Assembly: GCA_028825265.1 (NCBI GenBank)
Contig: JAPKAM010000002.1
Span: 4,420-68,419 of the forward strand
Source: Planctomycetota bacterium
GTDB taxonomy: Bacteria; Planctomycetota; UBA8108; UBA1146
Length of the DNA: 64,000 bases
Reading direction: 5' to 3'
Positions 1 to 64,000 of this stretch are shown in pieces (the first letter of the stretch is position 1; each line of letters opens with the position of its first letter). The position numbers were made by a program, and so were the translations under genes. Under the pieces are notes generated by a model. That model did not search any database, was not told where the DNA came from, and saw only the letters and a program-made list of their open reading frames with translations.

Positions 1-405
1 ACCGGTAAGACGATCCAGGAATGGCGCGGAGCACAAAACCACTTCCAGAATTTCATCGATGCGGTTCGATCTCGGGATGAATCCAGCATCAACGGAACCA
101 TCGAGGGGGGGCACCTCTCCAGTGCACTGTGCCATCTGGGAAACATCTCCTACCTGCGTGGCGAGCGGATCTCGCCGCAGGATGCCGCCAGCCGGATCAC
201 CTGGCCGACCACTTCTGCCGCGGATGTGGAACGGGTGGTGGCGCACCTGCAGGGGAATGGTGTCGACTTTGCTTCGACCGGGCTGGTCGCAGGAAAGATG
301 CTGGAGATCGACACTTCCAGCGAGAAATTTCGAAACGATGCAGAGGCCAATGCGATGCTGTTTCGTCCTGGCCGCGCCGAATATCTATTTCCCGAGGAAT
401 CGTAG
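1..405 (+). CDS. Gfo/Idh/MocA-family oxidoreductase, C-terminal part (5' end outside window)
   Basis: Frame 1 is open from base 1 to TAG at 403-405 and reads ...NHFQNFIDAVRSRD...EGGHLSSALCHLGNISY..., the typical C-terminus of planctomycete Gfo/Idh/MocA proteins. Not in the ORF track because its start lies outside the window. Confidence 0.8.
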   Translation, partial: TGKTIQEWRGAQNHFQNFIDAVRSRDESSINGTIEGGHLSSALCHLGNISYLRGERISPQDAASRITWPTTSAADVERVVAHLQGNGVDFASTGLVAGKMLEIDTSSEKFRNDAEANAMLFRPGRAEYLFPEES

Positions 406-408
406 CGG

Positions 409-1320
409 GTGCCTCGTCGAACAGAAGAGAGGGTCGATCGGCGACGGGTCCTGCAACGCCTCGCTGCTGGCGGTCTGCTCGCCACTACGGGTGGCGTGTT
501 CGCTGACTGGTTGCGAGCGGATGAACCGCTGGCGCTCCCCGCGGCCCGCTTTCGCTTTGGGCTCGTCACCTATCTGTGGGGGCAGGACCTTTCGTTGCCA
601 CGGCTGATCGACAGCTGCAAATCCTCCGGTCTGGAGGGGGTCGAACTGCGCACGACCCATGCACATGGGGTCGAACCGGCTCTGACTCGCCAACAGCGGG
701 TCGAGGTGAAGCAACGTTTTGACGATTCACCGGTGACCTGCGTTGGAATTGGCAGCAATGAAAAATTGCACCATCCAGATGCCGCCAGATTGAAGTCTGC
801 GATGGACGCCACCCGCGCCTTTCTCAAACTGAGTGCAGAGATCGGCGGTAGTGGAGTCAAGGTGAAGCCGGACCAGTGCCCGGAAGGGGAAGATCTCGAT
901 CGCACCATCGAACGAATCGGTGGAGCGTTGCAACAACTGGGTAAGGAAGCCGCGGACATCGGTCAGCAGATTCGACTCGAGGTTCACGGATCCTGTGCCA
1001 AGTTGCCGCTGATGGAACGCATCCTGGAAGTGGCGGATCATCCCTCGGTGGGTGCGTGCTGGAACAGCAATGACAGTGACCTGGCAGGAGACGGTCTCGA
1101 GAAGAACTTTGCCAGAGTCGAGAAGAGGCTCGCCGAGACACTGCACGTCAGACGCCTCGATGAGCAGCGATATCCCTACAAGACGCTGTTTAAACTCTTA
1201 CGGCAGCAGCGCTGGGCTGGTTGGATGCTGCTGGAGGCTCATGATCGCCCGCCGGAGGCGCGGGTCGAGGCTCTGCGGGCTCAGCGGGTGCAATTCGATG
1301 CGATGGTGAAGTTGCCGTGA
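409..1320 (+). CDS. Sugar phosphate isomerase/epimerase (xylose-isomerase-like TIM barrel) with Tat signal
   Basis: RRRVLQRLAAGGLL twin-arginine leader; GVELR, LEVHG, HV and MLLE metal-site segments; starts 3 nt after the upstream oxidoreductase. Confidence 0.8.
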   Translation: MPRRTEERVDRRRVLQRLAAGGLLATTGGVFADWLRADEPLALPAARFRFGLVTYLWGQDLSLPRLIDSCKSSGLEGVELRTTHAHGVEPALTRQQRVEVKQRFDDSPVTCVGIGSNEKLHHPDAARLKSAMDATRAFLKLSAEIGGSGVKVKPDQCPEGEDLDRTIERIGGALQQLGKEAADIGQQIRLEVHGSCAKLPLMERILEVADHPSVGACWNSNDSDLAGDGLEKNFARVEKRLAETLHVRRLDEQRYPYKTLFKLLRQQRWAGWMLLEAHDRPPEARVEALRAQRVQFDAMVKLP

Positions 1321-1350
1321 CCGAAGGGTTCCGGTCGAGGCCTCATCTGC

Positions 1351-3459
1351 TCAGGGGCAGCCGCCGTCGAAGCAACTGTGCTCCCCTGCAAGATTGCCAC
1401 ACTCCGGGAAAGGAGCGGCAGGTGGGGTGGCCGAGTTGAACAGGAAGCCCAACAGTGCCACGGGGTCGGCGATGTTGACCTGTTCATCATGATTGATATC
1501 GATGGCTGCGATGCACGGACACGATTCACCGAAGAAGAGGTGTTGAAGCAGTTGGATCGGATCGGCAATGTTCAGGACGAGGTCGATGTTCACATCGCCA
1601 CGAATGAAATCGTTATCGCATGCATCGGGCAATCCGTCGCCGTCCCCATCGGTTTCGGTACCGAGGAACAACTCCATCAAGTCAGCGACTCCATCCGAAT
1701 CGCAGTCGAGCAGGCTTCCTTCATACATCAAGAACATCATCTGCAGATCGCTAACGCTCAGCAGGGAGTCCCCATCAAAGTCAAAGATCTCACACCCGGG
1801 GATGAAGTCGCCCGCAGCGGCTGCCAGAAACTGGGTGCAATCTTGCATGTCTACAACTGCGTCACGGTTCGCATCACCGAGCAGATCGAAGTGGTAGAGC
1901 TTCCAGGTGTGATTGGCGGGGAGGTCGGTGAGATTCCTGCTGGATCCATCGGGAAAGGTGACCGTCAACTGGGCCACCGTCTCGGCCTCTGCTAGGCCGT
2001 GTTGGAAGATCATTTCACCTTCTGATCGGTAGTGCTGACCTGCCCCACGCTGAGAGGCAAAGAAGAGATCTCCCGCATCATCTCTTAACTCGATCCTGCT
2101 ACCGATGGCGAAGTGATTGGGGAAGGGGGCGACGGGATCAAGGCGGATGAAGTTTCCATTGCCTTCATTTGGATGGATATAGAGGTGGAAGTACCCCAAG
2201 CAATCCTGTGCGGCCAGATCGATGTCTCCATCGAGGTCTGCATCGAGAGGGACTGCACAGAAACTCTGGCCAGTGCCGGCAAGGTTCAGTTCAGGAGCGT
2301 TGTCGATCCAGTTCATCGGGCCGATCTGCTCGAAGAATCGATTGGGAGCCATGCTGTCGACCACAAATAGGTCGAGGTCTCCGTCGAGACCATGGTCGAA
2401 GAAAAAATTGGCCCAGCCCACTGCCCCGTTGGAGATACCGTAATCGTCTGACGCGTCGTAGAAGTTGAAATCACCCAGATTGAGAAGTAGCGGATGAGCC
2501 TCGTTCACATTGGTGCAGTACAAGTCCATCAAACCATCCAGATTTACATCCGCGGTGCTGATTCCCATCGAGCAGATACTGACACCCGCTCCCAGGTTAC
2601 TCTGGTCGAGAAATAAAGGATCTGCATTTTCCAGCATGTAATTGTGCGGATCACCAACACATCCCTTGTCATTGGAGAGGTAGATGTCGAGATCTCCATC
2701 GAGGTCGAAGTCCTGAAGCAATCCCTGAAAGGTCACCAGGATGTTGGTGATCGAATCGATCGAATTCGCCGACTCCTCGAAAGTGCCGTCTCCATTGTTG
2801 TAGTAGAGATGCCCATGAGAAGACTCTGGACCTCCCGCTGTGGAAGGTGCTGAAGCCACGATGAGCAAGTCGAGCCAGTCGTCGCCATTGAGATCAGCGA
2901 AGGCCGCGCCGGAATTGTTTCCGCTAGTGGTCAGGCCGACCTCTTCGGTAGCGTCGGTGAAGATGAAGTCGCCGTCATTTCGGAGAAAGTAATCGGGCTG
3001 GCCCCAGCATAGAATCAACAGATCGAGGTCTCCATCGCCATCCGGATCCCCGGTCGCCAGCGCATTGGCCGTCGGCATCTCCGGTAGATTGACATCGGAC
3101 GTTCGGTCGATGAAGTTTCCAGTACCATCATTTTCTAGAAAGCGAACCAGTCCAGCGAGGCCCGTGATGACCAGATCGGCATCTCCATCTTGATCGAGAT
3201 CGATCGCTCCAAAGCCGGATCCGGCGTCGGGAACCGATGTGATGTAAAACAGATCGAGACCCCTAGAAGCGGCTTCATCGGTGAAGGGGGTGCTCTGGGA
3301 ACAGAGCACGCACGGCAGCAGAATCACCATGACCGCACTCCATGCGATCAGTGAGAAATTGGAGTATTTGCAGTGCAAAATCCTCGACAACGAAATCCAA
3401 CCTTTCCCAGAGCCACTGGGGATAGACGCCATATAGAATGGGGCCATCACACCCTCCAA
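1351..3459 (-). CDS. Secreted FG-GAP/ASPIC-UnbV (CRTAC1-like) protein with C-terminal dockerin-like domains
   Basis: Repeated D(L/P)DxDGDxDL motifs; ASPIC-like segment AIGSRIEL...HGL; GDANRDAVVD and FIRGDVNIDLVLNIADPIQLL...DINHDEQVNIADP...PAAPFPECG tail. True start probably downstream (about 3390 or 3330). Confidence 0.85.
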   Translation of the reverse strand: MEGVMAPFYMASIPSGSGKGWISLSRILHCKYSNFSLIAWSAVMVILLPCVLCSQSTPFTDEAASRGLDLFYITSVPDAGSGFGAIDLDQDGDADLVITGLAGLVRFLENDGTGNFIDRTSDVNLPEMPTANALATGDPDGDGDLDLLILCWGQPDYFLRNDGDFIFTDATEEVGLTTSGNNSGAAFADLNGDDWLDLLIVASAPSTAGGPESSHGHLYYNNGDGTFEESANSIDSITNILVTFQGLLQDFDLDGDLDIYLSNDKGCVGDPHNYMLENADPLFLDQSNLGAGVSICSMGISTADVNLDGLMDLYCTNVNEAHPLLLNLGDFNFYDASDDYGISNGAVGWANFFFDHGLDGDLDLFVVDSMAPNRFFEQIGPMNWIDNAPELNLAGTGQSFCAVPLDADLDGDIDLAAQDCLGYFHLYIHPNEGNGNFIRLDPVAPFPNHFAIGSRIELRDDAGDLFFASQRGAGQHYRSEGEMIFQHGLAEAETVAQLTVTFPDGSSRNLTDLPANHTWKLYHFDLLGDANRDAVVDMQDCTQFLAAAAGDFIPGCEIFDFDGDSLLSVSDLQMMFLMYEGSLLDCDSDGVADLMELFLGTETDGDGDGLPDACDNDFIRGDVNIDLVLNIADPIQLLQHLFFGESCPCIAAIDINHDEQVNIADPVALLGFLFNSATPPAAPFPECGNLAGEHSCFDGGCP

Positions 3460-3909
3460 TTAAAGTTACCGACCGGGGAGCAAGCAACATAATTATGGGA
3501 GGAAAAACAAGTGCTGACCATGGATGGGTAATTTTCCCGAATTAAACACCTGATGCGACGGAGGAGCGTTCTACGGGCAATCCATTCTCATGGTCATTTT
3601 GAGATTCGAGATCAGTTTGGCAGTCGGGATCAAGAAATTGTGGAGTTTAGCCTGATCGAACAGAGGCCTGAGGAGTTACCGGGGTCTGCGATAGGTGGTG
3701 CCAGTTAAGTTCCAGCACTGCACAACCGGTTGGCTGTCCCGAGTCGAGAGTTTGGTGGACTTCGCGATTCCAGATCGGGATCGAATGGAACATCGGCAGC
3801 CGTAAGAACTTTCATCGTCGGTCGGTTGAGGTGCCTCCTGACGACTCCGCCAACTCTCTGCTACTCTCTACTCTGGCCTCCAGGAGAACCCGAATAGGAG
3901 ATCAGCCGA

Positions 3910-6900
3910 GTGCAAATGCTCAACTCGAAACTGTTCCGCTACATGGCACTGTGCATCGGCATTGGAATCGGCTGGTGTTCGGTCCTGTCTCGGGCGCAAG
4001 ATCCGACCCCACGGGAAACCGGGGAGGTCAGTTACTATCGCGACATTCGGCCCATCTTTCAGGCCAGTTGTCATGGCTGCCATCAGCCCGCAAAGGCCAA
4101 GGGTCAGTACGTGATGACTAATTTTGCCAGCCTGCTCGCTGGTGGCGGAGATGATGCGGCGATCGTGGCTCATCAGCCGGATCAAAGTGAACTGATCGAA
4201 ATGATCACGCCCATCGATGGTGAATCGGAAATGCCGAAGAAGGGTGACCCCTTGAATCCGGCCCAGATCAAATTGATCCGAGATTGGATCAGTGAGGGCG
4301 CGCTGGACGACACCCCGGCCAATGCAGTTCAGAAGTATGACTCGAAGAACCCTCCGACTTACGAATCTCCGCCGATCGTGACTGCTCTCGACTACTCCCC
4401 AGATGGTCGCTGGCTGGCCGTCTCCGGATATCACGAGGTGTTGATCCACGATGTCGAGAGTTCGACCATCATCGAGCGACTGGTCGGGCTCTCCGAGCGG
4501 ATCGAATCGGTTCGTTTCTCTCCGGATGGGAAGAAACTGGCGGTGACTGGCGGCTTGCCGGCTCGCATGGGTGAAGTGCAGGTGTGGAACACAGACAATT
4601 GGAAACTGTCGATCTCGGTACCGGTCACCTTTGACACCGTGTACGGCGCCAGCTGGTCCCCCGATAGCCAGTTGATTGGGTTCGGCTGTGGAGACAACAC
4701 GGTTCGGGCCATCGATGCCAGCAGCGGTCAGCAGGTGCTCTTCAATGGAGCATCGTCGGACTGGACCCTCGATACGGTATTTTCCCTCGATGGAACCCAT
4801 CTGATCTCGGTCGGACGAGACATGACGGCAAAGTTGATCGAGGTGAAAACTCAGAGATTTGTCGACAACATCACCTCGATCACACCGGCAATACTCAAGG
4901 GTGGGCTGGCGGCCGTCGATCGACACCCAGCCAAGGAGGAGATCCTGGTCGGTGGATCGGATGGGACACCTCAGATCTACAGGATTCACCGCGAGGTCAA
5001 GAGAGTCATCGGCGATAACTCGAATCTGCTGAGGTCCTTTCCACCGATGATCGGACGGGTATTCGGCCTCGGATACAGCGGGGATGGCAAACGCATCGCT
5101 GCGGTAAGCAGTCTGGATGGCCAGGGCCAGGTGGCGATCTATAGCAGTGATTTTGACGGCATGCTCCCCAAGGGGATGAAGGGAATCCTTGAAAAGGTTT
5201 CGACTTCTCGCAATGCAGCGGAGAAGAAGGAAATAGAGGAGTTTCACTCTCGTGACATCGAGATGCTCGCCACCATCGATTTCGACACGCCGATCTATTC
5301 GCTCTGCTGGCATCCACACAGGCAAGAAATCGCCATCGGTAGTGCGGATGGGCTGGTTCGTTTTCTCGATGGAGAGAAGGGGACGTTGTTACGGATGGTG
5401 ATGTCTGCACCGATGTCTGGAGTTCGGGGTAAGAAATTGATCGGAATGGTGGTCGACCCGCCCGCCGTGGAGATCTCTGAGAAGTATCGATATCAGCAGT
5501 TGCTGGTCACCGGAGTGCTCGCATCGGGACACACCATCGACCTGACACACGAAGTTCGCTACGAGTTGTCAGAACAGATCGCATCGGTTTCCGGCGGACT
5601 CGTCAGAGCCCTCTCCGATGGTCAGACCAGCATTCAAATCACTCACGGAGGTGAGAAGGTCGAGATTCCCGTGGCCATCACAGGACAAGAAGTGGCCTAT
5701 GAGCCAAGTTTCATCCGAGACGTCAATCCAGTCATCTCCAAAGCCGGGTGCAACGGTGGCTCATGCCATGGCTCGAAAGATGGAAAGAACGGATTCAAGT
5801 TATCTCTCAGGGGATACGACCCACTGCTCGATGTCAGGGCGTTTTCCGATGACCACGCAGGACGGAGAGTCAACTTCGCTTCTGCCGATGATAGCCTGAT
5901 GCTGCTGAAGTCCACCGGAGCGGTGCCCCACGAAGGAGGCCAGCGATTCACCGTCGAATCGGAGTACTACCAGTTGCTTCGCGACTGGATTGCAGCCGGT
6001 TGCCAACTCGATCAGCGAGTGGCAAAGGTCGCCAGAATCGAGGTCTTGCCGAAGAATCCAACGGTCCAGAGCATCGGCGATCAGCAGCAGTTGCGAGTCA
6101 CAGCTTTCTATGATGACGGATCGGTGAGAGATGTGACCGTTGAAGCGTTCGTCAGCAGTGGAAACACGGAAGTCGCGCGGTGCAATGCAGCGGGCTTGGT
6201 CTCGACGGAAAGAAGGGGAGAGGCGCCGCTTTTGGCTCGATTTGAGGGGGCCTATGCCGCCACCACGTTGACGGTGATGGGAGATCGATCCCGCTTCGAA
6301 TGGCAGGAGCCCGAGATCTTCAATCCGATCGATGGATTTGTGGCCGACAAGTGGAAACGAATGAAACTCCAGTCTTCCGAACTATGCACGGATGCAGAGT
6401 TCTTGCGCCGCATTTCGTTAGATCTGGTGGGCTTGCCTCCGACCGTGGAGCAAGTGATGGAGTTCCTGGAAGATGAGCGCGACCGCAAGATCAAGCGCGA
6501 AACGGTGATCGATGATTTGATCGGGTCTGAGGGCTATGTCGTCCACTGGGGAAATCGCTGGGCAGATCTGTTACAGGTCAATGGCAAGTTTCTTGGCAAG
6601 GAGGGTGCTTCCAGTTTTCGTCAGTGGATTCACGAGCAGGTGGAATCCAACGTGCCCTACGACGAGTTTGTTCATCAGATTCTCACCGCCACGGGTTCCA
6701 ACAAAGAGAACCCAGCCGCTTCCTACTACAAGATCCTTCGGACCCCCGCTGAAACGATGGAAAATACCACGCAGTTGTTTCTCGCAACGCGATTCAACTG
6801 CAACAAGTGTCACGATCATCCTTTCGAGCGATGGACCCAGGATCAGTATTATCAAATGGCGGCCTACTTCGCTCGTGTCGATATCCAGCCAGATCCTGCT

Positions 6901-8937
6901 GGTGGCGATGCGAGGATCGGTGGTACTGCAGTTGAGGGAAGCAAGCCGCTCTACGAGATCATCTCCGACAAGGAGACTGGTGAGGTGGTTCATGACCGCA
7001 CCCGGCAGGAGATCGCACCAGAATTTCCTTACCCGGTGCCGTTCACCATCGAACAAGGTTCAACTCGACGCGAGAAACTGGCCGCTTGGATCACATCTGC
7101 GGATAATCAGTACTTTGCCAGGAGTTATGTCAATCGCATCTGGGGATACCTGACTGGAGTCGGGCTGATCGATCCACTCGATGACATCCGAGCCGGAAAC
7201 CCGCCGTCGAATCCAGAATTACTCGAGTTCTTGACCCAGCGCTTCATCGAGACCGACTTCAACGTGCGAGTGTTGATTGCGGAGATCTGCAAGTCGAGAA
7301 CCTACCAACTTTCCATCGTGGCGAACCCATGGAATGAAGATGACCAGATCAATTATTCTCACGCTTCGCCGCGCAGATTACCTGCCGAGGTGCTCTACGA
7401 TTCGATCTATCAGGTGCTGGGAGCGAGTGCCAAGATTCCTGGTGTTCCTGAAGGAACTCGCGCGGCAGCGTTACCCGATGTTGGGATTCAGTTGAAGGAC
7501 GGATTCCTGAGCACACTTGGTCGCTCAGCGCGAGAGAGTGCCTGTGAATGCGCCCGCTCCGATGCTCTAGGTCTCGATAGCGTCATGGCGCTGGTGACTG
7601 GCCCGACCGTGGACCAGGCCATCAGTGATCCCAGCAATATCATCACCCAACTGATCGATCAACATCCAGATGACGGAAATCTGATCGAGCAGATGTACCT
7701 GAGAATCCTCAACCGACCGGCCAAGGCGGTGGAGGTTGACGCGGTGCTGAAGTTACTAGGCGAGATCGATTCCGACCATCTAGCCTTGACCCAAGATTAC
7801 GAGGCTTACCAAATAGTCGCAGCACAACTCGCCGACGAGAGAGAAGTTTCGCGCCAGGCCGGCATCGCCGATGCAAAAGGCGAGGTGACGGAATTCGAAT
7901 TGAGCATCGCACCGAGAGAAGACGAACTTGATCGCATACAGCAGGAAGCGATCGCGCTCGCCACTGCCGAGCAACTAGCCCATGGCAAGACGATTCCAGA
8001 GAAGGTACTGGAGTGGCAGAAGGAGCAGGCGGTTTCGACCCGTTGGGTTACGCTGATTCCTGAGACTTTGCAGGCTTCGAGCGGAGCGACCTTAACCCTC
8101 GAACAAGATGGAGCGGTCCGTGCCACTGGCAAGACGGGGATGGGAACCTATACCTTCACCGCCCCGACCGACCTGGACTTGATCACCGCAATTCGCATCG
8201 AGGCGCTGGCGGATCCAGAGCTACCGGCAAATGGACCGGGTCGAGGTAATGGCAACTTCGTTCTGTCCGAACTTCAACTCGATTGGATTCCAGTAGCAGT
8301 GGGAGAAGGTCGCCCAGAACCCACAAGAGTAGCCTTGCAGAATGCGAAGGCAAATTTCAGCCAGTCCACCTACGACGTAGGCTTTTCCATCGATGGAAAG
8401 ATCGACCGGACTGGTTGGGCGATCTCGCCACAGATGGGATCGGACAAGAACGCCACCTACGAACTGAAACAACCGCTGGGCGGTGCCGGCTCGACTCTGA
8501 TCTTCACACTTCATCAGAGTTTCGATGCCAATCATGTTCTGGGTAAATTTCGGATCTGGGTGACGACTTCTCAACTTCCAGTAGAGATCGGATTGCCGGT
8601 CGATATCGCCCGCATTGTCGACCTTGCGGATGAATCTCGCAGTGAGGATCAGCGAGGGAAGTTACTTCGTTACTTCACCGAAAATGATCAGGTTTCACAA
8701 GATCACAAGAAGAAGATCGCAGATGCGAAGATGACACGACCGGTCGATCCTGGATTGTTGAAATTGCGCGAGAAACTGGCCCGGGTTGGGGTGCCAGTCT
8801 CGCCAGATCCAAAGTTGATGCGACTCGAGAGAGCGATGAAACTGAGTGAAGAGCAACTGAAGAACCGACGACTCACGCTGGTTCACGACATCGCCTGGGC
8901 GCTGATCAACAGTCCGGCATTTCTCTTTAACCGCTGA
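3910..8937 (+). CDS. Planctomycete cytochrome c (PSCyt1) / WD40 / Ig-like / DUF1549-DUF1553 multidomain protein
   Basis: Signal peptide; SCHGCH; WD40-like repeats; GCNGGSCHG; FLRRISLDLVGLPPT; FNCNKCHDHPF; ACECARS; C-terminal DIAWALINSPAFLFNR. AGGAG RBS at 3896-3900. Confidence 0.9.
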   Translation: MQMLNSKLFRYMALCIGIGIGWCSVLSRAQDPTPRETGEVSYYRDIRPIFQASCHGCHQPAKAKGQYVMTNFASLLAGGGDDAAIVAHQPDQSELIEMITPIDGESEMPKKGDPLNPAQIKLIRDWISEGALDDTPANAVQKYDSKNPPTYESPPIVTALDYSPDGRWLAVSGYHEVLIHDVESSTIIERLVGLSERIESVRFSPDGKKLAVTGGLPARMGEVQVWNTDNWKLSISVPVTFDTVYGASWSPDSQLIGFGCGDNTVRAIDASSGQQVLFNGASSDWTLDTVFSLDGTHLISVGRDMTAKLIEVKTQRFVDNITSITPAILKGGLAAVDRHPAKEEILVGGSDGTPQIYRIHREVKRVIGDNSNLLRSFPPMIGRVFGLGYSGDGKRIAAVSSLDGQGQVAIYSSDFDGMLPKGMKGILEKVSTSRNAAEKKEIEEFHSRDIEMLATIDFDTPIYSLCWHPHRQEIAIGSADGLVRFLDGEKGTLLRMVMSAPMSGVRGKKLIGMVVDPPAVEISEKYRYQQLLVTGVLASGHTIDLTHEVRYELSEQIASVSGGLVRALSDGQTSIQITHGGEKVEIPVAITGQEVAYEPSFIRDVNPVISKAGCNGGSCHGSKDGKNGFKLSLRGYDPLLDVRAFSDDHAGRRVNFASADDSLMLLKSTGAVPHEGGQRFTVESEYYQLLRDWIAAGCQLDQRVAKVARIEVLPKNPTVQSIGDQQQLRVTAFYDDGSVRDVTVEAFVSSGNTEVARCNAAGLVSTERRGEAPLLARFEGAYAATTLTVMGDRSRFEWQEPEIFNPIDGFVADKWKRMKLQSSELCTDAEFLRRISLDLVGLPPTVEQVMEFLEDERDRKIKRETVIDDLIGSEGYVVHWGNRWADLLQVNGKFLGKEGASSFRQWIHEQVESNVPYDEFVHQILTATGSNKENPAASYYKILRTPAETMENTTQLFLATRFNCNKCHDHPFERWTQDQYYQMAAYFARVDIQPDPAGGDARIGGTAVEGSKPLYEIISDKETGEVVHDRTRQEIAPEFPYPVPFTIEQGSTRREKLAAWITSADNQYFARSYVNRIWGYLTGVGLIDPLDDIRAGNPPSNPELLEFLTQRFIETDFNVRVLIAEICKSRTYQLSIVANPWNEDDQINYSHASPRRLPAEVLYDSIYQVLGASAKIPGVPEGTRAAALPDVGIQLKDGFLSTLGRSARESACECARSDALGLDSVMALVTGPTVDQAISDPSNIITQLIDQHPDDGNLIEQMYLRILNRPAKAVEVDAVLKLLGEIDSDHLALTQDYEAYQIVAAQLADEREVSRQAGIADAKGEVTEFELSIAPREDELDRIQQEAIALATAEQLAHGKTIPEKVLEWQKEQAVSTRWVTLIPETLQASSGATLTLEQDGAVRATGKTGMGTYTFTAPTDLDLITAIRIEALADPELPANGPGRGNGNFVLSELQLDWIPVAVGEGRPEPTRVALQNAKANFSQSTYDVGFSIDGKIDRTGWAISPQMGSDKNATYELKQPLGGAGSTLIFTLHQSFDANHVLGKFRIWVTTSQLPVEIGLPVDIARIVDLADESRSEDQRGKLLRYFTENDQVSQDHKKKIADAKMTRPVDPGLLKLREKLARVGVPVSPDPKLMRLERAMKLSEEQLKNRRLTLVHDIAWALINSPAFLFNR

Positions 8938-8964
8938 TCAAACCCGCGCCCGAAAGGGGCCCAG

Positions 8965-10428
8965 ATGCTAAGAGTACCGGGAGATGATTGTTCCGATCTC
9001 TGTGATTCGGGACAGATCACGCGTAGAGACTTGATGCGTATCGGTGGCGCTGGCTTCCTGGGTTTGACACTGGGCTCCGTCTTTGAATTGCAGGCGATGG
9101 CCAGAGAGGCGGTCAAGAGCGCGCCAGGTTGGGCCAAGGCAAAAAGCATCATCATGGTCTACCTACAAGGTGGGCCGAGTCACATCGACCTGTGGGATCC
9201 GAAGGAAAACGTACCCGATAACGTCAAGAGTGTCTTTGACTCCATCCCGACGAAAATTCCGGGGGTTCACTTCACCGAGTTGCTTCCGAGGCTCGCCCAG
9301 ATCAATGACAAGATGACGATGATTCGTTCGATGAGTTACACGCCGAAGGGGCTCTTCAACCATACCGCTGCGATCTATCAGATGATGACGGGTTACACGA
9401 CCGACAAGGTCAGTCCATCGGGACAACTGGAGCCACCAAGTCCCAAGGACTTTCCCAATTTTGGTTCTCAGCTGGTCCGGATGCGTCCACCGGAGGTACC
9501 GATGCTTCCCTTCGTGATGCTGCCGAGGCCACTGCAAGAGAGCAATGTGGTGGGCAAAGGTGGTACGGCAGGTTTCCTCGGAAAATCCTATGATCCGTAC
9601 AACCTGTACCCACCGGGGGACGATTTAAACATGACCAAGATGGACAAGATCAAGGTCGATGACCTCTCGATGGCTCCCGGTGTTTTCGCACATCGATTGC
9701 AGAGACGCGCCAGGATCCGAGATGCCATCAACGATGCGATGCCAGAGATAGACAAGGCGGTCGAAGACTATAAACTCAACGATTATTACGCAAAAGCGAT
9801 CAACTTGGTCGTTTCTGGCAAGGCGCGCGAGGCGTTTGATCTCGAACAGGAGCCATTCAAGCTTCGAGAGAGATATGGCAGAAACACCTTCGGGCAGAGT
9901 TGCTTGCTGGCACGGAGGTTGGTCGAGGCCGGCACCCGTGTGGTCGAGGTGATCTGGCCCAAGGTCGCAAACTCCGACAATCATTCGTGGGATGTGCATG
10001 TAGATCTGTCCAAGCGAATGAAAACGCAATCGGCTCCGATGCTCGATTCAGGGCTGTCGACACTGATCGAGGATCTCGATGAAAGAGGAATGCTCGATGA
10101 GACGCTGGTGGTGGCGGTGGGTGAGTTCGGCCGCAGTCCCCAGCGTGGAGTCAGCACTTCGGGTAACGCCAACACCGACGACGGCCGCGATCACTGGCCC
10201 TACTGCTACACTGCGGTGATGGCCGGTGCCGGGATCAAGCGGGGTTATGTCCACGGCGAATCGGATGAAACAGGTTCTTCTCCTCTGAGCGATCCGGTGC
10301 ATCCAAAGCAGCTGCTCGCATCGATCTATCACTCCTTCGGCATCGAGCCGGGGACGATGGTGCTCAACCACCTGAAGCAGCCGCGAGAACTGGTCAAGGC
10401 GGAGGCCGTCGAAGAATTTTTCAGCTAG
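8965..10428 (+). CDS. DUF1501 domain protein (Tat-exported)
   Basis: [10 protein letters not shown] Tat motif; [18 protein letters not shown]; [23 protein letters not shown]; GEFGRSP; GRDHWP. Usual partner of DUF1553 genes. Confidence 0.92.
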
Positions 10429-10439
10429 TGAGATGACTT

Positions 10440-10967
10440 CTAGTCGATCCTCGTCATGTTGAAGATGAGAGGGTCGCCAGACTCACCATCCTGGAAGCTC
10501 CGCCAGTGAGTACTGATGTGATTCTCGTCGGTGAAGATCCACTCGGCCTCCCCCATGTACAGATCATTGGGATCACCGTGATTGGTCACATGATCCGTCA
10601 CGAAGTACACACTGCCGTTGGTGATCTCACTGGCCTTCATGTGAGGCTGGTTTCTTGCCGCACAGTAGTGAGTCATGAGAAGTTGATCACCATCGAGGAA
10701 AATCACCGTTGTCATTTCGTGGGGCGTGTCCTTGAAGATGGTTTCTACAACTGCACTGCCATTGGCAATGGTGTGATAGGTGACTGTGGAAGGAGGCATG
10801 GTCTCCGGCGAAGCGGGGGTCGATTCCCAGTCACCATCGAGGGCACGGAAGCGAGAGAATGCTTCAGCAGCGGACTCTGGTGAGTACGAGATCCTGGGAG
10901 TCGTGGAACAACCCGGATTCACGATCAACGCAGTCAGGAAGAGAATCGAAACAGGGAGTAACTTCAT
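10440..10967 (-). CDS. Hypothetical lipoprotein
   Basis: Hydrophobic leader ending NPG-C; LMTHYCAARNQPHM motif; beta-rich body. Confidence 0.7.
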   Translation of the reverse strand: MKLLPVSILFLTALIVNPGCSTTPRISYSPESAAEAFSRFRALDGDWESTPASPETMPPSTVTYHTIANGSAVVETIFKDTPHEMTTVIFLDGDQLLMTHYCAARNQPHMKASEITNGSVYFVTDHVTNHGDPNDLYMGEAEWIFTDENHISTHWRSFQDGESGDPLIFNMTRID

Positions 10968-11034
10968 ATTATGGCCTCATCTTTTCAGAATTGAATTATT
11001 GCCCATTAAAAATCTGCCGACACGAGTCGCTCGA

Positions 11035-12837
11035 TCAGTTCTTCTTGCCGAAACGTTGAAGGATCCAGTGAGTCATCTTTTCCAGCACCTCGACCGAAAA
11101 GGTCTCCTCGATCTTCCCATACTCAGACGGTAATCCCGTCTTGCAATGCTGGAACAGGTGATTCAAGCCGGGGAATTCGATCAGTTCGAAATCTTGATTT
11201 TTCCCACGTGTGAGCGCCGAACCGATCGCAGCGAGGTTTTCCTGGCAGGGAACCTGGAGATCGAGGGATCCGTTGATGGCGAGCACCGGACACCGGACTC
11301 TTTCGATGATAAGGGCCGGATCATGGCGAAGAAACCAGCGAATCCATCGGGACTCCAACTCTGCGATCACCCTCGCCACCTCCGCATCCGCTACTGATCC
11401 TTCCGCTAGGTCTTTGAATTCGCGAACCAGTTTTTCGATCTTCGAGCGGGTGGCTGCCGCCGAGATGTCATCTTCCATCACCAAGGCAAACAACTGCCGG
11501 GTGAGTTCTACACTAAGGTCGATCTCTTCGGGGTCGATGATGCCACTGGCCCTGGAGATCAGTTCCTTCTGTTTCAGCAGCAGAAGATCTCCACGAATAC
11601 CGGTACCTGCCATCAAGATGATAAAGGCCACATCCTTGTTTTTCACTGCGGCCAGTGGGGCGATCACGCCGCCTTCGCTGTGTCCTATCAGCCCGATCTG
11701 GTCGCCGTCGATGTCGGATCTCTGTTGCAGATACTCGAATCCACTCAAGACATCTTCGACGAAATCTTCGGTGGTGTCCTGCAGTGGCGTGCTTCCCGAG
11801 GTGGTTTCTCCAACACCTCTGTCATCGACCCTCAGAACCGCAATCCCCTTTCGAGTCAGGTGGTCGGCGATAACGAAGAAGGGACGGTGCTCAAAGATCA
11901 TCTCGTCGCGGTTTTGAGGCCCAGAGCCGGTGATCAGCAGGACGCCGGGGAAGGGCCCCTCTCCCTGGGGAATCGTCAGCGTCCCTGCGAAGGTAATTCC
12001 TGCGGTCTGATTCGAGTATGAAACTTCTTCAGAGCGATAAGGGTAGGGCGGTTTGGGTTCCTGCGGTCGGTGGACTGCGCTGATTTGCTTCACTCGGATC
12101 AGAGACAGGTCAAATTCCGCTGGTCCTTGGAGAAAGGAACCCTTCAGTTCATCTCCGGCGCTGGAAAGGTCCATTTCCAATCGGACGGAAGCTTCACCGA
12201 CACAGATTCGGACCCTTCGTTCCTTGAGATAGTCGACCCGGGTCACCGAGAACTTGGCCGGAGATTGGTCGGGGCTGACCATGAACCCTGAAAATCTGTC
12301 CTCCTTTGTGCGTTCTAGATTCAAGTGGATTCGTAACTCGATGGAGCCCACCGGGAGTACACCCTCCCACGAGTTGGAGAGCGCCTGGGCGACTTCATCA
12401 GGGATGACTGGAGGTGTCGGCTGTCGCTGGCATTGGAGGGACAGCTCGGCCCCGCGTTGTTTCCAGATGCCTTGTAACTCATCGCCCTTCGAGTTCAGTT
12501 TCGCTTCGAAGACTGCGCCGGTGGCGGCCACGGAGATGAACACACCCCCATCGACACCGGTGGAAATGCCACTCAGAGGTCGCCCGATGGAATTCTGAGC
12601 AGGAGTATCGACGGTTCCGTTCCAGCCATTCTCTGTCGACGGATGAATGTGGAAGATCAGTTCGAGGTGTGCTCCATCGGGATCGAGGATCCCTCGCCAC
12701 ACGCCGGCGAGTTCTCGGTCGGTGGCATCGGTCGTTGCGGGTAGGGAAGGGACCATCAGCAGCAAGAAAAAGGCGCCCAGGGCAGAGATGAATTGAAACA
12801 TGAAGGGGAGTGTAGCGTTGCCAGAATCGACCTTCAA
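11035..12837 (-). CDS. Secreted alpha/beta-fold hydrolase (S9/S15/S33-like serine hydrolase) with duplicated N-terminal beta domains
   Basis: LLITGSGPQNRDE; LRVDDRGVG; nucleophile motif GHSEGG; NGSLDLQV; GLNHLFQ; two WxGxL...L repeats before the catalytic domain. Confidence 0.85.
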   Translation of the reverse strand: MKVDSGNATLPFMFQFISALGAFFLLLMVPSLPATTDATDRELAGVWRGILDPDGAHLELIFHIHPSTENGWNGTVDTPAQNSIGRPLSGISTGVDGGVFISVAATGAVFEAKLNSKGDELQGIWKQRGAELSLQCQRQPTPPVIPDEVAQALSNSWEGVLPVGSIELRIHLNLERTKEDRFSGFMVSPDQSPAKFSVTRVDYLKERRVRICVGEASVRLEMDLSSAGDELKGSFLQGPAEFDLSLIRVKQISAVHRPQEPKPPYPYRSEEVSYSNQTAGITFAGTLTIPQGEGPFPGVLLITGSGPQNRDEMIFEHRPFFVIADHLTRKGIAVLRVDDRGVGETTSGSTPLQDTTEDFVEDVLSGFEYLQQRSDIDGDQIGLIGHSEGGVIAPLAAVKNKDVAFIILMAGTGIRGDLLLLKQKELISRASGIIDPEEIDLSVELTRQLFALVMEDDISAAATRSKIEKLVREFKDLAEGSVADAEVARVIAELESRWIRWFLRHDPALIIERVRCPVLAINGSLDLQVPCQENLAAIGSALTRGKNQDFELIEFPGLNHLFQHCKTGLPSEYGKIEETFSVEVLEKMTHWILQRFGKKN

Positions 12838-12857
12838 TCGCCGTGTTTCAAGGCGTG

Positions 12858-13841
12858 CTAGCGGCTAGAGAACCGAATCCATTCTTGTTCGATTCGCTCA
12901 GCAGAAACCGATCCGTCGAAGATGAGCAGTTGATGACGGAAGAAAAGATCCTCTCCCGGCCCGATCAGAAGATCTCCTGCGCCTGCGGGTTTCTTCTCGA
13001 AATCGTGCTGACCAAAGGGATTGGCGGCGAACAGGCCGTAGGTTCGGGCGTGCCACCAGGTCGGGTGTCTCGGATTATCCTCATGATCGAGGAATGCCAC
13101 GGTGACTTGTTGGCCATCCACTGGACCGGAGTAAGCGACCCAGCGAGCTCGTTTTCCCCAGATCTGGCTTCCGGTTTGTCCGTTGGAATTGAATCCATGA
13201 CCGGCGGCCACCGGTCCGTCGATGCGCAGGGTTGGGGTGAGGCGCAGGGCAAAAGTGCCCTCTTTCGTGTCTCCGATCCGAACCGACTCTTCACCACCGG
13301 GCTTCCACAGGCTCCAGATTTCAATCCGGTGGAGGCGATCCTCCACGCGGAAATCATAGGTGCGAATTTCCTCGAGGACTTTTTGATCTCCAGCCATCCA
13401 GTCCAATTTACCGGAGGCCAACAGGATCTTTCCGTCGTCGAGCAGAAAGGAAGACCAGTCTCGTGGGATCTGCTGGGTCTCTTCACCATGCCAGAAATCG
13501 TGGCCATCGATGGAGCCGTGGGCGATCCAACTTCCTGCGTGATGCGGATGATCTTGCTGCTCTCCACTGCCAGCCGCTTCGATCGGATGGCGACGAAGCA
13601 CCATCGATCCGGCAGGAGAATGAATGGGAAACAGGCAGGGACGAGTTCGATCGAGTCTCAAGGTCGAGATGGGACCATCTTTGGATCGGATGACGAGTTG
13701 ATCCTGAGTCTCGTTCCACTGCATCTCGATGCGCGAGGTGGCCGGCGGAGAATCGGTAGAGATGCGGGGGCCACCCGCGCATCCCAGCAGTGATCCGAAC
13801 CCGATGCTCAACAGCAGTGGAGCGACAAGGGCCCTCCTCAC
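12858..13841 (-). CDS. PmoA-family (DUF6807-like) lipoprotein of unknown function
   Basis: Lipobox LLG-C; DHPHHAGSWIAHG...DFW; DHEDNPRHPTWWHARTYGLFAANPFG; start overlaps the topA stop. Confidence 0.75.
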   Translation of the reverse strand: MRRALVAPLLLSIGFGSLLGCAGGPRISTDSPPATSRIEMQWNETQDQLVIRSKDGPISTLRLDRTRPCLFPIHSPAGSMVLRRHPIEAAGSGEQQDHPHHAGSWIAHGSIDGHDFWHGEETQQIPRDWSSFLLDDGKILLASGKLDWMAGDQKVLEEIRTYDFRVEDRLHRIEIWSLWKPGGEESVRIGDTKEGTFALRLTPTLRIDGPVAAGHGFNSNGQTGSQIWGKRARWVAYSGPVDGQQVTVAFLDHEDNPRHPTWWHARTYGLFAANPFGQHDFEKKPAGAGDLLIGPGEDLFFRHQLLIFDGSVSAERIEQEWIRFSSR

Positions 13842-16519
13842 TCGCTGCTTTTCTTCTTGGTGGCTTTCTTGGCGGTTTTCTTTTTAGCGGTCTTCTTCTT
13901 GGCGGTTTTCTTTTTAGCGGTCTTCTTCTTGGCAGTTTTTTTCTTGCCAGTCTTCTTCTTGGTCTTCTTCTTGCCTTTCTTGGCATCGCGTTCGCGCTTG
14001 GCGAGGATGCGTTGGGCCGCCTCGGAGGAGGAGATCTTCTCCGGATCCTGATCCTTGGAGAGAGTGGCATTGGTCTCGCCATCGGTGGCGTAGGGGCCGA
14101 AGCGTCCGTCTTTGATCATGATGGTGGCGCCTTCGAGTTCGATGACGCCTTCGAAGGTTTGGATCGGTGGCTTGGCTGCGGCTCGACCTCGTTGCTTCGG
14201 TTGTGCAAGCAACGCTCGGCAACGCTCTTCATCGACTGCAAACGGATCGTCGTCCTCGGTGAGACTGCGAGTTTCTTTTCCGGCCTTGATGTAGATGCCG
14301 TAGCGACCGTTGAAGACTCGAATTTCTTCACCTTCGCCGGTCGAGCCACAGAGACGACCCTCTTTCAACTGCAGCAGTTGAATCGCAATCTCGGTGGTGA
14401 CATTTTGCGGCTCCATGTCCTTCAGCAGCGATGCGAACTCGGGTTTATCATCCGACTCGGAATCTCCGCGCTGGACATAAGGGCCGAATCGACCGCTTTT
14501 GATGAAGATGGGCTTGCCGGTGGCACTGCATTGGCCGATCGGTTCATCCTTGCGAGCGCCCGCCTCCATGATTTCGCTCATCTTTTTGAGATCGAGATCA
14601 TCGGGGCAGAGTTCTTCGGGAATATTGCCTCGAACCTCGCCCGCTTCCAGATACGGGCCGTAACGACCGACGCGGAGGATGACTTCTTCGTCGCGGAACT
14701 TCCATCGGTCTCCGGCTCCGAAGGGCATCGGATAGCGGCAGATTTGGGCCGGATCGATGGTTTCGAGTCCCGCCTCGAGGAGCCCCTCGAGTCCTTTCGA
14801 TCCGTTTCCAGACCAGAATTCTTTCAGGTACTGCTGACCATTACGTTTCCCCTTGGCAATCTGGTCTAGATCATCTTCCATCTGTTTGGTGAAGCTGTAC
14901 TCGACGATGTGAGCGAAATGCTCCTCCATCAATCTCACCACTGCAAAGGCGGTCCATGTCGGAACCAGCGCCTTGTTCTTTCGGAAGGAGTAAGCCGCCG
15001 ACTGGATCCTGTCGATGATCGCGGCATAGGTACTGGGGCGACCGATGCCGCGTTTCTCCATCTCCTTGATCAATCCTGCCTCGGTGTAGCGGCCAATCGG
15101 CTGGGTGCGGTGCTCTTCTGGCTTCAACTCTGCCACCTCGACGGGCTCACCCACGGTCACCGGTGGTAGGATGGTTTCCTTGGTCCCGGCGGGGTCGACC
15201 TTCATGAAACCCGGACTGTCGATGACGGTGCCTCTCGTCTGATAGCGCGCGGCATCGGCATGGTCTTCTTCGACCTCGATGATGACGGTTCGGCCAGTCG
15301 CAGGTTTCATCTGGCTTGCGACGGTTCGTTTCCATATCAGGTCGTACAGGCGTTTCTCATCCTCGCCGACCTTTTTGGCGACCTCTTCCGGATCGACGAA
15401 ATCCGCCGGACGAATCGGTTCATGTTCCCCTCCGGCACTCCCCGAGAGGGCGTGAAAATTCCGAGGCGCATGTTCGGAGGCACCGAATCGTTGGAGGACC
15501 AGGTTTTCGATCGCTTGCATCGCTTCAGGAGCAAGCACGTAGTTGTCGGTACGGACGTAGGTGATGTAGCCCTTCTGGAACAGCGCATTGGCAGCGCGCA
15601 TCGTCCTGGAAGGGGAATAACCAAGTCGATTACTGGCTTCCTGCTGGAGGCCACTGGTGATGAATGGAATCGGTGGTTTACGGGAGTAGGGCTTCTCTTC
15701 GAGGGAGGAGATGGAAAAGGAGGACGAATTGAAACGGTCTCGTAGGGAGTTTGCTTCATCGCCAGTCAGGACGCGGCATCCTGCCGATTCCTTCTTCAAC
15801 TGGCCGTCGTCTCCGAAATCCTTGCTCTGCGCCACCGACTGGCCACCGAGTCCAAGTAATTTGGTTTCGATGGTGTCGCCGGACCGGGTTCGAAAGACCG
15901 CATCGAGATCCCAGAAAACAGCCGGGATGAAAAGGAGTCTCTCCTTTTCCTTATCGACCAGAAGACGAATCGCCACAGTCTGAACTCGACCCGCGGATAA
16001 GCCCTGGGCAACCTTGCGCCACAATAGATTTGAGACGGGGTAACCATACAATCGGTCCACCAGACGTCTGGCGACCTGTGCTTCGACCAGTTGGGTGTCC
16101 AGTTCCCCTGGCTCAGCGATGGCTTTCTGAAGGGCGCTCTTGGTGATTTGACCGAGGCGAAGCCGTTTGACTGGCATCGTCTTGGGGGGGTTCAGCACTT
16201 GCAGTAGGTGCCAGGAGATCGCCTCTCCCTCGCGGTCGGCGTCCGTGGCGAGGTACAGTTCATCCGCAAGCTTCAATTGCTTGCGGATTGCACTGATGGT
16301 CGATTTCTTGTCCTCGTCGAGGATGTAAATCGCCTCGAAGTCCTTGGTGATGCCGGTGACCACCTGATTGTCCTTCAGCTCCTTGGGAACCTGGCTGGCC
16401 TTTTGCGGAAGGTCACGAATGTGACCGACGCTGGCTTCAACCACGTAGTCTTCACCGAGATACTTCTCGATGGTCTTGGCCTTGGTAGGAGATTCCACGA
16501 TCACTAGCCGTCTCGGCAT
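13838..16519 (-). CDS. topA: DNA topoisomerase I (type IA) with Lys-rich C-terminal tail
   Basis: LVIVESPTKAKTI; ATDADREGEAISWHL; SAGRVQ; catalytic ITYVRTD; GIGRPSTYA; C-terminal GR(Y/F)GPY repeats; KKTAK tail. Start set at ATG 16519 rather than the ORF-track 16588. Confidence 0.97.
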   Translation of the reverse strand: MPRRLVIVESPTKAKTIEKYLGEDYVVEASVGHIRDLPQKASQVPKELKDNQVVTGITKDFEAIYILDEDKKSTISAIRKQLKLADELYLATDADREGEAISWHLLQVLNPPKTMPVKRLRLGQITKSALQKAIAEPGELDTQLVEAQVARRLVDRLYGYPVSNLLWRKVAQGLSAGRVQTVAIRLLVDKEKERLLFIPAVFWDLDAVFRTRSGDTIETKLLGLGGQSVAQSKDFGDDGQLKKESAGCRVLTGDEANSLRDRFNSSSFSISSLEEKPYSRKPPIPFITSGLQQEASNRLGYSPSRTMRAANALFQKGYITYVRTDNYVLAPEAMQAIENLVLQRFGASEHAPRNFHALSGSAGGEHEPIRPADFVDPEEVAKKVGEDEKRLYDLIWKRTVASQMKPATGRTVIIEVEEDHADAARYQTRGTVIDSPGFMKVDPAGTKETILPPVTVGEPVEVAELKPEEHRTQPIGRYTEAGLIKEMEKRGIGRPSTYAAIIDRIQSAAYSFRKNKALVPTWTAFAVVRLMEEHFAHIVEYSFTKQMEDDLDQIAKGKRNGQQYLKEFWSGNGSKGLEGLLEAGLETIDPAQICRYPMPFGAGDRWKFRDEEVILRVGRYGPYLEAGEVRGNIPEELCPDDLDLKKMSEIMEAGARKDEPIGQCSATGKPIFIKSGRFGPYVQRGDSESDDKPEFASLLKDMEPQNVTTEIAIQLLQLKEGRLCGSTGEGEEIRVFNGRYGIYIKAGKETRSLTEDDDPFAVDEERCRALLAQPKQRGRAAAKPPIQTFEGVIELEGATIMIKDGRFGPYATDGETNATLSKDQDPEKISSSEAAQRILAKRERDAKKGKKKTKKKTGKKKTAKKKTAKKKTAKKKTAKKKTAKKATKKKSSE
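13866..13925. repeat. Exact 30-bp tandem duplication within the degenerate 15-bp (KKTAK) array of topA
   Basis: ttcttggcggttttctttttagcggtcttc occurs at 13866-13895 and 13896-13925, flanked by degenerate copies. Confidence 0.9.
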
Positions 16520-16743
16520 GATTTTATCGGCCTCTCTCCGGTGCCGGGCGTACGACTCCGGGTGTTGTCGATAACGGGTACACGGCAATGGGCCTTGGTT
16601 TCAACCCCTTTTTTCTCATGAAGGCCGGTTTTGAAGGCTGGAAACCCCGGTAATCATGGTCATGCTACCGATTGAGCCACTCCCGACAGTATTCTGGATT
16701 TTTATTCCAGAATCGTCGAGGACCCGAGAAAGGGGCGATTCTC

Positions 16744-17559
16744 GTGCCAGAGTTGCCTGAGGTGGAGACCACCCGAAGGGGGATCGCGGAGCGGATCCGC
16801 GGCTGCCGTATCGAGGAAGTGGTGATTCGAAATTCTCATCTGCGTCTGCCAGTTCCAGGTGATCTCGACGAGAAATTGCGTGGATCGACCTTCCTGGAGA
16901 CGAAGCGACGAGCCAAGTACCTGCTGCTGGAAACCACAGCGGGCGAATTGCTGATCCATCTCGGAATGTCAGGAAGCTTGAGGATGGTCGCCGAGGGAGA
17001 TGAAGAGCGCCCTCACGACCATGTCATCTGGTTCCTCGAGGGGGGTCGGCAACTGCGCTATCACGATCCTCGTCGCTTTGGCATCGTCACCTGGGCTGGA
17101 GATGATCCAAGCCAGCACCCGCTACTCAGAAATCTTGGACCGGAGCCGCTCGAACAGGAGCAACTGGGAGAACTTCTATTCCAACGCTCGAGAGGTCGAA
17201 AACTACGCTTGAGAGACTTCCTACTCGATCCGAAGGTGGTTGCGGGGGTCGGTAACATCTATGCCAATGAGGCGGCGTGGCTGGCAGGTATTCGCCCGGA
17301 TCGTCAGTGCGGACGTATCGCTCGGCAGCGTTTCCAACGTCTCGGAGATGCAATCCAGGATGTGCTGTCGAGAGCGGTGATCCAGGGGGGCACCACGTTG
17401 AAAGATTTTGTCCAACCGGACGGTGAACCCGGCTATTTCCAGCATTACTTTGAAGTGTATGGGCGTGAAGGAGAGGCCTGTAGCCGCTGCCAAGGCTCAA
17501 TTCGTAGGGAAGTGAAGGGCCAGCGATCGCTCTTTTTCTGCTCGGGATGCCAGAAGTAG
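16744..17559 (+). CDS. mutM: Formamidopyrimidine-DNA glycosylase / AP lyase
   Basis: N-terminal PELPEVET (GTG start 16744); IHLGMSG; VAGVGNIYANE; C-terminal zinc finger CSRC...CSGCQK. Confidence 0.97.
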   Translation: MPELPEVETTRRGIAERIRGCRIEEVVIRNSHLRLPVPGDLDEKLRGSTFLETKRRAKYLLLETTAGELLIHLGMSGSLRMVAEGDEERPHDHVIWFLEGGRQLRYHDPRRFGIVTWAGDDPSQHPLLRNLGPEPLEQEQLGELLFQRSRGRKLRLRDFLLDPKVVAGVGNIYANEAAWLAGIRPDRQCGRIARQRFQRLGDAIQDVLSRAVIQGGTTLKDFVQPDGEPGYFQHYFEVYGREGEACSRCQGSIRREVKGQRSLFFCSGCQK

Positions 17560-17669
17560 GATCCCGGTCGGGTCCGCTTTCCCCGGCAGCATCAAGATCC
17601 TAGAATCGGGGCATCGAGATGCAAATCACTAGTCACTCCCCGGATGATCCGGGTTGTCAGGAGCGAGCA

Positions 17670-18887
17670 GTGCAGAAGATCAAAGTGGAGAATCCGGTCG
17701 TCGAACTCGACGGAGATGAGATGACCCGCATCATATGGCAGTTCATCAAGGATCGCCTGATCCTTCCCTATGTCGATGTCGATCTGAAGTACTTCGATCT
17801 CGGGGTGCAAAGCCGCGATGAGACCGATGACCAAATCACCATCGATGCCGCCCATGCGATTCTCAAGTACGGCGTAGGGGTCAAGTGCGCCACCATCACA
17901 CCCGATGAACAAAGGGTGGAGGAGTTCAGCCTCAAGAAGATGTGGAGATCGCCCAACGGAACCATACGAAACATCATTGGCGGTACCGTTTTTCGCGAAC
18001 CGATCATCTGCGAAAATGTACCTCGTCTTGTTCCAGGCTGGACCAACTCCATCGTCATCGGCCGTCATGCTCACGGTGACCAGTATCGAGCGACAGATTT
18101 CCTGGTCCCAGGTGCGGGAACGCTGACGATGACCTTTACCCCGAAAGAGGGGGGAGAGGTCCAGAATTACGAGGTGATGCAATTCGACCAACCCGGCATC
18201 GCTATGGGAATGTACAACTACGATGAATCGATCCGCGGGTTCGCTCGTGCTTGCATGAACTACGGATTGAAGCGCAAGTGGCCAGTCTACCTCTCGACCA
18301 AGAACACCATCCTCAAGGCTTACGATGGCCGCTTCAAGGATCTGTTCCAGGAGGTCTTCGAGCAGGAGTTTCAACCCGCCTTCGAAGATGCAGGAATCAC
18401 CTACGAGCACCGACTTATCGATGACATGGTGGCTTGTGCCATGAAGTGGAATGGTGGCTTCGTCTGGGCGTGCAAGAACTACGATGGCGACGTTCAATCG
18501 GACACTGTGGCGCAGGGATTCGGGTCTTTGGGCCTGATGACCAGCGTTCTGATGACTCCCGATGGCCAGACAGTCGAGGCGGAGGCGGCACACGGTACAG
18601 TGACACGCCACTATCGTGAGCATCAGAAGGGCAATCCAACATCGACCAACCCGATCGCCAGCATCTTCGCCTGGACTCGTGGCTTTGCCCATCGGGCACT
18701 GCTCGATGGGAACGAGGACCTTCGGCTGTTCGCATCGGATCTGGAAGATGTCTGCATCGAGACGGTGGAAGCGGGACACATGACCAAGGATCTGGCACTG
18801 CTCATTGGGCCGGAGAATCCATTCATGACCACCGAGGAGTTTCTGACCAAACTGGACGAGAACTTACAGGCCAAGCGAAAGCGCTGA
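17670..18887 (+). CDS. icd: NADP-dependent isocitrate dehydrogenase (homodimeric subfamily II)
   Basis: [13 protein letters not shown]; KCATITPDE; SPNGTIRNI; [13 protein letters not shown]; [13 protein letters not shown] start 17670. Confidence 0.97.
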
Positions 18888-18909
18888 AACTCGAGGGAGA
18901 AGAGAACAG

Positions 18910-19599
18910 ATGGTCGATTCTATCAGTGAAGGAATGACCCAGCAGCGCTGGGAGCGGACCCACCAGTACATCGATCAACTGTTCAGTGACGACCCTGAGC
19001 GTTGGGATCGCGAGCATCAAGCTTCACTGGAAGCGGGGCTGCCAGCGATCTCTGTCGGGGCCGGGGTCGGGCGCTGGCTTACCTTGCTCGCGTCGTTGTC
19101 GAGAGACGGGGGAGCGAAGCTGGTCGTGGAAGTGGGGACCCTCGGAGGTGCGAGCGCACTTGCACTGGCACAGGGCCTCTCTGTGGATGGTCGAATCGTA
19201 ACCATCGATGCCTCTCCAGAGCATGCCGAGTTCGCACGGCAGTCGATCGAGCGAGCGGGCGAAACGAGAATCGATGTTCGTCTTGGTGAAGGGTTGGAAC
19301 TACTGCCTCGATTGGTCGAGGAACTGGGAGTGGGTAGTTGTGACCTGTTGTTTCTCGATGCGATCAAGACTGAATATCCGGGATACCTGGAGGCGGGAAT
19401 GCCGCTGATGAGAAGTGGCGGTCTGATCGTTGCAGACAACGTACTGGGTGCTGGAGACGGCTGGATTCCAGATGCCATCGATGGAGAACCGAGTCGGGTA
19501 GCCATCGACCGGTTTAACAGGATGGTCGCCGACGATTCAAGGTTACAGGGAACCATCCTGCCGATGCGTCAAGGTCTACTGGTGGCACGGGTTCTCTAG
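18910..19599 (+). CDS. SAM-dependent O-methyltransferase (Methyltransf_3 / CCoAOMT-like)
   Basis: VEVGTLGGAS SAM-binding motif; FLDAIK; GGLIVADNV. Confidence 0.85.
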   Translation: MVDSISEGMTQQRWERTHQYIDQLFSDDPERWDREHQASLEAGLPAISVGAGVGRWLTLLASLSRDGGAKLVVEVGTLGGASALALAQGLSVDGRIVTIDASPEHAEFARQSIERAGETRIDVRLGEGLELLPRLVEELGVGSCDLLFLDAIKTEYPGYLEAGMPLMRSGGLIVADNVLGAGDGWIPDAIDGEPSRVAIDRFNRMVADDSRLQGTILPMRQGLLVARVL

Positions 19600-19601
19600 G
19601 G

Positions 19602-20549
19602 ATGGTCACGAGCCCGATTCACTATATCGACACTCACACCGCCGGCGAGCCGACCCGTGTGATCATCGGAGGGTTTCCCGATCTCGGTTCTGGCAGCATG
19701 GCAGATCAGAGAGATGTACTTCTACGCGATCATGACTCGCTTCGAGCCGGCATTGTTCGGGAGCCCAGAGGACATGAAGCGATGGTCGCCGCGCTGCTGG
19801 TCGAGAGTTCACTGTCGGACTGTGAGTCGGGTGTGATCTTCTTTAACAATGTAGGGGCTCTCGGAATGTGTGGCCATGGAGCGATGGGGGTTGTTGAAGC
19901 GCTCCGGCACATGGGACGCATCGAATCGGGGAACTGTCAGCTGGAAACTCCTGCGGGAGTCGTCGAGTTGCACCTGGGTGACGACGGCGAAATTGCCCTT
20001 CGCAATCTGTCCAGCCATCGAACTGTGGCAGATTGCACCGTGACTCTCGACGACGGGAACTCGGTGACCGGAGATATCGCATGGGGCGGAAACTGGTTCT
20101 TCATCACCGAGACCCCAGAGATCGAGGTGGATTCGAAACACATCTCTGAACTGACCGAAGCGGCCAGTCGCATTCGTGACGCACTCGATTCGGCAGGAAT
20201 CAGTGGGTCCGACGGTGAGAGAATCGATCACATCGAATTGCATCAGCCATTGCCGCCGGATCAGGGCGCAGGAGTCCGATCCTTCGTCCTTTGTCCGGGC
20301 CGGGAATGGGACCGTTCACCGTGCGGGACCGGTACCAGTGCCACGATGGCGTGTCAGTACCAGCGAGGATCGCTGCAAGAGGGGGACCGCTGGCTCCAGG
20401 TCGGAGTGCTGGGGACTCGCTTCGTGGGGTCCTTCGAGGTGGCAGGCGAAGGCATCGTGCCGACGATTCGCGGGCACGCTTCCTTGTGTGGTGAGGGAAC
20501 CCTGTACTTCCCGCCGGATGATCCCTTCCGGCATGGCATCGACCTGTAA
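19602..20549 (+). CDS. lhpA: 4-hydroxyproline 2-epimerase (proline racemase family)
   Basis: IDTHTAGEPTR; catalytic GMCGHG and DRSPCGTGTSA; Val in EPRGHEAMV and Cys in FVLCPG match Hyp epimerases rather than proline racemases. Confidence 0.88.
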   Translation: MVTSPIHYIDTHTAGEPTRVIIGGFPDLGSGSMADQRDVLLRDHDSLRAGIVREPRGHEAMVAALLVESSLSDCESGVIFFNNVGALGMCGHGAMGVVEALRHMGRIESGNCQLETPAGVVELHLGDDGEIALRNLSSHRTVADCTVTLDDGNSVTGDIAWGGNWFFITETPEIEVDSKHISELTEAASRIRDALDSAGISGSDGERIDHIELHQPLPPDQGAGVRSFVLCPGREWDRSPCGTGTSATMACQYQRGSLQEGDRWLQVGVLGTRFVGSFEVAGEGIVPTIRGHASLCGEGTLYFPPDDPFRHGIDL

Positions 20550-20582
20550 CTGATCCTGCCCTATCCTTCTTTCGGAGGTCCT

Positions 20583-21671
20583 GTGCGCATCGCCATCGAC
20601 GCCACTGCTGCATGCACTCCCCGACCCACAGGGATCGGCAGATATACCGCCCAGTTGGCGCGGGCGCTGGACGATATAGGGTCAACGATTTCGCTCGGGA
20701 CCCGCTGTTCTCATCTGCACCGTCATCGACATCGATTGAGGATCCCCACGATTCGGAGCTTTTGGATCCAGGAACCGTGGTGGCCCGCGTGGGCTCGGCC
20801 GGATGTGGTCCATGTGACCGATTCTCGAGTGCCACGATGGAGATCTGCGAGAGTGGCGACGCTTCACGATGTGGTGCATCTACTTCCAGAGAAGAAGAGA
20901 GATTTCTACATTTCCACGCGGCAGTTTCGCGACAAGAAGCTTGCGGCATACCAGTCTCTGGCGAGTCAGTGTCATCGCATCATCGCAGTCAGCGAAACGA
21001 CGCGCCGCGATTTCCTGGAGGGCGTTGATTGCGATCCGAACAAGGTGGTTGTGGTCCATCATGGCATCGATCCGGTGTTCCGTCCGATTCCACCAGTGGA
21101 AGCCGCCCCCATCCTCGCTGCCCGAAAAATTCCCGAGGGTGCCATCATTTATGTTGGAGATCTTTCACACAGGAAAAACATCCCCGGGTTGATCGAGGGG
21201 TTTCTTGCCGCAGATCTGGGGGAGATCCCGCTGGTGATCGCCGGGGAGCCCTCATTTGGTGGAGATGAACTTCTCAGTCTGATCGAGAGAGAAGGACAGG
21301 GTCGAGTTCATCTGGTTGGTTGGCATGGTGACGATGTGTTGCCGGCGCTTTACTCGTCGGCTCGTGCACTGCTTTACCCAACTCACTACGAGGGATTCGG
21401 AATGCCGGTGCTGGAAGCGATGGCCTGTGACACGCCGGTGGTGATTTCCAATACTGGTGCCGCCCCTGAGATCGCTGGGGAGATGGCTGAGAAATGTGAT
21501 CCCGATGATCCAGCCTCGATCTCGGCGGCCTTGCACAGGGCGCTGGGTCATGAGCAGAAGGAAAAGGAACTGGCGCGGAAGCATGCAGAGACCTTTGACT
21601 GGCAAGCCTGTGCCCGGGAAACCGTGGACGTTTATCAGCAGGCGATCGAGGTCGCAGGCGGGGCCAATTGA
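20583..21671 (+). CDS. Glycosyltransferase family 4 (GT-B)
   Basis: PTGIGRY; IAVSETTRRD; RKNIPGLI; YEGFGMPVLEAMACDTPVV. Confidence 0.9.
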   Translation: MRIAIDATAACTPRPTGIGRYTAQLARALDDIGSTISLGTRCSHLHRHRHRLRIPTIRSFWIQEPWWPAWARPDVVHVTDSRVPRWRSARVATLHDVVHLLPEKKRDFYISTRQFRDKKLAAYQSLASQCHRIIAVSETTRRDFLEGVDCDPNKVVVVHHGIDPVFRPIPPVEAAPILAARKIPEGAIIYVGDLSHRKNIPGLIEGFLAADLGEIPLVIAGEPSFGGDELLSLIEREGQGRVHLVGWHGDDVLPALYSSARALLYPTHYEGFGMPVLEAMACDTPVVISNTGAAPEIAGEMAEKCDPDDPASISAALHRALGHEQKEKELARKHAETFDWQACARETVDVYQQAIEVAGGAN

Positions 21672-22801
21672 TGGCAAACCTCAAGGTGGTCATCGTTGGT
21701 GCGGGGGTGGTCGGCGTCTGCTGTGCCAGAACACTGGCTCGTTCCGGGGCCGAGGTGTTGGTGGTGGACCAGGGCGAGGCGGTGGGAGTTCGAGGGGGAA
21801 CCGCAGCGGGAATGGGGCACATCGTCGTCAACGATGGAGATGAAGCGGGATTGCAACTTTGCAAGCTCGGCAGGTCGATCTGGCGAGATGATTCACCCGA
21901 GATCGCAGGTGAGGACGGATTCATCGAAACCGGTACCCTCTGGATGGCTGAAGACGATGCCACCTTCGAAGAACTCGCCAGGTCTGCAGCGAGACTCGAA
22001 TCGGCGGGAATCAGTGTCGAGTTGCTGAAAGGGAAGTCCTTCAGCGATGTGGAGCCTGCCTTGGCCAGGGATCTGGTTGGAGGACTTCGGTTGCCTGAAG
22101 ATGGAGTCTTGTACGCCCCGGTAGTTGCCGCTGCCATGATGCAAGAGGCGAAGCAGATGGGGGCCACTTTTCGTCCACGGGTGACAGTCTCTTCGGTGGA
22201 AACTGGAATGGTCCGACTGGCCGATGGGAACTGCATCGGAGCCGATGCCATCGTGATTGCCTCTGGTTTGAATGCCCTTGATCTGCTTGAAGAATCGGGA
22301 ATCGAGGTGCCGATCGTTCCGCGCGAAGGCCAACTCGCTATCACTGCTCGTGGAACCCGGGTACTGACTCACCACGTGGTGGAGGCGGGATACCAGCAGG
22401 GGGCTCACGGTGTGGTGGAAGAAGCGGTGGCCTGTGCCATCTTGCCCAGATCCACTGGCCAGCTTTGTATCGGGTCGAGTCGTCGACCGAGGCAGGCCGG
22501 AGCGGTCGACCGGGAACTGATGGAGAAGATCATCGCTCGCTGTGATCGTTTCCTACCAGGGATCGGCAGATTGCCGATCCTGCGCTGTTGGAGCGGCACG
22601 CGGGCGGCGACTGCCGATTCGAGGCCCTTAATCGGTCCCGTTCCGGCCCAGCGCGGGGTTTGGATCGCCAGTGGATTCGAGGGGCTGGGGATCACCCAGG
22701 CTCCTGCGGCGGCTCAATTGATCAAGGATTCGATTTACGGCACGAGGAGCCCCATCGATCCTCGAGCGTGGGATCCGGCTCGAAGTATGACCACTTCTTG
22801 A
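21668..22801 (+). CDS. lhpB: D-hydroxyproline dehydrogenase beta (catalytic FAD) subunit, DAO family
   Basis: VVIVGAGVVG; TAAGMGHIVV; GHEG-like GFEGLGITQAP; genomic context of the Hyp pathway. Start TTG 21668 or ATG 21671. Confidence 0.8.
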   Translation: MMANLKVVIVGAGVVGVCCARTLARSGAEVLVVDQGEAVGVRGGTAAGMGHIVVNDGDEAGLQLCKLGRSIWRDDSPEIAGEDGFIETGTLWMAEDDATFEELARSAARLESAGISVELLKGKSFSDVEPALARDLVGGLRLPEDGVLYAPVVAAAMMQEAKQMGATFRPRVTVSSVETGMVRLADGNCIGADAIVIASGLNALDLLEESGIEVPIVPREGQLAITARGTRVLTHHVVEAGYQQGAHGVVEEAVACAILPRSTGQLCIGSSRRPRQAGAVDRELMEKIIARCDRFLPGIGRLPILRCWSGTRAATADSRPLIGPVPAQRGVWIASGFEGLGITQAPAAAQLIKDSIYGTRSPIDPRAWDPARSMTTS

Positions 22802-22897
22802 TCCGGGCAAAGCACAGGGCACGATGCAGCCGTTGACCCAGGGGTTCCCCGCGGTCAGACCGCTGGTGAATCGAACTCATCTCAGGAAGGACCACTG

Positions 22898-24304
22898 TTG
22901 CAGATCACGGTGACAGCGATCGAACTGGAACTGATGGAATGCAACACACGAATCCCATTCCGGTTCGGGGTGCATACTCTCACCGAGGCACCGATGGCGG
23001 TGGCCACTCTTCATGCCGAAACTTCCGATGGGACTCCCCTGGTTGGCTATACATCAGAATTGCTGGTGCCGCGCTGGTTCGAGAAGAATCTCGAGAGATC
23101 GGTCGAAGGTGATATCGAGTCGCTGGTAGATAGCATCCAGGTTGCAGGTCAGATTTTGCTCGATGGTACCAAGGCCTCTGTTTTTGATCATTACTGGAGA
23201 ACCTTTGAAGACCGAGTCCTGTCGGTCCCCGTCACTGCCGCTGATCGTTTGACCCGAGGGTTTGGGTGTGCGATCTGGGAACGAGCGATGATGGACGCCG
23301 CCTGTCGAGGTGTTGGTGTGTCCTTCATCGACGCTCTCGAGTGTGATCTGTTCAAGATCAAGCCCGATCGTTTTCATCCCGGTCTTGCGGGTTGGAAGTT
23401 TTATCCGGCACCCTTGCCAACGACGATTGCGGTTCGGCACACGGTTGGTTTGCTCGATGATCTAGAGGAGGCTTCGGAAGGAGCTCCAGAAGATGGTCTT
23501 CCGGTGACGCTGGTCGAGGATATTCGTCGTCACGGTCTAGCCTGGTTCAAGGTCAAGGTCGGAGGGGATCCGCAGCAGGATCTGGAGCGGCTCCATCGAG
23601 TGGCCCAAGTTCTCGAGCGGGAAGCCTCGCCTGGATACCGGGTGACTCTGGATGGGAACGAGCAGTACGCCGATCCAGCGCAGCTGGCGCTGGTACTGGA
23701 GGATTTGTCAGCGAAGTCGCCCGGGTCCACCTTCATCGAATCGATCGTCAGTATCGAACAACCGGTGCCACGCTCCTTGACCTTCGAGGAGAGCGCTCAT
23801 CCCGGCGAACTGGCAAAGTTCGCACCCGTCATCATCGATGAGGCAGACCATGGCCCGGAGGCTTTTCCGGAGGCACTTCGCCTTGGATATCGGGGGGTCT
23901 CTGCCAAGAACTGCAAGGGCGTCGCGCGTTCGATCGCTCACCAGGGTCTGTGCGACATCCACCAAGGAGCGGCTTTCATCAGCGGTGAGGATCTGACCAA
24001 TTTACCACCGTGGGGATTGCATCAGGACTTGCTGACGGTGGCGGCACTGGGGTTGCACCATGTCGAACGAAATGGCCATCACTACTTCAGGGGGCTCGAT
24101 CATCTTCCAGACTCGGAGGTCGCCACCCTGGTGAAGGATCATCCAGATCTCTACCGAGGGATCGGGGACGGAGCCGAACTTCATATCGAAGACGGAAATC
24201 TTTCGATTCGATCTCTCGATTGCGAAGGCTATGGCTGCACCGTCGAACCGGCGGCTCACCAGCGACGTTCGGTGCTGGCCAAACGAGCGGAAGAAAAGGG
24301 ATGA
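22898..24304 (+). CDS. Enolase-superfamily protein of unknown specificity
   Basis: PFRFGVHTLTEAP N-terminus; FKVKVG; metal-ligand segments TLDGNEQ, SIEQP, IIDEAD; KNCKG. Confidence 0.75.
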   Translation: MQITVTAIELELMECNTRIPFRFGVHTLTEAPMAVATLHAETSDGTPLVGYTSELLVPRWFEKNLERSVEGDIESLVDSIQVAGQILLDGTKASVFDHYWRTFEDRVLSVPVTAADRLTRGFGCAIWERAMMDAACRGVGVSFIDALECDLFKIKPDRFHPGLAGWKFYPAPLPTTIAVRHTVGLLDDLEEASEGAPEDGLPVTLVEDIRRHGLAWFKVKVGGDPQQDLERLHRVAQVLEREASPGYRVTLDGNEQYADPAQLALVLEDLSAKSPGSTFIESIVSIEQPVPRSLTFEESAHPGELAKFAPVIIDEADHGPEAFPEALRLGYRGVSAKNCKGVARSIAHQGLCDIHQGAAFISGEDLTNLPPWGLHQDLLTVAALGLHHVERNGHHYFRGLDHLPDSEVATLVKDHPDLYRGIGDGAELHIEDGNLSIRSLDCEGYGCTVEPAAHQRRSVLAKRAEEKG

Positions 24305-25761
24305 AGATCAGATCTCCGAACAAGTACAAGGATGCAGCCTCCTTCCGTGCTCGCTTGAAGGAGATCGACGAACAGTTGGACCTCGATGACGAGGTGGAAT
24401 CTCCAGGACCGCTCGGGTCATCACTGGAGAAGGGGGGCTGGTCTCTCTCCAACCGATTTGCAGTGCATCCGATGGAGGGTTGGGACGCCCATCGTGATGG
24501 ATCGCCATCGCCGGAGACACTCCGGCGCTGGCGACGCTTCGGAGAGAGTGGGGCTGCATTGATTTGGGGCGGTGAGGCGTTCGCAGTTGTGGAGGATGGC
24601 CGGGCCAATCCGAATCAACTGTTCCATAGCGATTCCGAGAAGAGTTGCCGGGCGCTGGAGTCGCTGCGACAGTCCATCGCTTTCGGCCATGATGCGATCG
24701 GAATGGAAGCTCCCACTGATTCGATGGTGGGTTTACAACTGACTCACTCAGGGCGTTGGTCTCGACCGACCCCGGCGGGTCCGTCACCGAGGATTGCATT
24801 TCAGCATCCGATCCTCGATGCGAGAGTCGCAGCAACTCCTCAACAACTGCTCGACGATGGCGAACTCGAATCCATCGCAGAGCGCTACATCGAGGCGGCG
24901 GTATGCGCTCAGAAGGCGGGTTTCGATTTCGTCGACATCAAGGCGTGTCACGGGTACCTGTTGCACGAGTTGCTGTCGGCGAGAACAAGACCCGGTCGAT
25001 ATGGCGGAGATCTACACGGTCGCAGTCGACTGTTGAGAGAATTGATCGCAGCGGTCCGGAGTGCCGCACCGGGACTGGGAATCGCAGTGCGCCTTTCGGT
25101 CACCGATGTGATTCCCTTCAAGAAATCAGAACTGGGTGAGGGAGAAGCGGACTGGCCCGATGGTGAAATCTACCCTTATGGCTTTGGCATCGATCCTTCA
25201 GACCCACTCAACCCAAACTGGACTGAGCCGCTGCAATTGATCGCGTTGTTACAAGAGGTCGGCATCGAATGGCTCAACCTGACCATCGGTTCGCCCTACT
25301 GGTGTCCTCATCGTCAGAGGCCCGCGCAATACCCTCCCAGTGACGGCTATCCGCCTCCGGAAGATCCACTGGTGGGAGTCGCAGCGCATCTCCAGGCGGC
25401 AAGAGCGGTACGACAGGCATTCCCAGATCTGGGTTTGGTCGGCACCGGCTGGACCTATCTGCAGGAGTGGTTACCGGCGGTGGCCCAGTATGAGATCCGC
25501 AAAGGATTTCAGGATGTCATCGGCCTCGGAAGATCGATGCTCTCCTATCCAGAGTTACCCAGGGATGTCATCCACGGCCGTACGATGCCGAAGAAACTGG
25601 TGTGCAGAACTTTCAGTGACTGCACTACCGCACCGAGAAATGGATTGTTGAGCGGTTGTTTTCCGCTCGATGATTATTACAAGTCGCACCCCGCCGCAGC
25701 GGAGTTGAAATCCGCCAAGGCGAGGTCCAGGCAGATCGCCAGAGAAGGGGAGAACCATTGA
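24301..25761 (+). CDS. NADH:flavin oxidoreductase (old yellow enzyme family), atypical
   Basis: NRFAVHPMEGWD; GLQLTHSGR; DIKACHGYLLHELLS; YGGDL..RSR; GLGR. ATG 24301 overlaps the upstream stop (ATGA). Confidence 0.85.
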   Translation: MKIRSPNKYKDAASFRARLKEIDEQLDLDDEVESPGPLGSSLEKGGWSLSNRFAVHPMEGWDAHRDGSPSPETLRRWRRFGESGAALIWGGEAFAVVEDGRANPNQLFHSDSEKSCRALESLRQSIAFGHDAIGMEAPTDSMVGLQLTHSGRWSRPTPAGPSPRIAFQHPILDARVAATPQQLLDDGELESIAERYIEAAVCAQKAGFDFVDIKACHGYLLHELLSARTRPGRYGGDLHGRSRLLRELIAAVRSAAPGLGIAVRLSVTDVIPFKKSELGEGEADWPDGEIYPYGFGIDPSDPLNPNWTEPLQLIALLQEVGIEWLNLTIGSPYWCPHRQRPAQYPPSDGYPPPEDPLVGVAAHLQAARAVRQAFPDLGLVGTGWTYLQEWLPAVAQYEIRKGFQDVIGLGRSMLSYPELPRDVIHGRTMPKKLVCRTFSDCTTAPRNGLLSGCFPLDDYYKSHPAAAELKSAKARSRQIAREGENH

Positions 25762-27182
25762 GTGAACCAGAAGCCGATTCCCAGAATTCCATCGACCTTC
25801 CGATGGTGGCTCCACCCGATCCGGTTGCTCTGGCCGAGGAAAAGAAGTGGCTCACTTCGCTAGAATCTGCACCCATCACGAAGCGCTGGGGCGCTTTTCT
25901 CCGGCGAGGTGGTCCTGGCTATCTACAGAGTTCTCTGACCCTCGGAGGGGGCACTGCGGCTGCGACCTTGATGGCCGGTGGAGCCTTCGGATACCAATTA
26001 CTGTGGGTGGCGCCACTCTCGATGCTACTTGGGCTGGCCGTGTTGTCGGCGGTTGCACACCAGACCCTTTCGACCGGCAAGCGACCATTGGCGGCGATCC
26101 GCGAGCATGCGGGACCCTTCTTTGCCTTCGCCTTCATCGCCGGTGCCGTGCTGTCGAGTGTGATCTGGCACTTTGCTCAGTACGCACTCGCCTCGGCAGC
26201 CATCGAAGACATTGGACTCGTCAGCGAGATCGGAATCTCGCGCGGGACCGGTGGTTTACTGGTGCTCGGGTGGGCGATCATCTGGTCGACCACCTATGGG
26301 CGATCTCCCGCCTTGCTGAAACTGTTCGAGCGCAGCATGCAGGTGATGGTGTGGATGATCGTGTTGTGTTTTGCAGTGGTCGTGGCGAAAACAGGAATCA
26401 GCGATGTGGGTGCATTTCTTTCCGGCTTCATTCCAGGAGGTGTCGGCGAGATTTATACCCCTGACGGGGATGAGTCGAAGTCGGTGGACGCCCTGAGCAT
26501 AGTGGTGGCTGGATTGGCCGCAGCGATCGGAGCCAACATGGTTTTTCTCTATCCTTACTCGCTGCTGGCTAGGGGCTGGGGCAGGGAGCATCGCTCTCTT
26601 GCGAGATTCGATCTGTTTGCCGGAATGTTCGTGCCGTATCTGTTGACGACCACCCTCATCGTGGTGGCGGCAGCCAGTACCTTCGGTCCCGGTGGGATCT
26701 CGTTTCCTGGCAAGGGATTCGCTCCCATCGATGCGGCAGAGATCCTCGGCGGTACCAGCGCTTCGCGCATCCTCTTTGACCTCGGATTGCTGGGAATGGT
26801 GACCAGCAGTATCACCATGCACATGATTTGTTGCGGATTTGCAGCCTGTGAAACCCTCGGCTGGCAAGTCGGTTCAAAACGGTTCCGATTGGCTTGCCTG
26901 CTGCCAACACCCGGTATTCTGGGTGCATTCTACTGGGGTGACATGGCGATCTGGATCGCCGTCCCTACGACCATCCTGACCGGATTCTTGTTGCCAGCAG
27001 TTTACATCGGGATCCTCAAGATGCAGCGATCCAAGGAGTATCTCGGTGAGGATCGGCCGCAAGGCCCCAAGGCGATGCTGTGGCAGGGATTGATCCTGCT
27101 CGCCACCTTGGTGCTGAGTGCGTTCTTGATCTGGAAGACAGCCACGGCAGTGCCCGGCTGGTTAGAACAACTGACCGGATGA
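25758..27182 (+). CDS. NRAMP-like (APC/LeuT-fold) membrane transporter
   Basis: About 11 hydrophobic helices; GPGYLQSSLTLGGG; AGGAFGYQLLWV, the NRAMP G...GY.LLW pattern; canonical DPGN absent. Confidence 0.75.
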   Translation: MSEPEADSQNSIDLPMVAPPDPVALAEEKKWLTSLESAPITKRWGAFLRRGGPGYLQSSLTLGGGTAAATLMAGGAFGYQLLWVAPLSMLLGLAVLSAVAHQTLSTGKRPLAAIREHAGPFFAFAFIAGAVLSSVIWHFAQYALASAAIEDIGLVSEIGISRGTGGLLVLGWAIIWSTTYGRSPALLKLFERSMQVMVWMIVLCFAVVVAKTGISDVGAFLSGFIPGGVGEIYTPDGDESKSVDALSIVVAGLAAAIGANMVFLYPYSLLARGWGREHRSLARFDLFAGMFVPYLLTTTLIVVAAASTFGPGGISFPGKGFAPIDAAEILGGTSASRILFDLGLLGMVTSSITMHMICCGFAACETLGWQVGSKRFRLACLLPTPGILGAFYWGDMAIWIAVPTTILTGFLLPAVYIGILKMQRSKEYLGEDRPQGPKAMLWQGLILLATLVLSAFLIWKTATAVPGWLEQLTG

Positions 27183-28357
27183 AGATCGAACTCCCAAACC
27201 CCGATGGGGAATCGGTCTGGCTGGAAGACGGATTGCTCGCAAGTGAGCCGCAACCGGCTGCCGCAGATCCGGTTCGGATCGCCTATGCTGCGGCTCATAT
27301 CATCCTGAAGGATGACGCCACTCCACGATCTAGCGCTGCAGATGCCATCGAGATGGTCGACTGGGACCAGACGATGGCGTTTCGCCAGCATCTGGCCGCT
27401 GAGGGATTCGGTATTGCGGAGGCGATGGATACCGCCCAGCGATTCGAACTGGGTTGGCCGGCCGCACGTAGGCTGATCGAACAGTGTGGGGAACTTCAAT
27501 TGGAAACAGGCTTTATAGCGGGAGCCGGAGCAGATCAGTGCGACGAGGTGTTGGATCCCGCGACGTTAATCGATGCCGTGGTTGAGCAAGTTCATATCAT
27601 CCAGCAAGCCGGTGGCACTGCGATCATCTTGCCGATGCCGTGGCTCTGTCGCTGGAATTGCGACGAGCAACAATACGTTTCGATCTACCGATCCATCATC
27701 GAGCAGAGCGAGGGGCCTTTATTTCTTCACTGGCTCGGTCCGATGTTCCTGGCAGAATTGGAAGGTTACTTTCCCGGAGACAGTCTCGATCAAATTCTCA
27801 GCATCGATTCCGACAAGGTTCGTGGGGTCAAGATGTCGATGCTGGACCACGATCTGGAGATCGGGGTACGAAAGCGGTGTCGGGAGCGTGGCCAGATCGT
27901 GCTGACTGGAGACGATCATCACTTCTGTGATCTCATCGCAGGAGATGGCGAGATCCCCACTCAGAGCGTCACCATCGGCGACCGTCAGGTTCCCGATGGT
28001 GATTTCAGTCATGCCTTGCTGGGAGTACTCGATGGGATTGCCGTTCCTGCAGGACGAGCCTTGCGTCACCTGGCGGCAGGAGACCTCGCCGGGTATCGCC
28101 GCTGGATGCAACCGTGCGAGGACTACGGTCAGCGAGTCTTTGCGGCACCGACCCACCTCTACAAGGCGGGGCTCGCCTTTACCGCCTGGCTCAATGGTCA
28201 CCAGCGGCAACCGATGCTACTGAATCGTATCGATCTGGATCGTGACCTCGAACACCTGCTGGATGTGGCCCGCCTGGCTTCACTGGCGGGAGCGATCATA
28301 GATGCCGGGATGGCGGCGGAGCGCATCGAGTTATTGATGGCGGGCGTACACCGATGA
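27179..28357 (+). CDS. DUF993 family protein (DHDPS-like TIM barrel)
   Basis: RIAYAAAHI; DWDQTMAFRQHL; GIAEAMDTAQR; LHWLGPMF; GVKMSMLD; TGDD; HALLGVLD. ATG 27179 in an ATGA overlap. Confidence 0.85.
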   Translation: MKIELPNPDGESVWLEDGLLASEPQPAAADPVRIAYAAAHIILKDDATPRSSAADAIEMVDWDQTMAFRQHLAAEGFGIAEAMDTAQRFELGWPAARRLIEQCGELQLETGFIAGAGADQCDEVLDPATLIDAVVEQVHIIQQAGGTAIILPMPWLCRWNCDEQQYVSIYRSIIEQSEGPLFLHWLGPMFLAELEGYFPGDSLDQILSIDSDKVRGVKMSMLDHDLEIGVRKRCRERGQIVLTGDDHHFCDLIAGDGEIPTQSVTIGDRQVPDGDFSHALLGVLDGIAVPAGRALRHLAAGDLAGYRRWMQPCEDYGQRVFAAPTHLYKAGLAFTAWLNGHQRQPMLLNRIDLDRDLEHLLDVARLASLAGAIIDAGMAAERIELLMAGVHR

Positions 28358-29892
28358 GTGGCGATCGAAAGGTAAAGATTCGGCTCGATGGTGTCTGGGT
28401 CGAGGTGACCGAAGGTGTCCAACTGGCCGCCGCCTTGCTCGAACTGGGATTCGTTTCGCTGAGAAGATCTCCGACTGGTCAGCCACGGGGAGCCTTGTGT
28501 GCGATGGGGAGTTGCCACGAGTGTCGTGCGGTGATCGACGGTCACCGGGGGGTGAGAAGCTGCTTGATCCGGGTTCGAGATCAGATGCGGGTGGAGACGG
28601 AACGAGATCTGGGACCGTCGCCACTCGGGGCTCTGGTGATCTCGCCGTCGCAGCGGCAAGTGGCTGACCTGGTGGTCATCGGTGCTGGACCGGCAGGATT
28701 GGCGGCGGCCAGCGCGGCGGCAGAACTGGGGATGGACGTGCTGGTGGTTGACGAGTCTCCCGCTCCCGGAGGAAGGATCTGGGCTCACCTGAAGCGGGCC
28801 CCGGCAGAGGCCCGCAGCTGGATCGAGCGAGCGGAAAGAGCCGGAGTTCGCAGGCTTCACGGATACAGCGTCACCGATGGGGAACCGGGGCGGATCCAGG
28901 CGACATCGGTCGCGAGCGGAGAATCGGTGGAGATCGAGTGCGATCGAATGGTCATCGCCACCGGAGCGAGGGAACGCTTCCTGCCATTTCCTGGCTGGAC
29001 TCTTCCTGGAGTGGTCGGAGCCGGAGCACTGCAATCTCTCATCAAGGGTGGATTGGATGTAAAGGGCAAGCGACTGGTGGTGGCGGGAACCGGCCCGTTA
29101 CTGCTGGCAGTGGCTCAGCTGGCACGGCAGCAAGGTGCTTCGGTATTACTGGTCGAGCAGGCTTCCTACTTCAATCGAATTCCACTGCTGTTGAGAGTGC
29201 TGCAATCCACAACTCGAGTGCGACAGACGTGGGCTCTGTGGAAGTCGCTTCGGGATGTCGAAAAACTCTCATCGAGCTGGCCAGTCAAGGCGGAGGGGCA
29301 TCAGAGGGTCGAGCGGGTTCATCTCCGCACCGAGAATGGAATTCGTATCGAAGAGGTCGATGGACTGGCGGTTGGATTCGGACTGATTCCGGAGACCAGA
29401 GTCGCCGAAGGGCTCGGCTGCCGGATCCTCGATGATGGTTGCGTTGCGGTCGATCATCAGCAGTGGACCGGGGTCGAAGGAGTTTATTGCGCCGGTGAAC
29501 CGACCGGGATCGCCGGTTGTGAAGCCGCCATCGACAGCGGTCTGGTGGCAGGAATCAGCGCGGCGGGCCGGGCTCCCAGGGCACACCTGAGGGCACGAGT
29601 GAGGCGCCACCAGGTGTGGGGTGCGGCACTCGAGGCGGCTCATTCCCTTCGTCCGGAGCTGTTTCACCAGGGGCAGGGAGATGTGGTGCTTTGTCGATGC
29701 GAGGATGTGACCGCAGGGAGCGTCGATCGATCTGTTTCCAGCCGGGAGGCGAGAGTCCTGTGCCGGATCGGCATGGGACCCTGCCAGGGAAGGGTCTGCA
29801 TGGCGATTCTGCAGGCACGGGGAGAGATTCGATCCGATTCGGTGCGGCCACCTTGGTCGACCAGCCCCGGCAAAGGTGAAATCTCGCGGTGA
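28354..29892 (+). CDS. Fused 2Fe-2S + FAD/NAD(P)-oxidoreductase subunit (LhpF+LhpE-like D-Hyp dehydrogenase gamma-alpha fusion)
   Basis: N-terminal CAMGSCHECRAVIDG...VRSC; VIGAGPAGL; ATGARERFLPFPGWTLPGV; C-terminal CRCEDV...GMGPCQGRVC. Confidence 0.82.
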   Translation: MSGDRKVKIRLDGVWVEVTEGVQLAAALLELGFVSLRRSPTGQPRGALCAMGSCHECRAVIDGHRGVRSCLIRVRDQMRVETERDLGPSPLGALVISPSQRQVADLVVIGAGPAGLAAASAAAELGMDVLVVDESPAPGGRIWAHLKRAPAEARSWIERAERAGVRRLHGYSVTDGEPGRIQATSVASGESVEIECDRMVIATGARERFLPFPGWTLPGVVGAGALQSLIKGGLDVKGKRLVVAGTGPLLLAVAQLARQQGASVLLVEQASYFNRIPLLLRVLQSTTRVRQTWALWKSLRDVEKLSSSWPVKAEGHQRVERVHLRTENGIRIEEVDGLAVGFGLIPETRVAEGLGCRILDDGCVAVDHQQWTGVEGVYCAGEPTGIAGCEAAIDSGLVAGISAAGRAPRAHLRARVRRHQVWGAALEAAHSLRPELFHQGQGDVVLCRCEDVTAGSVDRSVSSREARVLCRIGMGPCQGRVCMAILQARGEIRSDSVRPPWSTSPGKGEISR

Positions 29893-29958
29893 CCGTGGGG
29901 TGTCGTTGGGTCTGGATCGGTTATCTTCTCCAGGATCACCCCAGTTCGGAGCAAGACC

Positions 29959-30855
29959 TTGGACCGTGGATCCCTCATCATCATCTTCGCCCTCGCTGCA
30001 CTGGCCATCGGCATCGCTGGCCTCGTGTCCACCGATGAATTCCCACGCACCACTGCAATCGTCTCTTCGGATGGAAGTTCAGGGAACCGAGTCGTTTCAC
30101 TGGCTCCTTGCATCACCGGAACATTGCTGGCGATCGGTGCGGAACAATCCATCTCGTTGATCAGTGACTACTGCCCTCAGATCGATGGCGTGGGCAGGGG
30201 AGGGACGGCACTGTCTCCCGACCTGGAACGAATTGTTCGAAGCGGTTCTAGAATCTTGCTGGTCAGGAGTGCCGTAGGGTTGCCGAGGGATGAACTGGCA
30301 CGAGTAGGAGAAACGATTGAACTGCCCTGGTCATCGGTGGAGCAAGTGGCGGGTAGCATCCGTCGCATCGGTTCTGTAGTGGAACGGGAATCTTCAGCGA
30401 ATCAACTGGCAGATCGTTTCGAGCAGGTACTCGCCGGGTCGGGAGTGGCTGAAGATGCACCACGAGTGTTGCTAGTCATCGGAACTGAACTGGACGCCTC
30501 CGGGGGACCCTGGGTCATCAAGCCAAACTCGATTCACGGAGCGGTGCTAAGGGCTGCAGGGTTTCGTAACGCCATCGAGAAACCGATGTCCGGTACGCCG
30601 CAGATTTCCTTCGAACGGCTGCTGGCCATCGATCCCGACATCATCCTGCACCTGAGTAGTGCACCAGAGGAAGAGAGATCGCAGTCCGTGCTCGATCGCT
30701 ATCGACACCTCGCAGGGTTGGGTGCTGTGACCGGTGGTGCAGTGGGGCAAGTCCTCGGGCCCAGGATTCTCGATGAAGGACCGGAACTGCTCGACCTGGT
30801 CGGGGCCATCCAACTGGAGGTGGAGCGATTGGCGACTGGGGGTGCACGGTGGTAA
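29959..30855 (+). CDS. ABC transporter substrate-binding protein (BtuF/FhuD helical-backbone type)
   Basis: N-terminal membrane anchor; RVVSLAPCITGTLLAIG; PDLERI; ISFERLLAIDPDII; GP..L C-terminal motif. Confidence 0.85.
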   Translation: MDRGSLIIIFALAALAIGIAGLVSTDEFPRTTAIVSSDGSSGNRVVSLAPCITGTLLAIGAEQSISLISDYCPQIDGVGRGGTALSPDLERIVRSGSRILLVRSAVGLPRDELARVGETIELPWSSVEQVAGSIRRIGSVVERESSANQLADRFEQVLAGSGVAEDAPRVLLVIGTELDASGGPWVIKPNSIHGAVLRAAGFRNAIEKPMSGTPQISFERLLAIDPDIILHLSSAPEEERSQSVLDRYRHLAGLGAVTGGAVGQVLGPRILDEGPELLDLVGAIQLEVERLATGGARW

Positions 30856-31628
30856 CCCTGTTGGCACTGGATCAGGCCACGGTCATTGCTGGCGATCGGC
30901 CGATTCTCGACCAGTTGACGCTAGAAGTGGGTGAAGGGCAGATGGTCGCCATCATCGGCCCCAACGGCTCGGGAAAGAGCACTCTACTGCGGGCGTTGCT
31001 TGGACTGGTGGCCCTCGATTCTGGCAGTGTCCAGATCGAAGGGCGACCGCTGACGGATCTCACGGCGCGACAGCGTGCGGCCTCGATGGCGTGGCTGCCC
31101 CAAGATAGTCTTCCTGCGGAAAGATTGCGGGTCGAGGATGTGGTGGCTTCCGCCCGCTTCCGTTTCAGCGAATCTCGTCAAGATGGCATCGAGGCGGCGC
31201 ATCGAGCGCTCGAAGATGCGGGTGCCGCTTCGCTCGTCGACCGTTGGATCAACGAACTCTCCGGTGGTGAACGACAGCGCATCGAACTGGCCTCGATGCT
31301 GGCACAGGAATCGAAGTGCTGGCTCCTCGATGAACCGGCCAATCATCTGGACCCGGTGTGGCGCGCGAGGACGCTCAAGTTCCTGTCAAAGCGTCTCGAG
31401 CAGGGAAATACCGTGCTGGTGGTGCTTCATGATGTACATCTGCTGGGACACATCGATGCCGTCGAGACGAGAGTGGTTGGTCTGCGAGAAGGCAAAATCG
31501 CATGGCAAGGAAGGCTGGGAGATGGAGATCTCGGCGAGGGATTGAAGAGGGTTCATGGTATCCCTTTCGAGCGCGCAGTCGCGGGTGATCGAGAGTACTG
31601 GATCCCTGGTGAGGAGCCGGTCGAATGA
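30849..31628 (+). CDS. ABC transporter ATP-binding protein (BtuD/FecE type)
   Basis: Walker A GPNGSGKST; signature LSGGERQR; LLDEP; VLHD. Confidence 0.92.
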   Translation: MVTLLALDQATVIAGDRPILDQLTLEVGEGQMVAIIGPNGSGKSTLLRALLGLVALDSGSVQIEGRPLTDLTARQRAASMAWLPQDSLPAERLRVEDVVASARFRFSESRQDGIEAAHRALEDAGAASLVDRWINELSGGERQRIELASMLAQESKCWLLDEPANHLDPVWRARTLKFLSKRLEQGNTVLVVLHDVHLLGHIDAVETRVVGLREGKIAWQGRLGDGDLGEGLKRVHGIPFERAVAGDREYWIPGEEPVE

Positions 31629-32587
31629 TGGCTCTCTTACGCTGGCTGCCCTGGGTCGTGTTGGCGATCGTGATCGCGCTGGCGACCGCATGGATCGGTC
31701 CATCACTGGACGATGAGCACGGGCAGTGGATATTGCGCGAGTTGCGACTCCCTCGTGCTTTGGCCGGCGCCATGGTCGGGGCGGTGCTGTCAGCCGCAGG
31801 AGCGGTGGTGCAGATCCTGCTGCGCAATCCTCTGGCGACGCCCAGTACCATCGGAACCACCGCGGGGGCCACCCTGGGAGTGCTGGCCGCACTGGTGCTC
31901 GGTAGCGGGAGTACCTGGATGGGACTCCCGATACTCCCTGCTGCGGCATTTGCAGGTGCTCTGTTGGTGACGCTGGTCATCGCTTCGGTGGCGGCGCGGG
32001 ATCGTGCTCGCACCGAGGATGTGTTGCTGGCTGGTATCGCCCTGACGCTGGCGACTGGGGCGATGGCGTCGGGATTACGGCTCGGCATCGATCAGGTGAC
32101 TTCTCTTAGTGCGCTGCGCTGGTCACTCGGGAGCCTGACCATCCTTGGTCCCGATCGAATCTCGATGCTGACTCCCTTTGTGGTGATCTCCCTGGCTGGC
32201 ATGTTGTGGTTGATTCGGCCCCTTGAAGTTCTGGTCTCCGGCATCGAGAGAGCGCGGACACGTGGTGTCGAGGTGACCAGGGTGAGAACCTTGGGACTCG
32301 GTCTTGCATCTCTCGGGGTGGCGGCGTGCGTCGCGACCTGCGGCCCCATCGCATTTGTCGGATTGATCTGCCCTCACCTCGTGAAACGAGTTCTGGGTTC
32401 TGCACCGAGGATCTTGCTGCCGGCCTCGATCTTGCTTGGGGTGGTGTTCTTGCCGCTGTGCGATTCGATCGGAAGAGTACTCTGGGAACAACGCGAAATT
32501 CCAGTCGGTGTCATCACTGCGGCTTTGGGGGCTCCGGTACTGTTCATTTTGGTGGTTCGTCGGGGTCGGATGTCTTCGAGGAGTTGA
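31625..32587 (+). CDS. ABC transporter permease (BtuC/FecCD family)
   Basis: ELRLPRAL; QILLRNPLATP; GPIAFVGLICPH; EIPVGVITAALGAP. Confidence 0.92.
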   Translation: MMALLRWLPWVVLAIVIALATAWIGPSLDDEHGQWILRELRLPRALAGAMVGAVLSAAGAVVQILLRNPLATPSTIGTTAGATLGVLAALVLGSGSTWMGLPILPAAAFAGALLVTLVIASVAARDRARTEDVLLAGIALTLATGAMASGLRLGIDQVTSLSALRWSLGSLTILGPDRISMLTPFVVISLAGMLWLIRPLEVLVSGIERARTRGVEVTRVRTLGLGLASLGVAACVATCGPIAFVGLICPHLVKRVLGSAPRILLPASILLGVVFLPLCDSIGRVLWEQREIPVGVITAALGAPVLFILVVRRGRMSSRS

Positions 32588-32766
32588 AGCATCTCTGAAT
32601 CGATGGTGTTGCACGGCACCCCAACCCACCCCGGCCCACTACAACAAGGGACTCGAAGGCTCGGCGAAGAGGCTCGGCAAGATGGATTGTCTGCCCGGTT
32701 TCTACGAGTATATGCTGGAGCGTGGAGTGTTGAAGAAGGAAGACCATCTGCATTGGAGAAGACTCG

Positions 32767-33717
32767 ATGAGTATTGAATCAAATCAATCGATGACCTGGG
32801 CAGGGGTGATGTCCGCCATCACGACCCCGTTCGATGAATCTGGGCAGGTCGATTTCGCATTCTTATCGCTGCACTGCCGCTGGCTGATCGATCAGGGAGT
32901 GGCCGGGATTATTCCCTGCGGATCTCTTGGGGAGGGTGCAACTCTCTCTTTCGCTGAGAAGGAGCGGGTTATCGATACCGTGGTCCGTGCAGCAGATGAT
33001 CGAGTCCCGGTCATTCCAGGAATCGCTGCAGCCTCGACCCAGGAAGCGGGGAGACTCGCGGCAAGTGCCAGCGTGATGGGTGCCCGCGGATTGATGGTTT
33101 TGCCACCGTACATCCACAAGGGACCATTTTTTGAAGTCGAAGCTCATGTCGAGGCCGTGATCGGCGCGACCGATCTACCCTGCATGCTCTACAACAATCC
33201 CATCGCCTATGGAGTTGATTTTGAGCCGAGTTGGATTGCGGGTCTCGCCGAGCGGGCTCCAAATTTGATGGCCGTGAAGGATTCGAGCGGAGATTCTCGA
33301 CGAATCACAGCGGTTCATTCGTTGGTCGGAGATCGGCTGGCGCTGTTTGCCGGATTGGATGACATGGTGGTGGAAGCGGTTCGACAGGGAGCCGTCGGCT
33401 GGATTGCCGGCCTGGTCAATGCTTTGCCGATGGAATCGGTGGTCTTATTCGACAAGGCGATGCAGGGAATTGAAGATCCAGCCGCCGCTCGAGAAGCCGA
33501 TCGAATCTACCGCTGGTTCTTGCCACTGTTGCGACTCGACTGCGTTCCAGAGTTTGTCCAGTTGATCAAGTTGGTGCAGCAAGAGGTGGGAATGGGATCT
33601 GACAATGTACGTGCTCCCCGATTCCCGGCGATGGGTGCTCTTCGTGAGGAAGCGATGACCGTAATTCGTTCATCTCTGGCGACCAATCCGTTTGCAGATG
33701 TGAAGGAGCAGCGATGA
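32767..33717 (+). CDS. lhpC: Delta1-pyrroline-4-hydroxy-2-carboxylate deaminase (DHDPS family)
   Basis: WAGVMSAITTPF; GSLGEGATLS; YNNP; Schiff-base Lys in VKDSSGD; GWIAGLVNA; adjacent to KGSA dehydrogenase. Confidence 0.82.
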   Translation: MSIESNQSMTWAGVMSAITTPFDESGQVDFAFLSLHCRWLIDQGVAGIIPCGSLGEGATLSFAEKERVIDTVVRAADDRVPVIPGIAAASTQEAGRLAASASVMGARGLMVLPPYIHKGPFFEVEAHVEAVIGATDLPCMLYNNPIAYGVDFEPSWIAGLAERAPNLMAVKDSSGDSRRITAVHSLVGDRLALFAGLDDMVVEAVRQGAVGWIAGLVNALPMESVVLFDKAMQGIEDPAAAREADRIYRWFLPLLRLDCVPEFVQLIKLVQQEVGMGSDNVRAPRFPAMGALREEAMTVIRSSLATNPFADVKEQR

Positions 33718-35294
33718 GCATCGAGGGAGTACACCTGATTGCAGGGGAATCGGTCGCAGGCCAGGGCACCTTTCATGCGACCAATCCCGCGAGTGGTGAG
33801 CGACTGTCGCCGCAGTTTTCCGACGCAACGGCGGATCAAATCGATGCTGCGGTCGCGGCAGCGTTTCAGGTTCATGAATCGAGGGGAGCGGAAGATCCAC
33901 AAGCTCGGGCTCGTTTGCTCGATGCCGCCGCCGCTCGAATCGAGCAAGCGGGAGCGGCCATCACGAAGCGGGGAGTCGAGGAGACCGGGCTTCCCGAGGG
34001 TCGCTTTGAGGCCGAGAGGGGCCGTACCTGTAACCAGTTGCGTATGTTTGCCAGCGTGTTGCGTGAGCGGATCTTCACCGAGAGCATCATCGAAACTGCA
34101 CTACCCGATCGACAGCCCGTACCCCGTCCCGATCTACGTCGTCGGATGAGAGCTCTTGGTCCGGTGGCCGTTTTTGGAGCCAGTAATTTTCCACTCGCCT
34201 TCGGTATCGCAGGAAGCGACACCGCCAGTGCGCTGGCGGCCGGTTGTCCGGTGATCGCCAAGGGACATCCTGCACACCCTGGATGTTGTGAACTGATCGG
34301 GAAAGCACTTCAGGAAGCGGTTCGAGATGCTGAATTGCCCGCTGGCATCTTTAGTCTGGTGCAGGGTCAGTCCTTCGATGTCGGAACGCAGTTGGTTCAG
34401 CATCCGGGCATCGCCGCGGTCGCATTCACCGGGTCACGTTCTGGAGGAATCTCGCTGTGGAAATTGGCGGCCACTCGTGAAGTTCCGGTACCGGTCTTTG
34501 CCGAGATGGGAAGTGCCAATCCGGTTTTCATCTTGCCCGAGGCACTCGCCACTCGGGGCGAGGAAATCGCCAGTTCGATCGCTGTCAGCGTAAGGTTGGG
34601 GGTGGGTCAGTTCTGTACCTCACCCGGAATCATCGTCACCGTTTCCGATGACCACGGCGAAGCATTCAAGGAGAGCCTGTCTGCGTCGCTGTGCAGTGAG
34701 CCACCAGGAACCATGCTTCATCCTGGAATCCGCGAGGGATACAGCGGCGCATTGGAGCAACTGGCATCAAGTCATGGAGTCGAGGTGCTGCGCCGAGGTC
34801 CGACGGGCAGTGGCGCCTGCGATGCCGAAGCGACTCTATTACAAGCGGATGCACTGAGTTTCATCGCGGACAAGACATTACAGGGAGAGGTGTTCGGACC
34901 CAGCACGATGCTCGTGGAATGCTCCAGTCTCGAAGAGATGTTACGGGTCGCACGAACTCTCGAGGGGCAATTAACTGCCACGGTCCACGGCACGACGGAT
35001 GAACTGCAGAATTTCAGACAGTTGCTGGATCTGCTGGAAGATCGGGTGGGCAGAATCCTCTTCAATGGGATGCCAACCGGAGTCGAGGTGGGGGAGGCGA
35101 TGCATCACGGAGGTCCATGGCCAGCCACCACCGACTCGCGTTGGACTTCGGTAGGTGCTGCATCGATCCAGCGCTTTGTTCGACCGGTTTGCTGGCAAGG
35201 ATTTCCGGATCAATTACTTCCTGCTGATCTACGATCGGCTGCAAAGGGCAGGCACCGGATCGATGGCGTCTGGCAAGATCCTGGCTCCGTTTGA
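33714..35294 (+). CDS. lhpG: Alpha-ketoglutaric semialdehyde dehydrogenase (NADP+ aldehyde dehydrogenase)
   Basis: GPVAVFGASNFPLAF; FTGSRSGG; EMGSANP; catalytic GQFCTSPG; EVFGP; HGGPWPATTDSRWTSVG. Confidence 0.88.
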   Translation: MSIEGVHLIAGESVAGQGTFHATNPASGERLSPQFSDATADQIDAAVAAAFQVHESRGAEDPQARARLLDAAAARIEQAGAAITKRGVEETGLPEGRFEAERGRTCNQLRMFASVLRERIFTESIIETALPDRQPVPRPDLRRRMRALGPVAVFGASNFPLAFGIAGSDTASALAAGCPVIAKGHPAHPGCCELIGKALQEAVRDAELPAGIFSLVQGQSFDVGTQLVQHPGIAAVAFTGSRSGGISLWKLAATREVPVPVFAEMGSANPVFILPEALATRGEEIASSIAVSVRLGVGQFCTSPGIIVTVSDDHGEAFKESLSASLCSEPPGTMLHPGIREGYSGALEQLASSHGVEVLRRGPTGSGACDAEATLLQADALSFIADKTLQGEVFGPSTMLVECSSLEEMLRVARTLEGQLTATVHGTTDELQNFRQLLDLLEDRVGRILFNGMPTGVEVGEAMHHGGPWPATTDSRWTSVGAASIQRFVRPVCWQGFPDQLLPADLRSAAKGRHRIDGVWQDPGSV

Positions 35295-36226
35295 GTCACC
35301 CGATGCAGTCATCGATTCCACAGCGAGCAGCTGTCTGGTGGCTTCTGGGCATCGGGATCTTCGGGGTCTCGACAGCCACTCTCTGGATCCGGCTCTCCGA
35401 AAGCGACGAGGTCAATCTGGCTTTTCGTCGGCTGCTGCTGGCGGCTCCAGTGCTGTGGTGGTTTGCCTGGAAGAGCGGCCAGCAACAGCCACTGGCCACC
35501 GCTAGTCGAGCGGTCTCCATCGCGGGAGTTTGTCTGGCACTTCATTTCGGTGCCTGGATGGCGTCCCTCAAGTTTCTGTCGGTCGCCACATCGGTGGTGC
35601 TGGTGTACGTGCATCCGGTGATCGTGTACTCCATCGAGGTGATGCGGAGGCCGGCGTCGGCAGATCGGTGGCGTCTGGCAGGAGTGGTCGTGACCCTGTT
35701 CGGAACCGGAATCCTGGCCAAAGCTGCCAGCGCTGAAGGAACCGGCGTGGAGTCTATGGTGGGGATCACGCTGGCGCTGGTCGGATCGGTCGCTTTCGTG
35801 GGCTACATCTTCGCTGGCAGGTCCGCCACCCGGCAACTTTCCACGGCGGTTTATACCAGTCGAACCTATTCGATCGCGGCCTTGGTACTGGCGGTTTATC
35901 TGCTGATATCCGGGGCGAGCGGAACATCCGCTGGCTTGCTGCTCCCGGAAAATGGTCAGGAATGGTGGCTCGCCGCAATGTTGGCGCTTTTTCCGACGCT
36001 GCTGGGTCACACTCCCCTCAACGCCGCACTGAAGCACTTGCCTCCTTCGGTGGTTTCGACGGCGTTTCTCGGGGAGGTGGCTGTGGCTCCGATGATCGTG
36101 TGGATCTATCCGGGATTGCGGGAAGCGCCCCCGGAAGAGTTCTGGTCCGGAGGACCCTTGGTGGTCCTGGGAATCCTGACGGTGGTGTGGCGAGGAAGCC
36201 GCGACCGATCGATCGACCAGAAGTGA
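35291..36226 (+). CDS. DMT/EamA family transporter
   Basis: Ten hydrophobic segments in two repeats; LALHFGAWMASL; PTLLGHTPLNAAL; start overlaps the lhpG stop. Confidence 0.85.
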   Translation: MSHPMQSSIPQRAAVWWLLGIGIFGVSTATLWIRLSESDEVNLAFRRLLLAAPVLWWFAWKSGQQQPLATASRAVSIAGVCLALHFGAWMASLKFLSVATSVVLVYVHPVIVYSIEVMRRPASADRWRLAGVVVTLFGTGILAKAASAEGTGVESMVGITLALVGSVAFVGYIFAGRSATRQLSTAVYTSRTYSIAALVLAVYLLISGASGTSAGLLLPENGQEWWLAAMLALFPTLLGHTPLNAALKHLPPSVVSTAFLGEVAVAPMIVWIYPGLREAPPEEFWSGGPLVVLGILTVVWRGSRDRSIDQK

Positions 36227-36254
36227 CGAGAGTGGGGCTTGCTGAGGAGTGGAT

Positions 36255-36578
36255 TCAGTCTTTTTCTTGGATCATTCGCAGCAACAGCCCGAGGGCTAAC
36301 CAGGCCAGGATCATCTCCCGGGTAGGGAGATAAATTGTGCCCACCACACCCAAACACAACAGACCAAGGGTCAGTAATCCGGTCCTTTTGAGGTGTTCAC
36401 TCCTGCGGGTCTGAACCGAATCAGAGTATGAAGATGATTCTGGCAGTTCGATCGACGAGTACTCGATTTCGCCAGGATCCTGCCAGCCCGTTTCAAAATC
36501 GCTGCCGCATGCCTTGCAGCAGATGCTACGAGGCATCACCGGCGATCCACAGTGGGGGCAATCCTGGAGGTCCATCAC
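36255..36578 (-). CDS. Small zinc-ribbon membrane protein
   Basis: CPHCG...CKACGSD.ETGW followed by two hydrophobic helices. Confidence 0.7.
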   Translation of the reverse strand: MMDLQDCPHCGSPVMPRSICCKACGSDFETGWQDPGEIEYSSIELPESSSYSDSVQTRRSEHLKRTGLLTLGLLCLGVVGTIYLPTREMILAWLALGLLLRMIQEKD

Positions 36579-36626
36579 CGCTTCTCTCGTTTCGGTTCAC
36601 CGGAGGCCAGTTCACAATAACATGAG

Positions 36627-36665
36627 AAAGGCCCGGGATCCTCAAGGAAGAGGACCCTCGGGCCT
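36627..36665 (-). terminator. Probable intrinsic terminator downstream of clpC
   Basis: Hairpin aggcccgggatcctc-aaggaa-gaggaccctcgggcct (one bulge, one mismatch) followed on the minus strand by TTTCT; about 35 nt past the clpC stop. Confidence 0.55.
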
Positions 36666-36698
36666 GGTGGGCACTGTCTCGGATTCTTGATGTTTCGT

Positions 36699-39146
36699 TC
36701 AGTTGACCTTGTCTTGTTCCTCGATATTGACCGCCACTTGATTGTTTTGATCGAGAGTGACCTTGACCAGACCACCGTTGTTGAGTTTTCCATCTAGGAT
36801 CAAATCGGCGATGCGATCTTGGAGATGATCTTCCAGCACTCTGCGCAGGCCACGGGCGCCGAATCCTGGTCCTGATCCCTCGCGGACCAGGAACAACTTG
36901 GCGGCTTCATCGATGGTGATCTTCAGATCCAACCCGGCGATCCGGGCCTCCAACTTGGAAACTTCCAGGTTGAGGATCTTGATCAGATCCTCCTCGGTGA
37001 ATTCGTCGAAGACCACCACTTCATCGACACGGTTGAGGAACTCCGGGCGGAAGAAGGCCTTCACCGCATCGAGCACGGCTTTTTGAGAGGCGTTCTGGTC
37101 CTCCTGGGATTCACCGAATCCAAGGGAGGAACGGCTTTCAGCTTCCCGCACCCCGAGATTCGAAGTGAACACCACGATGGTGTTGCGAAAGTCGACCTTG
37201 CGGCCGAAGGCGTCGGTCAGACGCCCCTCTTCCAGTACCTGGAGCAGGGTATTCGAGATGTCTGAATGAGCTTTCTCGATCTCGTCGAAGAGGATCACCA
37301 TGTATGGCTTTCTCCGCACTTTTTCAGTCAACAGCCCACCCTCATCGTAGCCGACGTAACCGGGAGGGGATCCGATCAAGCGCGAGATGGAGTGCTTCTC
37401 TGCGTATTCGGACATGTCGATGGTGAGCAAGGCGTCTTCAGTCCCGAACAGGAACTTGGCCAGGGATTTGGCGACCAGAGTCTTACCAACACCGGTGGGG
37501 CCGACGAATACGAAGGATCCCATCGGCCGCTGAGGATCTCTGAGGCCCGCTCTGGCACGGCGCGTTGCGCGACTGATGGAGTTGATGGCGTGATCCTGAC
37601 TGACGACATCGAGGTGGAGCGTTTCCTCCATCTTCCTCAGCCGACTGGCTTCTTCCTCCTGAAGATTCTGGATAGGAACGCCAGTCATCTCGGAGACGGT
37701 GAAGGAGATGCTAGAACTATCCACCTTACCGTCGATTTCCTTGGAACTGGTTTTCCAGTCCTGAACGATCTGAGACTTGAAGTTCTTTCGATTCTCCAGA
37801 TGGTCTCGGATCTCCGCAGCCAGTTCAAAATCCTGGGAGAAGACTGCCTCATTCTTCTCACGTTGCAGTTGTTCGATCTGACCTTCGACCTCGGTCAGGT
37901 CAGGGGGGCGTGTGGTCCGCTGCAATCGTTCGCGGGAACACGCTTCATCGAGCACATCGATCGCCTTGTCGGGAAGGAACCGATTGGAAATGTACCGGAT
38001 CGACAGATCCACCGATGCCTCAAGGGCGCAGTCGGTGATCTGAACCCTATGGTGGGCCTCGAAGGTGTCCCGGAGCCCGGTCATGATCTCCAGGGCGTCA
38101 TCCCGGCTCGGCGGGTCAACGATGATCGGTTGGAAGCGACGCTCCATGGCGCCGTCCTTTTCGATATGTTTGCGGTATTCATCGAGGGTGGTGGCACCGA
38201 TGCACTGGATCTCGCCTCTTGAAAGGGCGGGTTTCAGGATGTTGGATGCATCGAGGCTCGATTCGGATGCGCCAGCTCCCATGATGGTGTGCAGTTCATC
38301 GACGAACAGGATCACGTTTCCGGAGTCGGAAATCTCTTTGATGATCGCTTTGATGCGCTTTTCGAATTCTCCACGGTACTTGGTTCCTGCCAGTAGCGAG
38401 GCAAGATCAAGAGAGACGACCCTCTTTCTTGCAAGTACATCGGGAACGGCACTGTCTGCGATGCGCTGGGCGAGACCCTCCACGATGGCGGTTTTTCCGA
38501 CACCTGGTTCTCCCAGTACCACGGGGTTGTTCTTGGTCTTCCGAGATAGAATCTGGATGATTCTTTCGATCTCCTTGTGACGTCCGATCACCGGATCAAG
38601 TCTGTTCTGCGCTGCCACTGCAGTCAGATCCACACCATTTGAATCCAGTGTTGGTGTCGCCACTCCGCTTCTTTTCACGGTGCTTCCTGGTGCCTGGTCC
38701 ACTTCGCCTCCCAACATCCTCTGGATCACATTTTGAAGTCGGTCTTTTCCTAGATCTCTCTCCGATAGAATTCGGGAGGCTTCTCCTTCTTCTTCTTTCC
38801 CCAGTCCGATCAGCAGGTGTTCGGTTCCGATGTAGTACTGATCAAGAAGAACCGCTTGCTCGCGAGCAAGTTCAAGACAGCGCTTTGCATGCGGGGTGTA
38901 TGTAGTTTCTAAGGGGGTCGTTGCTGTACTTCCCGGGATTCGCCCCAGGCTCTCAGTTAGAGCTTCCAGCAAGTCCTCGACGGTCCGGTCGCAGCGCAGG
39001 ATTGCTTGAACCGCGACGGAGTCGGGTTGGTGCAGAAGAGCCCAAAGGAGGTGCTCGGTCCCGACATATCCATGACCGAGGCGTTTGGCCTCGCTCTGGG
39101 CAATCTGTAAGACCTTTTCTGCTTTCTCGGTGAACTTCACGGCCAC
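36699..39146 (-). CDS. clpC: ATP-dependent Clp protease ATP-binding subunit ClpC
   Basis: Clp_N repeats (GTEHLL x2); LDPVIGR; GEPGVGKT; UVR-like coiled coil ([16 protein letters not shown]); GPTGVGKT; LGF loop; [13 protein letters not shown] 39146 with GGAGG RBS. Confidence 0.95.
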
Positions 39147-39350
39147 GATGGGCTCCCTCCGGCAAGACACTCCCAGGTACGGCTTGTGCCGACAATGGAG
39201 TCTAGGATGCTCAGGCGGATGACGACAAATCAGCCTCACCGGGCGATTCTGGAAGTCTGGATATTAGCCGAATGCTCCCCTTGAGGAGGACCTGGTGTAA
39301 GATGTCGCCTTCTGGACCTCGGCAACCCTCGATCAGGAGTTGAATCAACG

Positions 39351-42188
39351 ATGAAGTTCTCATTTCCCAGTTCTCTGACCTTTTCAGCGGCGATCGTACT
39401 GCTGGCCACCTCGAATTTGTTTGGTTTCGATCTCGATGAGCGAACTGAACTCCTTCATCTGATCGAGACGGGCCAGTACCAGGAAGCCACCGATTGGATC
39501 GAAGAAGAGCCAGGGATTTTCCCATTACTCGAGGCTCGTCTGTTGCGGGAAACAGGGCACTCTGAGCAAGCTCTGAAGTCATTGACCTCGCACGCAAGAT
39601 TCATCGAAGGGGATCCAGATTTGCTGGCGGCGGCTGCCGGCCTGGAACTGAATCGAGGGAATGACGAGCGAGCCGAGGCTTATCTTCTCAGGGCGTTAGA
39701 TGCGAAACCGAAGCACATCGAGGCCGGGAGTCGACTCGGGTTGCTAAAGATCAAACTAGGAAAACGATCTGAAGGTGAAAAGAAACTTCGAGAGATCCTC
39801 GACATCTACAAGAAGATGTCGAGAGAAGAGGCTCAACAGTTAAGCCCCGAGCAGTTCGTTTGGTTCGGCAAGTCTTGTGAAGGGCTCAATCGGTTTCGTG
39901 ATGCCTACGAAGTGATGTACGACAGTGCATTGTATCTCGACAAGAACTCCGTAGCGGCTCATGCCGCCAGTGGTATGGCTCTCAACAGCAAGTACAACTA
40001 CCCAGACTCTCGAAGCCATTTCCGTGACGCACTCTCCACCAATCCGCGACATGTCGAATCGCTGATCGGTTTGGCTCGATCGACCTGGTCCGACTATCGA
40101 TTTCCGGGAGAACGTGGCAAGGAGGTCGATCAACTGATTGCCAGGGCCAAGGCTGTTTCCAGCAACTATCCGGCGATGTTGATCTTGGAGGGGGACCTCG
40201 CCTTCGGGTCGGAGCGCTGGGAACAGGCGGAACAACTGTACCGAGAGGTGCTCGAAAACGATGCGGGACATCAGCAAGCTCAGGGGCTGCTCGCTGCGGT
40301 ACTGTGGGCCACCGCCCGCCTCGAAGAGTTCGAGCGACTACAAACCAGTGTTGAAGAGGCGCACCCTGCGCCGGCTGTCTTCCATGTCACCCTGGCGGAG
40401 AGGCTGGTGGATCGATTTTTCTACAGGGAATCATCTGAACACGCCCAGAAGGCGATGGAACTCGACCCCGGGTTGGCGAAGTCTTATGCGATCTTCTCCA
40501 TCAACGCACTGCGGAGTGGCCTCGAGGAAGAGGGGAGAGCTGCGCTTGAAGAGGCGTGGCTGAGAGATAAATACAATGTGTGGGTGAAAAATACTCGAAC
40601 CCTGATGTCTCATATCGATGAGAAATTCATCACCAGGGAAGAAGACGGCCTGGTCATCCGTATGCGCAGCGATGAGGAGCCGTGGTTGATGCCATATATC
40701 CTTCCGTTGCTTCTTGAAACGCGAGCGATGCTCGATCGAGATTACGAAACCGTCATCTATAGACCTCTGACTGTGGAAGATTTTTCGGATCACTCCTATT
40801 TTTCCGCTCGGTCGATTGGATTGCCCGGCTTGGCAGCGAGTGGAGTTTGCTTCGGTCGCCTCGTCACCCTGACCACACCGCATGCGATTCCTGGAAACTG
40901 GGGAGCGGTAGCAGTACATGAGTTTGCCCATGTGGCGACCTTGCAAAAAGCGAAGCACCGGATCCCGAGATGGTTTGGCGAGGGATTGTCAGTGTACGAG
41001 GAGGGGCGTACTCAGCCGCGTTGGAAGCGCAATGAACCGTTATTGATGGCCTCTGAATTCCACGGCGGAACACTTCGTGGAATCGACGATCTACAGGGTG
41101 CATTCATGAGTCCGCGCTGGCGTAACGAGATCATGGTTGGATACGTCCAGAGCGGCCTGATCTGCGAGATGATCGGAGAAACACAAGGGCTCGCAGCGCT
41201 GAGAAATATGCTGGAGGCCTATTCCCGAGGAGATTCGACTCCTGAGGTGATCCGAGGAGTGCTTGATCAGTCAACCGCGCAGTTCGATGCCCAAATGAAG
41301 AAATGGCTCGGATCCTGGATCCTGGCCAGTGGAGTCGGCCCCAGTTTCCAGCAGCGACATGTCGGCCATCTGAAAGAACGCGCCGAAAAATCGGCAGATG
41401 ATGCGTCTGCGTGGGCATGGTTAGCGGCTGCCTATCTTGGCGCGGGGCGCAAGGCCGATGCAGAACTTTCGATGGGGAAGGCCAGCAAACTCGATGCGGG
41501 GAATGCAGATCTCGTCGCAGTGCAGGGCTGGATGCAACTGAGAGATGGCAAGGTCGATAGCGGAATCGAATCGATGCGAAAGGCGATTGTAGGGGAATCG
41601 ATCTGGACTTATCGATGCCAGATCTTGTTGGCTCAGCAATTACGCAAGCGTGGTGACAGTCAGGAAGCGCTGGACCTTTACGCCGCGGCCACGCAAAGGG
41701 CACCCGGTTCGACCCGCTCGCCGGTCGGCGGGCGAAGTCCGTGGCTCGAACTGGCGACGATTCAGGAAGATCTGGGTTTCGCAGAGGATTCCATCGATGC
41801 ACTGCGAGCACAGGTCATGAACGATCGTGATGACGCTCCGACACGGCTGGCACTGGCACAGAGAATGGCGCAGAAGGAAGATTGGTCAGCGGTGATCGAT
41901 GCGGCGTGGGATCTCCCCTTCATTACTCCCTATGACGATGAAGGTCATCAATTGCTGGCCAAGGCTTTCATTCATGTCGAGGCGTGGGGGAAGGCCCGGA
42001 TCGAACTGGAACTGCGACTCGCCGCCGAGAGTCCTCCATTGAAGGAGGTCTATCCTGATTATTGCTGGGTGCTGTGGAAGTTGGGTGAGAAGGAGAAGGC
42101 GCTGAAGTTCGCCATCCGTGCCCTGCGTCTCGCCCCAGCATCGGTCAGGGCTCAGCAGGTCCAGGATGCACTGGAATCGGAAGACTGA
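39351..42188 (+). CDS. Secreted TPR protein with central peptidase-MA-like gluzincin domain
   Basis: Signal peptide; many TPR-like helices; AVHEFAHV...PRWFGEGLSVY zinc motif. Confidence 0.82.
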   Translation: MKFSFPSSLTFSAAIVLLATSNLFGFDLDERTELLHLIETGQYQEATDWIEEEPGIFPLLEARLLRETGHSEQALKSLTSHARFIEGDPDLLAAAAGLELNRGNDERAEAYLLRALDAKPKHIEAGSRLGLLKIKLGKRSEGEKKLREILDIYKKMSREEAQQLSPEQFVWFGKSCEGLNRFRDAYEVMYDSALYLDKNSVAAHAASGMALNSKYNYPDSRSHFRDALSTNPRHVESLIGLARSTWSDYRFPGERGKEVDQLIARAKAVSSNYPAMLILEGDLAFGSERWEQAEQLYREVLENDAGHQQAQGLLAAVLWATARLEEFERLQTSVEEAHPAPAVFHVTLAERLVDRFFYRESSEHAQKAMELDPGLAKSYAIFSINALRSGLEEEGRAALEEAWLRDKYNVWVKNTRTLMSHIDEKFITREEDGLVIRMRSDEEPWLMPYILPLLLETRAMLDRDYETVIYRPLTVEDFSDHSYFSARSIGLPGLAASGVCFGRLVTLTTPHAIPGNWGAVAVHEFAHVATLQKAKHRIPRWFGEGLSVYEEGRTQPRWKRNEPLLMASEFHGGTLRGIDDLQGAFMSPRWRNEIMVGYVQSGLICEMIGETQGLAALRNMLEAYSRGDSTPEVIRGVLDQSTAQFDAQMKKWLGSWILASGVGPSFQQRHVGHLKERAEKSADDASAWAWLAAAYLGAGRKADAELSMGKASKLDAGNADLVAVQGWMQLRDGKVDSGIESMRKAIVGESIWTYRCQILLAQQLRKRGDSQEALDLYAAATQRAPGSTRSPVGGRSPWLELATIQEDLGFAEDSIDALRAQVMNDRDDAPTRLALAQRMAQKEDWSAVIDAAWDLPFITPYDDEGHQLLAKAFIHVEAWGKARIELELRLAAESPPLKEVYPDYCWVLWKLGEKEKALKFAIRALRLAPASVRAQQVQDALESED

Positions 42189-42261
42189 TCAGTGGAGGGG
42201 AAATCGCTTCTCAGAGGACTCAGGAGTGCGAATTCAGCCTTTTTGATCTTACTCGATTTCC

Positions 42262-42290
42262 TTGACCTCTTTCTGGGCCGTTGCTACCTT
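42262..42290 (+). promoter_or_regulatory. Sigma70-type promoter of the atp operon
   Basis: TTGACC (42262-42267), 17-nt spacer ending in TGn, TACCTT (42285-42290); about 70 nt upstream of the first atp gene. Confidence 0.7.
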
Positions 42291-42360
42291 CCCTCCTTGC
42301 TGCGAGGTCGCTTTCAAGGTTTCCAGGTCATCTTCCAGAGGCCGATCAGGAGCATCGACG

Positions 42361-42663
42361 ATGAGCCATACCTCGAATTCCGAACCTGACGGAGATCCAG
42401 CGAAAGCGGCCGCCATCGTGCGTCTGTCGACACTGGGGTTCCAGGTTGTCCTCACCTTCATCGCCCTCGCTTTCGGGGGGAATTGGTTGGATGGCAAGTT
42501 CGAAATCGCTCCGTACGGAACTCTCGCGGGAATCGGACTGGGACTGGTTGCCATGGTGAAGATCTTGTTGCAAGAAGGTCAGGGTCCGCGAACTGATCGA
42601 GAGGATCGATCTCTCGGCGGTGAAGACGAGACCCGATCCGCCGGAGCCGGGGATAGGGAATGA
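42361..42663 (+). CDS. AtpZ/AtpI-family protein (ATPase gene 1)
   Basis: GNWLDGKF..APYGTLAGIGLG pattern; two TM helices; first gene of the atp operon; ATG 42361. Confidence 0.8.
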   Translation: MSHTSNSEPDGDPAKAAAIVRLSTLGFQVVLTFIALAFGGNWLDGKFEIAPYGTLAGIGLGLVAMVKILLQEGQGPRTDREDRSLGGEDETRSAGAGDRE

Positions 42664-43160
42664 GTCTCTTCCAGGTCTTTCTGGCGAGAAGTGCCGGGAT
42701 CGTGCTGGTGACCAGCGGAATCGCTGCGAAATTTGTGAGTGACGAGTGGGGTAACGGTGCGCTGATGTGCATCACCTGGAGTGGCTTCTGGGCAGTCGGA
42801 CTGGGAGTCCTTGGATTCCGCAGTTTGAGAAAAACGCTCACCTGCGAGTCGAACAAGATGGCTGGCGAGATGTTGTTGGGTGTGGTGCAACGAGCGTTTG
42901 TGCTCTTTGCGAGCATGGGCCTGGCCCACGCCTTCGCCGAGGGTGTTAACGGTTCCGGAGGTCTGTGGAGCCCACGAGCGCTGCTGGCGACGACGGTCCT
43001 GTACATGCTGGTGTTGGGAGTGGAGATCGCGACCCTCGCTCAAGCGCTGTCGCGAGGAGAACTGGTACTGTCCACCTCGGTGAAAAGTGGCCAGCAAAAG
43101 AGTGACAAAACAAAGAACGAAGAACGTCCCAATGGGGCCAAGGAAGAGGCAGTTGAATGA
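42660..43160 (+). CDS. ATP synthase protein I-like membrane protein
   Basis: Four hydrophobic helices; occupies the atpI position between atpZ-like gene and atpB with overlapping start/stop codons. Confidence 0.6.
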   Translation: MSLFQVFLARSAGIVLVTSGIAAKFVSDEWGNGALMCITWSGFWAVGLGVLGFRSLRKTLTCESNKMAGEMLLGVVQRAFVLFASMGLAHAFAEGVNGSGGLWSPRALLATTVLYMLVLGVEIATLAQALSRGELVLSTSVKSGQQKSDKTKNEERPNGAKEEAVE

Positions 43161-43933
43161 GCGGGTTGATGATGATCCTGGCAAGTAGTGATCCACTGAG
43201 CCACGTGCTCGATCACGATTTGCATTGGCTCACCGACAACTTACAGGTGACCAAGCATGTTCTGATGCTCATCCTCTCGGCGTTCATCTGCATCTCCATC
43301 TTCCCGATGATCGGGAAGAAAATTGCCGGCGGAGTTCCAGGAGGCCGAGCGGCGAGCCTGTTCGAGGTGGTCCTGCTCTACATTCGCGATGAAATGGTCA
43401 AACCATTTCTAGGGGAAGACACCCAGAGATTCTTGCCGTTGATCTGGACCTTCTTCTTCGTGATTCTGTTCTGTAACTTGCTGGGTCTGATACCCGGTTC
43501 TGCGACTGCCACGGGGAACATTAGTGTGACCGCGGGATTGGCAGTGATTTCTCTGGTGACTTACCACTTCGCCGGAGTGCAGCGCAATGGTCTCATTCCA
43601 TACCTCAAGGCGAATCTTCTGGTCGGTCCTGTATACCTGTGGCCGCTGATGATCCCGATTGAAATCGGTGGACACATCATCAAGCCGTGTGCACTGGCGA
43701 TTCGACTTTTTGCAAACATGGTCGGTGGACACATCATGTTGGCTGTGATCCTCGGTTTTGCCGGGATCATCTCTGCCGAGAATATGCTGACAGGATCGGT
43801 GATCACCGTCGTGTCAGTCTTGAGTAGCGTGATGTTGACATTTCTCGAGTTACTGGTGGCCTTCATACAGGCCTACATTTTCGCATTCCTGACGACGGTT
43901 TTTCTGTCGTTAGCATTACATCCGGAACATTAG
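43157..43933 (+). CDS. atpB: F1Fo ATP synthase subunit a
   Basis: NLLGLIP; ATGNISVT; IRLFANM (essential Arg); LELLVAFIQAYIF. Confidence 0.97.
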   Translation: MSGLMMILASSDPLSHVLDHDLHWLTDNLQVTKHVLMLILSAFICISIFPMIGKKIAGGVPGGRAASLFEVVLLYIRDEMVKPFLGEDTQRFLPLIWTFFFVILFCNLLGLIPGSATATGNISVTAGLAVISLVTYHFAGVQRNGLIPYLKANLLVGPVYLWPLMIPIEIGGHIIKPCALAIRLFANMVGGHIMLAVILGFAGIISAENMLTGSVITVVSVLSSVMLTFLELLVAFIQAYIFAFLTTVFLSLALHPEH

Positions 43934-43965
43934 TCATCCGAAACTTGACCCTTCGGGGGCAATAA

Positions 43966-44304
<339 letters not shown>

Positions 44305-44323
44305 GGCAGTCGGTGGTGCTAGA

Positions 44324-44905
44324 GTGATCCAGATCCTTTCGGTTCTGATCCTGTCCTTGGTGCTTTCCACCAGCCAGTTACTGGCATCCGATGCCGCTGG
44401 TGGTGAGAAGAAGGGATTGCTCGATCCTGACATGGAAACCTTCATCTACACGGTGGTGGTTTTCGTGCTAGCGTTCTTGGTGCTTAAGAAGAAGGCCTGG
44501 GGGCCGATCGCAATCGCACTGGACGAGCGTGATGCAAAGATTCGCGAGTCTCTCGAGGCCGCGGATCGGATGCGAGAGGAACAGAAGGCCTTCCAGGCAG
44601 AGCAGGAGAAGGTGCTCGCCGAGGCTCGCAAGGAAGCCAGCGCCCTAGTGGCTGAGGGCAAACGTGATGCCGAGGTCGTCCGCGACCAAGTCGTCGCAGA
44701 TGCTCGTACACAGGCTGAGGACCTAAAGACCAAGGCGTTGTCCGAGATCGATCAGGCGAAGGAAAAGGCAGTCGACGAGATCAGCACTCGGGCGATTGAT
44801 CTTTCGATCTTGATTTCCGAGAAGTTGATCGGTCATTCGGTGACCAGCGACGATCACGAACGTATCGCCCGTGAAACCATTTCAGAGTACGAGAAGATCA
44901 ATTAG
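44324..44905 (+). CDS. atpF: F1Fo ATP synthase subunit b
   Basis: TM helix then KKKAWGPIAIALDERDAKIRESL; long Ala/Glu/Lys helix. GTG start 44324. Confidence 0.93.
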   Translation: MIQILSVLILSLVLSTSQLLASDAAGGEKKGLLDPDMETFIYTVVVFVLAFLVLKKKAWGPIAIALDERDAKIRESLEAADRMREEQKAFQAEQEKVLAEARKEASALVAEGKRDAEVVRDQVVADARTQAEDLKTKALSEIDQAKEKAVDEISTRAIDLSILISEKLIGHSVTSDDHERIARETISEYEKIN

Positions 44906-44911
44906 GAGTTT

Positions 44912-45499
44912 GTGATGGCAGCAGGCATCAAACAAAGGCATCCGGTTGCGCAGGCATATGCCCGTGCGTTGATGGAGATTGGCTCCGCCAGCGGCGAGGC
45001 CGATCTTTATGGTGACCAGTTGGATGCCCTGACAGAAGCAGTCGAGTCCGATGCCAGCTTCAAGGTGTTCTTGGAGAGCCCCAAGATTCGTCGCGGGGAC
45101 AAAAAAAGCACGCTGGAGAAGGCTCTTCAGGGAAAAGTAGCGGACCCGGTTTTGAACCTGGTTCGAATCCTGATCGACCGGAATCGGCAAAATTTGATCG
45201 ACGATATCGCACAGGCGTACAGGGAACAGATTGATAAGGCCGCGGGCAGGATCAATGCGATCATCACCTCTGCAACAGAACTCTCTGCAGAGGTTCGGGA
45301 CGCCCTGACGGCAGCGATCGAGAAGAAATTAAACAAAGTGGTGGTTTCGACCGAGCAAGTCGATGCTGCCCTCTTGTCTGGATTGACAGTCCAGATCGGT
45401 GATTTGGTTGTCGACGGTAGCCTTCGCACTCAATTGCGGAAGGTCCGTCAAGAAGTGTCACTAACTCGATTCGGGAAAGACCTGATCGATGAAAATTAA
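44912..45499 (+). CDS. atpH: F1 subunit delta
   Basis: VAQAYARAL; FLESP; [16 protein letters not shown]. Confidence 0.95.
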
Positions 45500-47012
45500 T
45501 GCAGATGAGATCTCCTCTGTCCTCAAGAAGGAGATCGAAAATTACCAGTCTGACCTCGCAGTGGATGAGGTCGGAACCATTCTCGAGGTGGGAGACGGAA
45601 TCGCCAGGATCTATGGCATCTCAAACTGCATGGCAGGTGAGATGTTGGAGTTTTCCAACGGCGCTAACGGTCTCGCATTCAACCTCGAAGAAAACTCCAT
45701 CGGAGCTGTAGTTCTCGGTGAGTTCGCTACCCTCAAGGAGGGAGACGAAGTCAAGAGAACCGGCACTGTCATGCAGGTACCCTGTGGAGAGGCGTTGCTC
45801 GGACGGGTCGTAGACCCGCTCGGTAATCCTCTCGACGGCAAGGGCCCGATCAAGACGGAACATTTCCGCGCAGTGGAATCTGCTGCGCCGGGAATCGCGG
45901 ACCGGAAATCGGTTCACGAGCCGCTCCAGACCGGGATCAAGGCGATCGACTCGACGATCCCCATCGGTAGGGGTCAGCGAGAATTGATCATCGGTGACCG
46001 GGGGATCGGAAAGACCACCATTGCCATCGACACCATCATCAACCAGCGCGACAGCGGCGTGATCTGCGTCTACGTTGCGGTGGGGCAAAAGGGATCGACG
46101 ATCGCTGGCGTGGTGGACCGTCTCGAGCGTGAGGGCGCCATGGCATACACCATAGTGGTCAGTGCTCCGGCGTCGTGCCCTGCTCCGTTGCAGTACATCG
46201 CTCCCTATTCGGGTGCTGCCATGGCCGAGTACTTCATGTACAAGGGCGGGCACACTCTATGTGTGTACGATGACCTGTCCAAGCAAGCGGCTGCCTATCG
46301 TCAGTTGTCACTGTTGCTTCGTCGTCCTCCGGGACGTGAGGCATACCCAGGAGATGTGTTCTACCTGCACTCTCGCCTTCTGGAACGTTCCGCAAAACTC
46401 TCCGACGATCTCGGCGGAGGTTCGATGACTGCACTTCCAGTGATCGAGACGCAGGAGGGTGAGGTGTCCGCCTACATTCCGACCAACGTGATTTCGATCA
46501 CCGATGGTCAGATCTACCTCGAGCCAAATCTGTTCTACGCTGGCCAGCGGCCTGCCGTAAACGTTGGAATCTCGGTTTCCAGGGTGGGTGGTAACGCACA
46601 GATCAAGGCGATGAAGAAGATTGCCGGTTCACTGCGTCTCGACCTCTCTGCATTCAGGGAGTTGGAAGCATTTGCCCAGTTGGGAACCGACCTCGACAAG
46701 GCGACACAAGCCCAACTCGACCGTGGTTTCCGGATGGTGGAAATTCTTAAGCAGCCGCAGTACAAGCCGATGCCCATCTCAGAACAAGTGGTGGTGATCT
46801 GGTGTGGTGCAAATGGACATCTCGATAATCTACCTATCAATTCGCTGGCAGATTTCGAAGACAAGTTGCTCAACCACATGCGTAGCGAGTTCCCCGAGAT
46901 TCTCGAGGGGATTGCCACTGCAGGAGAGATGAGCAAAGAGGAAGAGGCGAATCTCACAAAGGTCGTCTCTGACTTCAACAAGGACTTCAGTGCCAAGTTG
47001 CCGCAAGGCTAG
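45489..47012 (+). CDS. atpA: F1 subunit alpha
   Basis: [10 protein letters not shown]; GDRGIGKT; [23 protein letters not shown]. Confidence 0.99.
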
Positions 47013-47029
47013 CGGGACGAGGAGATAGC

Positions 47030-47914
47030 GTGGCCACCTCGAGAGAGCTGAAAAACAAGATCCGGTCGGTGAATAACACCAAGAAGATCACGCGGACGAT
47101 GGAGATGATCTCCACCGCCAAGGCTGTGGTTTGTCAGAGAAGGATCGAAGCGACCCAGCCGTACGGAGATAAACTGGCAGAGATTCTGCGAGATCTCGGT
47201 GGCAGCGCGGATGGCCTTTCCGGTAGTTTCCCGCTGCTGAGAGAGGTGGAGCATCCGTCTAGCGAGGCGTTGTTTATCGTCACGGCCAATCGTGGTCTCT
47301 GTGGCGGCTACAACTCCAATGCGCTGAAGATGGCCGAACAGCACATCGATGCGCAGGCGGCAAAAGGTATTTCAGTCGCTGTCTACATGCTGGGAAAGAA
47401 GGGGATCAGCCGCTTCAAGTACCTTGGCCGTGACACCGTCGAGTCGCTGACTCAGTTCGAGGATCGTCCCACCTTCGAGGAGGCGGAAGCGGTCATCTCT
47501 CCGGTGATGGAGAGTTTTGAAAAGGGCGAGATCGATGGCCTCTCTGTGGTGTTCACGCACTACATCAATGCGGCACGTCAGAAGCCCGTTTTGCGTACGC
47601 TGCTACCGATCTCCGTGGATGAGGCGGTCGACGATAGCAGTTCCAAGGGTGGTGGCGGTGAGTTCATTCTCGAGCCGAGCCCAGAACTGATCCTGGGACG
47701 GCTCTTGCCGCTCTCATTGAAAATGCAATTTTTCCAGGCGTTGGTGGAAGCTGCGGCCAGTGAGCAGATTGCTCGCAGAATGGCGATGAAGAATGCGACC
47801 GACAATGCAGAAGAAATGGCGACGAAATACACTCAGCTCTACAACCGTACGCGTCAGGCAGCGATCACCCAGGAGATCCTGGAAGTGATCGGTGGCGCCG
47901 AAGTGTTGAACTGA
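47030..47914 (+). CDS. atpG: F1 subunit gamma
   Basis: KITRTMEMIS; NRGLCGGYN; ARRMAMKNATDNA; RQAAITQEI. Confidence 0.98.
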   Translation: MATSRELKNKIRSVNNTKKITRTMEMISTAKAVVCQRRIEATQPYGDKLAEILRDLGGSADGLSGSFPLLREVEHPSSEALFIVTANRGLCGGYNSNALKMAEQHIDAQAAKGISVAVYMLGKKGISRFKYLGRDTVESLTQFEDRPTFEEAEAVISPVMESFEKGEIDGLSVVFTHYINAARQKPVLRTLLPISVDEAVDDSSSKGGGGEFILEPSPELILGRLLPLSLKMQFFQALVEAAASEQIARRMAMKNATDNAEEMATKYTQLYNRTRQAAITQEILEVIGGAEVLN

Positions 47915-47954
47915 TTCAAATTGGATATACCGGCGAGCTTATGCCGTCGGATAA

Positions 47955-49412
<1,458 letters not shown>

Positions 49413-49416
49413 AGAG

Positions 49417-49683
49417 ATGGCCGGCACGCTACGCTGCTCGGTACTTTCGCCCGATGGAGAGGTCTTCGATGGCGAAGTATCCTTCGTCGAAGCCCACGCA
49501 CTCGACGGCCGTCTCGGGATCTTGCCGGGGCACGCTCCGCTCATCACCGCACTGGGTGAGGGGCCTTTGAGGGTCACCCTGGAAAACTCCGAGGATCGAA
49601 AATGGAGCGTTTCGGGGGGATTTCTCGAAGTCTTGGCGAACCATGTCTCCGTGGTGGCGGAAGGCTTGCGCGAGCAAGAATAG
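49417..49683 (+). CDS. atpC: F1 subunit epsilon, short form (N-terminal beta-sandwich only)
   Basis: VLSPDG; GRLGILPGHAPLIT; SGGFLEV; ends after 88 aa. Confidence 0.92.
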   Translation: MAGTLRCSVLSPDGEVFDGEVSFVEAHALDGRLGILPGHAPLITALGEGPLRVTLENSEDRKWSVSGGFLEVLANHVSVVAEGLREQE

Positions 49684-49708
49684 CACAAGTACAACTGGCA
49701 AAATGACT

Positions 49709-49746
49709 TGTGGCGGTCTCGCATGGTCGGGGCCGCCACATTTTTT
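49709..49746 (+). terminator. Intrinsic terminator of the atp operon
   Basis: Stem TGTGGCGGTC / GGCCGCCACA (one G-U pair) followed directly by T6, 26 nt after the atpC stop. Confidence 0.88.
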
Positions 49747-49768
49747 GTCATGATAACGACTGCGAACC

Positions 49769-49798
49769 GAAATTTGGGACTATCGGTACACCGTCTCA
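49769..49798 (+). promoter_or_regulatory. Possible ECF-sigma-type promoter for the repeat protein gene
   Basis: GAAATTT-N16-CGTCTCA resembles the GGAACTT-N16-GTC ECF consensus; lies between the atp terminator and the GAGGAGG RBS at 49854-49860. Confidence 0.25.
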
Positions 49799-49863
49799 TC
49801 CGGGAAGATTGAGGAGATACTGAAATTCTAATCGGGCTATTTCAAACCTTCTGAGGAGGATCC

Positions 49864-51624
49864 ATGATTCGGCGCACATCTGGCGTTTTTAGTACCTTTG
49901 CAGTCATTCTTACATTTCTGATCAGTGCCGATGTTGAGGCACAAAATTCAAGACCAGGCTTTGTCGCCACCTCCGAGGTCGTGACCGGTGGAATTTTGGG
50001 ATCCAACCCGACCATCGCGGCCGGCTTGAATGAACTTCTGGCCGAACGCCTGCTGACTGCTCCCTTCCTTCTGGAAGTGGCGGATCTGGACGACCCGACC
50101 TACACCAATGATGGAAACATCACCCTCAACGCATTTGGGGGATTCGATGTGGACGGTGATTCTTCCAATAACGGTTCCGGGTCCAACGCATTTGCGATTG
50201 ATCCGAGCTCCTTCGATGAGATCACAGGTACACCCATTTCTAGTTTTCCAGATGGAACGATTGTCGATGGGCACATGGTTGCCGGGCCGGGAACGATCGT
50301 CGTCGGCGGAATTCCGCTCAACGGATTGACCGTCGAGGCGGACTTCACTCCAGGCACATTGACCGGGGTCTACGAGTTCCAGAGCACCCCGACGTCCGCT
50401 TTTCTGACTGAGGACTTCCTCGCCACTCAACCCGCCCCCGCTCCCTTTGCGGGCACCCTGGTGGATTTGCTCAACACCTTTAACATCTTCCCCGACACCG
50501 ATGCCGACAGTGACGGAGTCAACGAGTCCTACTCTGCGGTGTTCGAGTTCGGAGGAATTTCCTGCGATCTCTACTACTCCTACTATCCGAGAGCCGAAGG
50601 CTTCGTGGCCACCTCACAGGTAGTGACCGGTGGAGTCCTCGGGTCCAACCCGACCATCGCTGCAGGACTCAACGATCTACTCGCCTCTAATCTCGATAGC
50701 TTCCCATTCCTCCTCGAGGTTGCGGATCTGGACGATCCCACCTACCAGGACGATGGAGACATCACTCTGAACGCCTTCGGCGGATTCGATCTGGACGGCG
50801 ATTTCACCGATAACGGCGACGGGTTCAATGACTTCGTGATCGACCCGCTCGATTATGACCAGGTTACAGGAGAGCCGATTTCAAGTTTCCCCGGCGGCTC
50901 ACTGACCGCGGGTCACCTGGTTGCTGGTCCTGGAACCATCTACGTCTCGGGAATCCCGCTCAACGGACTGACCGTCGAAGCAGACTTCTTCCCCAGCACA
51001 CTCACCGGGGTCTATGAGTTCCAGAGTACTCCGACGAGTGCGTTCCTGACTCAGTCCTTCCTTATCACCCAGCCCGCTCCCGCGCCCTTCGCAGGAACCC
51101 TGGTCGATCTGCTCAACACCTTCAATATCTTCCCCGATATCGATGCCGACAATGACGGAGTCAACGAGTCCTACTCTGCGGTCTTCGAGTTCGGCGGCAT
51201 CTCCTGCGGTCTCTACCACACCGGGGCTCCTCCGAGCAGTGGACCGATCGAGGACTGCGCTAACGGCGTCGATGACGATGGCGATACACTGGCGGACTGC
51301 GATGACCCCGACTGCTTCAGCGATCCTGCTTGTAATGTCGGAGGGACTCAGTTCCGTCGTGGAGATGTCAATGGAGATGCTAACGTCAACATCGGTGACG
51401 CAGTGAGCCTGCTCGGATTCCTCTTCTCCGGTGGTGCGGCTCCTGGCTGTGATGATGCTGCAGACGTCAACGATGACGGATCGATGAACATCGGAGATGC
51501 GGTCTACGAGCTTGGATTCCTCTTCTCGGGAGGAGCGGCACCTCCGGCACCAGGAGGAACCTGTGGAATCGACCCGACAGACACCGATCCTCTCGATTGT
51601 GCGACACCGACGGGTGGCTGCTAA
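49864..51624 (+). CDS. Secreted acidic protein with two tandem ~214-aa domains, a Cys/Asp motif and a dockerin-like C-terminus
   Basis: Signal peptide ending VEA-Q; duplicated domain; DCANGVDDDGDTLADCDDPDC; FRRGDVNGDANVNIGDAV...DVNDDGSMNIGDAV...PPAPGGTCG; strong GAGGAGG RBS. Confidence 0.85.
   Translation: MIRRTSGVFSTFAVILTFLISADVEAQNSRPGFVATSEVVTGGILGSNPTIAAGLNELLAERLLTAPFLLEVADLDDPTYTNDGNITLNAFGGFDVDGDSSNNGSGSNAFAIDPSSFDEITGTPISSFPDGTIVDGHMVAGPGTIVVGGIPLNGLTVEADFTPGTLTGVYEFQSTPTSAFLTEDFLATQPAPAPFAGTLVDLLNTFNIFPDTDADSDGVNESYSAVFEFGGISCDLYYSYYPRAEGFVATSQVVTGGVLGSNPTIAAGLNDLLASNLDSFPFLLEVADLDDPTYQDDGDITLNAFGGFDLDGDFTDNGDGFNDFVIDPLDYDQVTGEPISSFPGGSLTAGHLVAGPGTIYVSGIPLNGLTVEADFFPSTLTGVYEFQSTPTSAFLTQSFLITQPAPAPFAGTLVDLLNTFNIFPDIDADNDGVNESYSAVFEFGGISCGLYHTGAPPSSGPIEDCANGVDDDGDTLADCDDPDCFSDPACNVGGTQFRRGDVNGDANVNIGDAVSLLGFLFSGGAAPGCDDAADVNDDGSMNIGDAVYELGFLFSGGAAPPAPGGTCGIDPTDTDPLDCATPTGGC
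49957..51216 (+). repeat. Intragenic tandem duplication, unit 642 bp (214 codons)
   Basis: GFVATS.VVTGG.LGSNPTIAAGLN starts at 49957 and 50599; GGISC.LY ends at 50574 and 51216; several segments are identical in protein. Confidence 0.92.
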
Positions 51625-51781
51625 TTCTGTAGCGAATCTGTCGCTGCTTTCAGTGGCTTACAACTCCCCGCCAGGAACCATGGGTTCCTGGCGGGGAGTT
51701 TTCTCATCGGTACTGCGTCGGTGGGCTTGCCGAGTGGGTGATCTGGGTCGATGATTCCATCTACCCGGAGAGGAAACAATT

Positions 51782-54343
51782 TTGGGCCGAACCGAGGGAA
51801 TCGACACTGCACCGTGGATGACTCCTGCTATTCGAGAGTCGATCGCTTCTGAAATCGCTGCCGCCGGCCACAATGAGGTCTTCTTCCTCGGTCGCGTCGA
51901 TGATCAGGGTCTACTGCATCAGATCGAGGTGGTCGCCCGAGGTCGATCTTCAGAGGTACCCGTGTTCCTTTCCCGTGCGGAGGAAGGATTTCAGGTGCTG
52001 ATCCACAATCATCCGGGGGGAGATCTCACTCCCAGCTCAGCCGATCTCTCGATCGCCTCGGAAGCCGGTGGCCGCCGCCTCGGATTTTTCATCGTCAATA
52101 ATGATGGCAGCAAGATCAATCGTGTTGTCGAACCGTTTCCCGAGCGCGCTGAAGTCGCCGTGGAGGCTGACGAGATCGATCAGATCTTTGCAGCAGGCGG
52201 CACCTTTGCCAACGCCTTACCCGATTACGAGCAGCGATCGGGGCAAGTTGAGATGGCGAAGTCGGTCGCCAAGGCTCTCAATCAGGGGGACGTTGCTGCG
52301 CTGGAAGCGGGAACAGGGGTCGGAAAGTCGTATGCGTATCTGGTCCCCTCGATCCTCTGGGCGGTCAAGAATCGCAGTCGAGTGGTGATCTCCACCGCGA
52401 CGATTCCTCTTGGAGAACAGTTGGTTCACAGGGATTTACCCGCTCTACAAAGAGTATTAGGGATCGATTTTCGGTTCGCCCTGATCCAGGGGCGTGGCAA
52501 TTATGCGTGCCGGAGAAAGTCCAAGCAGGTGGCCGCGGAACCCGAGATCTTCTCCGACGGGGATGAGCGGGCCAGCTGGGTTGCCGATGTGATCGATCGA
52601 CTGGGAGAGGCCAAGCACGGGACTCGCCAGGAGATGCAAGGCGAGGTCCCCGATGAGATCTGGTCCGATTTCCAGTCGACTTCCGATCAATCCCTGAAGG
52701 CGCGATGCCCACACTACCGGGAATGCTTTTATTACGAGGCCAGGCGGAAATCTTTCGGTGCGCATATCTTGGTGGTCAATCACCACCTGCTCTTTGCGGA
52801 TCTGAAACTGCGGAGATCAACGGGAGATTTTGATAGTGACCTGGTGATTCCGGGATACCAGAAGGTGATTTTCGATGAAGGCCATCATCTGGAAGAGGTC
52901 GCTTGCCACCACCTCGGAGCAGAAGTGTCACGTCGTGGAGTTCTTCAGGTGCTGGGCCGACTGGTGTCCAGCGGTGGTAAGAAGAGTCGAAAAGAGAATG
53001 GTCGTCTACTCTGGTTACGCAGTCACCTCGCTCGGCATCACCAAGGTCATGCCCATGAGTTGCTGTCGATGAATGTGGTGGCTCGGGTCCGAGTCGCACG
53101 ACAAGAGGTCGAGACTGCACTCGATCGGCTGGAAGTCCGGGTCCTCGCCGCGGCTCATCTGGTGGGAGATTCAGCGGGGCAAAATGGGACGTTGATGGCG
53201 CGGATCGGGGATCGTGAAGGACTGCTTCCGATGACGGTGGTTTCCCCTCCCCTGGCTGATGTGAGGAAGAGCCTCGATGGACTGAGAGGCGAATTGCAAA
53301 ATTGCTTCGAGGTGCTGGAAGAGGAGACCTTTGAACCTGAATTGGAATTCCAGGCCGGTCTGGTAGAGATGCGTGCGGCGGTACGTTCAGTGGTGGAGCA
53401 GATCGCATCCATCGATTTCGTATTGGGAGCTGCCGATGGAATCCAACCCTGGATAGAGATGGCAGCGAAACCGAAAAAGCAGGTGGTCCTGCGGGCGGCA
53501 CCACTGAGAGTCGATGAACTCCTCGCCGAGCAACTGTACGGCCCCGTTTCGACGGTGATTCAGACTAGTGCGACACTGAGGGTTGGGGAATCGTGGAATT
53601 TTCTCAGTGATCGGCTTGGTTGGAATCATGTCGAGAGAGAGCGACTTCGCCGCGAAGACTTTTCCTCTCCTTTTGACTGGCAGCGTCAGGTCTTGCTCGG
53701 ATTGCCAGCGGACATTCCAGATCCAGGCCGTTCGGGATATGACCAGAAGATTGCAGAGATGGTGCTGGACACGGCTCGAGCAGCAGGCGGGAGGACTTTC
53801 GTTCTCTTCACTTCTCATCAGGCGCTGAGGCGGACTGCAGAGATGGTTCGTGCAGATCTACAAGCGCTCGGTATGCCACTACTGGTGCAGGGCGAGGCCC
53901 CTCGAAGCGAGTTGCTGAGACGTTTCATTGATTCCGGCCATGCGGTGCTATTGGGCAATCAGTCGTACTGGGAAGGAATCGATGTTCCTGGAGCGGCGTT
54001 GTCTTGCGTGATCATCGCCAGGTTGCCCTTTCGAATTCCAAATCATCCGCTCGAACAAGGTCGGGCTGAGGAACTGGAAGCGAGAGGAAAGAGCCCATTT
54101 GCTCACCTCGCATTGCCTCGTGCGGTGTTGGGTCTGCGTCAGGGCTTCGGGCGTTTGATCCGAACACTCGATGATCGGGGAGTGGTGGTCATCGGAGATG
54201 CCAGAATCGTCAACAAACCGTACGGCAAGAGGTTCCTCAGTAGTCTGCCCGATTGCCGGCGCATCGAAGGTACATGGGATGAAGTTCGTACCGGACTGGA
54301 AGCGTTCTTCTCGGAATCGGATGTTGAGGAGCGAATCGGGTGA
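51782..54343 (+). CDS. DinG/YoaA-family SF2 helicase with N-terminal JAB/MPN (RadC-like) domain
   Basis: N-terminal NEVFF...IHNHPGGDLTPSSAD; Q-motif RSGQVEM; EAGTGVGKS; VVNHHLLFAD; FDEGHH; YWEGIDVPG; RQGFGRLIR. Confidence 0.9.
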   Translation: MGRTEGIDTAPWMTPAIRESIASEIAAAGHNEVFFLGRVDDQGLLHQIEVVARGRSSEVPVFLSRAEEGFQVLIHNHPGGDLTPSSADLSIASEAGGRRLGFFIVNNDGSKINRVVEPFPERAEVAVEADEIDQIFAAGGTFANALPDYEQRSGQVEMAKSVAKALNQGDVAALEAGTGVGKSYAYLVPSILWAVKNRSRVVISTATIPLGEQLVHRDLPALQRVLGIDFRFALIQGRGNYACRRKSKQVAAEPEIFSDGDERASWVADVIDRLGEAKHGTRQEMQGEVPDEIWSDFQSTSDQSLKARCPHYRECFYYEARRKSFGAHILVVNHHLLFADLKLRRSTGDFDSDLVIPGYQKVIFDEGHHLEEVACHHLGAEVSRRGVLQVLGRLVSSGGKKSRKENGRLLWLRSHLARHHQGHAHELLSMNVVARVRVARQEVETALDRLEVRVLAAAHLVGDSAGQNGTLMARIGDREGLLPMTVVSPPLADVRKSLDGLRGELQNCFEVLEEETFEPELEFQAGLVEMRAAVRSVVEQIASIDFVLGAADGIQPWIEMAAKPKKQVVLRAAPLRVDELLAEQLYGPVSTVIQTSATLRVGESWNFLSDRLGWNHVERERLRREDFSSPFDWQRQVLLGLPADIPDPGRSGYDQKIAEMVLDTARAAGGRTFVLFTSHQALRRTAEMVRADLQALGMPLLVQGEAPRSELLRRFIDSGHAVLLGNQSYWEGIDVPGAALSCVIIARLPFRIPNHPLEQGRAEELEARGKSPFAHLALPRAVLGLRQGFGRLIRTLDDRGVVVIGDARIVNKPYGKRFLSSLPDCRRIEGTWDEVRTGLEAFFSESDVEERIG

Positions 54344-54939
54344 GGATTCGCGGCATTATCATCGCAGCAGGAGAGTCGAGTCGGCTTGGCGAACCCAAAG
54401 CATTACTCGAACTTCATGGTCGTTCGATTCTCGATCGACTTCACCAAACTTTGGGCAATGGTGGGTGTGATGAGGTGCTGGTGGTGGTGGGAGGATCCCA
54501 TCGCGAGGCGGTGCAGCAGGAATCGCAACGGATCGGGATTCCAATGGTGGTCAATCAAGACCCCAGCGATGGCCCAGTCAGCAGCATCCGCACCGCAATC
54601 TCGATGCCAGGGCACTGGGATGCATTGCTGATTCATCCCGTAGATGTCATCGGTCTCAAGGAAACGGATGTGAGCCAACTCATCGAGGCAGCCCGTGGAG
54701 ATGACTCCACAACGGATGCCTGGGTGATTTCTTATGCGATGCGTCGAGGCCATCCGGTGATCGTGACCCGGGAGCGGATTGAATCGCTGCTAGAGGTGGA
54801 TGGTCCTCTGCACCTCAGAGCATTGCTAGCGCTTCCGGATTTGGTCATCGCTCATGTCGTCACTGATAATCCCCTGGTGCTTGAGGATGTGGATGATCGC
54901 ATCGACTGGATACGAGTCTCTTCGTTGATCAAAGAGTGA
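54340..54939 (+). CDS. MobA/MocA-like nucleotidyltransferase family protein
   Basis: IIAAGESSRLGEPKALL; HPVD; RRGHPV; EDVDD. GTGA overlap with the helicase stop. Confidence 0.85.
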   Translation: MRIRGIIIAAGESSRLGEPKALLELHGRSILDRLHQTLGNGGCDEVLVVVGGSHREAVQQESQRIGIPMVVNQDPSDGPVSSIRTAISMPGHWDALLIHPVDVIGLKETDVSQLIEAARGDDSTTDAWVISYAMRRGHPVIVTRERIESLLEVDGPLHLRALLALPDLVIAHVVTDNPLVLEDVDDRIDWIRVSSLIKE

Positions 54940-57348
54940 TCAGAACCCGGACACGTTATTCTTGACCCAATTCAGGTGCAGTAACCAAGTATCGGGTCGG
55001 GTTCCTTTTTCCTCGGCGATCCGGAAGTTCTCCAGTGCTACATCATTGAGACCTCGGTACATGCTGAACAGCCCGAGTGGAATTCGGTATTCAACGCTCG
55101 AACTTCCATGGCGCTGGGAAACCAGGCCAAACAGGAACGAGTCGGCGAGTTCGCTGATCTTCATCGGCATCACGGCATTTTCGGAAGACAATCGAAGCCA
55201 GACACTTTCGTTGTCGATCCGGTCGACGACTCCGCGGTCCTTGCGACTCTTGGTTCTGCCTTCCAAGGGAACTCTTTCGAGGGTCACTTCCTTGCCATCT
55301 TGTCCCATTTCTTTCAGTTCCAGAAGTGCGCTCTTGATGAACTGATCGAGCAAACTGAAAGCGAGCAGGTCGGTTTCGATCAGGGCTTTTACTTCGTCAA
55401 CGATCAACTCAGCATCCAGGGTGACTGCAATACTGACCATTCCCTTGATATCTCGCTGGAGAGATTTTTCCCGATAGGCGGACCATAGCGCAAGATACAG
55501 CCGGTTCTCCTCGACGAGCCTTTTCTTCGACTCTTCCTTCGCCAACGCCTTTTGCGCCATGATGATCTGATCTCGCAACTGGACTGCACTACTGGCATTG
55601 TCAGGATCTGCGTAGAGTTCGATCTCGTCGATCAAGGCCAGTGCTTCGGCGAACTCCCGACGATCCCTGTGGAAGTTGATCTTCAGGTTGTCGGCTTCAA
55701 ATCGAGAATCGATCTCTTGCTCCCAGTTTGAGAGCAAGAGATCGATGTCTTGATTGAGTTCTTCGTCTTTGCGCGCAGAAGCAGGGCGGTCATCGAGTCT
55801 AGTGATGGCGGCCCATAATTTTCCATCGCTGGCCAGTTGTCTCGCTTCCGCTAAGACCGTGCGACCATCCGCTTGTCTCGTTTGCACGATGGTTTCTTTG
55901 ATATTATCGAGAGCGACGCTCATCTTGGCTGAAGCACGGGTTCCCCCATGAGATGGGAGTGCGAGTTTCAGTGCTCGAATCTGGATGTCCTGGTCCTGAG
56001 ACAGAATGGAAGCCAGGTGAGTATCGGCCGCAGTTTCCGAGTGATCAAAATCCTTCTTGGCGGCCGCCATTCGTTTGTCGATCTTTTTCGCGGCAACTTC
56101 GATTCGATGTTGCTCGTACTGTTCATCGAACTGGGGAGTGCCTTGATTGGTTTTGGATGCGGCAGAGAGGACCATCAAGGCGGAGATGGCCACTCCGACG
56201 CCGATCCCGATTTTGGTCATGAGGGTGTTCTTGCTGTGGGTCGAGGCTCGAGAACTTCCCGATGCTGTTCGCTGGCGAGATGTGGTGGAAGATCTCTGGT
56301 TTGAGGGTCGCCTCCGTCCCCTGGGAGGGCTGACGGGGGTCTGCTCAGTAGTGGATTTACTGGCGATATGAAGAGCAGTGATCACTGCTTCTGCATCCTG
56401 GTAACGTCGATCCGGCTCCTTCTCGAGCAACTTTTCAATCACTTCATCGAGGAGAGAAGGTTTACCGGTAAGAGTGGAGACCGGGATGATCGGCTCCTGC
56501 ACATGCTTCTTGAGAATCTCCCGGTTGCTTTTCCCCTGAAAGGGCGGCTTGCCGGTGATGCAGTGGTACAGGGTGGCTCCGAGCGAGTACAGATCGCTCC
56601 GGGCATCGATGTCTTGTCCGAGTGCTTGTTCTGGCGAGATGTAGAGTGGAGTTCCCTTGCGACGATCAGCGGTGTTCAGCGATTCTGCTTCATCTTCTGC
56701 GAGTGCCAAGCCCAGGTCGGTGATCTTGGGAACACCATCCTCAGAGATCAGGATGTTGCCGGGCTTGAGATCTCGGTGAAGCAGACCTGCTGCATGGGCG
56801 TGGGACAGCCCTTGAGTGATGCACAGGGCGAGTTCTCCCAATTCTCTTTCTGAGAGCGATCCTCGGCGGCTTAATTTCTGTTGGAGAGTTTCGCCCTCCA
56901 CCAGTTCCATGGCGAACCAGCATTTCCCAGCGGTGATCCCAGCATCGAGCGCATGAACGATGTGGGGGTGATTCAAGCGAGCAACATTCCTTGCTTCGTT
57001 GATCAATTCTTCGGGTTCAGTATTTCTGGTCACCGTCGAGGAGAACACTTTCAGGGCCACGATCTTCCCCAGAGATTCCTGTCTTGCTTTCCATACCGTA
57101 CTGGTCGCACCTCTCCCGATGGACTCAAGGATCTCGTATCCTGGGATTCCTTCGGGAGGCAGTTTGGCCTCGATGCTGGTGACGAGTCGATTGGATTGAT
57201 CTTGTGTCAAGAGATCCAGGGCGACGGCGTGACTGCTGGCATCCCCTTTGGTTTTCTGGATCTCCTCAGCAATCGCTTTGACTCCTGTTTCGTCGAGCAG
57301 CCCATTCGTGAGCGCTGCTTTCAGGAACAACTGATCCAGTTTCTTCAT
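54940..57348 (-). CDS. Membrane-anchored Hanks-type Ser/Thr protein kinase
   Basis: IGRGATSTVW; VALK; HRDLKPGN; ITDLGLA; GTPLYISPEQ; DLYSLG; single TM helix then a long helical C-terminal region. Confidence 0.95.
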   Translation of the reverse strand: MKKLDQLFLKAALTNGLLDETGVKAIAEEIQKTKGDASSHAVALDLLTQDQSNRLVTSIEAKLPPEGIPGYEILESIGRGATSTVWKARQESLGKIVALKVFSSTVTRNTEPEELINEARNVARLNHPHIVHALDAGITAGKCWFAMELVEGETLQQKLSRRGSLSERELGELALCITQGLSHAHAAGLLHRDLKPGNILISEDGVPKITDLGLALAEDEAESLNTADRRKGTPLYISPEQALGQDIDARSDLYSLGATLYHCITGKPPFQGKSNREILKKHVQEPIIPVSTLTGKPSLLDEVIEKLLEKEPDRRYQDAEAVITALHIASKSTTEQTPVSPPRGRRRPSNQRSSTTSRQRTASGSSRASTHSKNTLMTKIGIGVGVAISALMVLSAASKTNQGTPQFDEQYEQHRIEVAAKKIDKRMAAAKKDFDHSETAADTHLASILSQDQDIQIRALKLALPSHGGTRASAKMSVALDNIKETIVQTRQADGRTVLAEARQLASDGKLWAAITRLDDRPASARKDEELNQDIDLLLSNWEQEIDSRFEADNLKINFHRDRREFAEALALIDEIELYADPDNASSAVQLRDQIIMAQKALAKEESKKRLVEENRLYLALWSAYREKSLQRDIKGMVSIAVTLDAELIVDEVKALIETDLLAFSLLDQFIKSALLELKEMGQDGKEVTLERVPLEGRTKSRKDRGVVDRIDNESVWLRLSSENAVMPMKISELADSFLFGLVSQRHGSSSVEYRIPLGLFSMYRGLNDVALENFRIAEEKGTRPDTWLLHLNWVKNNVSGF

Positions 57349-57482
57349 CTGCGGCTCTCCTGTACAGGTGGATGGACTCCCTGAATGTGTTCTGGATGAG
57401 AAGGTTTCCAGCCACCAGAGTCAACATGGACCGGGCTGACTTCAGCAGATAAGATCCTAGGCAACCCCGAGAAAGAGTATGA

Positions 57483-60400
57483 ATGCACCTTACCTTGATC
57501 TTGAGTAGCCTGTTGTGTGTTGTACCTGCCGCAAATGCGACCGGTTGGGAGCCTCACATCGAAGCTGAGGTACTTCTCCACCCCTCGACGGGAGTGATTT
57601 CCTGGCGGGTCTCCCTGTCCAGGGTTGGGTTACTTCAGACCCATTTCGATTTCCCGCTCCATTCCGGTTTGACTCCCCAACTCGAATCGGCCGGAACCTT
57701 GACGCAGATTCGTCATGGTGCAGCGGCTGGAACTGGAGCAGCACTCGATCCCCAGAGACCGGTGCCGCGTCGGTGGTGGAGAGTGGAGTTCGAGGAGGAG
57801 AATCGAGACACTTTCCCGGTGATCCTCAGCGCATCAGGTGTCATCCAAGAGGAACTGACACAGATCGGATCAGGAGCGGGCAGATCTTTTTCATCGACCC
57901 CTGGAACCATCGAAGAAAAAGGAGTGTTTCTGGGGGGGGCAACATCGTGGTTACCCCAACCGGAACGGACCCGCGTGTCCTTCTCGCTGCAGGTGGATCT
58001 GCCGGCGGGCTGGACCGCTGTGAGCCAGGGTACAAGAGAAGCCGTGCCGAGTGAATCAGGTCGGAGCATCGTTCGCTGGATCAGTGAGTCGGAGAAACCG
58101 CAGGAGGAAATATTTCTCATTGCGGCCCGTTTTCACGAGTATCGCAAGGTGACTTCACAGGTCGAGGCTCAGGTTTTCTTGCGCGACGATGAGCCAAACT
58201 TGGCTGCGAAGTACCTGGAAGCGACGGTTCAATACGTCGAGATGTATTCGAAACTGATCGGTCCCTACCCCTACTCCAAATTTGCACTGATCGAAAATTT
58301 CTGGGAGAGCGGTTACGGCATGCCGTCCTTTACTTTGCTCGGACCGCAAGTGATCCGGCTGCCATTCATCATCAGGTCATCCTATCCCCACGAAGTACTC
58401 CACAACTGGTGGGGGAACTCGGTGTACGTCGATTATTCGACTGGGAACTGGTGCGAAGGACTCACTGCATATCTCGCTGACCATCTGATGAAGGAAGGTG
58501 AGGGGCGTGGTGCGGAATATCGGCGTGATGCCTTGAAGAAGTTCGGATCCTACGTACAGGAGGGTCTCGATTTCCCCTTACGTGATTTCAGAAGTCGTCA
58601 CTCGGGGGCTACCGAAGCCGTCGGCTACGGAAAGTGCCTGATGTTGTGGCATATGATCCGATTAAAGGTCGGGGATGAGGCATTCAAACGAGGTCTTCAA
58701 GAGTTTAACTCTTCTTTTTCTTTTCGAAGTGCGTCCTTCACAGACATCGCCAATTCCATCGGAGCGGCCGCCGGAACTGAGTTGGCTGACTGGATGATGT
58801 CCTGGATTGAAACGACTGGAGCACCGGAGTTTCGATTGACTGTGGACTCGGCTGAGGAACTGTCACGGATCGGCATCGAACAGGTTCAGGAGTTGGACCC
58901 GTATCGGGTTCAGGTTCCAGTGTTCTACCTTTTGAAAAACTCATCGGAGTGGCTGCATGAGATGGTTGATTTTTCCACCGACGAAGCCGGAGAGATTCCT
59001 CGGAAGCAGTTATTCGAGGTGACGGGTTCACTGGCCGCAGTGAGAGTCGATCCATTTTTCGATGTGTTTCGAAGGCTCGACCGATCTGAGACTCCACCGA
59101 CCATCGGCGATATCTTCGGCGCCTCCTCTCAGTTGATCATTCTGCCTTCTATGAGTCCCAGGCTCGATGCGTGGCGTGCGTTGGCGGATTCTTGGGCGAC
59201 CGATGGTGATGTTCGCATCGTCCTTGACACTGATCTGAAAGAAATTCCGCAGGATCGGGCGGTGTGGATCCTCGGCGAGCCGACTCTTGGCGTTGCCAAT
59301 GAACGGTTGCGAGGAACGATCCTGAGTAAGGGAGCCAATAGTAGGAATTTCGAACGGGTTCAATCGGCCTGGAAACTTCCCACCACCGACCCCGCGGATG
59401 AAGGGCCATTGTTGTCTCCAACTGCGTATTCAGGGATTCAGGTCGAACGACATCCAGACGATGGGAACTTGACGATTGGATTGATTCGTTGTCTACGAGA
59501 GGCGGCGATTCCAGGTCTGGCGCGAAAACTGCCTCACTATGGCAAGTACTCCTATCTGCTATTTGAAGGCGACGAGCCAACCAATACGGCGAAAGGAGAA
59601 TGGGCGGCAGGAACCTCTCCTCTATCGTGGACAGCCAAGGGAGTTTCGATCGAGGAGATCGAAGATACTCGGGAACCTCTTGCGCGACCTGGCCCGGTTC
59701 TCGATGGCGATCGAATGATTTCCGATGTTTATTGGCTTGCCGATCCCCAACTGGAGGGGCGAGAAAACGGTTCGGTGGGTCTGGAGCAAGCGACCCAGTG
59801 GGTGGCGGATCGCTTTGAAGAGATCGGCTTACAACCGGGAGCGCCGGACGGCAGCTTCTTCGACTCCTGGAGTGAAGAGGAACTGCGTCATCGAACCCGG
59901 AAAGAACCGACATTGCGAAATGTCATCGGTGTGATTGCCGGAACCGACGAAGCCTTGACGGGACAATCGGTGGTGGTCCTCGCGCATGTCGATCATCTAG
60001 GTCGAGGTTGGCCCGATGTTCGATCGGGGAATGAAGGAAAGATCCACCCCGGAGCCGACGACAACGCTTCAGGCGTGGCGGTGATGCTGGAGACCGCTCG
60101 AATCATCGCTGGTACTCATCGCCCTGCCAGAACCATCGTCTTTGTCGCCACCAGTGCCGAGGAGTGGGGATTGCGTGGCGCTCGTCGGTACATCGAATCG
60201 ATGCGGCAGTGGCCGGCCCAGCGGGCCATCTCGGTGATCAGCATCGATGCTGTCGGACGTCTTTCGGAAGGGCGATTACTGGCACTGGGAACCGGTACCG
60301 CCACCGAGTGGATTCACATCGCTCGCGGAATCGGTTTCACCACCGGTGTTGCGGCGACCGCGGTCAAAGATGATCCAGGAGGATCGGACCAGGTGCCATT

Positions 60401-60878
60401 CCACGCACTCGGTGTCCCAGGAATCCAACTGACGACTGGAGCCCATGATGATTACCACCGTCCAGGGGATACAGCCGACAAGGTTGACGCTGCAGGAATG
60501 GTGCAAGTCGCGACATGGTTACGGGAAGCACTGTTGTACCTATCGGATCGTACCGAGCCGCTGACCTCGACCCTGGATGGGGCGGCGGGAACCACCACAG
60601 CTCCTGCCGCCGGGAGAAGGGTGTTTCTGGGCACGATTCCTGATTTCGCTGACACCGGTCCGGGTGTCAGGATCGAAGGAGTGGTGAAAGATTCTCCTGC
60701 CCAAGCGGCGGGACTGCGAGAGGGAGATCGTCTCCTCTCGCTGGACGGTACCGCCATCGATGACCTGCGGGGCTACTCGAACCTGCTGAAACAGTTGGAA
60801 GCGGGAGATACCGTGTTGCTGGTGATCGAACGGAAGGCTGACGTCTTCGAGGTGAATGTGGTCCTGAGAAAACGTTAA
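57483..60878 (+). CDS. Secreted M1-like + M28 metallopeptidase fusion with C-terminal PDZ domain
   Basis: PHEVLHNWWG...NWCEGL (HExxH-x18-E); AHVDHLG, GADDNASG, AEEWG, SDQVPF, YHRPGD (M28); FLGTIPD...SPAQAAGLREGD (PDZ). Confidence 0.9.
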   Translation: MHLTLILSSLLCVVPAANATGWEPHIEAEVLLHPSTGVISWRVSLSRVGLLQTHFDFPLHSGLTPQLESAGTLTQIRHGAAAGTGAALDPQRPVPRRWWRVEFEEENRDTFPVILSASGVIQEELTQIGSGAGRSFSSTPGTIEEKGVFLGGATSWLPQPERTRVSFSLQVDLPAGWTAVSQGTREAVPSESGRSIVRWISESEKPQEEIFLIAARFHEYRKVTSQVEAQVFLRDDEPNLAAKYLEATVQYVEMYSKLIGPYPYSKFALIENFWESGYGMPSFTLLGPQVIRLPFIIRSSYPHEVLHNWWGNSVYVDYSTGNWCEGLTAYLADHLMKEGEGRGAEYRRDALKKFGSYVQEGLDFPLRDFRSRHSGATEAVGYGKCLMLWHMIRLKVGDEAFKRGLQEFNSSFSFRSASFTDIANSIGAAAGTELADWMMSWIETTGAPEFRLTVDSAEELSRIGIEQVQELDPYRVQVPVFYLLKNSSEWLHEMVDFSTDEAGEIPRKQLFEVTGSLAAVRVDPFFDVFRRLDRSETPPTIGDIFGASSQLIILPSMSPRLDAWRALADSWATDGDVRIVLDTDLKEIPQDRAVWILGEPTLGVANERLRGTILSKGANSRNFERVQSAWKLPTTDPADEGPLLSPTAYSGIQVERHPDDGNLTIGLIRCLREAAIPGLARKLPHYGKYSYLLFEGDEPTNTAKGEWAAGTSPLSWTAKGVSIEEIEDTREPLARPGPVLDGDRMISDVYWLADPQLEGRENGSVGLEQATQWVADRFEEIGLQPGAPDGSFFDSWSEEELRHRTRKEPTLRNVIGVIAGTDEALTGQSVVVLAHVDHLGRGWPDVRSGNEGKIHPGADDNASGVAVMLETARIIAGTHRPARTIVFVATSAEEWGLRGARRYIESMRQWPAQRAISVISIDAVGRLSEGRLLALGTGTATEWIHIARGIGFTTGVAATAVKDDPGGSDQVPFHALGVPGIQLTTGAHDDYHRPGDTADKVDAAGMVQVATWLREALLYLSDRTEPLTSTLDGAAGTTTAPAAGRRVFLGTIPDFADTGPGVRIEGVVKDSPAQAAGLREGDRLLSLDGTAIDDLRGYSNLLKQLEAGDTVLLVIERKADVFEVNVVLRKR

Positions 60879-60930
60879 ATTCAAGTGATCAAATTTTGTT
60901 TGTTGAGTGAACTCCCACTCGAGGAAGCAA

Positions 60931-60939
60931 TGCTACTAT
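60931..60939 (+). promoter_or_regulatory. Extended -10 promoter element (TGnTACTAT) upstream of the lipid trio
   Basis: TGC-TACTAT in an AT-rich gap; no properly spaced -35; GGAGG at 60946-60950. Confidence 0.4.
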
Positions 60940-60954
60940 CGAATTGGAGGCTCT

Positions 60955-61602
60955 TTGGTCAGCGTTTATGATATCAAACCCGCATTTCAAAATCTTCTCA
61001 GGCCGGTTGTGAAGATGCTGGCGCGCATCGGAGTGACCGCCAATCAGGTCACCGTTGCAGCGATGTTGCTGTCGATCGTCACGGGGATCTGGATTCTCGA
61101 TGAGTATCACCCCTTACCATTCCTGTCGGCAGACAATTCAGAATCGGCCTCGAGCCTTTGCCTACTGCTGGCCATCCCGGTGGTCCTGCTGCTGAGGATG
61201 GTTCTCAATGCCATCGATGGGATGTTGGCCAGGGAGCACGACATGAAGTCGAGTCTCGGAGCAGTTCTCAATGAACTGGGAGACGTCATCTCGGATGCTG
61301 CTCTCTATCTTCCCCTAGCCTATGTGGCAGGATTCAATGCTGTACTTGTCGTTGGAATGGTGATCGTCGGAATCATTGCAGAGATGACCGGAGTCATTGC
61401 AGTCCAGATCGGGGCGAGCCGACGATACGATGGCCCAATGGGCAAAAGTGATCGAGCGCTAGTGGTTGGCCTTCTCTGCGGAATCGTCGGACTTGGATAC
61501 GATATTTCCAACTGGCTCGATACGATTCTTGGGGTGTTGATTGGATTGGGTGTGTTGACCATCTGGAATCGGTCGAGAAAAGCGCTTCAGGAGTGCCAAT
61601 GA
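60955..61602 (+). CDS. CDP-alcohol phosphatidyltransferase (YnbA-like)
   Basis: YDIKPAFQNLLRP; TANQVT; NAIDGMLAR...GAVLNELGDVISD; GPMGKSDRA. TTG 60955 after GGAGG. Confidence 0.88.
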   Translation: MVSVYDIKPAFQNLLRPVVKMLARIGVTANQVTVAAMLLSIVTGIWILDEYHPLPFLSADNSESASSLCLLLAIPVVLLLRMVLNAIDGMLAREHDMKSSLGAVLNELGDVISDAALYLPLAYVAGFNAVLVVGMVIVGIIAEMTGVIAVQIGASRRYDGPMGKSDRALVVGLLCGIVGLGYDISNWLDTILGVLIGLGVLTIWNRSRKALQECQ

Positions 61603-62543
61603 ACTGGTTCAGTAACCTCTCACTAGCGGTCGAGTACTCTCTCGTGGCCATCTTCTCGGTACTGATCGCTTCAACCCTCATCTTGAAACTGATCGGTTGG
61701 CTGAAGCCTGAAAAGGATCTTGGAGACCTCCCTCCAAGAATATTTTCGTGGTGGATCATCGTCTCCATGGTGACGGTGGCACTGGTTCTTCAAGAACCAT
61801 ACTCAATCATGTTCTTTGCGCTGGTCAGCTTTCTGGGACTCAAGGAATTCTATTCGATGATACCCACGCGCCGAGTAGATCGACGCGTACTCTTCTGGGC
61901 ATATCTTGCGATACCCGTTCAGTACTACTGGATTTATGATCGATGGTACGACATGTTTATCATCTTCATTCCAGTCTATCTGTTCCTGCTCTTGCCAATG
62001 AGGATGGTGTTCATCGGAGCCACCGTAGGATTCTTGAGGGCTGCGAGTTCCACGCAGTGGGGCCTGATGACATGTGTGTTTTGCATCGGCCACATCGCCT
62101 ATCTCGGGACCTTGGATGTGGAGCATGTGGGAGTTGCGGGTGGGCCGGGTCTGACGGTGATGCTATTGATCCTCACCGAGGGAAATGACATCGCACAGTA
62201 TCTCTGGGGAAAAGCTTTTGGCCGGACCAAGATCATTCCCAAGGTCAGTCCCAACAAGACCTGGGAGGGTTTCATAGGAGGATTGGCGACCACGGTGGCA
62301 TTGTCCTACTTGATTGGCCCGTACCTTTCACCATTCACCACCCAACAAGCACTGATCGCGGGGGGGTTGGTCGGTACGGCGGGCTTCATCGGGGATGTGG
62401 TGATGTCGGCGATCAAGCGAGACCTCAACATCAAGGACACGGGCGGCACTTTGCCGGGGCATGGCGGGATTCTTGATCGTGTCGACAGTCTCATCTACAC
62501 GGCTCCGATCTTCTTCCACTTCAGTTTCTGGCTGACCTTTTAA
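61593..62543 (+). CDS. Phosphatidate cytidylyltransferase (YnbB/CdsA family)
   Basis: NDIAQYLWGK; PKVSPNKTWEG; SAIKRDLNIKD.G..LPGHGGILDRVDS. Start 61593 or 61599. Confidence 0.92.
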   Translation: MPMNWFSNLSLAVEYSLVAIFSVLIASTLILKLIGWLKPEKDLGDLPPRIFSWWIIVSMVTVALVLQEPYSIMFFALVSFLGLKEFYSMIPTRRVDRRVLFWAYLAIPVQYYWIYDRWYDMFIIFIPVYLFLLLPMRMVFIGATVGFLRAASSTQWGLMTCVFCIGHIAYLGTLDVEHVGVAGGPGLTVMLLILTEGNDIAQYLWGKAFGRTKIIPKVSPNKTWEGFIGGLATTVALSYLIGPYLSPFTTQQALIAGGLVGTAGFIGDVVMSAIKRDLNIKDTGGTLPGHGGILDRVDSLIYTAPIFFHFSFWLTF

Positions 62544-62544
62544 C

Positions 62545-63189
62545 ATGATAAATCAGTTTCTGAAGGTGATGTTCCAGTGCTTGTTTGTCCGGCCATTGGT
62601 GTTGCTCTTGATCGGTTTGAATGTTCGGTTTCGGGAGAGGATTCCAGAAACCGGTCCAGCTATCATTGCTGCCAATCACAACAGCCATCTCGATTCCTTC
62701 ATCTTGCAAACCCTCTTTCCCCTGCAGATGATGAACAAGGTTCGTCCTGTGGCAGCAGCGGACTACTTCCTCAAGAACAAGTGGATCGCTTGGTTCTCAC
62801 TCAAGATCATGGGAGTCATTCCTGTGCACAGAAAGGTGCGCCACAGCGAAGGAGATCCTCTATCCGCTTGTAGTGAGGCACTGGAAGCCGGCGACATTCT
62901 CATCATTTTCCCTGAAGGCAGCCGGGGAGAGGCCGAAATGCTGGATGAGTTCAAGACGGGAGTGGCTCACCTCGCACAGCGACATCCAGAGGTCCCGGTG
63001 TATCCACTCTTTTTGCATGGGTGTGGAAAAGCACTGCCACGGGGAGAAGGTCTCTTCGTTCCCTTCTTCGTCGATGCGGTGGTGGGACAGCCGATGACCT
63101 GGAGCGGAGATCGGATGGAGTTCGTGGCGAAACTGAAGCGAGAGATCGAAAATCTGGCAGATCATTGCCAGCGGCCGGCATGGGACTGA
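62545..63189 (+). CDS. Lysophospholipid (1-acyl-sn-glycerol-3-phosphate) acyltransferase, PlsC family
   Basis: ANHNSHLD (HX4D); AAADYF; IFPEGSRG. Confidence 0.92.
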   Translation: MINQFLKVMFQCLFVRPLVLLLIGLNVRFRERIPETGPAIIAANHNSHLDSFILQTLFPLQMMNKVRPVAAADYFLKNKWIAWFSLKIMGVIPVHRKVRHSEGDPLSACSEALEAGDILIIFPEGSRGEAEMLDEFKTGVAHLAQRHPEVPVYPLFLHGCGKALPRGEGLFVPFFVDAVVGQPMTWSGDRMEFVAKLKREIENLADHCQRPAWD

Positions 63190-63216
63190 AGCAGCCGGAA
63201 CGAATCGACGGAGCGG

Positions 63217-64000
63217 TTAGACTTCTTCTCTGCCCCCGACGCCGAAGTATGCAGCGTCCGGGTGATGGAAGGCGAGTGCAGAGACACTTGCTTCTGGGTC
63301 CATCATGAATCCTTCGGTCAACTCGACGCCTAGATGCTCTTGCGGCTCGAGTAATCTCCAGAGTGCCTCCTGGCAGGAGAGGTCAGGGCAGGCGGGATAC
63401 CCGAAAGAGTATCGTTTTCCATGATATCTCGCCCGGTACAGATCAAGATTTGAAGTGCCGATGGGATCCGGGAAACCCCAGCTGGCACGGATCTCTCGGT
63501 GTACAAATTCTGCAAGTCCCTCGGCCATCTCCACGGCCAGGGCCTGAACTGCATGAGACTTCAGATACTCTCCGGAGTTCATCCAAGCACGAGATTGTTC
63601 TCGGACCTTGGAACCTGCAGTGGTCACCATCATCGTGAGGTGATCTTGCGGTGACCCATCAGAAGAGAGGGGCAAGATGTAGTCACAGATGGATTGATGA
63701 GGAGGTTTCAATTGTCGTGGAAATGGGATCATCTCGGTGGGTTTCAATGAGATCGGATCGTAAATGGTGATTTCTGTAGCCGTGGCACTCGCTGGGAAAC
63801 ACTTCCACATCGCCTTGGGCATCAGGAGTTCTCTTTGAATCGTTTCTTCAAGAAGATCTTTCATCAACAGTTGAAGACTCAAGGCTTTTTCATCTGCGGC
63901 TTCGAGCTTCTTGTTGAAGTTTCCTCGCAAGCCCATATGCCGGCCGTATAACATCTGAGGATTGATCAACGGGAAGATCTCACGTGGGTCAATTTGAGAT
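63217..64000 (-). CDS. metH: Cobalamin-dependent methionine synthase, C-terminal activation domain (5' end outside window)
   Basis: EIFPLINPQMLYGRH; AEGLAE; GKRYSFGYPACPDL; MDPEASVSA...HPDAAYF; reading frame open to the window edge. Confidence 0.92.
   Translation of the reverse strand, partial: SQIDPREIFPLINPQMLYGRHMGLRGNFNKKLEAADEKALSLQLLMKDLLEETIQRELLMPKAMWKCFPASATATEITIYDPISLKPTEMIPFPRQLKPPHQSICDYILPLSSDGSPQDHLTMMVTTAGSKVREQSRAWMNSGEYLKSHAVQALAVEMAEGLAEFVHREIRASWGFPDPIGTSNLDLYRARYHGKRYSFGYPACPDLSCQEALWRLLEPQEHLGVELTEGFMMDPEASVSALAFHHPDAAYFGVGGREEV

Follow-up and report, generated by a model that had tools for sequence, protein, structure and literature searches.

A four-gene Planctomycetota cassette of enolase-superfamily, OYE-family, Nramp-fold and DUF993 proteins lies within a hydroxyproline gene cluster and is probably an autonomous module

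Enolase-superfamily dehydratases, DHDPS/NAL-family lyases and sugar dehydrogenases together make up the logic of the non-phosphorylative Entner–Doudoroff, Weimberg/Dahms and glucarate/uronate pathways. The archaeal npED route (gluconate dehydratase and KDG aldolase), the Weimberg/Dahms routes, D-glucarate/galactarate degradation (GlucD and KdgD) and oxidative uronate degradation (Udh, Gci and KdgD) share their enzyme logic with the cassette described here: a dehydratase or cycloisomerase of the enolase superfamily, a Schiff-base lyase or dehydratase of the DHDPS/NAL family, a single dehydrogenase and a transporter. Unlike these pathways, the cassette has neither a lactonase nor an aldehyde dehydrogenase, and its OYE flavoenzyme and Nramp-fold permease are parts of none of them. 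The trans-4-hydroxy-L-proline (Hyp) pathway (Watanabe et al.) comprises an epimerase, a heteromeric D-Hyp dehydrogenase, a Pyr4H2C deaminase and a KGSA dehydrogenase, with gene letters that vary among papers (PMC5144071).

In the window, the whole 64,000-nucleotide stretch of Planctomycetota DNA that was analysed, the genes flanking the cassette match the Hyp pathway gene for gene. All features given below lie on the + strand. Upstream are a 4-hydroxyproline 2-epimerase gene (19602–20549; Pfam Pro_racemase, 286 bits; the NCBIfam 4-hydroxyproline epimerase model scores 364 bits and does not reach its cut-off of 450) and the lhpB-type gene for the DAO-family FAD subunit of D-hydroxyproline dehydrogenase (21668–22801; Pfam DAO, 200 bits; synteny with loci L096 and L097). 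Downstream are lhpEF (28354–29892), encoding the fused 2Fe-2S/FAD subunit of this dehydrogenase (Pfam Fer2_4 and Pyr_redox_2), whose homologues carry the JGI name 'D-hydroxyproline dehydrogenase subunit alpha', then DHDPS (32767–33717) and Aldedh (33714–35294), both called by Pfam/NCBIfam. None of the four cassette genes has a counterpart in the Hyp pathway, as originally predicted, and L096 and L097 have the complete pathway cluster but lack these genes.

Gene order and distribution of the cassette

Five genes are chained at 22898–29892 by 4-nt stop/start overlaps at four junctions (ATGA at 24301, TTGA at 25758, ATGA at 27179 and ATGA at 28354), a layout that the ORF coordinates and junction sequences confirm; the domain calls of the original prediction agree with our Pfam results. 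The four genes preceding lhpEF encode an enolase-superfamily protein (ENO; 22898–24304, 468 aa, TTG start; MR_MLE_C at 30.6 bits, barely over the cut-off), an OYE-family FMN oxidoreductase (24301–25761, 486 aa; Oxidored_FMN, 81 bits), an Nramp-fold permease (25758–27182, 474 aa, TTG start; Nramp, 84 bits) and a DUF993 protein (27179–28357, 392 aa; DUF993, 289 bits). The OYE start is taken as the conserved ATG at 24301; the mechanical open reading frame opens earlier, at 24010. A 96-nt spacer (22802–22897) separates the stop codon of lhpB from the start codon of ENO; it forms the left boundary of the cassette and contains a Shine–Dalgarno-like motif, AGGAAGGA, 9 nt 5′ of the ENO TTG. At the right boundary of the insertion, the lhpEF ATG overlaps the DUF993 stop. 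Given that the spacer parts the cassette from lhpB, the chaining of the cassette is confined to the downstream gene, and the translational coupling of the module to the Fe-S/FAD dehydrogenase gene is seen in the ATGA of this last junction.

Among 66 informative loci of other species, defined as those with enough sequence, the ENO–OYE–Nramp–DUF993 order is kept in 43 (40/63 plus three further loci), and the 4-nt overlaps are mostly conserved among the cassette loci. As this order and most of the overlaps recur in 40 or more loci of other species, the arrangement is far beyond chance. The four genes thus form a real orphan module, as had been proposed: conserved, uncharacterised and widespread in Planctomycetota. 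No further recurrent neighbour of the cassette was found in the neighbourhoods of the compared loci.

The lhp genes adjoin the cassette in only 4 of the 66 loci (L001, L006, L007 and L008), all from the window's own clade with an ENO identity of at least 72%; in the next-nearest relatives (ENO identity 57–64%) the cassette is free-standing. The sister lineages L097 and L095 have the window's synteny, but in them lhpEF comes straight after lhpB, without the cassette. The empty site of L097 reads Topo-Fpg-IDH-HypE-GT4-lhpB-lhpEF-PBP-ABC/FecCD-DHDPS-ALDH-EamA-ClpB, with lhpB overlapping lhpEF by 8 nt, and in L095, where the backbone is partial, lhpB abuts lhpEF. L096 has the canonical contiguous cluster HypE-lhpB-lhpEF-DHDPS-ALDH. 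An lhpEF-type gene lies directly 3′ of lhpB in both L096 and L097, with the DHDPS and Aldedh pair 3′ of it; lhpEF is thus a flank of the insertion, outside the cassette. From the empty sites in L097 and L095 it follows that the cassette was inserted, and the occurrence of lhp clusters without the cassette and of the cassette without lhp genes means that each module exists without the other.

The best explanation, to which we assign a probability of about 0.6, is that 22898–28357 is an autonomous Planctomycetota cassette that was inserted between lhpB and lhpEF in the ancestor of the clade and acts outside hydroxyproline catabolism. The original prediction of an uncharacterised module coupled to lhpEF is supported, whereas its assignment to a branch of imino-acid or hydroxyproline catabolism is not, given the confinement of lhp linkage to one clade and the empty sites in its sister lineages. 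On a reading of this kind the cassette would take up and process an imino acid in modified form (such as 3-Hyp, N-methyl-Hyp or Hyp betaine), feeding the lhp pathway, by means of an HpbD/c3LHypD-like ENO, a StcD/TMADH-like amine-oxidising OYE and a deaminase-like DUF993 protein. The physical and translational chaining to lhpEF and the arrangement kept in four related genomes favour such a route, but every other context is free-standing or of the sugar/carboxylate type, and we regard it as highly improbable. The proposed genome-neighbourhood comparison, when run, gave outside the window's clade essentially the outcome that argues against a link to hydroxyproline. In contrast to the hydroxyproline-betaine pathway, neither a Rieske nor a StcD-type demethylase is present here, and cassette contexts elsewhere are sugar-type.

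Predicted active sites of the four proteins

ENO is a deep-branching, divergent enolase-superfamily enzyme. Its catalytic residues, comprising the predicted metal ligands D252, E287 and D314 and the predicted bases K218/K220 (KxK on β2) and K337 (β6), are invariant in 33 homologues. A sequence search of the PDB gave no significant match; Foldseek with the AF2 model (pLDDT 92) retrieved muconate-lactonizing-type (MLE), mandelate racemase-type (MR) and dipeptide-epimerase structures (E ~1e-17 to 1e-15, TM ~0.75, 12–17% identity). Judged from the invariant residues and the model, ENO has an intact fold and retains an intact MLE-type active site, and at 12–17% identity to any solved member it fits no characterised subgroup. 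ENO has the superfamily and the K(β2)/K(β6) base arrangement in common with HpbD and cis-3-hydroxy-L-proline dehydratase (c3LHypD), and the imino-acid route gains from this K/K architecture of the MLE subgroup, home of both. However, ENO has no specific sequence similarity to these two enzymes: the c3LHypD model scores 15.9 bits over 37 residues only, against an NCBIfam cut-off of 500. Enolase-superfamily enzymes with the K(β2)/K(β6) arrangement also include epimerases of amino-acid derivatives.

The OYE flavoenzyme shares the FMN TIM barrel, the catalytic Tyr/His of the H-G-Y motif and the GLGR phosphate-binding motif with YqjM-type ('thermophilic-like') Old Yellow Enzymes and FadH/TMADH. In PDB alignments its K214-x-x-H217-G-Y219 stands where YqjM-type enzymes have H-x-x-H-G-Y, so that the leading His of the pair that binds substrate is replaced by Lys, and it carries an insertion of ~120 residues. 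Three C-terminal Cys (C435, C441 and C453) are invariant in a 30-sequence alignment. The Fe-S motif of FadH/TMADH has four Cys, C-x2-C-x3-C-x11-C, whereas the cassette enzyme has C-x5-C-x11-C. The position of these Cys where FadH/TMADH-type enzymes have their Fe-S motif would suit an amine-oxidising enzyme of the imino-acid route, but the cassette enzyme lacks the second domain (FAD/NAD) that StcD/TMADH-type enzymes possess.

The permease belongs to the Pfam family, and has the LeuT-like fold, of the Nramp/NRMT divalent-cation transporters; its best PDB match is the Mg2+ transporter EleNRMT (7qia, E 1e-6), the closest solved structure, followed by canonical Nramp at E 4e-5. The metal-binding TM1 Asp/Asn and TM6 Met/His are nevertheless lost in 26 of 26 aligned members, that is, in the whole cassette subfamily: TM1 reads 'LGGG(T/S)' in place of canonical 'DPGN', and TM6 has 'GxNMxFxYPY' instead of 'MPH', with Q57/S58/T61 and N260/Y265/Y267 as conserved replacements. 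Unlike Nramp/NRMT, the permease gene belongs to an enzyme operon, at the slot of the carboxylate or sugar uptake systems of relatives. These residues bear on a non-catabolic role, either synthesis or salvage of a small molecule (cofactor, compatible solute or envelope precursor) or metal supply and handling. The Nramp-like protein would then work as an exporter or as an atypical carrier of cations, to the benefit of the Mg/Mn-dependent ENO and of an OYE that may contain Fe-S. In favour of this role, the cassette has a wide distribution and is self-contained throughout, genes adjoining it in most Planctomycetota loci include no Pfam regulator-type family, and Nramp proteins are otherwise exclusively cation transporters. 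Loss of the metal site speaks against it, as does the replacement of the Nramp-like gene in proteobacterial versions by solute-binding uptake systems (TTT, TRAP, ABC) with a TetR repressor, typical of catabolic operons; we consider it very unlikely.

The DUF993 protein is a DHDPS/NAL-like TIM barrel in which K218, invariant, sits on predicted strand β6 ('VRGxKxSxLD') ahead of a TGDD motif. A PDB search matched it to 4DNH (E 7.6e-48), and Foldseek with the AF2 model (pLDDT 93) gave 4DNH at TM 0.83, all others among the 50 matches listed being DHDPS/NAL-family structures (E ~3e-8, TM 0.7–0.8). Judged by a count of strands in the model, K218 may form the Schiff base. By hhalign the protein has no significant similarity to the window's DHDPS; DUF993 is a separate family. 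As had been noted, DUF993 has no assigned reaction: 4DNH, the one relative with a solved structure, carries the deposition name 'uncharacterized protein', we found no paper mentioning DUF993 or PF06187, and no characterised homologue was found for either DUF993 or ENO.

Relatives outside Planctomycetota and a putative pathway

The ENO and DUF993 genes also occur as a pair in Burkholderiales MAGs and Sinorhizobium meliloti, where their neighbours are Gfo/Idh/MocA (GFO) dehydrogenases, transporters for sugars or carboxylates, and tetronate genes; no lhp genes were found beside ENO in Burkholderiales MAGs, cultured Sinorhizobium or Rhizobium, where sugar/sugar-acid genes stand instead. The Burkholderiales loci read ENO-GFO-DUF993 and are accompanied by carboxylate transporters (TctC/TctA/DctP/DctM). 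One such cluster (L061) also includes 3-oxo-tetronate kinase and 2-oxo-tetronate isomerase, which at 637 and 375 bits, respectively, exceed their NCBIfam cut-offs. TauD-family dioxygenase and NitT/TauT-type ABC genes adjoin this version as well, which could hint at a substrate other than a sugar, for instance a sulfonate. Rhizobium plasmids show the order ABC - IolB-like - glycosyl hydrolase - TIM barrel - hydroxyacid dehydrogenase - ENO. The S. meliloti SMc04132 cluster, source of 4DNH (a 'hypothetical protein' from structural genomics), likewise has DUF993 (33% identity) adjoining a homologue of ENO that shares its signature motifs at 36% identity; an oxidoreductase and a transporter are present too, as in the cassette. 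Its order is sugar ABC - TetR - GFO - DUF993 - ENO - sugar-phosphate isomerase/epimerase - GFO, so that Gfo/Idh/MocA, a sugar-phosphate isomerase/epimerase TIM barrel, a CUT1-type sugar ABC system and TetR replace the OYE and Nramp-like genes. This cluster is uncharacterised as well: in a PhaR regulon table its proteins appear only as 'uncharacterized protein' and 'putative oxidoreductase' (PMC12542648).

A Gfo/Idh/MocA gene also sits in the OYE slot of L023 and L030; this family, the redox partner in cassette relatives, is that of several sugar 1-dehydrogenases. To our knowledge OYE enzymes do not oxidise sugars, and the OYE and GFO enzymes may therefore catalyse different steps.

An alternative is a convergence of functions, in which the cassette would turn a uronate-, aldarate- or pentonate-type acid into alpha-ketoglutarate semialdehyde and DUF993 would play the part of KdgD or L-KDA dehydratase; the cassette would then be retained in the lhp operon because the terminal aldehyde dehydrogenase (33714–35294) is shared with the Hyp route, both feeding 2-oxoglutarate. 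This semialdehyde is the product of three DHDPS-family enzymes, KdgD, L-KDA dehydratase and the deaminase of the Hyp pathway, and PMC5144071, citing Watanabe 2007 and 2012, has acid-sugar and Hyp routes converging on it. The top Foldseek matches of ENO include galactarolactone cycloisomerase (4hpn), and the best, though weak, similarity of the downstream ALDH is to 2,5-dioxovalerate/KGSA dehydrogenases. However, the Foldseek matches do not separate subgroups, none of the ~60 loci outside the clade has an ALDH gene closer than 10 kb to the cassette, nor does S. meliloti, and the adjacency of cassette and lhp genes had a single origin. Such convergence is thus unlikely.

For the autonomous cassette, the best reading is a module of uptake, dehydration (or epimerisation), redox and Schiff-base cleavage, most likely degrading a sugar-acid-like compound or related carboxylate. 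Initially, the permease, lacking the Nramp metal site, would import a sugar-acid- or hydroxy-acid-type organic carboxylate. ENO would bind its carboxylate via Mg2+ (D252/E287/D314), with K220 or K337 taking the alpha-proton, and dehydrate or epimerise it to a 2-oxo-3-deoxy or unsaturated acid. The flavoenzyme would perform one two-electron redox step, its slot being taken in some relatives by the Gfo/Idh/MocA NAD(P) dehydrogenase. Finally, K218 of DUF993 would form a Schiff base with the 2-oxo acid, followed by cleavage or dehydration as in DHDPS/NAL-family aldolases and dehydratases, yielding pyruvate or another central metabolite. Through its insertion, the cassette would be co-transcribed with the lhp genes in the window's lineage. 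The ATGA coupling to lhpEF is kept in all four lhp-linked genomes, so some selected co-expression of this autonomous cassette with lhpEF is possible.

Gene organization around the cassette

Five co-directional genes on the plus strand are chained by overlapping stop/start codons (ATGA, TTGA, ATGA and ATGA), just as originally predicted. The first four make up a cassette (22898–28357) that encodes a divergent enolase-superfamily protein, ENO (22898–24304, TTG start; Pfam MR_MLE_C, 30.6 bits, barely over threshold), an OYE flavoenzyme (24301–25761, ATG start; Oxidored_FMN, 81 bits, cut-off 27), an Nramp-like permease (25758–27182, TTG start; Nramp, 84 bits) and a DUF993 protein (27179–28357; PF06187, 289 bits against a gathering cut-off of 24). 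The fifth gene, lhpEF (28354–29892; Fer2_4 plus Pyr_redox_2), encodes a fused Fe-S/FAD subunit. The Pfam matches agree with the earlier domain calls for all five genes. The OYE start was set at the ATG of 24301, where homologues begin; the mechanical ORF opens at 24010.

The cassette lies within a single co-directional array spanning 17.6–36.2 kb of the window. Upstream are genes for isocitrate dehydrogenase (IDH), an O-methyltransferase, 4-hydroxyproline epimerase, a GT4 glycosyltransferase and a DAO-type FAD enzyme (lhpB, 21668–22801), the last separated from ENO by a 96-nt spacer. Downstream, lhpEF is followed by a Peripla_BP_2/ABC/FecCD transporter, a DHDPS-family gene, an aldehyde dehydrogenase (ALDH) and an EamA permease. 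Judged from domain content, homologue naming and cluster composition, lhpB and lhpEF are the predicted subunits of a heteromeric D-hydroxyproline dehydrogenase. Homologues of the Fe-S/FAD partner carry the source name D-hydroxyproline dehydrogenase subunit alpha, and the window's set of hydroxyproline catabolic (lhp) genes, with an epimerase, a DHDPS-type deaminase and ALDH beside the dehydrogenase, matches those of two loci from other genomes, L096 and L097. A promoter and terminator scan of 17–37 kb gave no site above background, and an Rfam search of the same interval gave no riboswitch able to name a ligand. The overlapping codons, together with the lack of a terminator or promoter signal, are compatible with a probable single transcript for the cassette and lhpEF.

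The GT4 glycosyltransferase gene (20583–21671), an odd member for a catabolic cluster, sits between the epimerase gene and lhpB, and holds the same position in the cassette-free loci L095 and L097. The siderophore/cobalamin-type transporter (Peripla_BP_2, ABC ATPase and FecCD permease; 29959–32587), an unusual type for a hydroxyproline cluster, lies between lhpEF and the DHDPS-type gene and is also present in L001, L006, L008, L095 and L097. The EamA permease gene (35291–36226) is the last of the hydroxyproline cluster. Elsewhere in the window, peptidase genes for an S9/S33-type alpha/beta hydrolase (11038–12837, minus strand), a peptidase-MA/TPR protein (39351–42188, plus strand) and an M28+M1+PDZ protein (57483–60878, plus strand) would fit a peptide- or collagen-scavenging life around the hydroxyproline cluster. 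A WD40-containing PSCyt1/PSCyt2/PSD1 protein of 1675 aa, followed by a DUF1501 protein, is encoded at 3910–10428, a gene pair that is a hallmark of Planctomycetota and so agrees with the taxonomic placement indicated by the source names of the homologues.

A conserved cassette inserted once among hydroxyproline genes

ENO homologues are numerous and mostly planctomycetal, with relatives in at least 593 genomes when each species was represented by one genome. The family is discrete, comprising 319 clusters (50% identity, E ≤ 1e-30) among 1.84 billion representatives. The window proteins were compared by tblastn with 63 non-redundant loci having at least 5.6 kb past the ENO start. The order ENO–OYE–Nramp–DUF993 was found in 40 of them; a Gfo/Idh/MocA gene, of an NAD(P) dehydrogenase family, fills the OYE slot in two, and five have the layout ENO–Gfo/Idh/MocA–DUF993. 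Three loci beyond the 63 (L089–L091) carry the full cassette as well. Across cassette loci the 4-nt overlap is the commonest junction type. That the four genes are a real, conserved and translationally chained module is supported. The genes on either side of the cassette vary between loci. Clustering of the flanking ORFs of 85 loci, with ORF calling that was crude in GC-rich loci and gave rise to shadow ORFs, returned only the four cassette genes and the Gfo/Idh/MocA gene as recurrent. The ENO–DUF993 pair is present in Planctomycetota, Alpha- and Betaproteobacteria and some MAGs labelled Myxococcales or Deltaproteobacteria. The survey shows that the four genes form an autonomous cassette, whose redox partner and transporter are interchangeable among relatives.

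Several variants were observed. In two Phycisphaerales MAGs, a Gfo/Idh/MocA gene occupies the place of OYE between ENO and the Nramp-like gene (L023, 11501–~12700; L030, 4839–~6050); its products share 57–60% identity with the Burkholderiales protein, which looks like a swap of the redox partner by non-orthologous replacement. In L029 and L047, from MAGs labelled Myxococcales and Deltaproteobacteria, OYE and a TetR gene are divergent from ENO–Nramp-like, and no DUF993 was detected in the 2.2–8.6 kb available downstream of the Nramp-like gene. In L087 a Transposase_mut gene (9749–11038) sits between ENO and OYE, and the called OYE is cut to 370 aa. Proteins with a PF06439 (3-keto-disaccharide-hydrolase) domain lie near the free-standing cassette in four of about 10 Pfam-annotated loci (L087, 4926–7874; L089, 8596–9351; L090, 16470–20099; L091, 3619–7143). 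Three of the four are ~1000–1200 aa long, two of these three with cytochrome c domains, and in L087 and L090 the gene adjoins the cassette or is one gene off. This proximity may be due to chance, since the domain is very common in Planctomycetota.

The original prediction read the cassette as a hydroxyproline or imino-acid branch. Such a reading is not supported: lhp genes lie near the cassette in only 4 of 66 informative loci (L001, L006, L007 and L008). These four form a single clade and reflect one event, since their ENO proteins are 72–88% identical to that of the window and their synteny with the window reaches far past the cluster. The next-nearest cassettes (57–64% ENO identity) are free-standing. 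Conversely, L097 has the full backbone of the window, from topoisomerase, Fpg, IDH, epimerase, GT4, lhpB and lhpEF (57% identity to the Fe-S/FAD subunit of the window) through PBP, ABC/FecCD, DHDPS, ALDH and EamA to ClpB, with lhpB overlapping lhpEF and the cassette absent. The same cassette-free arrangement is seen in L095 over the part of the backbone that it covers, and L096 has a compact canonical cluster of epimerase, lhpB, lhpEF, DHDPS and ALDH, also without the cassette. Given the free-standing cassettes and the cassette-free lhp clusters, each module exists, and presumably works, alone. These comparisons show that the link to the hydroxyproline genes arose once, by insertion of the cassette. 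The GC content of the cassette (0.57–0.59) and its GC3 (0.61–0.67) are like those of the flanks and thus give no sign of recent foreign origin. The cassette therefore seems to have moved among related genomes and not to have been acquired recently from a foreign source.

Outside Planctomycetota, no lhp genes were found in the Burkholderiales, S. meliloti, Rhizobium plasmid or haloarchaeal plasmid contexts examined, which likewise speaks against the imino-acid reading. In Burkholderiales MAGs, ENO–Gfo/Idh/MocA–DUF993 is accompanied by TetR, TctC/TctA and DctP/DctM carboxylate uptake, an ABC system and a TauD-family dioxygenase; one of these loci (L061) encodes a 3-oxo-tetronate kinase and a 2-oxo-tetronate isomerase, both over NCBIfam cut-offs, and has a threonate-dehydrogenase-like gene. 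In Sinorhizobium meliloti, a sugar ABC transporter, TetR, Gfo/Idh/MocA, a DUF993 protein of the type crystallized as 4DNH, ENO, a sugar-phosphate isomerase/epimerase and a second Gfo/Idh/MocA are found, with 33% (DUF993) and 36% (ENO) identity to the window proteins. On Rhizobium plasmids, ENO follows an ABC transporter, an IolB-like isomerase, a glycosyl hydrolase, a TIM-barrel protein and a hydroxyacid dehydrogenase, and on a haloarchaeal plasmid it lies amid sugar-modifying genes. These neighbours point to sugar or carboxylate catabolism. The imino-acid model would hold only as a lineage-specific recruitment, which we consider improbable.

A sulfoquinovose-type sulfo-ED route, suggested by the Burkholderiales TauD and NitT/TauT-type genes, was set aside because these genes are absent from the planctomycetal and rhizobial versions. 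Among the rhizobial records, the one labelled in PLSDB as S. meliloti Ak57 plasmid pSymB (CP090106.1) is 3.72 Mb long with SMc-type genes, and is probably a chromosome under the wrong label.

Predicted properties of the four proteins

The AF2 model of ENO (pLDDT 92) displays a capping domain and a modified TIM-barrel fold. By sequence, ENO has no significant match in the PDB. A Foldseek search retrieved MLE, MR and AEE structures (E 1e-17 to 1e-14, target TM about 0.75, 12–17% identity), the model resembling, to much the same degree, muconate-lactonizing enzymes, mandelate racemases, dipeptide epimerases, galactarolactone cycloisomerase and dehydratases of acid sugars. The metal ligands D252 (β3), E287 (β4) and D314 (β5) are invariant in 33 sequences and are located at the ends of the predicted strands 248–252, 283–287 and 311–313. 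With this fold and the three carboxylate ligands, the model places ENO in the enolase superfamily. Furthermore, K218-x-K220 on β2 (strand 216–220), K337 just past β6 (strand 333–336) and an E-R-N-G-H-H-Y-F motif are kept in 33 homologues. ENO thus has an intact metal site and two lysines placed as in the MLE subgroup, a subgroup assignment by residue pattern alone, as Foldseek does not split MLE from MR. Of the proposed likeness to HpbD and cis-3-hydroxy-L-proline dehydratase, shared superfamily membership holds, but specific similarity does not: the NCBIfam HProlDhtase model, whose cut-off is 500, gives ENO 15.9 bits, over residues 206–242 only.

The first 270 residues of OYE align with YqjM-type enzymes, and an insertion of roughly 120 residues leaves only positions 11–232 of the 342 in the Pfam profile aligned. 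H217-G-Y219 is conserved, retaining the catalytic Tyr, whereas K214 stands where YqjM-type enzymes have their first substrate-binding His. Three invariant C-terminal cysteines lie at residues 435–453 (25603–25659), in the motif C-R-T-F-S-D-C-T-T-x-P-R-x-G-x-x-S-G-C. Beyond the barrel, FadH/TMADH-type enzymes have an Fe-S motif with four Cys; the three-Cys motif of OYE may be a cluster, a metal site or a remnant. A split FadH-like enzyme, composed of OYE and the downstream Pyr_redox_2 protein, was rejected because lhpEF occurs without the cassette and the cassette without lhpEF.

The closest solved relative of the Nramp-like permease is the Mg2+ transporter EleNRMT (E 1e-6), and the NCBIfam Nramp models score it under their cut-offs. 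In all 26 aligned members, the Asp-Pro-Gly-Asn of TM1 is replaced by LGGG(T/S), and the Met-Pro-His of TM6 is absent, the segment reading GxNMxFxYPY. The permease has lost the Nramp metal site, keeping none of its metal-binding residues; given the lost TM1 and TM6 motifs, a divalent metal is an unlikely substrate.

By sequence, DUF993 matches only the structural-genomics entry 4DNH in the PDB (E 7.6e-48). Its model (pLDDT 93) also retrieves 4DNH first in Foldseek (TM 0.83), and all further matches listed are structures from the DHDPS/NAL family (E about 3e-8, TM 0.7–0.8). The Schiff-base Lys of the DHDPS/NAL superfamily lies on the sixth barrel strand. In DUF993, the invariant K218 (V-R-G-x-K-x-S-x-L-D), followed by a T-G-D-D motif, is on the sixth predicted strand (214–220). 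An hhalign comparison of the DUF993 alignment with the window's single DHDPS sequence was not significant, so the proposed kinship rests on the fold. Both 4DNH and the S. meliloti gene behind it are annotated as uncharacterised; in the literature searched, the locus tags of that cluster occur only in a regulon table, again as uncharacterised (PMC12542648). Literature searches found nothing on DUF993/PF06187, nor on the combination of Planctomycetes, enolase superfamily, OYE and Nramp.

Putative catabolic route

Non-phosphorylative sugar-acid routes (npED, Weimberg/Dahms, glucarate/uronate) pair an enolase-superfamily dehydratase with a DHDPS/NAL-family lyase, and by analogy the cassette appears to follow the same logic. 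In the putative route, the permease would import an organic carboxylate, and ENO would take the alpha-proton from the Mg2+-bound carboxylate, then dehydrate or epimerise the substrate. The flavoenzyme, or the Gfo/Idh/MocA enzyme in relatives, would perform one two-electron step, and DUF993 would make an imine with a 2-oxo acid before cleaving or dehydrating it. One reading, at a probability of roughly 0.35, is that the cassette encodes a pathway, widespread among Planctomycetota and not described so far, for breaking down a carboxylate abundant in the environment, for instance a sugar acid from algae, with an organic substrate for the permease, a Schiff-base lyase in DUF993 and a new subgroup in ENO.

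As an attractive sub-hypothesis, the cassette may yield alpha-ketoglutarate semialdehyde (KGSA). The hydroxyproline route also passes through this intermediate, which would rationalise the retention of the cassette beside ALDH. Acid-sugar and hydroxyproline routes converge on KGSA, according to a passage of PMC5144071 that cites Watanabe et al. As a general rule, however, this is countered by the lack of an ALDH gene near the cassette elsewhere.

In summary, the cassette has not been characterised previously; its proteins come from known superfamilies and are combined in a familiar style of pathway. Its membership of the putative operon here stems from a single insertion rather than a shared pathway, which corrects a tempting guilt-by-association annotation, and the sister genomes with an "empty site" prove the cassette and lhp modules separable. 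It is of interest mainly as a clearly delimited target in the search for new functions, and for its unusual Nramp-fold permease. As an enzyme-function target it is compact, with no characterised member in the ENO or DUF993 family, one orphan crystal structure (4DNH) at hand and genetically tractable hosts that have both genes (S. meliloti) or just ENO (R. leguminosarum). If that reading of the cassette is true, no Nramp-fold transporter before this permease would have been shown to carry an organic substrate instead of a metal ion, DUF993 (with 4DNH) would receive a first function, as a Schiff-base lyase, and the ENO clade would add a functional subgroup to the enolase superfamily. The substrate, once found, would give a Pfam DUF a function and could reveal a carbon source of marine Planctomycetota.
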